A stretch of 64,000 nucleotides of DNA from an uncultured Chlamydiae bacterium. GTDB lineage: Bacteria; Chlamydiota; Chlamydiia; Chlamydiales; JAJFMB01. A program made the position numbers and the translations under genes. Every line of letters starts with the position of its first letter. The first letter of the stretch is position 1. A model generated the notes under the pieces. It was given only the letters and a program-made list of their open reading frames with translations, had not been told where the DNA came from and ran no database searches. Shown piece by piece: positions 1 to 64,000 of the stretch. The stretch lies in the NCBI GenBank assembly GCA_963696295.1, contig CAVOJR010000001.1:2428467-2492466 (forward strand). Direction: 5' to 3'.

Positions 1-1349
1 ATTACATCCTGAAAGCGCGTAAAGTCGATAATGCAACGGTCTATGATGTCTATGGCAAAAATATCCGAGTTTTTTCTTCCCGATGCGCTCCTTCTCAAGC
101 GAAAAGGATTGCCATTACAGAAGATATCCAATTTGATATCAATAATTTAATTTATTCTGAGCCCATTTTAGATAGAGATATCACGCATCTTGATCTTGCC
201 TATTACAGTCGGTTTTATCCCAATTTTATAGTTAATCAAGGGGAACTGAGAAAATTTTTAGAAAAATTTCCCAATCTCACCTCGATTGCTATGGTGGAAT
301 CCCATATTGATACAGTGCTCGAGATTTGCTCCAACCTGACTTCGATTAAATTATATCGTTGCTCATCAACACGTCTTAAATTAATTATTGAAAAATTTCC
401 AAATCTGACCTCGCTCGATCTTTCGGATTGTAAGTCGGTAAAAATTAAGACGTTTGTGACAAGCCTTCCCGAATTAAGATCGATCAATTTGAGCGGTTGC
501 AGTATCAACAGTGAAGATATACAAATTCTTGCCAAGAGCCACCCAAATCTGATTTCGGTCAATTTATCCAGTAATGAAGAAATCGATGACAAGGCTATCA
601 TTGCTCTGGCAGAGAACAGTCATGAACTGGAATCGCTTGCTCTGTCACGCGGCTTATCATTCTCAGATAAAGCTCTTTGTTCCTTAATAGAGAAGTGCAC
701 AAAGCTCGCTTGGCTGGATCTCAGTTCTTGTAAGTTTTCAGATAAGCTGCTACTAAATTTGCATGCCCCTAATCTTTATTATATTAGTCTTATTAATAAC
801 GATCGCATTACCGATGAGGGAATCGAAGCCTTCATAACAAAGCATCCCAAGCTTACTTCGGTTTTTCTTGGATCATGTCCTAAAATAACCGATGCAGGAG
901 TTGAAAAGATCGCAGAAAGTCTGCATGAAAATCTGATTGCGATTGATATTTCATCGTGTAACCTTAAGGAGAAGGGATGTTTATCCCTAGCCCATTACTG
1001 TCCAAATCTCGGGTCAATTAAATTGTCTGCTAATAACTGTCCAAATATAGTTTCTTTAATTCTAAAACTTGGAATTGGCTGCCCAAATCTCTCTGAGATT
1101 AAACTGATCTCTGCTTCGTTCACAAATGAAGAGATTAAAGCTATTACACTAAAGCTTCCCAATCTTGCTTCCATTGTGTTGAAATCATGCCGCGTCACTC
1201 GGAGTTTTCTGGATATTCTGGTGCAAAATTGCCCCAGACTCGCTTCGATCACATTGGACGATTGTAGATATACGCGTAATAGCTATCTAGCTTTCAAAGA
1301 GGCTTATCCCCAAATCTCAATTTCCTGGTTCTCTGAATTTAATGATTAA
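1..1349 (+). CDS. Leucine-rich-repeat protein (eukaryote-like F-box/LRR, RI-type repeats); 5' end lies upstream of the window
   Basis: The frame is open from nt 3 (no stop) to TAA at 1347-1349. The first ATG in the track is at 291, but repeat-like sequence (DITHLDLAYYSRFYPNFIVNQGELRKFLEKFPNLTSI) continues upstream in the same frame. It carries at least 12 tandem ~25-aa repeats with a C-P-N-L-x-S-[ILV]-x-L-x-x-C core (EKFPNLTSLDLSDCKSV, HPKLTSVFLGSCPKITD, CPNLGSIKLSANNCPNI). Confidence 0.8.
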   Translation, partial: YILKARKVDNATVYDVYGKNIRVFSSRCAPSQAKRIAITEDIQFDINNLIYSEPILDRDITHLDLAYYSRFYPNFIVNQGELRKFLEKFPNLTSIAMVESHIDTVLEICSNLTSIKLYRCSSTRLKLIIEKFPNLTSLDLSDCKSVKIKTFVTSLPELRSINLSGCSINSEDIQILAKSHPNLISVNLSSNEEIDDKAIIALAENSHELESLALSRGLSFSDKALCSLIEKCTKLAWLDLSSCKFSDKLLLNLHAPNLYYISLINNDRITDEGIEAFITKHPKLTSVFLGSCPKITDAGVEKIAESLHENLIAIDISSCNLKEKGCLSLAHYCPNLGSIKLSANNCPNIVSLILKLGIGCPNLSEIKLISASFTNEEIKAITLKLPNLASIVLKSCRVTRSFLDILVQNCPRLASITLDDCRYTRNSYLAFKEAYPQISISWFSEFND

Positions 1350-1921
1350 TTTTGTCTGCGAAGGTAACAGATCGGCAAGAAGCCATGCGATATCAACAAC
1401 AGGAATTTGGTAAGTCTGGACGATTTCTTCTAGCGAATCTCCATAACATCTTGCCGATCTTTAGAAACTTCACCCAATCATCGAGCGAAGTGATAGAAGA
1501 TATGTAGGGCATATACAAAATCGGAGGATTAAACCCAACTTGGCAAAGCAATACGGAAAGGATGAGCAGATCGGTTCTGCCTTGACGTGTTCAAATTCTA
1601 ATTCTTGGTAAAGAACGGCTATCAATCGCAGTTTATCCTCACCGGTGACCGTGACGATTTTTTTGTTAAAATCGACCTTCAATTTACTCGATATTTCTCG
1701 TTTTTCTAAAGGGGCATACCATAGAGTCGTCTGGGAATTTTCCATATAGGGCCTGACGTTAGCGGACCGCGGGAGCTTTGACCCCTGAACTATGCTAATT
1801 GATCACCTTGAAAACGTAGCCGCTGCTTATTAGAGCCTCCACCACATCAGAAGTAGATGACAAGATAATGGCTGTAACTATTTTTACAAAAACAGAAAAA
1901 CATTGAAATTTTTGTTTATTG

Positions 1922-1950
1922 TTGACAATTAATTTAGGCTTAAATAAAAT
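1922..1950 (+). promoter_or_regulatory. Sigma-70-like promoter (TTGACA-17 nt-TAAAAT) about 72 nt upstream of the 2022 ORF
   Basis: TTGACA at 1922-1927, a 17-nt spacer, then TAAAAT at 1945-1950, all within an AT-rich intergenic region. Confidence 0.4.
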
Positions 1951-2021
1951 ATTCGCAAAAATAAGCAACAATAAAACCAAATTTTGAAGTTGTTTGTGTA
2001 TAACTTACTTGAGGAAAAATC

Positions 2022-2687
2022 ATGAATATTGGCGCAGTAGTAGCATACATGGGTATGATCAATCAGAGCGAAGTGAATCGCTCGGTAAAATTGTCTGAAG
2101 TAAAATGGCCTGCGGCAATAGGCTCTGTTGTCAGCGTAGCCGCTATAGCTTTTAATTCTATTAGCTTAGCCTTTCTAGGAAGTGGATTGCTAACCTATGC
2201 ATACTGTAAGAAAAAACAAGCTGATGAACATCTCGCTTTTTTGCAAGGAGCCAGAAACCTCGTCCAGGCCCAAGTAAAAGGAAATCCCAAACCTTACCAC
2301 ACACATTCAACAACGACGTATGGTGACTTAAAAATTTCAGTTATGTCTGGCTGCCTAACACAACAGACCACCGATGCCCTTGGATACACAATGCTCGGCG
2401 TAGAAGAGGAGCAATGCAGTGTATTAACCGAAAACAACCATAATTTAATCTTAGGTAAAGATAGCGGCAAATTAGACAATTACTACAAGGACTTTAAAGC
2501 AATTCTTACAGAAGCCAAAAAACAAGGCGCTCAAACTGTCGCTTTAAGAATTGATACTAGAGTTGCCAACGTCGTCCTCAAGAATAGAAAAGAATTCGAA
2601 GAGAAGATCGCGGCCGATTTTTCCGACTCCTATAAAGCAGTGAACCTCGTTTTCCCCGCCAACTATCCTGTCAATGTGAATTCTTAA
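2022..2687 (+). CDS. Hypothetical membrane protein with a long bilobed hydrophobic segment (Inc-like)
   Basis: An ATG with the promoter just upstream opens a 221-aa ORF. Residues ~30-65 (AAIGSVVSVAAIAFNSISLAFLGSGLLTYAY) form a ~35-aa hydrophobic stretch of the type seen in chlamydial inclusion-membrane proteins. The remainder is hydrophilic. Confidence 0.5.
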   Translation: MNIGAVVAYMGMINQSEVNRSVKLSEVKWPAAIGSVVSVAAIAFNSISLAFLGSGLLTYAYCKKKQADEHLAFLQGARNLVQAQVKGNPKPYHTHSTTTYGDLKISVMSGCLTQQTTDALGYTMLGVEEEQCSVLTENNHNLILGKDSGKLDNYYKDFKAILTEAKKQGAQTVALRIDTRVANVVLKNRKEFEEKIAADFSDSYKAVNLVFPANYPVNVNS

Positions 2688-3030
2688 GGTGAGAAAGGCC
2701 TTAGGGATCGTATAAAAATAACTTTGACATTTCTCGAGGGAAAAATCGATTCATCTCGAGTGTAATTTTCCTCAGAGGTATTCCACTGATACTCTCTTCG
2801 GAAAATTCCTCTCGATCAAACGATCTATGTCCCCCATAAAATCAGGCTTCCTTTGTAAAGAAATTCTTAACATTTCTTATGTCTGAATCCGGAAATTTCT
2901 ACTTTGCTGTTACATTTAATATATAAATCTTCTTAATTATTCTTTAATGTGAAAGATATTATTTGAAAAATTATTTATATTAAAACTTTAATTATTGTAT
3001 AATTATAATTATTAAGCTAGGTGGTATATT

Positions 3031-3936
3031 ATGGACTACAATACTTGTGACCTTAATGCTGCAAAACTAAGCTATTACCATCCCGCTGAACCGTCGGAAA
3101 ATACCAACCCCAAAACACTATTGTTCATTCACGGAATGGGCAGTTCAAAAGAAACGTGGAAAAATGTTATCGAACCCCTAAAAGATCAATATGATATTTA
3201 TGCTATTGATTTGCGAGGTTATGGGGAAACACCTCTTGGTCAAGTTGGGTTTACAGTGGATTACACTCTAGATCAACTCTCTGCTGATATTCACAAATTT
3301 GTCACAGAAAATCATTTAAATAACGTTGTAGTGGTTGGCCACTCCGCGGGCGCTATTGTTTCAATTGCTTATGCCAGTCAACATCCAGACGAAGTAAAAG
3401 GCCTCATTATAGAAGATATGGATTTAGAAATGCCGGCAAGCGAGCCAAAATTAACTGATAGTCAGATAAAACAATTAACAGGAGATCTATCGACATCGGA
3501 AACCTATACAAGTGTAGATTTAGCCAAAACGAAAATAGATGCTCTTCAGATTGCTGAGGGCGATAAAACTACCTTCAAAACGGGTGAAATTAAAAAAACA
3601 CTTGATGGAAAAAAATATGTGATCACCGCTCGCCCCTATACCGATCGTTTAGTGAGCAACGAGTGGAAAAAGGCGAGCGCTGCTTCGAAAAGCAAAAGCA
3701 AAGAAAATTTTAAGACTCTAAAAGAAAAAAATATTCCCGTTATGCTTTTAAAGGCTAGGCCTAAAATTGTTACGGACAAAGATAAATCCCACGTGTCGGA
3801 TGAAGGACTTAAAAATATGAAAATACTGAATCCGAAAATGGAAGTAATTGAAATTGAGGATTCCACACATAACATCCATAAATCTAAACCAGATGCTTTT
3901 GTCAAAAATGTGAGAGAATTTATTGACAAAGGATAG
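3031..3936 (+). CDS. Alpha/beta-fold hydrolase (serine hydrolase, G-H-S-A-G nucleophile elbow)
   Basis: An RBS (AGGTGG) precedes the ATG. LLFIHGMGSSKETW is an oxyanion/HG-type motif and VVVGHSAGAIV is the nucleophile elbow. There is a C-terminal His (DSTHNIH). The ORF is 301 aa. Confidence 0.75.
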   Translation: MDYNTCDLNAAKLSYYHPAEPSENTNPKTLLFIHGMGSSKETWKNVIEPLKDQYDIYAIDLRGYGETPLGQVGFTVDYTLDQLSADIHKFVTENHLNNVVVVGHSAGAIVSIAYASQHPDEVKGLIIEDMDLEMPASEPKLTDSQIKQLTGDLSTSETYTSVDLAKTKIDALQIAEGDKTTFKTGEIKKTLDGKKYVITARPYTDRLVSNEWKKASAASKSKSKENFKTLKEKNIPVMLLKARPKIVTDKDKSHVSDEGLKNMKILNPKMEVIEIEDSTHNIHKSKPDAFVKNVREFIDKG

Positions 3937-4351
3937 GAAGAATAAGGGTGTAATAACCTTTCATTACCCAAAGATATTATTTTTGTCTCAAGAAAAACGA
4001 GGCAGAAAATGATCAAAAAACAAGACTCTTGGTGTGGCAAATGACCAAGAGTGCGATCTTTAAATTTTTGAACCTCTTCATGGAAATTTTTAGTGGATAA
4101 TTTTAGCATCAAAGCTCCCGCGGTTCGCCGATCGTAAGTGGGCTAGTATTAACTCATACAAGTCGGGCTTTAGATATTGTGGTCTTGGTTGAAGTCATAA
4201 TAAATGAACAGCGGTCGCCAAACGAATTTTAAAAGGGCTTATGAGAAAGGGGCAAGGTCACGACCTTTGTCAAGGTAAAATTGCCATTTTATCAGATATT
4301 TCCAGCATTTAAAAGAAGAGCGTCCCGCAATCTCTTGAAAAATATTATACG

Positions 4352-5041
4352 TTGATTTTAAATCACTTATATGTTAAAATGATTTTTATTAAATTCGAGG
4401 TTTTTATGACTTTTTTTATTGCAAATCTGTCAAATACGGGTCAGCCATTGTTTACAACACTTAGAAATTTTATAGGTTTTCTTGGCATTCGCTGCGTAAC
4501 CTTAGTCTCCTCATCCCCCCTAGCAAAGATTTCATTAGTGGCAACCGCAGCCTTTGGATTCTATAAATTATATGAACATTATAATAATCCCTTTAATGTT
4601 ACTAGGCGTGCTGGTAAAGATTTGATTGATTCTTGGGTCAATGCTCATAGAGCTGTAATGGATGCATCGAAATCTTGTGAAAAGAATGACTTTAACGCTT
4701 CTCATGAACTGATTCAGAGTATGTTGGTAAAAATCAATACTGCTGTAGCTTCAGCTAAAAAATATACTGCATCACGCGATTTAATGCTTAAAATAGCTAT
4801 TAACAACAAAGAAGCAAATGATTTAAAAGAAGGTCTGAAAAACGGTATAGCTCCTCAGCTGGCCGTTGTTGAAATTTATGACCAGATGGCTAAAAGCATT
4901 GAAAAAAATCCAAAAGCTAAGGACGCGAATACTTCTAGAGAAGCTTTTTTAATGGGTATGGCTGAATTCTTTGTTCCTAACCAAGAAATTATTAAAGCCG
5001 CCTGTGTGCATGTGGTCCCCAAAATTAGGACAGCATCATAG
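4352..5041 (+). CDS. Hypothetical protein with an N-terminal hydrophobic segment (possible Inc-like or secreted)
   Basis: The ORF is 229 aa and AT-rich. Residues ~40-75 are hydrophobic (FLGIRCVTLVSSSPLAKISLVATAAFGFY). No recognisable catalytic motif. The true start may be the internal Met at MTFFIANL. Confidence 0.4.
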   Translation: MILNHLYVKMIFIKFEVFMTFFIANLSNTGQPLFTTLRNFIGFLGIRCVTLVSSSPLAKISLVATAAFGFYKLYEHYNNPFNVTRRAGKDLIDSWVNAHRAVMDASKSCEKNDFNASHELIQSMLVKINTAVASAKKYTASRDLMLKIAINNKEANDLKEGLKNGIAPQLAVVEIYDQMAKSIEKNPKAKDANTSREAFLMGMAEFFVPNQEIIKAACVHVVPKIRTAS

Positions 5042-5217
5042 ACTTAGGATGGAAAAATCGATCAGTTTCGGTCCTTCCATGGAACTTTAGCTGAATTAAG
5101 TTTTTTACTCCTCCAATTTACGTGACTTTTTCAAGTTAATACGTACAGGCCCCTTGAGGCTCTTTGCCGTTGTATCCTTGGCATTTGAAAATTAAGGCCT
5201 GCTTCTGCACCACCCCG

Positions 5218-5616
5218 TTAGCCATCGAAAATGGGCTTTATCCCTAGAAACTCTACCTTCGAAAAATAGGGGAGGAGCTCTTTTTGCACCCCGTCGATGT
5301 AGGTTTGGTCCCATTTATTCATGTGAGGGCCGTTCTCGGCGAGGACAAAGAAGCCGGTCTTGCCAATCTGCTCGTCCGCGAGGCTGGGCCAACAGCAAAA
5401 CTGATTTTGCCGGTAATGCTGCAGGTTGAGAAAATAGGCGCGCTGCCCATTGCCGTAGAAGCTCAATAGGCTGCTCATTTGGTACCGGTCGCTGAAGAGA
5501 AAATTTTCCTTGGGATCATAACCCATTTCCGTGACTAACTTACCCATGAGATTCCACCCCATATAGTGACGGAAGATATTGATTTTATAGGGGATGAAAA
5601 AGGATAGGAAGAACAA
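5218..5616 (-). pseudogene. Gene fragment of unknown family lacking a start codon (possibly the C-terminal part of a membrane glycosyltransferase-like protein)
   Basis: The 132-aa frame has no ATG; the track's M is a TTG, and the frame opens immediately after a stop. It is GC-richer than its neighbours. It abuts the 22-bp motif at 5597-5620. Confidence 0.3.
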
Positions 5617-5640
5617 GCAGCAGCTTCGGGAAAGTACTTA

Positions 5641-6457
5641 GTGCAGCAAGGCGCTCCGTTCGATGCAGAAAACAACTCTTTAGGGACACCTTTAAACTTT
5701 GCCGCTTTTGAAGGGAATTTAGATGGAGTAAAATGGCTTCTTTCTAAAAAGGCCAATCTCGATCGAGGATTCCAAAACGTCACTCCCCTTGCACAAGCGA
5801 TCCTGGGAGAAAAGTATGCAGTTGCTAAATACCTCGTGCAAAATGGCGCGAGCCTTAAGCCGCTTAATGACGGTGTATATTCTCCTCTTTATTTGATAGG
5901 AGGTAAGAAAGAAACTCCAGAGAGGGACGAAATTATCCAGCTGATGATCTCTAAGGGCGCTCAGTTAACAGAAAATGAAAAAGGCATGGAGGTTGGCAAG
6001 TTAATCGATTCTAAAAAATCTTTCAAGACACTGTGCAAAGAGGCGACCTTTACGCTGTAATGGGTTAATGCAGGGCAATACTGCTATGAGCGCCTTTGGC
6101 AAGACACCTGCTATGGTAGCTTTGCAAGCACTTTGCAATCGCTCACTATTTAATGGAAAAAGGCGCTAAGCTTAATGAGGAATGCGGGTTTCAGTACAAG
6201 CAGGGAATTTAGATTCATCCTCAGGAAGTGCCACTCTTTCCTATCAAGTGGAGAGGGGTTCAGCAGTCGAGAAGACTAGGGCAGTCAAAAAGAATTGGGA
6301 TGCAGACCCTGAGGGAGAGTTGGCAAGATTTCAAAATGAAAAGTCCGAACTTTATGATAGGACAGTAAAGTTTTTTAGGATTAAATCGGAGATCATATCA
6401 TTCTGTGCGTATACATGGCTGAAGATTCAGCCACGAGTTCTCTATTTTCGTCAATAG
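5641..6457 (+). pseudogene. Ankyrin-repeat protein gene, 5'-truncated and frameshifted
   Basis: ORF 5641-6060 encodes at least 3 ankyrin repeats (GTPLNFAAFEGNLDGVKWLLSKKANLD; TPLAQAILGEKYAVAKYLVQNGASL) but starts inside a repeat right after a stop. Downstream, ankyrin-like sequence continues in other frames (GKTPAMVALQ...; LLEKGAKLNE), which implies frameshifts. The second ORF, 6182-6457, is unrelated in sequence. Confidence 0.6.
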
Positions 6458-6480
6458 GGGAATTTCTCCCCTAAATACAA

Positions 6481-7500
6481 TCAGAAGCTAAAACAGCCCG
6501 TCAAGGTTAAACCGTGAAGATAAAGATCCCCCGGTCCTGCATTTATTCCAGTGGTTTCCAAGTCATTTAACAGGCGCAGCATATTTTGACCCCAAAGATA
6601 GTTGATGTCATAAGTTGCAGCCAGATGGATATGATACCGATTGCAAGCAAGCCAAGTGCCCCAGCCAAACCCAAAATTAGCTTCTGCCATTGGCCGTACG
6701 CAGTCATAATCGCGTATTTCGTACGAGATCCCATTTTCAATTGCGTTTATAGCAGTCTCTGAGTGAGAGACATTGGTAAATCTTGTAAATAATAAGCTGG
6801 AACCTAACTTTCCTTGAATGGAAAAGCCCCTTCCTAAAAAGAGCTTCCCATCGATACCGCATCTTGGCCCGATGCCCCATGATTTCAGGTTATTGTACGA
6901 ATGCAAAATATCTGTTATGGCTATATTGAGCACTCCAATGGCATCAATATTGAGGGACTGCTCTATCCAAGAGGCCCTAAATCCAATGAATGGAGAGGCT
7001 GAAAAGCAATTCGATTGGAATGTACTCGATGCTTCAACATCCAGCCAATCTAATCCAAGATGCCATTTGGATGCTAGTTTCGAAGCGGCTATGTTTTGCT
7101 GTTGGGGAGAGACCAGGAAAAACCAATTGGTAAATAAGATGCCTCCTGTGGCAACGTTAGACTTTATCCCCTGCTTTGAGAAGTTTGTGCTGTTGTGAAA
7201 ACGGGTATAAGTTGCGCGAACCATCCAGGGATCACAAGGAGAAATTGCGCCGACCCCAATCTTAAATCCGGAGCCAAAGTCAAAATTTTGAAAAATAACC
7301 TCTCTTTTTTGTGCAAAAGGAAAAACCGCATTCACATTGGGAAGATAAGACGCCGGTGTGGCCAAGTCCAATCCCTCTTCTCCGCTTTGCCAATAAAGGT
7401 AAGAGATATCTCCGAATAGCCGCCAGATATCTGAGCGGGGAGCAAGCTGTGCGCTCAAAGTGAAAACAGAAAAAGTGGTGATCAAGAGAAGATATTTCAT
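6481..7500 (-). CDS. Outer-membrane beta-barrel protein (porin candidate)
   Basis: There is a signal peptide (MKYLLLITTFSVFTLSAQLA) and a C-terminal aromatic (..TGCFSF-stop) typical of OMPs. Amphipathic strands alternate throughout, with many Gly/aromatic residues. The track ORF 6481-7548 has 16 extra N-terminal codons that are probably not translated. Confidence 0.6.
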   Translation of the reverse strand: MKYLLLITTFSVFTLSAQLAPRSDIWRLFGDISYLYWQSGEEGLDLATPASYLPNVNAVFPFAQKREVIFQNFDFGSGFKIGVGAISPCDPWMVRATYTRFHNSTNFSKQGIKSNVATGGILFTNWFFLVSPQQQNIAASKLASKWHLGLDWLDVEASSTFQSNCFSASPFIGFRASWIEQSLNIDAIGVLNIAITDILHSYNNLKSWGIGPRCGIDGKLFLGRGFSIQGKLGSSLLFTRFTNVSHSETAINAIENGISYEIRDYDCVRPMAEANFGFGWGTWLACNRYHIHLAATYDINYLWGQNMLRLLNDLETTGINAGPGDLYLHGLTLTGCFSF

Positions 7501-7611
7501 CATAACGCTGTTCCTTGTGTATTTCATTTGTCTAAAAATAAATAGCAAAAAAAAATAAATTAATCAAGATTTATCTTGTCAATTTTTAGACAAATTTGTT
7601 ACATTTCAGAT

Positions 7612-9561
7612 ATGATTCAGATTTTCGTTTTCCTATTTTCTCTTTTCTCTGTGGCTCAAGGGGCTAATAATCCAAATCCACCTGAATGGCCCTCCAATGT
7701 AAAGATATTTACAACGGCCACGCCGACATCGGAGATACAAGCCGTGGCGGATGCCATTTTTGCCACCAACGGAGGAAAAAACGATAATGGGCATTTTGTC
7801 AACGTGGGTTATGCCCTTCTTTTTGCTCCGGGAACTTATACAGAGTTAAACATTAATATTGGCTACTACACCTCGATTATGGGTTTGGGAATTAATATTT
7901 CCGATACAGAAATTAATAGCGTCTCATCGCCTCAAGGAAATGATGATCCAACAATTGGCGCTTTAAATTCTTTTTGGCGCTCGGCAGAAAATTTTTCTAC
8001 AACTCCGGCAGAGTATTGGTATCCGACCGGCCTCATCGGCATGACTTGGGCTGTATCGCAAGCCGCGCCGCTGCGTAAAGTGAATGTCAATGGACTATTA
8101 TTCCTCTTTCAGTTGTCGCCCAATTATGCCTCAGGCTATTCCAGCGGGGGGTTTATGGCTGACTGCACCGTTACCGGCACTTTGAAAACGGAGAGCGCCA
8201 TCACTTCCGGTTCTCAGCAGCAGTGGATAACGAGAAATTCCGATATGTCCGTACCGCCGGATGCGACAAAACCCGCCTGGTCAAATGGGGTTTGGAACCA
8301 AGTATTTGTCGGCTGCATCGGGGCGCCTGATAGCCACTGCAGCAATTGCCCTAACGGCGAAGTCCCCCCATGCTCTTGCAAGAACTGCCACTCGACTGAC
8401 TGCACCACAACTTGCACCGGGAACCCCTATACAAACGTGGAAAAAACCCCTGTCATTGCGGAAAAACCCTTCATCGTTACAGACTCTGCTGCGACAAAAT
8501 ATAGCCTTTACATCCCTCAAATTGAGTATAATAAGGTGGGAACATCGAAAGATAATAATAGTCCTGTTGACACTGTCGATTTTTCTGAAGTTTATGTCGC
8601 AACTTCCGCAGATACCGCAGAGACTATCAACTCGGCAATAAATGAGGGCTGTCATATTATCCTCACGCCCGGAACCTATAACTTGACCGATTCTATTAAA
8701 GTCAACCAGGCAAATACTGTTGTCTTGGGGATTGGGTTCCCCATTCTCATTTCAACCACAGGAAAGCCTTGCATCGTTGTGGGATCTGTAAATGGAGTGA
8801 GGGTGGGGGGCGTTTTACTCCAGGCCGGCCCAAGCGTCGATCCCGTTACTCCAACCCTGCTCCAATGGGGGTCCAAAGGGGATCAATCGATTACGAGCGG
8901 CTTTCTTTACGATTGTTTTGCAAGATGCGGGAGGTTTAGTGGAGACCCGGCAGAGTTGCATAATCAGACTAATCTTTTCGTGCAAATTAATAGCTCCAAT
9001 GTAGTGTGTGATAATCTTTGGCTATGGAGAGCGGATCACGACAGCATAGAACTGGTCCATGACGGTGAAAATAGCTGCCTGACGGGTTGTGAAATAAATG
9101 GCGATAACGTCACAGCTTATGGGCTTTGCCCCGAGCACACTTTGAATGATCTTTGCCGCTGGAACGGTAACAATGGGAGATGTTATATGTTCCAAGCTGA
9201 GTTTCCTTATGATGTGAAACCCGCATATGGGGAATTAGACTATACTGGTTATCGAGTAGATGAATCCGTTATTTTGCATGAAGGGTATGGAATTGGCCTC
9301 TATTCCTTCTTTAGAGACTATGCTAATGTGTATGTCAAAAGCGGGATGTATGCGCCGGCTAGCCCCGGGATAAAATTCACGAATTGCTTAACCCGCTATT
9401 TGAATGGAAATGGAGGGATTTTAGCTGTTTTGAATGGCAATTTGGGACTGAATCCCAATGCGCCTTCTTCTGCGGTGAATGCTAATTATCCAGGGCCTGC
9501 TTACCTTTGTAACTATGTCGGGACTGTTATGCAGCCGCGCACACGATCCCGTAGAATGTGA
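7612..9561 (+). CDS. Secreted Cys-rich protein with two pectate-lyase-superfamily-like (right-handed beta-helix) modules
   Basis: There is a signal peptide (MIQIFVFLFSLFSVAQG). The motif 'T-x-x-I-Q-x-A-I...' followed by 'PGTY' occurs twice: EIQAVADAIFAT..LLFAPGTYTEL and AETINSAINEGCHIILTPGTYNLTD. A Cys-rich linker lies between them (CSNCPNGEVPPCSCKNCHSTDCTTTCTG). Length is ~649 aa from the internal Met. Confidence 0.45.
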   Translation: MIQIFVFLFSLFSVAQGANNPNPPEWPSNVKIFTTATPTSEIQAVADAIFATNGGKNDNGHFVNVGYALLFAPGTYTELNINIGYYTSIMGLGINISDTEINSVSSPQGNDDPTIGALNSFWRSAENFSTTPAEYWYPTGLIGMTWAVSQAAPLRKVNVNGLLFLFQLSPNYASGYSSGGFMADCTVTGTLKTESAITSGSQQQWITRNSDMSVPPDATKPAWSNGVWNQVFVGCIGAPDSHCSNCPNGEVPPCSCKNCHSTDCTTTCTGNPYTNVEKTPVIAEKPFIVTDSAATKYSLYIPQIEYNKVGTSKDNNSPVDTVDFSEVYVATSADTAETINSAINEGCHIILTPGTYNLTDSIKVNQANTVVLGIGFPILISTTGKPCIVVGSVNGVRVGGVLLQAGPSVDPVTPTLLQWGSKGDQSITSGFLYDCFARCGRFSGDPAELHNQTNLFVQINSSNVVCDNLWLWRADHDSIELVHDGENSCLTGCEINGDNVTAYGLCPEHTLNDLCRWNGNNGRCYMFQAEFPYDVKPAYGELDYTGYRVDESVILHEGYGIGLYSFFRDYANVYVKSGMYAPASPGIKFTNCLTRYLNGNGGILAVLNGNLGLNPNAPSSAVNANYPGPAYLCNYVGTVMQPRTRSRRM

Positions 9562-9770
9562 ACATTTAGGCCGGATCCCATTTCAATAAGAGGCCTTGTC
9601 GTTAAAGGCTTTGCGATAGACCCAAGGGTCGCTGTTTTCCCGCATCAGCCGGTAGCAGCCCATGGAGAAGCCGGTAAAAAAGCCGTACTTTCGCATGGCA
9701 TTCAGTGTGTAGACGGAACGTGAAGGGGTGAAATTGCTGCGGGGGCCGTCGGCCTGCGAGATGACATTTC
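9562..9770 (-). other. Unidentified C-terminal gene fragment (ends ..SDPWVYRKAFNDKASY-stop), probably part of the same decayed mobile-element scar
   Basis: The reverse-strand frame reads NFTPSRSVYTLNAMRKYGFFTGFSMGCYRLMRENSDPWVYRKAFNDKASY with no start. It is GC-richer than its surroundings. Confidence 0.2.
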
Positions 9771-9771
9771 T

Positions 9772-10000
9772 GTGAAACTCGATCAGGAAGTCTCCGAGTC
9801 ACATCAAGCAAGCTTTAAGGGGAGAGTTGCTCTCGCAGCTCTTAAGGAGAACAAGACCCTTTCCGATTTGTCTCAGGAATTTAAAATTTACCCGGCTCAG
9901 ATTACAAAGTGGAAGTCTCAAGCCGTTCAAAATATTTCACAAATATTTGAGGATGGGCGCAAGAAAAGATCAACTCCTGATGTGGATATAGAGGCATTTA
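9772..10000 (+). mobile_element. IS3-family transposase OrfA (HTH) remnant; no intact orfB
   Basis: RVALAALKENKTLSDLSQEFKIYPAQITKWKSQAVQ matches the conserved IS3 OrfA HTH region (..VALEALKGEKTLSELA..HPNQI..WKKQ..). The frame opens just after a stop (GTG start only) and degenerates after ~75 codons. No DDE domain follows. Confidence 0.6.
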
Positions 10001-10614
10001 TATGCCTTGTTGGCGAAAGGTGGCCCTGTGCCCAGCGATCATGGCTGGAAAGTATATTCGATTCTCATTTTACTTTTTGACATGCCTATCAACAGCAAAA
10101 GATTTCGCGCGCACGGGTGCTGTTTTAGGAAGCTTCGCGTGGTAAAAAGCCATATTGGTTCTGAAGTTGAGAAGGGGGGAAAGAGACTTCGTCCCTCTCC
10201 CTATAAAAAAGCTTTCCCATTTGAATGTTTGAAAAATTTGTCTTGTAAAATAAATACAGGACGTACTAGACTATCGGCAGTCCCAGGGCTGCCACTACAA
10301 AATGAAGATAAAGAGACAAAAGGTAATTGTCTTAATCAGGCAAGACTGATTGTCTACACAAAAAAACGGAGAAGACTTAGCACAGAAAATTACTTATTCC
10401 CCCGGTTTTTCTGTCCAATATTTGTCGGCAGCGCACTTTAACAAAAAAAGACTCTGCAAATCTGTACACGATGGCTTCCGAAGCTTCATCAGGGTATCAC
10501 AAAAGGATACGAAGTTAAGCATGGGAACGTGTTCTTTATAAAAAATTAATAATTGTTTGATATAAGATTTCAATTTACGGTCGTATTACAAATAAACATT
10601 TAAGGATTAAAAAT

Positions 10615-11712
10615 ATGAATATTTCCAACGATAATTTAACGATAAAACTTTTCATTATTGAAAAAAATAAAATTGATGATAAAATTTTAGAAACACGCCG
10701 TTTCAACATCGCTTCTTCAGTAACCTATGAGATTTTCAAAAATATGCTTAATGTGTACTGCAAGGATGCAAAAGTTTCGGATAAATTCGTTTTCAAATAC
10801 ATCGATAGTGAAAATGACGAAATCACGGTCGATAGGGAAGAAGATTTTAAGATGATGATGGAATATCGAAAAACAAAAAACACTATTCAAGCCAAAATTT
10901 ATACTTTTCCACTTACTCGTGATCTTCCTAATAGTATGCCTATTGCAGCAACAACAGTGAAGCCTTCAATTAATTCCAAATCTAATACCTCTCCTTCAGC
11001 TCCAATACCTTGCGCTGTTGCCAACAAAGCAGATCCAATTCCTTTTGAGAAAAAAAACACCCAAGAAGAAGGCAGTATTGCCAATGGAAATACCAAGCAA
11101 TACAATTGCGTCATCATCAAAAACAGCGTCGAGACTCCCCCAGAAACACTGTTGCCAAATCAGCAATTCAAACACACTTGGCGTGTCAAAAATCAGTGGA
11201 CTCGTTCTTGGGACCCCTCCTGTCATCTTGTGTTTGTTGGCGGCAAGAATGGCAAGCAAATAATACCGGATCTTATCTTGAAGAAGAATATTTTTGATCA
11301 TAAAATTTCTCCGCAAGAAGAGGTGGATGTGAGTGTAGATTGTGTTGCTCCTGGCCAAGAGGGCAATTATTTCGGTTGCTGGAAATTAATATCTGAAGAT
11401 GGTCATACATTTGGTCCAATGCTTCAAATAACAGTCAAAGTCAGCAACTCGAATTCAAATATTACTCCCACATTTATTGAACAACATCGCGATGTGTGGA
11501 TCGATGAGCTCAAAAGGTTGAGCGATTTAGGATTTAGAGATAAAAACAATGATAGAATGTACCGCGATTTGCTTTTCCAAAATGATGGAAAAATCGAGAA
11601 TGTCATTGCTAAATTGCGCCAGGAGAATGTAGTAAATAAAATTAAGGAAAACGATTTTAAAAGTAGAGTTCGCAATGCTAAAGGATTCCTAAAAAAGGAA
11701 GATGGAATATAA
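10615..11712 (+). CDS. NBR1-like protein: N-terminal PB1 domain, NBR1-type FW (four-tryptophan) domain, C-terminal UBA-like domain
   Basis: PB1: IKLFII..K..RRF...FKYIDSENDEITVDREEDFKMMMEY closely parallels the NBR1 PB1 OPCA region (IKYLDEENEEVSINSQGEYEEALKMA). FW: FKHTWRVKNQWTRSWDPSCHLVFVGGKNG...SPQEEVDVSVDCVAPGQEGNYFGCWKLISEDGHTFGPMLQITVKV. UBA-like: LKRLSDLGFRDKNNDRMYRDLLFQNDGKIENVIAKL. Length is 365 aa. Confidence 0.75.
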   Translation: MNISNDNLTIKLFIIEKNKIDDKILETRRFNIASSVTYEIFKNMLNVYCKDAKVSDKFVFKYIDSENDEITVDREEDFKMMMEYRKTKNTIQAKIYTFPLTRDLPNSMPIAATTVKPSINSKSNTSPSAPIPCAVANKADPIPFEKKNTQEEGSIANGNTKQYNCVIIKNSVETPPETLLPNQQFKHTWRVKNQWTRSWDPSCHLVFVGGKNGKQIIPDLILKKNIFDHKISPQEEVDVSVDCVAPGQEGNYFGCWKLISEDGHTFGPMLQITVKVSNSNSNITPTFIEQHRDVWIDELKRLSDLGFRDKNNDRMYRDLLFQNDGKIENVIAKLRQENVVNKIKENDFKSRVRNAKGFLKKEDGI

Positions 11713-11854
11713 TCGCGAACTCAAATCAAACGAGAATCCAAACAGCCAATGCAAATGGGGGCATCGAAGATCTAGACTATTTGCTGAATACGGATATAGT
11801 GGGAATGTCGTCCACAATTTGCTCATGGAAAACAAAGGATAGGAAGAACAAGCA

Positions 11855-11895
11855 GGGAAGCGACCCCTTAAGGGAAAGGTCGCTTCCCTGTTTGG
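11855..11895 (+). terminator. Rho-independent-terminator-like hairpin (11-bp GC-rich stem, 12-nt loop) followed by TGTTT
   Basis: GGGAAGCGACC-ccttaagggaaa-GGTCGCTTCCC tgtttgg is a perfect inverted repeat lying downstream of the 10615-11712 gene. Confidence 0.4.
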
Positions 11896-12049
11896 CCAAG
11901 CCGTCAAGTTTTGGTCGGATATGTCTCAACTTTCACAAAAACTGTAGAGATTGGGCTTTCATTGAAAGATATGTGTATTAATATTTTTTACATCAGTAAC
12001 AGCTTTGAGTTTAAACTCAGGTGAAAATTATCGTCTTTTCCTTGTCAGC

Positions 12050-12395
12050 CCGGGGAAGGGGTAGGGGCCGCAATGCTCATGCCAAAGCACATCGCTTTGA
12101 CTTTGGGCGCAAATGAAAAAGTCCCTTTTTTGCTGCTCATTGAAGGCAAGCAGCCACATTCCATCGGCCGTATAGACCGGCTGCCCTAATGCCAAAGAAG
12201 AGATGTCGAGAAGTTCTTGCGTTTCTTGCAGCGCTTGGCTTGTTCGCCGGCATACGGATGGACAAGGCCGGCCGCGATCCCGGAGGCTCCGCCTCCAATG
12301 CCTTTAGCATCTTAGAGAGTGATGTGATGGCGGCCGGCTAGGTGCCATGCAGTGGCAAGACCCGCAAAGCCAGCTCCGACAATAGCGATTTTCAT
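12050..12395 (-). pseudogene. FAD-dependent oxidoreductase N-terminal fragment (Rossmann GxGxxG) interrupted by stops
   Basis: The reverse strand from 12395 reads MKIAIVGAGFAGLATAWHLAGRHHITL*..GIGGGASGIAAGLVHPYAGEQAKR. That is a dinucleotide-binding motif followed by in-frame stops and frameshifts. It is GC-rich relative to its flanks. Confidence 0.55.
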
Positions 12396-12536
12396 AAAAA
12401 TTAGGGTGTTTGCTCAAAAATTACGACTCTATAAGTCAATAAAAAATAGAAATGTGGATTTTATTAACAATTTGTTTAGTTGACAAATAAATAAATGCGT
12501 GTATAATTACATTTTAATTAAAATTGAGTTTTTTTT

Positions 12537-13490
12537 GTGTCAAGCGTAAATAATTATGAAATTAAAATGGGAAGTTATTTTGAAGATGACCGGTTGCTCG
12601 TTTCGAGTTTAAACAAACCAGTCGATATACGCTGTTATACGGAGAAAAATCTATATCAAAAAAATAAAGTATTAGTTTTACGTATATTGGGTAAAATTGA
12701 AAGTGTTACAATCGGTGATCGTTCTATTTATCTGAATAAAAATAATGTGGAAGAATTTTTTCCAGATGAAACTTGCGACATTAAGGAAATAATAAGTAAA
12801 TATTTGAATAAAGCGCCAGCCAAGGAAGAAGATCTGACAGTCCCAAACGCTCCACTTTTCAATATTATTTCACATAATGTCGTACCCAATGAAGGCCATG
12901 CTTTTGAGAACATTAAATTGTCTCAAAATGATACATTGACCCTTTACGGAACTTTGTCCTCAAGCCATATATCAGATCTTTCAAAATCCCCCCAATACGC
13001 CAAAGGTTCAGAGAATTTTCGCCTTATTAAGGCTGCTGAAGTTAAAGTAAAATTAGATAAAGATCCAAATAATGCCGCATTGTTGAGAGCCTATCAATAT
13101 GCTCTTCAAGTAGAAAGGTTACAACTGCCGATTTTGGCTGGAATATCGGGAACTTTAGATCAATCTACCGCTATGGCCGGCCTGGTTGGAATCGGATTGG
13201 ACAAGAAGCAGGAGCTTAAGGATATTCGCCTGGCTTTTCTTGGGTTTATGGTAGACTCTAGGGATCATTCTGTGCATGAAATTCTGCAATCCTCTCGCAG
13301 CTACGGGATGGCATATACGCCAGGACCTGGGTTTGAGAAGGATATCTATAACTCATTATTTGCCAATCAAGTTAAGAATTATTTAAAAGGTACCCTCAAA
13401 TCTAAAATGCCAGATAAGTGCCTTTCTAAAGAATTTGTCAAGGAATTGCAGATGAAAGTTATGCATGAGCAAAATGCTTTTGAAGATTGA
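12537..13490 (+). CDS. Hypothetical protein (317 aa), AT-rich, no recognised domain
   Basis: A TTGACA-16-TATAAT promoter at 12481-12508 lies just upstream. The ORF uses a non-ATG (GTG) start in the track, with an internal Met 10 codons in. It is hydrophilic and may be an effector. Confidence 0.45.
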   Translation: MSSVNNYEIKMGSYFEDDRLLVSSLNKPVDIRCYTEKNLYQKNKVLVLRILGKIESVTIGDRSIYLNKNNVEEFFPDETCDIKEIISKYLNKAPAKEEDLTVPNAPLFNIISHNVVPNEGHAFENIKLSQNDTLTLYGTLSSSHISDLSKSPQYAKGSENFRLIKAAEVKVKLDKDPNNAALLRAYQYALQVERLQLPILAGISGTLDQSTAMAGLVGIGLDKKQELKDIRLAFLGFMVDSRDHSVHEILQSSRSYGMAYTPGPGFEKDIYNSLFANQVKNYLKGTLKSKMPDKCLSKEFVKELQMKVMHEQNAFED

Positions 13491-13564
13491 ACGAGGCCGA
13501 AACTCGCCGAAGAGGTGAATAAGGCTATTTTTTATGTTATACCATTATAAAGGAAGTAAATAAT

Positions 13565-14905
13565 ATGTCTTTTGATAATAATACTAAGTTAATAATAACT
13601 AATTCAAGTGTATCTAATAGTAATTTTATAAAATTAGATGAGACTAATAATTTAAATAGTACTCAATCAAAAACTGATGATGCATTTAATGCCAAGAATG
13701 AGTCAACAAAGGCAAATCGCGAAGCAGCCCTTCACAAGGTACAAACTCCTAACATCAGAAATGGCACAATCCGGATAAACATAAATACACTTACGCAAGC
13801 AGTAGAAGATCTCTCTATAGCCAAGTCAAAAAAGGAAGAGTATGCAGAGCGAGTGGAAAATGTAAGAAAATTCTTCTCTTCGCAAACAACATTAACTAGC
13901 GAGATGTTTGATGAGGCATTAAAATTAAAAGCAGAGTTGTCGGATTTACAACGCAGTGATTCCGATTATAAAAAAATGCTAAAATCCCTTTTCAAGCCCT
14001 CTTTGACTAATTTAGAGCATTTGCAATTCCCTAGCGGACTTTCTTTAGCTGAGATGCAAAGTTTTGTTTTAAAGACGACCGATAAGCTTGCTGGTTTGGA
14101 TTTTTCTCAGGTCTCATTACCTGATGATGACCCCGATAGCATTGAAGACTTTTTCATCGATATTTCGGATCATTGCAATCTGACTTCTTTGAATTTAGAC
14201 AATCAAAATGAAATTGATCCCGATACCCTAGTGGAGATGACGGAAAATCTCCCTAATCTTGTCTATCTCAATTTGAATCATTGGGATAACGAACTCTCTA
14301 CAGATCATATTATTGAATTTTCAAGTAATTTGCCGAATCTTGAAATGCTCTATATCAAACATTTCGACGCCAGCAAGATATCCATTGATGTTTTAAAACC
14401 ATTATCAGAAAATTGCTTGAAACTACAAGAACTTTGCATTGATTTCGAAGACTCAGTAACAAAAACAGAACTGGACTACTTGAGTAATCTTCCTCTTGAA
14501 GTATTAGATTTGAACAACTACGAAAATATCACTTCCGTTGATATTGTTAAATTGGTTCATGATCACCCCAATCTGATAGAACTTTCTTTAGCAGGATGCC
14601 CGAATATCGATGAAAATGCTCTTAAAGCTATTGCTACTCTAAGAAATCTTAAAAAACTCGATTTGACCATCGCTACTATTAAAGATCCTGATGGGCTTAT
14701 TAATGTTGTCAAAGCCTGCAAAGAAAATCTAAACGAACTTATTCTCTTGGATAGCAAGGTGAAGGGTTCTAAGGATATCGTAATGCAATTAAAAGAAATA
14801 AATCCAAATTTATATATAGAGGAACCTCTTGCATCAGAATACGGAGAAACAGATGACGTAGATGAAGATATGGAGGAAGACGTAAAGTTTGAGGACGCAA
14901 ATTAA
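13565..14905 (+). CDS. Leucine-rich-repeat protein with Asn/Ser-rich N-terminal region and acidic C-terminal tail
   Basis: C-terminal LRRs: LPNLVYLNLNHWDN, LPNLEMLYIKHF, LSNLPLEVLDLNNYENITS, HPNLIELSLAGCPNIDE, LRNLKKLDLT. The N-terminus is low-complexity (NSSVSNSNFIKLDETNNLNST) and the tail is acidic (ETDDVDEDMEEDVKFED). Confidence 0.7.
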   Translation: MSFDNNTKLIITNSSVSNSNFIKLDETNNLNSTQSKTDDAFNAKNESTKANREAALHKVQTPNIRNGTIRININTLTQAVEDLSIAKSKKEEYAERVENVRKFFSSQTTLTSEMFDEALKLKAELSDLQRSDSDYKKMLKSLFKPSLTNLEHLQFPSGLSLAEMQSFVLKTTDKLAGLDFSQVSLPDDDPDSIEDFFIDISDHCNLTSLNLDNQNEIDPDTLVEMTENLPNLVYLNLNHWDNELSTDHIIEFSSNLPNLEMLYIKHFDASKISIDVLKPLSENCLKLQELCIDFEDSVTKTELDYLSNLPLEVLDLNNYENITSVDIVKLVHDHPNLIELSLAGCPNIDENALKAIATLRNLKKLDLTIATIKDPDGLINVVKACKENLNELILLDSKVKGSKDIVMQLKEINPNLYIEEPLASEYGETDDVDEDMEEDVKFEDAN

Positions 14906-14975
14906 ATAGACCCTCACGCAAAAGTTGTCCCAGGCTCTTGAGGTCTTGGGACAACTTTCCCTAGCTAAGAAATAA

Positions 14976-15230
14976 TTGTTTTTCTCATTTTTGGGAAACA
15001 TTCTTAATAAAATAAACGCCGCACAAAAGTCATCATATGTTCCTATTGTGCGGAGTTGCCGTGGAAGATGTTTTTGTTGGAAGAAAAGAAGAACTATCCC
15101 TACTTTCTGCTCTAAATCTTTAAGTTTAGTGGTTTTTAGAGGGAGAAGAAGGATAGGTAAAAGTCGCTTAATTGAGGGATTCTCTGAAAAAAATTCCCGT
15201 CAATGGAAAAGTATCCATTGAAACGCTTAA
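14976..15230 (+). pseudogene. N-terminal fragment of an archaeal-type P-loop ATPase (Arch_ATPase/DUF234-like), frameshifted
   Basis: VVFRGRRRIGKSRLIEGF resembles the G-R-R-R-x-G-K-[TS] Walker A region of that family. The upstream frame is broken and there is no continuation downstream. Confidence 0.3.
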
Positions 15231-15257
15231 AACGCAATTCGGAGACCAGTTGAGGGT

Positions 15258-15515
15258 TTACCAGGACAAAAGAGGGGAACCTCTTTGTGCAGCGCCCCGC
15301 GCGCGCCGAATATGCGCAAGGTAATGGGTTTTGGCTAGCTCGGGCATATTTTTACAGAAAGTAAGCTGGATGTCTAACGCTTTCTGATGAAGCTTTTTGG
15401 CTTCTACGAGATTTTTTTGAGCTTTTTGAATATCGCCAAGGCCATTATAGCTTCTTGCCGCATCGGGGTGCTTTTCTCCACAGGCTCTTTGAGTGTTCCG
15501 ATTGGAGCGGCACAC
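15258..15515 (-). pseudogene. TPR-repeat (kinesin-light-chain-type TPR_10/12) protein remnant
   Basis: GEKHPDAARSYNGLGDIQKAQKNLVEAKKLHQKALDI matches the HPD[VT]A.S.NNLA.....G.Y.EA..L...AL.I TPR consensus. It is only 85 aa and lacks a proper start or context. Confidence 0.45.
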
Positions 15516-16126
15516 CCGTTAACCTGGAACCGGAAAAATGCGCAGGACTTCATTTCTATTCCATACACCATTTACCTGAGAATCTCATCCCTTACATTCA
15601 AAAGTCGCTCCATGAGATTTATCTCCACAAGAACTGCTACTCTGAGGAAGGATGGTGAGCGGGATTGCTTTTAAAGCAATAGATTTAGTCATTCGATAAA
15701 TCCATTGGGCCGATTCTTCAGAGGAAAGCAGCTCGTTTTTCGGCGCAATTTCCACCCTGTCAACGCCAGCCTGAAATCCTAAATTTTTTAAGTTTCTTGT
15801 TTTTTCGGTTCGACAGGGGACTGGGTTTAAGGGGCCGGAAGGAAATGCGCCGTGAAAGAACCGCCGCTCCCTTCTCGGTTTCTGAAAATTTGATAGCTGT
15901 CTTGATTGATTTGACAGCGGATATTTACAACTGCATCGTTATTCATAAAAAAACCTGCATAATTTGATTATAATCAAAGTCTAGTAAATCGGGTAGTACA
16001 AGAAAAGGCCTCATATTATCTTTATGAAGTCTTAAAAATATTAATAATTTGTTAACATAGTTAATAAAATTTGACTAAGTTTTTAGTAAAAAGTATAATT
16101 AAAATAAAACATATAAGGTGGTTAAT

Positions 16127-18604
16127 ATGGCAAACGTTGCTAACTTTACTAATAATTTTGATGTAAACATTATCGCGATCCATTGCGATGAATTAGCGAA
16201 ATTCAATGATCCGATTACAAAAAATGAACTAACGACAGAACAAAGGTTAATGTTAGGTCAAATCCTTCAAGATGCCTGGAAGGGAGGTAACCCTCAAACT
16301 CGAACTTCAGATGAATTCAAACAATTTATTGGAAAAGAATATGAGCAAATGGTTCGCAATAATGTTGTGGTTATTACAGACAGACATATCGTCTATGGCG
16401 GAACGACACTGACAAAAGTGAATGCTGCGAGAAATAGGTTTGAACAAATTGGAACAGCATCGCCGATTACTCGCAGCCAGCTGCTAGCCCCAAAAAGCCA
16501 TACAACAGAAGAGAGGGAGACTTTAGCACCTCAACCTTGGACCCTTGGGAAAAATAATCCGTTGATGCAAGGATCACCCGTTGAAATCAAACAAGCGGTA
16601 ACAAAATACCATGATGAGGCTCCAAAGAAAGTCTATGCACCCCTACTTCCGAAAATCTCAAAGTTTAGTGAAGATTTTTACAAATCTAAGAATCCTAAAG
16701 ATGTTGATAGAAAAATATTAGATATTGAGAAACAGGAAAAAATTATTATTCACGATATGCGCAATCCTAATGGGGAGTGGAAAGCTAATGAAAGGAACGG
16801 CGTTATCAATTATCAAATGTGGCCCATGAGAATGCGTGAATTTTTCGGTGTTTATCAAGATACCTATCCTATGAAACTTAGGGATATAAACGCAGACAAC
16901 CCGCAAAAGTTTGTAAAGGTCAGAGAGCATATTAAAGCAGAAATGAAAGAGTTGATCGCTCAGCACATCGCGGAGCCGAAAACGAGAGAGAAGACCCTGG
17001 AGATGCTAGAAAAATTTATGGACAGATATGAAGGTTGTCATTTTGATCTCGCTAATGGTTTAAGCGCCGTTGAAATTTATACTTTTTACCGCACTATCGG
17101 CATGTATATGATTTGGCAAACTGTCACCGACCATAGAACGATGCCGGGTTCCATCCATGATATCAACCACTCCCACGCCAATGACACCCACGCTGATGAA
17201 TGTGCAGATGGATTGCATGAAGAGGATAAAGCGCCGGCGCTTGATTTTCTCATGACATTTACCAATCTCTTTCACGATATGGCCTATATCGAGCCGGCTG
17301 CAGTGAATCATGAAAGTTGGTTTCATGTGGCAGGGGATCACCCCATGCACTCTGCGCTCAGTCTTTACCAGAATCGCAATTTTTTTGAAAAATTCATTCC
17401 TGCGAAGCTCTTAGAGCTTTCGGAGGATACGATCGCCACCCATGGACTGCCGACAGGGCGCGGCGCCACCGTCGGTGAATTTAACCACGAAAAAGATGAG
17501 TTTGGCATCAACAGACGCCATTTCATGCATGTCTTCAGAGCCTGTGACGAATGCGCGACAAGTTATAAAGAGAAATCATGCCGTGTGATGAAAGTGCCCA
17601 AGGTTCTGTCCAACATCTTGCGCACCCAAATCTATCGCACCCACCTCGCTGGCAAAAATGAGGATAGATTTGCAGAACAAAATAACTTATACCATATCGA
17701 GCGCATCAATAATGAAGTGAAGACATCGATCAAGCAAGCTGTCTTTTCTGAGGGGGTAATGAGCACTTCAGAATTTTCCGAAGTGCAGGCAGAGGCCATA
17801 AATTCTGCTATTGAACAACAATATAGTGCGACGACACAAAAGACCGCGCTGGAGCAGATCGGCGGTGACCTCAGCCACCTAGAATTAGAGTATACGGGGG
17901 CATTTCTTGGAGATTCCCAGAAGTACCGGATTAAAGCATTCATGAACCTTTGCCACACTACCGGGATGATAGTCGGCTTAAGCCCTGCGGGTGTTAAAGA
18001 CACGCCCGTCTTTTGGAACTCGATTGGCAAATTCTACAAGGATGTGGGGGGCGATACTAAGGCTTTGGAGGCCAACATGCGGCAAATGCGGCGCGATATC
18101 ATCGAAGGTAATGCACCCGCCCCTGTTGTCTGCAGAGGCGAGTTTGGGGACGTCGTCGTAGAGCCGGAGTTTGTTGAGTTGGATAAGGAACTAAGCGAAA
18201 TTTTCCACTTTCTTGAGTACCACTCCCTCCTGCCCGCCATTGGAGACATGGAGTTCGACCTCACGCAGGAAGCGAACAAATTAGCGGCAAAGCCTAACGA
18301 CCTCATTAAAGCAAAGCCTCCTCATGCCGACGGGGCTCCGATTACTATTGTAAACCTGATTGAGGGTTCATTCGAGAAAAATATCACAAATCATATGCGG
18401 AGGATTGGATTTAAGGATCAGGAAAAGATTGATAAATTGAATGAAGTCAAAGAAAAGTATTTGACTATATTAGACACATCCCCTCGATTGACTGGCAAGC
18501 AAGCTAGTGATTTACTTACAAATTATATGAAAGAAATTCGCACAGTGGATGTCATGACCAAAGAGGAAGCGGAGTTTGTCCGTTCTGGGAAAATAACCAA
18601 ATAG
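16127..18604 (+). CDS. Large hypothetical protein (about 825 aa) with a His/Asp-rich segment reminiscent of an HD-domain metal site
   Basis: A TTGACT-17-TATAAT promoter at 16071-16099 and an AAGGTGG RBS precede the ATG at 16127 (the track begins at an upstream GTG at 16118). The segment is INHSHANDTHADECADGLHEED...LFHDMAYIE (H..H..~30 aa..HD). No other recognised domain. Confidence 0.5.
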   Translation: MANVANFTNNFDVNIIAIHCDELAKFNDPITKNELTTEQRLMLGQILQDAWKGGNPQTRTSDEFKQFIGKEYEQMVRNNVVVITDRHIVYGGTTLTKVNAARNRFEQIGTASPITRSQLLAPKSHTTEERETLAPQPWTLGKNNPLMQGSPVEIKQAVTKYHDEAPKKVYAPLLPKISKFSEDFYKSKNPKDVDRKILDIEKQEKIIIHDMRNPNGEWKANERNGVINYQMWPMRMREFFGVYQDTYPMKLRDINADNPQKFVKVREHIKAEMKELIAQHIAEPKTREKTLEMLEKFMDRYEGCHFDLANGLSAVEIYTFYRTIGMYMIWQTVTDHRTMPGSIHDINHSHANDTHADECADGLHEEDKAPALDFLMTFTNLFHDMAYIEPAAVNHESWFHVAGDHPMHSALSLYQNRNFFEKFIPAKLLELSEDTIATHGLPTGRGATVGEFNHEKDEFGINRRHFMHVFRACDECATSYKEKSCRVMKVPKVLSNILRTQIYRTHLAGKNEDRFAEQNNLYHIERINNEVKTSIKQAVFSEGVMSTSEFSEVQAEAINSAIEQQYSATTQKTALEQIGGDLSHLELEYTGAFLGDSQKYRIKAFMNLCHTTGMIVGLSPAGVKDTPVFWNSIGKFYKDVGGDTKALEANMRQMRRDIIEGNAPAPVVCRGEFGDVVVEPEFVELDKELSEIFHFLEYHSLLPAIGDMEFDLTQEANKLAAKPNDLIKAKPPHADGAPITIVNLIEGSFEKNITNHMRRIGFKDQEKIDKLNEVKEKYLTILDTSPRLTGKQASDLLTNYMKEIRTVDVMTKEEAEFVRSGKITK

Positions 18605-18607
18605 TTG

Positions 18608-19141
18608 CTATTTGTACCAGTCAGGATAAAAATCTTCGCATACGATGACGAAGGAAGGGGTAAGTGAAGATAAACGTTTTTCTTGGTTTTTAACGTGATT
18701 TTCAATCAAACGCTTGGCAATTTCCCATCTCGCTTGCGCATCTTTGGACTCTACGGTTTCATTGTGCAGATTCTTTTGCTTTAATGAATCGATCTCAATA
18801 TCTAACGCCTTAATATATAGAGCTGTAATTGTTTTGAAGAGACCATTTGTAAAACCGGCGAGTTTGGCGTAATAGGCGAAATATTCCTTTTCGTTGCTCC
18901 TTTCAGGGATTTTTGTAGAAGTTATCTCATCCGCTTGAGTTGTGATGAGTGTGATTCTTTGCTGCCAGTCGTCAGGGTATTCCTTTTTCCAGCAGTCTAT
19001 GAGAAAAGCCAGTGAGCCGAGTACAAGTTTTTGAAATCTACTATCGACTTCCTCTTTAATATCAGGGATCCGATAAAGAGATGTTTGCAACGAGTTCAAC
19101 ATCTTATACTCTTCAGCATATCTTGTTGTTTCCATAATCAT
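18608..19141 (-). CDS. Hypothetical protein (177 aa)
   Basis: The ORF is intact. It has a decayed tandem paralogous copy immediately upstream. Confidence 0.5.
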   Translation of the reverse strand: MIMETTRYAEEYKMLNSLQTSLYRIPDIKEEVDSRFQKLVLGSLAFLIDCWKKEYPDDWQQRITLITTQADEITSTKIPERSNEKEYFAYYAKLAGFTNGLFKTITALYIKALDIEIDSLKQKNLHNETVESKDAQARWEIAKRLIENHVKNQEKRLSSLTPSFVIVCEDFYPDWYK

Positions 19142-19258
19142 CTCCTAATTAATAAAGATATACTATACTTAAAAATGTATTAAGTGTCAAAATGAATTTC
19201 GGAAAATATGATAATTAAAATTTTATATATATGAAACAAGCAAGCGACTAAATTCACA

Positions 19259-29139: not shown

Positions 29140-31516
29140 GTCCTTTTATTTTATGGTTTGACGAAATCGGCATCGACGATATCGATCTCGTCGGCGGAAA
29201 AAACGCCTCGTTAGGCGAGATGATCTGCAGCTTAAAGAAGAAAAAGATCCGGGTTCCGGGGGGCTTTGCCATCACCGCCGCCGCCTTCAGGCATGTCCTG
29301 GAAAAAACGGGGGCTTTTCAGGCCCTTAAAAAGGTCTTGAAAGGGCTGAACGCGCAAAATCTGGCCGCGACCGGAGAAAAAGCCCGGGAGATTATCTTAA
29401 ATTGCGAAATCCCTCCCGATTTGCAGGAAGAGATCGTTAAAGCCTATCATAAGCTCTCCTCTCAATATAAACAGAAAAATGCCGATGTGGCCGTGCGCTC
29501 TTCGGCTACCTCGGAAGATCTTCCTACGGCGAGCTTTGCCGGCCAGCAGGAGACTTATCTCAATATTACCGGGGAAAAAGAGCTGCTGCTCGCCTGCAAA
29601 AAATGCTTCGCTTCACTGTATACGAATCGCGCTATCGCCTACCGCTCTGAACAAAAAATTGATCACCTGACGACCTATCTTTCGATCGGCGTTCAGAAAA
29701 TGATCCGGTCCGATCTCGCCAGCGCCGGGGTGATCTTCACTTTGGATACGGAGACCGGTTTTTCCAATGTGGTGTATATCACAGGAAGCTATGGCCTTGG
29801 CGAAAGCGTGGTGCAGGGAACGGTGGATCCGGATGAATTTTATGTCTTCAAACCGACCCTGAAGCTGGGTTATAAACCGATTATAGACAAAATCCTTGGA
29901 ACTAAGGCGACTCAGATTGTCTATGGGAAAAAAAACACGAAGAAAGTCGCTACTCCGATTAGTGAGAGAAAGAAGTTTTGCCTTGGCGATCAAGACGTTT
30001 TACAGCTCGCAAAATGGGCCGTTGAGATCGAAGAGCATTATAGCAGGAAGCATGGAAAATGGACGCCGATGGATATAGAGTGGGCCAAAGATGGCAGAAC
30101 AGGCGAGCTCTTTATTGTGCAGGCCAGGCCGGAAACGGTCGAGTCGCAAAAAAACCGGAATATCGTCGAAGAGTATCAGCTTCTGCAGAAATCTGCGGTG
30201 ATTGCAAAAGGCAAGAGCGTCGGCAGCAAAATTGCTCAAGGTAAGGCCAATATCGTTAAGAGCATGTCAAAGACATTGGCAAATTCAAGGCCGGCGAGGT
30301 TTTAGTGACCGATATGACCGATCCCGACTGGGTGCCTATCATGCGGATCGCTTCTGCGATTGTGACCAACCGGGGAGGAAGAACCTCCCACGCCGCCATC
30401 GTCAGCCGGGAGCTTGGCCTGCCCTGTGTGGTGGGGACGAATAATGCCACGGAGGTCATAAAGCAAGGGCAGCCCGTTACCGTCGACTGTTCCGAGGGAG
30501 AGCATGGCGTCATTTACGAGGGCCTTCTCAAATTCAAGGTCAACACGATCGATGTGCAAAAAGTCCCTAATCCAAAAACGAAGATCATGATCAACGTCAG
30601 CTATCCCGATGAAGCCTTTGCCTTGAGTTTTTTGCCAAGCGAAGGGGTGGGGCTGGCCCGCGAGGAGTTCATCGTCACGGAATACATCCGCGTCCATCCG
30701 ATGGCTTTAGTCCATTTTGAAAAAGTAAAAGATCCAAAGGTCCGCAAACAAATCAATGCGCTCACCTTAGGGTATTCCGATAAATGTCAGTTCTTTATCG
30801 ATAAGCTGGCCATGGGCGTCGCGACTATCGCCGCCTCTTTTTATCCAAGAGATGTCATTTTGCGCTTCAGCGATTTCAAAACCAACGAGTATGTCAATCT
30901 CATTGGGGGTCAGTATTTTGAGCCCAAAGAAGAAAATCCCATGATCGGCTGGAGGGGAGCCTCAAGATATTATAAGGAAGGCTATCAGGAAGGGTTTGCC
31001 CTGGAATGCAAGGCAGTCAAAAAGGTCAGGGAAGAATTTGGCCTCACCAATTTAAAACTCATGATCCCTGTGTGCCGGACGCCTGAAGAGGGGAAAAAAG
31101 TGTTGCAGGTGATGAAGAAAAATGGCCTGGTTCAGGGAAAGGAGGGGCTGGAAGTCTACGTCATGTGTGAAATCCCGAGCAATGTCATACTGGCGGACCA
31201 GTTTTGCGATATCTTCGACGGCTTCAGCATCGGCAGCAATGATCTCACGCAGATGACCTTGGGCGTCGACAGAGACAGCGAGCTGGTTGCGGATATTTAC
31301 GATGAGAGGAACGATGCCGTCAAGCAGATGATAGAGCAGGTGATCCGCGTAGCCAAAAAGAGAAAGCGAAAAATAGGCATTTGCGGGGACGCCCCTTCCA
31401 CCTATCCCGAATTTGCCAAATTTTTAGTCGATTGCGGCATCGACAGTATAAGTTTAAGCCCCGATGCCGTGATGAGGACCAGGATGCTCATCGCGAAGCA
31501 TGAGGATTTTCATTGA
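29121..31516 (+). CDS. ppsA: Phosphoenolpyruvate synthase (pyruvate, water dikinase), disrupted by a frameshift near 30260-30270
   Basis: The N-terminal part (29121-30305) reads MSGKEISPFILWFDEIGIDDIDLVGGKNASLGEMI..VPGGFAITAAAF, which parallels E. coli PpsA. The -1 frame from 30260 reads VKDIGKFKAGEVLVTDMTDPDWVPIM, then the phospho-His domain GGRTSHAAIVSRELGLPCVVG and the PEP-utilising TIM-barrel domain run to 31516. Two frames overlap at 30260-30302. Confidence 0.75.
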
Positions 31517-31561
31517 CCGATGGCTGATCTGAGGGTATACAGAAAAAAAAAGGAAATCATA

Positions 31562-32440
31562 ATGACAAACAAAAGTTCATTTTCTTCATTAATATTCTTC
31601 ACCATTTTAATTCTGGGCGGCCTGCTCGCCTATTCCCTCTACAATCCTGCCAGCTACTTAAGCTACTTAGTCATGGCAGCCACTGTTTTGCTCGCCTACA
31701 TCGTTTTGGCGACCATTAAAGTCGCCAACCAGTGGGAACGAGCCGTGGTTTTACGGCTGGGCCGTTTTCACTCCTTAAGGGGGCCGGGATTATTTTTCAT
31801 CATTCCGATTATCGACACTATCGCCTACTGGATCGATATCCGGGTCATCACATCTGCGTTCAAGGCGGAAAAGACGCTGACCAAAGACACGGTGCCGGTC
31901 GATGTCGACGCGGTGCTCTTCTGGAAAGTGATCGATCCTAAAAAAGCCGCCCTGGAGGTCGCCGACTATGAAGGCGCCATTGGCTGGGCTTCCCAAACGG
32001 CGCTTCGCGACGTGATCGGCAAGACGATGCTCTCCGACATGCTCGAGGGGAGAAACAAAATCAGCAACGAACTGCAAGTCATCATCGACGAGCGGACCGA
32101 ACCCTGGGGCGTCAATGTGATTTCGGTCGAAGTCAAAGATGTCCTGATACCGCCGGCGCTCGAAGACGCGATGTCGATGCAGGCCCAGGCTGAAAGGGAG
32201 CGGCAGGCCCGGGTGATTCTCGGCGATTCCGAGCGGCAGGTGGCGGAAAAATTCGGCGAAGCGGCCAAGACCTACACAAACAATCCTACCGCCTTGCATC
32301 TGAGGGCGATGAACATGCTCTATGAGGGATTGAAATCTAACGCTACGATCGTCCTCGTGCCGAGCTCGGCTTTAGAGACGATGCAGCTCGGAGGTCTTTC
32401 CGGAACGGCGGCGTTGGCTAAGGAATTGGGTCCAAAATGA
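31562..32440 (+). CDS. SPFH/band-7 (stomatin-like) membrane protein
   Basis: ATG at 31562 follows an AAGGAAA RBS. Two N-terminal TM helices are followed by IKVANQWERAVVLRLGRF..GPGLFFIIPIID...VPVDVDAVLFWKVIDP...ALRDVIG. Confidence 0.75.
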   Translation: MTNKSSFSSLIFFTILILGGLLAYSLYNPASYLSYLVMAATVLLAYIVLATIKVANQWERAVVLRLGRFHSLRGPGLFFIIPIIDTIAYWIDIRVITSAFKAEKTLTKDTVPVDVDAVLFWKVIDPKKAALEVADYEGAIGWASQTALRDVIGKTMLSDMLEGRNKISNELQVIIDERTEPWGVNVISVEVKDVLIPPALEDAMSMQAQAERERQARVILGDSERQVAEKFGEAAKTYTNNPTALHLRAMNMLYEGLKSNATIVLVPSSALETMQLGGLSGTAALAKELGPK

Positions 32441-34860
32441 ATGCTGATACCCTGAAAGATCTCGCTTTGGACCTCCGTTCGACGTGGAATCACAGCGCCG
32501 ATGAAATATGGCGGAAGCTCGATCCGCAGCTTTGGGAATTGACCCATAACCCCTGGGCCGTTTTGCAGACGGTCTCACAAGAAAAACTGGCCGGGCTTTT
32601 AGCCGATAAAAAATTCAGCGAGCTGGTGGAAAGCCTCGCAACATCAAGGAGCGAGGAGCTAAGCGCCGCTACCTGGTTTCAGAAAAACCACCCGAAATCC
32701 GCCCTTACAGGCGTCGCCTATTTCAGCATGGAATTTATGTTGAGCGAGGCCCTGCCCATTTACTCGGGCGGTCTTGGCAATGTGGCGGGCGATCAGCTCA
32801 AAGCCGCGAGCGACCTTGGAGTGCCGGTCATCGCCATTGGATTGCTTTATAGCCAGGGCTATTTCCGCCAGTTCATCGACAACAATGGGGAGCAGCAGGA
32901 GCTCTATCCCTTCAACGATCCGGGACAACTGCCCGTCACACCCTTGCGCTTGGCAAACGGAGAGTGGCTGCGCATTAAAATCGACTTGCCCGGCTGGCCG
33001 CTCTGGATTCGCGCCTGGGAAGTCAAGGTGGGCAGGACTTGGCTTTATTTATTGGATACCAATGACACAGCCAATTTTCCCGGTCATAGAGGGATTACCA
33101 GCGAACTCTATGGCGGGGACCGGGAACTGCGCTTAAAGCAGGAACTGGTGCTCGGCATTGGCGGTTGGCGCCTGATTGAAGCGCTGGGATTGCAGCCCGA
33201 AATTTGCCATATGAATGAAGGGCATGCGGCTTTTGCCATCCTGGAGCGGGCCGCTTCTTTCATGCGGAAGACAAAGCAGCCCTTTGAAACGGCCCTGGCC
33301 GCGACCCGGGCCGGAAACCTGTTCACTACCCACACCGCTGTCGCTGCCGGGTTCGACCGGTTTCCGCCTGATCTGATGGTAAAATATTGCGCAGAGTATG
33401 TGCAAACAATTCTCGGCATTTCGCTGGAGAAGTTTTTTTCATTAGGCCAGTTAAATCCCTATGAAGATTTCAATATGGCTTATTTGGCGATCCGCGGCAG
33501 CGGCTTTGTCAACGGGGTGAGTCAATTGCACGGCAAAGTAAGCCGCCATCTGTTTAATGATTTGTTCCCCCGCTTTCCCGAAGAGGAGATTCCCGTCGGT
33601 TATGTGACGAATGGGGTTCACATGCCAAGTTGGGACTCCTCATATTCTGATGACCTTTGGACCAAAGCCTGCGGCAAGGAGAGGTGGCTCGGAAAGACCG
33701 AGGAGCTCGAGAAGAAAATCCGCACCGTATCCGACGGGGAAATTTGGGAATTGCGCCAAAAGTCGCGCAATCATCTGGTCGATTATACGAGGGACCGGCT
33801 GGCGAAGCAGCTGGCAGCCCGGGGCGCCACTCAAGAAGAGGTTGAGAAAGCCGGCTCCTTTTTAAATCCCGATGTTTTGACTTTGGGTTTTGCCCGCCGC
33901 TTTGCCACCTACAAAAGGCCCGATTTACTCCTTCACGACCCGGATCGCCTCCTGCGCCTGCTGACAAATAAGGATCGCCCGGTACAGCTGATCATCGCCG
34001 GTAAAGCTCATCCTGCTGATGGCGGGGGGCACGCGCTCATAAAAAAATGGATGGATTTCATCACCCGGACGGAAGCGAGGGCGCATGCGGTCTTTTTAAG
34101 CGATTACGACATGCTGTTGACCGAGCACCTCGTGCAGGGCGTTGATTTATGGATCAATACCCCGAGGAGGCCATGGGAGGCATGCGGGACGAGCGGCATG
34201 AAGGTGCTCGTCAATGGCGGTCTGAACTTATCCGAACTGGACGGCTGGTGGGTGGAGGCTTATACCCCAGAGGTGGGTTTTGCTTTAGGCGACGGGAAGG
34301 AGCATGGCGAAGATCCGGCCTGGGACCTTTCCGAGGCAAACGCCCTTTACGACATCCTGGAAAAAGAAGTGATTCCCGAGTTTTATGGGGCCAGGAGTTC
34401 CTGGATAAAGAAAATCCGGGAGAGCATGGCGCGCCTGACTCCCCATTTTTCCTCCAATCGCGCGGTGCGGGAATATACAGAGGAATTCTACCTCCCGGCT
34501 GCAGAGAATTATCGGAGGCGCGCGGAAAACAACGGCGCGATCGCTCAAAAAATTATCGAGTGGGAGCATAACCTGCAACAAAATTTTGGCTCGCTGAAGT
34601 TTGGGGAATTAAAAATCACCACTAAGGCAGATCGCCATCTGTTTGAGGTCCCTGTCAATCTTGGCAATATGGACCGCCGGGCCATTAAAGTGGAGCTGTA
34701 CTCCCCCTCCTTGACCAAAGAGATGGAATACGCCGGAGGCGTTTATCGCGCTGAAGTTCCGGCCACGCTGCCCGCAGCCGGCTTCACGCCGCGCATCCTG
34801 CCCTATTTTCAGGGGGTAGCGACGCCGCTTGAATCTCCCCAAATCTTATGGCAAAGGTAA
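32437..34860 (+). CDS. glgP: Alpha-1,4-glucan (glycogen/maltodextrin) phosphorylase, GT35 'alpha-glucan family' type
   Basis: FSMEFMLSEALPIYSGGLGNVAGDQLKAASDLGVPVIAIGLLYSQGYFRQ and the PLP-Lys region GTSGMKVLVNGGLNLSELDGWW. 807 aa. Confidence 0.8.
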   Translation: MNADTLKDLALDLRSTWNHSADEIWRKLDPQLWELTHNPWAVLQTVSQEKLAGLLADKKFSELVESLATSRSEELSAATWFQKNHPKSALTGVAYFSMEFMLSEALPIYSGGLGNVAGDQLKAASDLGVPVIAIGLLYSQGYFRQFIDNNGEQQELYPFNDPGQLPVTPLRLANGEWLRIKIDLPGWPLWIRAWEVKVGRTWLYLLDTNDTANFPGHRGITSELYGGDRELRLKQELVLGIGGWRLIEALGLQPEICHMNEGHAAFAILERAASFMRKTKQPFETALAATRAGNLFTTHTAVAAGFDRFPPDLMVKYCAEYVQTILGISLEKFFSLGQLNPYEDFNMAYLAIRGSGFVNGVSQLHGKVSRHLFNDLFPRFPEEEIPVGYVTNGVHMPSWDSSYSDDLWTKACGKERWLGKTEELEKKIRTVSDGEIWELRQKSRNHLVDYTRDRLAKQLAARGATQEEVEKAGSFLNPDVLTLGFARRFATYKRPDLLLHDPDRLLRLLTNKDRPVQLIIAGKAHPADGGGHALIKKWMDFITRTEARAHAVFLSDYDMLLTEHLVQGVDLWINTPRRPWEACGTSGMKVLVNGGLNLSELDGWWVEAYTPEVGFALGDGKEHGEDPAWDLSEANALYDILEKEVIPEFYGARSSWIKKIRESMARLTPHFSSNRAVREYTEEFYLPAAENYRRRAENNGAIAQKIIEWEHNLQQNFGSLKFGELKITTKADRHLFEVPVNLGNMDRRAIKVELYSPSLTKEMEYAGGVYRAEVPATLPAAGFTPRILPYFQGVATPLESPQILWQR

Positions 34861-34863
34861 ATC

Positions 34864-36480
34864 ATGCAGAAAGCTCCACCCGACATGTTGATTAACGTTC
34901 CCTCTTTAATCAGTGCCTATTATAGCGGCATCCCCGATCCTTCCAAACCTGCTCAGCGCGTGGAGTTCGGCACCTCAGGGCACCGGGGCTCTTCCCTGGA
35001 CAATAGTTTCAACGAAGCCCACATCCTGGCGATTACCCAGGCGATCTGCCTTTACCGCGCCTCAAAGTCGATCGACGGCCCCTTATTTCTCGGGATGGAT
35101 ACGCACGCCCTTTCGGAACCCGCCTTAAAGAGCGCTCTCGAGGTGCTGGGAGCCAATGGGGTGACCGTTATGCTATCCGCCGGGGAGAAATACACCCCGA
35201 CGCCGGCGATCTCGCATGCGATTCTCACCCATAACCGGGGAAGAAAAAGCCAGATGGCCGACGGGATCGTGATTACCCCGTCGCACAATCCCCCCTCGGA
35301 AGGGGGCTTCAAGTACAACCCTCCCAACGGGGGGCCGGCGGAGCTGTCCATTACCAATTGGATACAAGATAAAGCGAACGAGTTTCTTGAAAATAAATTG
35401 GCCGGCGTTAAGAGGATTCCCTTTGAAAAGGCGCATGCCTTGGCGAAACAGCACGATTACCTCAAATCTTATGTGGACGATCTCATCAATGTGATCGACA
35501 TGGAAGTGATCCGCCGGTCAAAAATTCATATCGGCGTAGATCCGCTGGGCGGGGCCGGCGTCCATTACTGGAGCCATATCGCCGAAACGTACGGCCTCAA
35601 TCTCACCACGGTCAATGAAACGATCGATCCCACCTTTAGCTTCATGCCGCTTGACTGGGACGGCAAGATCCGGATGGATCCCTCTTCGCCGCAGGCCATG
35701 CAGGGGTTGATAGAGTTGAAAGACCGCTTCGATATTGCCCTGGCCTGCGACACCGATTACGACCGGCACGGGATTGTCACCAAAAGTTCCGGTTTGCTGC
35801 CGCCGAACCACTATCTTTCGGCGGCGATCCTTTATCTTTTTCAGCATCGCCCCAAGTGGTCGAAAAACGCCGCTGTCGGCAAGACGCTCGTCAGCAGTCA
35901 GATGATCGACCGCGTCACGGCCAAAGTAAAGCGAAAGCTCTATGAAGTGCCGGTCGGCTTCAAATGGTTCGTGGATGGCCTTCTCGATGGTTCCCTGGCC
36001 TTTGGCGGGGAAGAGAGCGCCGGGGCTTCTTTTTCCAGAATGGACGGCTCCGTCTGGACGACCGACAAAGACGGCATTATTTTGGCCCTGCTCGCCGCGG
36101 AAATGACCGCCAGGCTTGGCAAAGATCCGGGGTTAGTCTACCGGGAGCTGACTCAGGAATTTGGCGACCCTGCTTACGACCGCGTTGAGGCGCCGGCCAC
36201 ACCTGCCCAAAAAAAGATCTTAAAGAACCTGTCGCCGGAAAACGTCGCTACCAGGCAGTTGGCTGGGGAAAAAATCAGCGCCATCCTGACAAAAGCGCCC
36301 GGAAATGGCGCGCCGATCGGCGGATTGAAAGTCGTAGCGGCGAACGGCTGGTTTGCAGCCAGGCCGTCGGGCACAGAGGACATTTACAAAATATATGGAG
36401 AGAGCTTCCTCGGAAGAGAGCATCTGGACCTCATTTTGAAAGAGGCGCAAGTGATCGTCGATAATGCTTTAAAGAGTTAA
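34864..36480 (+). CDS. pgm: Phosphoglucomutase, alpha-D-glucose-phosphate specific
   Basis: GTSGHRG near the N-terminus. Active-site signature [26 protein letters not shown]. 538 aa, collinear with E. coli Pgm. Confidence 0.85.
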
Positions 36481-36481
36481 T

Positions 36482-37930
36482 ATGGATATACTTATATATT
36501 CTCTATCTTTTATTATTCTGACTTCCCTGATTGGTATCTACTTGTCGCGAAATGTCCATACCGTTAAGGGTTACGCTGTGGCTGACCGGTCGTTGCCCTT
36601 ATTCATATCGACAGCCACCGTTTTTGCGACCTGGTTTGGGGCGGAAGGGATTCTCGGCATCCCGGAATCGTTTATGGAACATGGGTTGATAGGGGTCATT
36701 TCAGATCCGATCGGAGCCTTTTTGTGCTTATTGATTCTCGGGATTTTTTTCACCCGCAAATTTTACAATATGAACGTCATTACCATTGTGGATTTTTTCT
36801 ATAATCGCTATGGGAAAATCGTCGAAGTGCTGGCCGGGATTGCCATTGGCTTGTCGTATGTCGGGTGGATTGCGGCGCAATTTATCGCCTTTGGAGGCGT
36901 CTTCTCTTTTATGCTCGATGGGGCCATGACGGTTGACGTGGGCATCATGCTCGGCGCCGTGATCATTGTGGTGTATACCTTTAAAGGCGGGATGCTGGCC
37001 GTTGCCATTAACGACTTTATGCAGGCTGCCATTATTTCTCTTTCCCTGATTTACATGCTCTTTCTCGTTTCCAGTATGGCCGGGGGCTTTTATGAAGTCT
37101 TTAATTTTGCGGTGCAAACCCACAGAACCTCATTAACTTTTGACGCCGACTATCCCAATTATACCTTTATTCTCGGCGTCCTCTTGAGCATGATTTTGGG
37201 TACCATTCCCCAGCAGGATACCTTTCAGCGCATCACCTCCGCCAAAAGCGCCTCCGTTGCCGTGCAAAGCACGATCCTTGGAGGGTTTGTCTATTTACTG
37301 ATCACCCTGATCCCGATTTTTATTGTCCTGGCGGCCACAAAAATGCAGGTGGAAACGACTGGCAAAATCCCGGAAAATTTCAATTTGTACATCGCTCATT
37401 TTGTCAGGGACCACGTGCCGAAGTTAGTGCAGATTTTCTTCTTCGGCTCCCTTTTCGCGGCCATCCTGTCGACCGCTTCCGGTACCATCCTGGCCGCCTC
37501 GGTGGTATTGAGCCGGAACGTCCTCGGTGAATTTTTTCCCAAGGAAGCCAATCTGCTGGTGGTGCGTCTGACCCTAGTCATCGTCACTTTTGCTGTTTGC
37601 CTGTTCGCTCTCTACTCTGAAAATTCGATTCATGAACTCGTGGAGGATAGCGGAAAAGTCACGATGGTGATCGTGTTCTTCCCGCTCATTTTGGGGATGT
37701 TTTGGAAAAAAACCAGCTATGTCGGCGTGGTCGCCGGAATGATCTTAAGCACGGCTATTTGGCTTTCCCTGATTTTCTATCAAAATATGTATGGTGTAAA
37801 GTTATCCATAGCCCCGGAGCTGATCGGGTTTTTGGTTTCATTTTTGACTATTTTCATCGGCTCTTTCCTATTTCCTGACAGCTCGGAGCTGAAGCGGGGA
37901 ATAACCCATCATAGACACATTAGCGAATAG
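36482..37930 (+). CDS. Sodium:solute symporter-family (SSS) transporter
   Basis: About 13 predicted TM segments. The N-terminal segment GYAVADRSLPLFISTATVFATWFGAEGILGIPESF is typical of SSS/PutP-like carriers. Confidence 0.75.
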   Translation: MDILIYSLSFIILTSLIGIYLSRNVHTVKGYAVADRSLPLFISTATVFATWFGAEGILGIPESFMEHGLIGVISDPIGAFLCLLILGIFFTRKFYNMNVITIVDFFYNRYGKIVEVLAGIAIGLSYVGWIAAQFIAFGGVFSFMLDGAMTVDVGIMLGAVIIVVYTFKGGMLAVAINDFMQAAIISLSLIYMLFLVSSMAGGFYEVFNFAVQTHRTSLTFDADYPNYTFILGVLLSMILGTIPQQDTFQRITSAKSASVAVQSTILGGFVYLLITLIPIFIVLAATKMQVETTGKIPENFNLYIAHFVRDHVPKLVQIFFFGSLFAAILSTASGTILAASVVLSRNVLGEFFPKEANLLVVRLTLVIVTFAVCLFALYSENSIHELVEDSGKVTMVIVFFPLILGMFWKKTSYVGVVAGMILSTAIWLSLIFYQNMYGVKLSIAPELIGFLVSFLTIFIGSFLFPDSSELKRGITHHRHISE

Positions 37931-38577
37931 CGGCTTTCAAGTTCACCGCAGATTTGCGCATGCGATTCAAACAAAACGGCATCAATGCCTGTTTTTTTGG
38001 CTGCTTCGATATTTTCCGGGTTATCGTCGATGAACACGATTTCAGCAGGAGGCATGCCGAGTTTTTTGATCAACATTTCAAAGGCTCTCAGGTGGGGTTT
38101 GTCAACGCCCATCTCAAACGAAAGCAGGCAAGGGTTGAATGGCTCATAAAGGCCAAAGCTGCGGATGATTCCGGCTAAATGGGGGTCGATGTTGGAAAGC
38201 ATGGCAACCGGTATGCGCTGCGCCCTTAATTGCTCCACTAAGCGGTACATCTCATGGTTGATGGTGAGCGCCTCTTTCATCACTGCCCGGAGATTTTCCG
38301 CAAAATCAGTGGGAAGTTTGATCCCGTTTTGTTTGGCATAGGCGATCCAAAATTCCTCTTCGCTTGCCATTCTCTTTCCTTTATTCGCCTTTTCAAATTC
38401 AGCCTGTGTGATATTAAAAACTGAGCGGATATAAGTTGCGACTGCTTTCCTAAAAGGATCGCCCGGGGGGACAAAGGTCATTACCCCGCCAAAGTCAAAA
38501 ACGATGGCCTGAGGGGCGGCGATAAGCGACGAAGCCGTTAAGACAACGGCAATAAAGGTGTAAAGTATCTTTTTCAT
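37909..38577 (-). CDS. HAD-superfamily hydrolase with signal peptide
   Basis: Signal peptide MKKILYTFIAVVLTASSLIAA. HAD motif I is IVFDFGGVMT. Motif IV-like FIDDNPENIEAAKKTGIDAV. 222 aa. Confidence 0.7.
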   Translation of the reverse strand: MKKILYTFIAVVLTASSLIAAPQAIVFDFGGVMTFVPPGDPFRKAVATYIRSVFNITQAEFEKANKGKRMASEEEFWIAYAKQNGIKLPTDFAENLRAVMKEALTINHEMYRLVEQLRAQRIPVAMLSNIDPHLAGIIRSFGLYEPFNPCLLSFEMGVDKPHLRAFEMLIKKLGMPPAEIVFIDDNPENIEAAKKTGIDAVLFESHAQICGELESRYSLMCL

Positions 38578-38639
38578 AAAATCAAATTATATCACGACTA
38601 TTTATTGATTAAAAGTGCTTTATTTGTAATCATACTCGT

Positions 38640-41252
38640 ATGAATCACATTCCAAAAGAGATACCTGAAGCTTACGATCTTTATAAACGTGTCCAAAATT
38701 CCTTAAATCAAAGCGACCGGAAGTGGCTGAATAAGCCGATTACTTCACGGGGTGGGCTTTGTGACCACTACGCCGTAAGGAAATGGCCAAATTCGGATAA
38801 GCTGCAGGTAAATGAGGAACAAGTCGTCAAGTATTTATTTGGAACCATCTCTTTAGAAGAGATGGGAATCACCCCATTCAACGCCCGGCAATTTCTACAA
38901 ATTACCAAAATTGTGGACTTGGCACTAAAGCCAATTGAGAAAACAAGGCAGTCGAGCTATCCCTTGCGGAAACATATTCTGCAACTGTGCTCTCCGGAGA
39001 TGACCTCTTGCCAAGCCTATACTCTAACCGTCGATCCGGAAAAAATGGGAGATATTGATTATTTGTGCCAGCCGGAAAATTGGGTTTCAGAGGAGGTGGG
39101 CCACCAGGCCAAGGCGATTGCGGCGCTCTTTACAGAAATGGTCGGATTGGCAAGGGAGAACCCGGCGCCGGTTTTTTATGCGATTCGCGGCAATACAGGC
39201 TCGGGTAAATCGACTTATTTGTATGAATTATTTCACACTCATTCCGGATTTTTAAGTCTGGACCCCTTGAAAGCCTTTTTAAAAAGAAATGTTAAGTTGA
39301 CCAATGTGCAGGTTTATGAAGAGGCGAACGCTCTGTTTGCCAATTATCTCAATGGAATTTTTAAGCAAAAAGCCCTGCGCTTTATTTTCGACTCCAGGCT
39401 TTTGGCCGTGGATTATATTCAAAAGCATGTGCTAAGTCCGGCAATCGAACGGGGGGAAGAGGTCAAATTCATCGATTTGGATGTGCCCCTGTTTACAAGC
39501 CTTGTGCGCTCTTTAAGCCGCGATCCCTATGGCAAGGAAGCCTGTGTGCCTTCAGACGCCATAGCAAGAGGTTTTCTTCAAATCCGCAAGGAGAGGGCAG
39601 CTCTTATTTCCTTAATGAAAAATAACCCGCAGGTGACGAGCTATAAACTCTATCAGGACACAACGCTGGTTGCGGAAAAGAAGGCGGATGGATTTTATAT
39701 CTACAACCAGGAAAAGTATGAGGAGTGCTTGCGTCTTCCTTCGGAAGAGGAAATTAAGGCATGCCTAGATACGGTAATTGACTCTCCCTCTCTCTCTAAA
39801 TGGGTGGGCAAATCCATTGGCGCAGCGCTTGATGCCCATGCTTTCCAATTCGTCGAAAAGGCCAGCCTGATACCTCCCGACAAAGTCCGGTTCGAGGTGC
39901 CTTGCATGGATATTCTGAAGATTAAATATGAGGATTTTTATAAAAAAAGGGCAATCAAATCTATCCAGGACGCTATCAGAAATCGAACAACTTGGAAAAT
40001 GTCGCCTGACGGATATACCATTTATCCGGATAATTTAGCCCATTACACTCCCTGGAATTATCCGACATATACTGTTCCGATCGTATTAAGGGATGAGGAG
40101 GACCTTCGAGTTATTTCAATATCCGTGAGAGTCAGATTTTTATCAAGTTCAGACAACCTTATAGCCTTGGCCAGCGAGCATGAAAACCCCATCCGGTTCT
40201 TGCTGGACCACTACGAATTTTGGTTTCATGCTTTTTATCCGCATGAGGTCTACTTTTTGGAAAATCATCTGACCTGCTATGGCGTTTTAGATACCTTTGA
40301 AATGATTTTGGAAAATGGAATTCACAAAGAGGCCGTTTTTGAGGTTTTAGGAAACGCGTGGCCTATGCCGAGAGCGAAGGAGCTCCTTATCAAGTATGCC
40401 GGATTGACACAACTCGCCCCTCATCTTGCCGATGAGAGTATTCAAGAGAGCTTTCATGAGATTGTGAGAAGTTTTCCTGACTATAAAAAGAGGCTTGAGG
40501 CTTTGAATTATCTGGAAAACGATCCGCTCAATGCCCTCGACACAGAGATCTGCGGCCAAATCCTCTCTTCAATTTCCCTTGAAGAGAGCCCTGATGATTT
40601 TGAAGGCGTTCTGTGGAATATGCCCGAGAACGGTTATGCTGCTCTTTCGGCCTTAGGAGGCAGGAAAATAACCGCTCAGGTGTGCGAACTTTTGCTAAAA
40701 TGCGATACCGATCAAAATATAGACGCCTTTAACTCCATTTTAAAATATATCGCCATCAAGACTCAAGATCAAGAGGAGTTTGATCAGGTCGTTGAGACCT
40801 TGATTGCGTTGGACAAACGGGGTTTTAAGATTTTTCATCCTCTAGATGTTCTTTTGGCCGAATTTAAATATTATAACCCTCAGCGATTTAGGGTGCCCGA
40901 GGGGATTAAAATTTCTGATAAAGTTCACAGAAGGGGGGATAAACCCAGCTCTGCGCTGCCATGTTACGGTTTGGTTGACCTTGATGAGGAAGAGGAACCA
41001 GAAGATACAGGGCAGAAAGGCTACAAGGACTATTTGGAAAATACGATCAGAAATTCCGGACTTCCTTTAAATAAACGGGTGGCAGCGTTGCGAAAAATCT
41101 CCATGGATCTTTTTGACAAGTATAGTCATCCCAAAAGCCGCGCGACTGCGAAGTCTGCCATCGAGGCGCTTCTTTCAGACCCCGCTACGCCGGAACAACT
41201 GTGCAAGGAAGCCTTGCGGATTCGAGGGTGGCACGAGGAATTCACTCATTGA
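38640..41252 (+). CDS. Large hypothetical protein (870 aa) with P-loop (zeta-toxin/AAA_33-like kinase) domain
   Basis: Walker A is YAIRGNTGSGKSTYLYELF. Downstream, RFIFDSRLLAVDYIQKHVLSPAIERGEEVKFIDLDVP resembles zeta-toxin or phosphotransferase folds. The C-terminal ~550 aa has no recognised domain. Confidence 0.5.
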   Translation: MNHIPKEIPEAYDLYKRVQNSLNQSDRKWLNKPITSRGGLCDHYAVRKWPNSDKLQVNEEQVVKYLFGTISLEEMGITPFNARQFLQITKIVDLALKPIEKTRQSSYPLRKHILQLCSPEMTSCQAYTLTVDPEKMGDIDYLCQPENWVSEEVGHQAKAIAALFTEMVGLARENPAPVFYAIRGNTGSGKSTYLYELFHTHSGFLSLDPLKAFLKRNVKLTNVQVYEEANALFANYLNGIFKQKALRFIFDSRLLAVDYIQKHVLSPAIERGEEVKFIDLDVPLFTSLVRSLSRDPYGKEACVPSDAIARGFLQIRKERAALISLMKNNPQVTSYKLYQDTTLVAEKKADGFYIYNQEKYEECLRLPSEEEIKACLDTVIDSPSLSKWVGKSIGAALDAHAFQFVEKASLIPPDKVRFEVPCMDILKIKYEDFYKKRAIKSIQDAIRNRTTWKMSPDGYTIYPDNLAHYTPWNYPTYTVPIVLRDEEDLRVISISVRVRFLSSSDNLIALASEHENPIRFLLDHYEFWFHAFYPHEVYFLENHLTCYGVLDTFEMILENGIHKEAVFEVLGNAWPMPRAKELLIKYAGLTQLAPHLADESIQESFHEIVRSFPDYKKRLEALNYLENDPLNALDTEICGQILSSISLEESPDDFEGVLWNMPENGYAALSALGGRKITAQVCELLLKCDTDQNIDAFNSILKYIAIKTQDQEEFDQVVETLIALDKRGFKIFHPLDVLLAEFKYYNPQRFRVPEGIKISDKVHRRGDKPSSALPCYGLVDLDEEEEPEDTGQKGYKDYLENTIRNSGLPLNKRVAALRKISMDLFDKYSHPKSRATAKSAIEALLSDPATPEQLCKEALRIRGWHEEFTH

Positions 41253-41285
41253 CACGATCAATGGAATTTGTGATAAAGTGATATC

Positions 41286-42026
41286 ATGATATTTCTTTTT
41301 CTTATATTTCTCTTTCCTCTTGGGGCGCGGGAGATCTGTTTTGAAGGGGGCTTAACCCTGCCCGTCACTTTGGAGCATGCGGTTACCGAAGAGCAGATCG
41401 CTTGGGGGTTGATGCAGAGGAGGGAGCTTCCCGAAAATAGCGGCATGACCTTTACTTACCCGCGGCCTCAAATTCTGCAATTTTGGATGTTTAACTGTTT
41501 TATCGATATCTCGGTCGCTTTTTTGGATGAGCGAAAAGTCATACGGGAGATTTTTGCGATGAAAGCCTATCCCTGGAAAATGGATCCCTTAAGACCCGTG
41601 CGAAAAGTGGCCGATTTTGATAAATATTCGATAAGCGATCCGGTGGCCCGTTTCTTTATCTCCCATGGCGTGGAAAGCTCCTTGCCCACCAGATACGCGC
41701 TTGAAATGAATGTCAACTGGTTTAAAGACCACCGGATCAAGCCGGGCGATGCCGTCTGGTGGGTGAATAGCTCGCCGAAAGGGTGCGTGATCCGCACCAT
41801 CGATATGAGCCCCTATCTTCCCTTGACAGAGCCTTTAGTGATCCGCTTTTCCGACGCCGCGTTCCGCTCCCTGAAGTTTCCCAAAGAGAGCCGGTTTTAC
41901 GAGGTGCAGTTTTGCGATGCCGTGCAGAAGGTTGTGGGCAAGGTGATGGCTTCCCATCACCAGCCCGTGCTTTGCTATCAGCCGGTCGCCTCCATCATTA
42001 TTACACCTATTGGGAAGCCAAAATAG
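41286..42026 (+). CDS. DUF192 (COG1430) family protein
   Basis: IAWGLMQRRELPENSGMTFTYPRPQILQFWMFNCFIDISVAFLDERKVI matches the GLM.R..L.E..GMLF......FWMKNT.IPLDI.F.D DUF192 core. Confidence 0.6.
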   Translation: MIFLFLIFLFPLGAREICFEGGLTLPVTLEHAVTEEQIAWGLMQRRELPENSGMTFTYPRPQILQFWMFNCFIDISVAFLDERKVIREIFAMKAYPWKMDPLRPVRKVADFDKYSISDPVARFFISHGVESSLPTRYALEMNVNWFKDHRIKPGDAVWWVNSSPKGCVIRTIDMSPYLPLTEPLVIRFSDAAFRSLKFPKESRFYEVQFCDAVQKVVGKVMASHHQPVLCYQPVASIIITPIGKPK

Positions 42027-43032
42027 TTGTCTGATATTTCCCAATGGCCCATAAAGTCTGAAGTTTTTCTTTGGCGGAAGCGAGGGCAACCGGGACAGGC
42101 ACCAGATGAGCCTCCAAAAGTTCCATTTGAATGCTTTTTTGCCCATGTAGAGCATTTCTTCTCTCCCCTCGATTTTTAGAAGAAATCCGCTGTTCCAGTT
42201 TTTCAATGGCTTTTTTTGTTTTGTTGATCTTATCGAGCGGCAATTTTGTCAGGAACCAATTTTCTGTGGTTTCTTTCCTTCCGTGATAAACTTCAATGTG
42301 CCGCTTATTATCCAAGGTAGTCAGCATAATGATGCCTGAGTGCCCTTCGCTGGAATTGCTGAAAAGCATAAAGGGGGAGGGTAAGTCTTCAGCTTGGAGG
42401 TCGGTCACTTTTTTTCCTGAGAGGTCCCGATAAGGGATTTGCGCAAACGCGTCGTAGCCGAACATATCGTAAAGCTCTTTGGGGAAGTGTTCCAGGTAAT
42501 CCGGAGGGACGGGGCTCGCCGGCGCGCTCGAGGTGTCGCTGAAAGCGAGATATCTTTGCAGCAGTTCCTCCTGGTCTAAAGAGTGCTCCGATGCTTCGCT
42601 TGTTGGAGTCGATGGGGAGGCCAGCCGCTGAAGAGATTCGGGATTGGAATAGGTGCGGTTTCTTGTCAAGAGCGAGGAAAAAATCTCCCCTTCCACCACG
42701 CCGCACTCCCGCGTCAATAATGCGGGGGATGAGCAGGGGGATGAGGGAGCGGTGCGGATGCGCCCTCTTAAGCATCCCTTGGGATTTAACTCCATAGCGG
42801 CAAGTAAGTCTTCCTCTGCCGAATGCCACACCAAAATAAACTTATTATCATCCACCATCTCGAATGAGTCTGAATCTGAGGAGTCCTCTTGCTGCTTGTA
42901 ATCTGTATCAATCGTGCTGTCATCAAGCCGGGTGGCCGCAACAAATTGATCCTCATACAAGGGGTCTTGACCGTTCTGATCCATCAAAACCCAATCTAAA
43001 GGCTCTTGGAAATCGGGTATACGTGAGCTCAT
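42007..43032 (-). CDS. Hypothetical Ser/Pro/acidic-rich protein (341 aa), possible secreted effector
   Basis: The ORF is intact. There is an acidic low-complexity N-terminus and an S/P-rich middle. No recognised motifs. Confidence 0.4.
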   Translation of the reverse strand: MSSRIPDFQEPLDWVLMDQNGQDPLYEDQFVAATRLDDSTIDTDYKQQEDSSDSDSFEMVDDNKFILVWHSAEEDLLAAMELNPKGCLRGRIRTAPSSPCSSPALLTRECGVVEGEIFSSLLTRNRTYSNPESLQRLASPSTPTSEASEHSLDQEELLQRYLAFSDTSSAPASPVPPDYLEHFPKELYDMFGYDAFAQIPYRDLSGKKVTDLQAEDLPSPFMLFSNSSEGHSGIIMLTTLDNKRHIEVYHGRKETTENWFLTKLPLDKINKTKKAIEKLEQRISSKNRGERRNALHGQKSIQMELLEAHLVPVPVALASAKEKLQTLWAIGKYQTTILASQ

Positions 43033-43044
43033 TTTTCATTTCCT

Positions 43045-43515
43045 TTATTGTGTAATTAAGAGAGGGGCAAGTATCGTGCGAAGCACGTCTTGCGTCGCTT
43101 TGAAAATCTCTTCCGGTGTCAATTGCTCAATCTCTTCCAGGGAAAACCAGCGTAAGCCGTCCGTCTCCGCGATATTTTGCTGTTCCCGGCCGCCGACGGG
43201 TCTTGCCAGATAGGCTAAATCCATGTGCTGATGTGCCGGCTGGTCGAGATGAGCCGGAATATTTTGCAGCATGAAGAGATAAGGGCGTTCCAAACTTTTG
43301 GCGTTCCATTCGTCAACCAGTACATTTTCCTGGGGGATGATTTCGACCTCTAAACCCGTTTCTTCGCGTGCCTCGCGCAAGGCTGCTTCTGGCGGGGTTT
43401 CATTGGGGTCGATATGGCCGCCTGGGGGCAGCCATCTTTGCAGTTTGCGGTGATAGATGAGCAGGACTTTCTCTTTTTCCAGGATGTAGACGGTGGCGGT
43501 AAATTGTCTTATCAT
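43045..43515 (-). CDS. NUDIX hydrolase
   Basis: Nudix box GGHIDPNETPPEAALREAREETGLEV (GX5EX7REUXEEXGU). 156 aa. Confidence 0.85.
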   Translation of the reverse strand: MIRQFTATVYILEKEKVLLIYHRKLQRWLPPGGHIDPNETPPEAALREAREETGLEVEIIPQENVLVDEWNAKSLERPYLFMLQNIPAHLDQPAHQHMDLAYLARPVGGREQQNIAETDGLRWFSLEEIEQLTPEEIFKATQDVLRTILAPLLITQ

Positions 43516-43630
43516 GCTCCCTCCTTTTGAAGGTTGTTTACTTTACTGAGAAAAGAGGCGTTTGTCAAGCAGTTATTGACAAATAACTTGATATATTATA
43601 TGACTTTATATCAAAAAAGTTGAGTTGTAA

Positions 43631-44305
43631 GTGAGTAGTTTATATTTAGATAAATGTTATTTAATGGATGGGCAAATTTTTTCAAACGATCTCTTCGATT
43701 CTTTCCAAAAAGAATTAAAGACGGCCGGCCAGATTCCTTTCCCAAACGGGGATCCCTTTTATCATCGCGTTTATATAAATATTTTTAAAGAGGCTCAAAA
43801 AGGGCTCGTTTATAGGGATGTCGAGTTTTCTAAGGGGGAACTGGTCAACTGGAGCCATATCGAGGACAACTTGATCGAGAACGACACGGTCAGGAAAGCC
43901 ATTGAAACTGTCTTACGCCGCTTTGGCCGGGAAAGAGGGTTGGATGGAAAGGAGAGTTTCGCGCTTAACGTCATCAAACACACTTTTGAGACGCCGATGA
44001 CGGTGGCGCGAGGGCCGTGGCATTCCGACTATCAGGCAAAGTGGTCGATGATCACGATGCTGTCCGATCCGGGCGACTGGGAAGGGGGAAGGCTTCAGTA
44101 TATCCCTAATATCAATCCCGCCAGGAATTCAGTGGCGGATGACCGGATTCAAAAAACTAATTATATAAAAAACCGCGCGATAATGTTTGATAACTTCGAT
44201 TCAGAGGCCTTTAAAGATAATTACCATTCTTTTGAGGCAATGAAAATTACGAAGCCGGTGGAGCGGATCATTTTGACGCTTTTTCAATATGATCAAACGG
44301 CATAA
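43631..44305 (+). CDS. Probable 2OG-Fe(II) oxygenase-superfamily protein (prolyl-hydroxylase-like)
   Basis: An H-x-D...H arrangement: GPWHSDYQAKWSMITMLSDPGDWEGGRLQY, then NYHSFEAMKITKPVERIILTLFQ (distal His and Arg/Lys). 224 aa. Confidence 0.4.
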   Translation: MSSLYLDKCYLMDGQIFSNDLFDSFQKELKTAGQIPFPNGDPFYHRVYINIFKEAQKGLVYRDVEFSKGELVNWSHIEDNLIENDTVRKAIETVLRRFGRERGLDGKESFALNVIKHTFETPMTVARGPWHSDYQAKWSMITMLSDPGDWEGGRLQYIPNINPARNSVADDRIQKTNYIKNRAIMFDNFDSEAFKDNYHSFEAMKITKPVERIILTLFQYDQTA

Positions 44306-44368
44306 AGCGCGCAAAACTAGCGCGCATAAGTATTGCAAAAGGAAAATTTCTTTGTTAGCATTGTACCT

Positions 44369-45220
44369 ATGAAAAAAATTTTGGCATGGACAGGTGGGAT
44401 TGCGGTGGTGTTTGTGGTGTTTGTCATTGCGGCGCTGTTTTTTCACTCTCAAGGCCCTTCAGAAAATGTTCCCGGCTACAAGTGCCCTTTTTGCGACAGA
44501 GCGCGCATGGAAAAGCAGTCGTACTACGAGGGGGAGCTTGTCAGGGTTATCCTCAACTACCGGCCTATAATTAAGGGGCACACGCTGATCATGCCCAAGC
44601 GGCACGTCGTGAAATTACAGGATTTGACCGAGGCGGAGTTTGCCGAGATCGGGCGGACAATCAAAAAAGTGCAGAAAGCCTTTCAGCAGGTCTATGGGGC
44701 CGCTGACTTCCTCCTGCTCGTCCAGGATGGAGAGAACGCCGGCCAGACTGTATTTCATGTTCATTTCCATATGTTGCCGAGGGCTGAACAGAGTCTGTTT
44801 ACGAAAATGGCTTTGTGGGGGCGGATGATGCTGCGCCCCTTTGATGGATGGAGTCCGATAGACTGGACAGGTGTGGAGCAGCAGCGTCTTTTGCTTCAGG
44901 AAGCTATTCAGAAGCCATTGATTCAGGAAGGTGTTCAGAAGCCATTTCAGGAAGGTGTTCAGAAGACATTGATTCAGGAAGGTATTCAGAAGACATTGAT
45001 TCAGGAAGGTGTTCAGAAGACATTGATTCAGGAAGGTATTCAGAAGACATTTCAGGAAGGTGTTCAGAAGACATTGATTCAGGAAGGTATGAATCCATTA
45101 GAGGAAGGTGTTCAGAAGCCATTGATTCAGGAAGGTGTTCAGAAGACATTGATTCAGGAAGGTATTCAGAAGACATTGATTCAGGAAGGTATTCAGAAGC
45201 CATTGATTCAGGAAGCATAA
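44369..45220 (+). CDS. HIT-family (histidine triad) protein with N-terminal TM helix and C-terminal decapeptide tandem repeats
   Basis: The HIT motif is TVFHVHFHMLPR, preceded by CPFCDR...YRPIIKGHTLIMPKRH. The C-terminus is ~12 copies of LIQEG[VI]QKT (30-nt DNA period) spanning 44890-45215. Confidence 0.7.
   Translation: MKKILAWTGGIAVVFVVFVIAALFFHSQGPSENVPGYKCPFCDRARMEKQSYYEGELVRVILNYRPIIKGHTLIMPKRHVVKLQDLTEAEFAEIGRTIKKVQKAFQQVYGAADFLLLVQDGENAGQTVFHVHFHMLPRAEQSLFTKMALWGRMMLRPFDGWSPIDWTGVEQQRLLLQEAIQKPLIQEGVQKPFQEGVQKTLIQEGIQKTLIQEGVQKTLIQEGIQKTFQEGVQKTLIQEGMNPLEEGVQKPLIQEGVQKTLIQEGIQKTLIQEGIQKPLIQEA
44890..45215 (+). repeat. In-frame 30-bp (occasionally 27-bp) tandem repeat array inside the HIT gene
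   Basis: cattgattcaggaaggt[g/a]ttcagaaga[c/a] repeats about 11-12 times. It generates spurious alternate-frame ORFs on both strands. Confidence 0.8.
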
Positions 45221-45247
45221 GCACTGAGTCTTGTATTGGGAGAAGGG

Positions 45248-45269
45248 GCGAGGGGGAAATCCCCCTCGC
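45248..45269 (+). other. Perfect 9-bp stem / 4-nt loop hairpin just after the HIT gene stop
   Basis: GCGAGGGGG-aaat-CCCCCTCGC. There is no adjacent T-tract, so it is not a canonical intrinsic terminator. Confidence 0.4.
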
Positions 45270-45287
45270 GCTCCCCCTCTCCCGCCT

Positions 45288-45700
45288 TCAGGCAACGACC
45301 CCGGGTTCGTGACAAGTAAGTCGTTGAGGGCGGGTTCATTGCCTTCAGTTGGGCTTTATTTCTCCAGAAAGAACTTTGGTTACTCTGTTGAAAGTGATGG
45401 CAACGACCCCGGGTTCGTGACAAGTAAGTCGTTGAGGGCGGGTTCATTGCCTTCAGTTGGGCTTTATTTCTCCAGAAAGAAGTTTGGTTACCCTGTTGAA
45501 AGTGATGGTAACGACCCCGGGTTCGTGACAAGTAAGTCGTTGAGGGCGGGTTCATTGCCTTCAGTTGGGCTTTATTTCTCCAGAAAGAACTTTGGTTACT
45601 CTGTTGACATTGATGGTAACGACCCCTAGTTCGTGACATGTAAGTCGTTAGTTGGGCTTTATTTCTCCAAAAAGAAGTTTGGTTACCACCATGGTAGACT
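45288..45700. repeat. Noncoding 117-bp tandem repeat, about 3.6 copies (last copy has an internal deletion)
   Basis: The unit gcaacgaccccgggttcgtgacaagtaagtcgttgagggcgggttcattgccttcagttgggctttatttctccagaaagaactttggttactctgttgaaagtgatg recurs at roughly 45288, 45405, 45522 and 45639. There are a few substitutions (aact/aagt, tact/accc). Confidence 0.85.
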
Positions 45701-45705
45701 GGTGT

Positions 45706-46308
45706 TTAGAGGTGATTAAGTGAAGACGCGCCGCCCTCCACTGCCATGTCAATCCCAGCTTTCACCAGCTTTTCTCCCCACACCTTAGACGAAGGCACCG
45801 GCAGGAAAAACACGATCGATCCGCAAAGCGCTATCGTCACACCAAGCGCCACTTGCGTCGGTATGAGAACCTGCGTATTGGTCTCGGATCCACCTTTATT
45901 GATGTTCAATGTGATGTCGGAACTGTCAGGTGCGGGCAAACGAGGTGCGGATACCGGTGCCATCTGCTGATGAATCAACTCTTTAAAGTTCGCCATTTCA
46001 TCCTCCGGGATCTCATGGCCCTCCTCTCTCAACTCCCGCTGTATCTCCTCAAGGGCATCGTCCATGGAGATCGGCTCCCCGGTCAGGCTTTCCACTTCAT
46101 ACTTAAATTGCAGCATGAGATGGATCATCTCACCGACATCGTCAAGCGATGTTAAGTTGTCCAGCAGGCTCTGCAGACGGATCGTCAACTGGGCTTCGTC
46201 ATAGAGATTCTCTGTCAGGCTGCTCTCAAAGTAAATTTCACGCGGTGCAGCTGTTGTTATGGAGAAAACCGCAAGCGTTGCTGAAAGGCAAAAAGTTTGA
46301 AAATTCAT
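45706..46308 (-). CDS. Hypothetical secreted/membrane protein (signal peptide plus C-terminal TM)
   Basis: N-terminal MNFQTFCLSATLAVFSITTAAP. C-terminal hydrophobic IPTQVALGVTIALCGSIVFFLPV. 200 aa. Confidence 0.45.
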   Translation of the reverse strand: MNFQTFCLSATLAVFSITTAAPREIYFESSLTENLYDEAQLTIRLQSLLDNLTSLDDVGEMIHLMLQFKYEVESLTGEPISMDDALEEIQRELREEGHEIPEDEMANFKELIHQQMAPVSAPRLPAPDSSDITLNINKGGSETNTQVLIPTQVALGVTIALCGSIVFFLPVPSSKVWGEKLVKAGIDMAVEGGASSLNHL

Positions 46309-46366
46309 GATGGACCTCCTTTCAATTGAAGGTCCTGACTATATCAAAAAATATTATTTGGAGAAA

Positions 46367-64000: not shown

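Follow-up and report, generated by a model that had tools for sequence, protein, structure and literature searches.

The locus described here raises the question of how a gene with the domain order of a eukaryotic autophagy receptor comes to lie in a bacterial genome, and what its product might do there. The window, i.e., the whole stretch of 64,000 nucleotides that was analyzed, is part of a 3.3 Mb bacterial-type contig from run ERR11563597 and holds an intact, intron-free open reading frame with an ATG start (10615..11712, plus strand) that encodes a protein of 365 amino acids. An earlier sequence-only reading of this DNA had assigned to it the PB1, FW and UBA domains of the selective-autophagy receptor NBR1. 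The coordinates and translation given there are exactly right, and the motifs that it quoted are located at amino acids 60-84 (FKYIDSENDEITVDREEDFKMMMEY), 185-267 (the FW stretch) and 302-334 (LSDLGFRD...MYRDLLFQNDGKIENVIAKL). The gene and its immediate surroundings are organized as follows:

9772..10080, plus strand: IS3-family transposase OrfA remnant, ca. 530 bp 5' of the gene (ORF translation, tblastn)
10602..10606, plus strand: Shine-Dalgarno-like AAGGA, 8 nt 5' of the ATG (read from the sequence)
10615..11712, plus strand: complete coding sequence, 365 aa, in the order PB1, linker, FW, linker, UBA, basic tail (ORF list)
10633..10905, plus strand: PB1 domain, type AB, aa 7-97 (Pfam, leave-query-out HMM, model, Foldseek)
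10906..11106, plus strand: disordered linker rich in P/S/T/N, aa 98-164, pLDDT 22-37, no ZZ finger
11107..11448, plus strand: FW/NBR1-like Ig-fold domain, aa 165-278 (Pfam, PDB phmmer, Foldseek, leave-query-out HMM)
11449..11490, plus strand: short disordered linker without canonical LIR, aa 279-292, pLDDT <50
11491..11622, plus strand: NBR1-type UBA, aa 293-336, with an LGF loop replacing MGF and a 3-residue loop insertion (family profile)
11623..11709, plus strand: Lys/Glu/Asn-rich C-terminal tail, aa 337-365, a helix extension in the model
11853..11890, no strand given: GC-rich hairpin of 16 bp, possible terminator, about 140 nt past the stop codon (terminator scan)

A six-frame search of the window, over 1116 segments, with module HMMs built with the query left out matches this ORF only, with 96-97 bits for FW, 26-27 bits for PB1 and 22-23 bits for UBA, the next best segment reaching at most 8 bits. 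The domain matches are thus far beyond chance level. For the PB1 domain, the Pfam search that had been suggested returns 36.6-39.9 bits against a gathering cut-off of 23.6 (E=4.5e-9), and the OPCA signature read earlier from the sequence is borne out by this match and by Foldseek, in which the PB1 of NBR1 is the best structural match (2bkf, TMt 0.72) and p62 (6tgy) is matched as well. In the AlphaFold2 model the domain adopts a bb-a-bb-a-b order of strands and helices with a pLDDT of 77-89. The interface residues are K11, R28-R29 and the OPCA residues Y62/D64/E66/D68/D77; mapped via AtNBR1 (6tgn), K11, R28-R29 and D64/E66/D68/D77 correspond to AtNBR1 K11, R19-R20 and D60/D62/D64/D73. In p62 and AtNBR1, polymerization is driven by just these elements, i.e., a type-B lysine in beta1, a double-arginine finger in beta2 and acidic residues of the OPCA motif (PMC6978347). 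As judged by this alignment, the PB1 carries the residue set of polymerizing type-AB PB1s.

The FW domain scores 77.7 bits with Pfam N_BRCA1_IG, whose cut-off is 28 (E=1.2e-21). Both phmmer against the PDB (ILRUN, 1.2e-10; NBR1, 3.9e-5) and Foldseek with the AlphaFold model (ILRUN 6vhi, TMt 0.83; NBR1 4ole, TMt 0.80) retrieve the same two proteins. The domain itself therefore stands, with a small correction to the four-tryptophan pattern by which it had been described: of the canonical tryptophans only W189, W199 and W256, i.e., three of four, remain, and W195 is an extra, non-canonical one. Alignments place a V/G, within an ILRUN-like 'FVGG', at the third tryptophan position. Confidence in the model of the whole protein is medium, at a mean pLDDT of 67 (39 for a single-sequence model), and the proposed comparison of an AlphaFold model with NBR1 structures by Foldseek holds for PB1 and FW, which match NBR1, ILRUN and p62 folds. 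A fold search in BFVD gave generic Ig-like matches only.

The UBA is reached by another route. On the single sequence there is no Pfam match at E<=10, either for the whole protein or for C-terminal fragments, and phmmer against the PDB returns only chance matches for the C-terminus (aldolase, IF3). The suggested Pfam UBA search is thus negative for the single sequence and positive via the family profile. A profile built without the query gives 26.7 bits, and still 22.4 bits when P0011, the closest relative, is removed too; the maximum over 5000 shuffles is about 11 bits. The best PDB match of the family profile is the UBA of human NBR1 (2mgw, 5.6e-10), and of 21 relatives, 13 are recognized by Pfam UBA_NBR1_C at the corresponding place in the alignment. 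In the model the putative domain forms three helices (296-304, 310-322 and 327 onward; pLDDT 68-79), and G306, F307, L320, G325 and L334, nearly invariant across the family, are kept. The leave-one-out profile, the Pfam matches of the relatives and the solved NBR1 structure together uphold the C-terminal UBA first seen by eye; the assignment is supported solely via the family profile, with no direct Pfam or PDB match.

The earlier description of an NBR1 layout lacking ZZ and LIR agrees with the searches. A ZZ finger is absent from the query at E<=10 and from all 21 relatives, and the linker of aa 98-164 holds one Cys and no His. A regular-expression scan, which reads motifs only (non-canonical LIRs exist), finds [WFY]xx[LIV] only within folded domains or at their edge, in no case with an acidic context, and hence no canonical LIR. 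Inspection of the sequence by eye reveals no N-terminal Sec signal peptide; it is speculative whether the C-terminal tail (aa 337-365) could act as a secretion signal.

Where does such a protein come from? An exhaustive HMMER search of 1.84 billion representative proteins retrieves, among its best 150 matches, about 35 proteins in which PB1, FW and UBA are colinear with the query. The phmmer alignments to these relatives are unbroken over aa 35-338, at an identity of 20-29%, and of 33-38% to P0011. The 17 relatives that were looked up lie on transcript-sized contigs of 0.9-2.5 kb, with the exception of P0011, found on a 5.8 kb non-bacterial, AT-rich contig (L082; JGI 3300050206, Ga0502761_0040577), and P0074, which is a transcript of Heterolobosea sp. 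BB2 (EukProt EP01027, GEZU01006916). The contigs of the relatives that were inspected start with a 5' leader and are A-rich at the 3' end. L082 is featured by A/T-run palindromes and an AlkB-like gene; the latter has no match in viral-collection scans, and the contig, which may be giant-virus-like or a compact AT-rich one, lacks the mimivirus-type AAAATTGA promoter motif.

Neither 5.8 billion nor 1.84 billion proteins include a second bacterial copy of the gene, which makes it a singleton whose conservation among bacteria is not demonstrable. In a word-indexed homologue search the query finds itself only, the family alignment finds eight proteins and P0011 finds P0011 only. Neither the query nor P0011 has a relative in the genome collections and metagenomes scanned, viral collections yielded only ordinary single-FW proteins on high-GC, phage-like contigs beside XRE genes, and tblastn against phages gave no match. 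No bacterial PB1-FW-UBA protein is described in the literature searched; a 2026 preprint on a Legionellales symbiont proved unrelated to this gene. At the domain level, the nine best matches of the query FW all belong to the PB1-FW-UBA family (79-61 bits), the best bacterial-type match scoring 60 bits, and the median scores against the query are 52.7 bits for the family and 39 bits for bacterial-type FW domains. A neighbour-joining tree places the query FW with the PB1-FW-UBA proteins and apart from bacterial multi-FW proteins, at a moderate bootstrap of 58-61%. The FW phylogeny that had been proposed thus points to eukaryotic PB1-FW-UBA proteins. All three modules are matched and the FW does not group with ordinary bacterial FW proteins, and neither of the outcomes named beforehand as refuting the sequence-only reading is observed. 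Judging from these comparisons, the gene was probably acquired by transfer from a eukaryote to a bacterium.

The presence of the three modules in a bacterial genome, as claimed at the outset, is also reflected in the neighborhood. A Legionella-type OMP gene is located 3 kb upstream, and MarR-GNAT, UvrA-like and PGM genes are 75% identical to bacterial MAGs; a scan with PGM finds matches of 66-75% identity spread over numerous phyla, three MAGs of Parachlamydiaceae among them. NCBIfam reveals no taxon-specific family among the neighbors, and neither rRNA nor tRNA genes occur in the window. The GC content of the gene (36%) is the same as that of the surrounding DNA, and the AAGGA before its start indicates bacterial-type translation initiation, as far as sequence can tell. 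The downstream hairpin is assigned to the minus strand by the terminator scan; the T-run on the plus strand is weak (TTTGG). Upstream, the IS3 OrfA remnant, which by tblastn resembles plasmid IS3/ISRj2 transposases at no more than 43% identity, is a mobile-DNA scar and is accompanied by about 500 bp of degenerate sequence. Other genes of the window appear to be split. Effector-like neighbors comprise RNI-type LRR proteins and an AvrRxo1/XopAJ-like domain, three large neighboring orphans have no match in the PDB, and secretion-system genes are absent from the window. We infer that the source bacterium is an intracellular symbiont, which this context fits, and that the PB1-FW-UBA protein is a secreted effector.

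We propose, leaning to this side with slightly better than even confidence, that the gene encodes a ZZ- and LIR-less NBR1-like protein that was horizontally acquired and is delivered to the host as a decoy autophagy receptor. The donor would have been a eukaryote, or a eukaryote-infecting entity in the same host, and the gene would now be chromosomal with bacterial expression signals. After entry of the protein into the host cell, its UBA would grip ubiquitin chains deposited by the host on the bacterium, its vacuole or aggregates, its type-AB PB1 would self-polymerize or join host PB1 filaments of the p62/NBR1 type, and its FW would engage a host partner. Because no recognizable ATG8-binding LIR is present, cargo and receptor filaments would be occupied without coupling to the phagophore, and xenophagy or aggrephagy would be blunted by the decoy. 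More tentatively, and with more doubt than belief, the protein may mimic a selective-autophagy receptor, as the first bacterial protein to do so. A symbiont or pathogen of a protist would have captured the NBR1-like gene of its host, the ATG8 hook would have been lost, and the injected product would co-polymerize with host PB1 filaments of the NBR1/p62 type and allow the bacterium to escape xenophagy. Such a product would coat ubiquitinated bacterial compartments and poison receptor condensates.

The same modules could serve a secreted, host-targeting adaptor that does not block autophagy, an explanation that we consider unlikely. Its PB1 would recruit aPKC, MEKK/MEK5, Par6 or TFG-like proteins, or its UBA would gather ubiquitinated material at the symbiont compartment, with signaling hijack, nutrient capture or possibly even promotion of selective autophagy as the aim. 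When the PB1 family profile is compared to solved structures, aPKC iota/zeta and TFG are indeed the best matches, with NBR1 and p62 behind. In addition, type-AB PB1s are able to pair with either partner type (PMC6978347), and FW domains bind varied cargo, e.g., Ams1, MAP1B and TAX1BP1 (PMC9233695; PMC9582228). Yet, the three-module layout and the structural matches of UBA and PB1 point to NBR1 in particular, and the lack of a canonical LIR argues against a pro-autophagy receptor.

It is distinctly improbable that the gene is a passenger, landed perhaps by IS-associated DNA uptake and since then unused, neutral and decaying. The IS3 remnant with its degenerate upstream sequence, the seemingly split genes elsewhere in the window and the singleton status without bacterial orthologues would suit such a history, but the 365 codons are intact despite low identity (25-38%) to any relative, which implies a long divergence during which frame, fold and interface residues have been preserved. 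The well-placed Shine-Dalgarno site and the GC content shared with the surroundings likewise speak against decay.

An intrabacterial protein that re-uses PB1 and UBA folds, e.g., in a ubiquitin-like or defence system, is very improbable. FW domains are common across bacteria, including XRE regulators (PMC9233695), and multi-FW proteins make up most of the best 150 matches; however, none of these carries PB1 or UBA, the query FW is nearest to the eukaryotic PB1-FW-UBA family and the query is colinear over its full length with eukaryotic mRNAs. Nor does the neighborhood contain E1, E2, JAB or any other gene of a ubiquitin-like system, so the context of a bacterial system of this kind was rejected. 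Hardly credible, finally, is an assembly artefact or contamination in which host, protist or giant-virus DNA was misjoined to a bacterial contig: an independent Logan assembly contig (L001; 99.96% identical over 9.08 kb, encoded protein identical) covers window positions 9793-18872 only, a stretch with this gene, orphans and LRR genes, none of them unmistakably bacterial, and the closest relative sits on a non-bacterial contig, but L001 breaks where it does because both ends lie at repeats (the IS scar at 9793 and a tandem duplication), the 3.3 Mb contig has the Legionella-type OMP gene 3 kb upstream, the gene is intron-free with a Shine-Dalgarno site and has neither the A/T-run palindromes of L082 nor the poly-His/poly-Ser tracts of the eukaryotic relatives, and an identity of only 33-38% to P0011 means that it is not a contaminating copy.

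A decoy receptor, the reading that we favor, would be a natural dominant-negative tool for the study of how NBR1/p62 condensates assemble and would show protist hosts to rely on xenophagy via NBR1-like receptors. Attention would also turn to an uncharacterized ZZ-less NBR1-like family of protists, which is relevant to the view of NBR1 as the ancestral receptor (PMC9582228). On the more tentative mimic reading, the giant-virus-like or AT-rich contig of the closest relative would suggest that the gene circulates among intracellular parasites living side by side in amoebae. Even without secretion of the protein, the locus would still represent a clear multi-domain gene transfer from eukaryote to bacterium.

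Compared to known systems, the query shares its module order with the ZZ-less protist PB1-FW-UBA proteins (e.g., P0052, P0063, P0126 and P0135 from JGI transcript-like contigs, and that of Heterolobosea sp. BB2), which are colinear with it over the full length and count about 320-430 aa. It has the layout of this family (colinear PB1-FW-UBA, about 300-450 aa) but is not encoded by a eukaryote. Type-AB PB1 residues, the ILRUN-like 'FVG' and the NBR1-type UBA are common to both. The linkers of the protist members are Lys/Glu-rich, poly-Ser or poly-His, whereas that of the query is Pro/Ser/Asn-rich, and the acidic W-x-x-L that immediately precedes the UBA in 12 of 34 protist members is lacking in the query. 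Conversely, the LGF loop with its 3-residue insertion, the bacterial chromosome and the Shine-Dalgarno site are found in the query alone.

NBR1 itself (PB1-ZZ-CC-FW-LIR-UBA) has PB1, FW and a C-terminal UBA in the same order as the query, which is without ZZ finger, coiled coil and canonical LIR and far shorter, human NBR1 having 966 aa. The PB1 of human NBR1 is of type A only, in contrast to the type AB of the query, which is shared with plant NBR1 and p62. As in the filaments of p62/SQSTM1 and plant NBR1, the lysine, double-arginine finger and OPCA acids predicted to permit head-to-tail polymerization are present in the query; ZZ, LIR and KIR motifs are found in p62, from which the FW domain of the query is missing. 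ILRUN (C6orf106) is the best match of the FW by single sequence and by structure (6vhi, E=1.2e-10, TMt 0.83, 27% identity), and both proteins have 'VGG' at the third tryptophan position. [quoted passage not shown] Bacterial FW proteins (XRE-FW, lipoprotein-like single-FW and multi-FW) share the Ig-like FW fold and a prokaryotic genome with the query, but combine the FW with an HTH, a lipoprotein signal or further FW repeats and have no PB1 or UBA, in contrast to its single FW between both.

Ankyrin, F-box, U-box and LRR are among the eukaryotic domains that intracellular bacteria are known to have borrowed, and the known effectors against autophagy are mostly enzymes. Legionella RavZ, the SidE family and the UBA-containing Rv1468c of M. 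tuberculosis are bacterial proteins that act on autophagy or ubiquitin. By analogy, the query may share with them the concept of a eukaryotic domain taken up horizontally and turned against host ubiquitin or autophagy. To our knowledge, and in the literature searched, no effector of this type reproduces the set of domains by which an autophagy receptor is built; most are enzymes or single-domain binders. A whole receptor scaffold without the ATG8 hook in a bacterium would thus represent a different strategy, that of receptor mimicry.

We propose that a bacterial chromosome has received, by transfer, a eukaryote-type, NBR1-like gene without a ZZ finger and has preserved it intact, a reading that is well supported. 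The gene lies at 10615-11712 on the forward strand and encodes 365 aa from an ATG start in the ORF list; its translation contains all the motifs that the sequence-only reading had picked out. Pfam-A assigns an FW domain (N_BRCA1_IG) to aa 178-276 (77.7 bits vs. a cut-off of 28, E=1.2e-21) and PB1 to aa 27-86 (36.6 bits vs. a cut-off of 23.6, E=4.5e-9), the latter reaching 39.9 bits in a scan restricted to the N-terminus. In a phmmer search of the PDB, the FW domain matches ILRUN (6vhi, 1.2e-10), human NBR1 (4ole, 3.9e-5) and Chaetomium Nbr1 (7vqo, 2e-3). The FW assignment thus stands, but the four-tryptophan pattern claimed for it holds for three of the four canonical positions (W189, W199, W256), the third position reading 'FVGG' as it does in ILRUN.

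The AlphaFold model from the single sequence was poor (pLDDT 39), while the nine-sequence alignment A4 yielded a mean pLDDT of 66.9 and three folded modules, leaving aa 100-162 and 281-292 between them as disordered linkers:

aa 7-97: PB1 module, strand-strand-helix-strand-strand-helix-strand, pLDDT 77-89
aa 165-278: FW module, all-beta
aa 296-304, 310-322 and 327 onward: helices of the UBA module, pLDDT 68-79

Foldseek against the PDB retrieved the FW domains of ILRUN (6vhi, target-normalised TM 0.83, rmsd 2.2 Å) and NBR1 (4ole, TM 0.80), as well as the NBR1 PB1 domain (2bkf, E=1.9e-5, TM 0.72), along with the p62 PB1 filament (6tgy) and the PB1 domains of aPKC, Par6 and Cdc24. Profile scores above the Pfam cut-offs and structural matches to NBR1 and ILRUN therefore agree for both PB1 and FW.

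The UBA domain has LGF instead of MGF, and the loop that follows is longer by three inserted residues. Direct searches returned nothing in Pfam at E<=10, for the whole protein or its C-terminal fragments, and chance matches only in the PDB. A profile of the C-terminal module of the family finds the solved human NBR1 UBA (2mgw, 5.6e-10) as its best PDB match, followed by the UBAs of ubiquilin and Dsk2. As this profile included the protein under study, it was rebuilt without it; the C-terminus then scored 26.7 bits, and 22.4 bits with the closest relative, P0011, removed too, against about 11 bits for the best of 5000 shuffled sequences. When query-free HMMs of all three modules were run on 1116 six-frame segments of the window, they matched this ORF only (FW 97, PB1 27 and UBA 23 bits), the next-best segment reaching at most 8 bits. 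Since 40 residues are too short for a whole-chain Foldseek search, the fold assignment rests on the profile together with the three predicted helices. The UBA suggested from the sequence is thus real (aa ~293-336) and of the NBR1 type.

Polymerisation of PB1 domains needs a type-B lysine in beta1 (AtNBR1 K11, p62 K7), a double-arginine finger in beta2 (AtNBR1 R19-R20, p62 R21-R22) and acidic OPCA residues (AtNBR1 D60/D62/D64/D73) (Jakobi et al. 2020, PMC6978347). Aligning the PB1 family profile to the filament-forming Arabidopsis NBR1 PB1 (6tgn) places K11, R28-R29 and D64/E66/D68/D77 at these positions, most of them invariant or almost so across the family. On paper, the domain would thus be of type AB and competent for polymerisation. 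The absence of ZZ and LIR noted from the sequence is borne out as well. The PB1-FW linker contains one Cys and no His and therefore no ZZ finger, nor does a Pfam scan of the protein detect one; a motif scan of its disordered regions finds no acidic-context [WFY]xx[LIV]. Such a motif directly precedes the UBA in 12 of 34 eukaryotic relatives.

In a word-indexed search of 5.8 billion proteins, the sole match was the protein itself, located on a contig of 3,298,190 bp. Exhaustive HMMER against 1.84 billion cluster representatives gave 3086 matches at E<=1e-3, the majority sharing the FW domain alone. A subset of about 320-430 aa (e.g., P0052, P0063, P0126 and P0135) aligns in a single stretch from PB1 to about residue 336, and others from FW through the C-terminus. 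Neither protein set yielded another bacterial copy, so the gene is a singleton. The three modules are colinear in a 21-sequence family alignment, whose members carry N_BRCA1_IG (21/21), PB1 (19/21) and the NBR1-specific C-terminal UBA PF24932 (13/21), with a Pfam ZZ finger in none of the 21. Among the top 150 matches (159 proteins scanned), about 35 have the architecture PB1-FW-UBA(-UBA) and about 117 are multi-FW proteins. The latter are bacterial: the annotation of P0005 names an Anaerolineae bacterium, and members of the P0006 cluster are found on contigs of 300-588 kb. For those PB1-FW-UBA proteins that were looked up, the contigs measure 0.9-2.5 kb and scarcely exceed the coding sequence, two samples yielding contigs of equal length (1242 bp). 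The contigs inspected show a 5' leader and, at the 3' end, an A-rich stretch that starts a poly(A) tail. One member, P0074, comes from EukProt as a transcript of Heterolobosea sp. BB2, and many carry poly-His, poly-Ser or poly-Pro tracts. Based on these transcript-like features, the PB1-FW-UBA relatives are eukaryotic and at least partly protist. At the 5' ends of three transcript-like contigs (L085, L086 and L087), conserved leader blocks GCTTACTGATACACAC ... TGGAAAACAGAAAC are shared between two different PB1-FW-UBA genes, P0135 and P0155. Orthologues from related species may have kept this 5' UTR in common, a spliced leader being another possibility. Two high-GC contigs from a viral collection (L083 4283-5546, L084 4351-5747) encode a lipoprotein-like single-FW protein directly downstream of an XRE-type HTH gene, echoing the known bacterial XRE-FW association.

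The FW domain groups apart from ordinary bacterial FW proteins. Its nine best domain-level matches all belong to PB1-FW-UBA proteins (P0011 79 bits, the rest 70-61 bits), compared to 60 bits for the best multi-FW domain, and the median scores are 52.7 and 39 bits, respectively. A neighbour-joining tree built from 151 FW domains pairs it with P0011 as its sister in 121 of 200 bootstraps and places it within a split of at least 90% PB1-FW-UBA members in 115 of 200. This support is moderate and consistent with the score ranking and the colinearity of the three modules. Identity to every known relative is 25-38%, a divergence despite which the gene is intact. P0011 (361 aa, PB1-FW-UBA-UBA) shares 33% overall and 38% across the FW-UBA stretch. 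Its 5.8-kb contig (JGI 3300050206, Ga0502761_0040577, 1-5818; 34% GC) has eight short genes densely packed on both strands, including an AlkB-like 2OG oxygenase and a weak Snf7/ESCRT-III-like match, and intergenic palindromes (long A-run/ATGCAT-like core/T-run) that could form hairpins. This contig is not bacterial and has the look of either a giant virus or a compact eukaryote rich in AT.

The NBR1-like gene is preceded by a Shine-Dalgarno sequence (AAGGA, forward strand, 8 nt upstream of the ATG) and followed, about 140 nt past the stop codon, by a GC-rich 16-bp hairpin unique within the window. A 29-nt direct repeat, GGA..AAAGGATAGGAAGAACAAGCAG, occurs at 5592-5620 and 11827-11855 (90% identical), one copy abutting this hairpin. 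The main features around the gene are:

291-1349, forward: LRR protein of eukaryotic RNI/F-box-associated type (LRR_6, 61 bits)
6481-7548, upstream of the gene: Legionella-type major OMP
9772-10080, forward, upstream of the gene: IS3-family OrfA remnant, <=43% identity to plasmid ISRj2-like elements
13565-14905, forward, two genes downstream: LRR protein, weak LRR_4 match
29121-30305 and 30305-31516, forward: split PEP-synthase/PPDK-like gene, two abutting ORFs
38640-41252, forward: 870-aa protein with a zeta-toxin domain of AvrRxo1/XopAJ type (NCBIfam NF041405, E=1.3e-30, short of the cut-off for this family)
60002-62912, reverse: UvrA-like paralogue fragments, adjoining an intact UvrA-like gene (57248-59881)

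A pectate-lyase-fold protein is also encoded upstream, and degenerate sequence extends from the IS3 remnant to about 10600. In an independent Logan assembly of run ERR11563597, 9793-18872 is recovered at 99.96% identity. Both ends of this contig break at repeats. One break falls exactly at the IS3 remnant, suggesting that the element is repeated in the genome; the other lies inside a tandem duplication (18595-19687; units of ~600-660 bp, 85-100% identical) spanning a 177-aa reverse-strand ORF (18608-19141).

Downstream follow orphan genes, the LRR protein, a MarR-GNAT fusion, a carbohydrate/PEP-metabolism block, the AvrRxo1/XopAJ-like protein, itself another candidate host-targeting effector, and the UvrA-like genes; no paralogue of the NBR1-like gene was found within the window. 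The neighbourhood is orphan-rich: five large ORFs (16118-18604, 21134-23863, 23981-27037, 46367-51442 and 52431-54149; 572-1691 aa) have no Pfam match above cut-off, no NCBIfam match in those scanned and no PDB match for the three searched. A 720-aa coiled-coil protein (55015-57177, forward) shows weak similarity to SMC/Rad50 and a faint one to the Dot/Icm effectors LegC2/C7 (E=0.005), insufficient for an interpretation. The GC content of the NBR1-like gene (36%) is in line with that of its surroundings (38%), while 55-60% is reached in other parts of the window. The swings across the 64 kb are strong: 22-26 kb has 33%, the parts around orphan and eukaryote-like genes have 36-41%, and both the metabolic block (28-36 kb) and the UvrA region (58-62 kb) have 50-60%. 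The PGM of the metabolic block is 66-75% identical to proteins of bacterial MAGs, and the PGM-phosphorylase block shows this identity to very diverse phyla, suggesting that the window is a mosaic of horizontally acquired DNA. The split PEP-synthase/PPDK-like gene and the UvrA-like fragments may be pseudogenes, as expected in genome reduction. A host-associated bacterium would be consistent with the LRR and AvrRxo1-like proteins, the many orphans and the apparently split genes, which do not amount to proof of one.

The sequence-only observation is thus confirmed, its reading as an NBR1-like PB1-FW-UBA architecture is supported by Pfam, the UBA profile, Foldseek, and the FW scores and tree, and the accompanying proposal of an autophagy-related effector is plausible. 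The protein would be delivered into the host, where its UBA would bind ubiquitin and its type-AB PB1 would self-assemble or join host filaments of the p62/NBR1 type. Because it has no LIR, it would then be a decoy by which ubiquitinated cargo is uncoupled from ATG8. An adaptor outside autophagy, a function within the bacterium, a passenger gene and an assembly artefact are alternatives, none of them favoured by the data.

In the published full texts searched, no bacterial protein combines PB1, FW and UBA, and no PB1 domain is found among eukaryotic-like effectors. A ZZ finger and a LIR are two defining features of canonical NBR1; the protein described here has neither and is therefore termed NBR1-like rather than NBR1. 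Apart from its bacterial location, it agrees in every respect with the uncharacterised PB1-FW-UBA family of protists. Eukaryotic-like proteins in bacteria are of a known kind, yet what is present here is a whole receptor scaffold rather than one repeat or enzyme domain.
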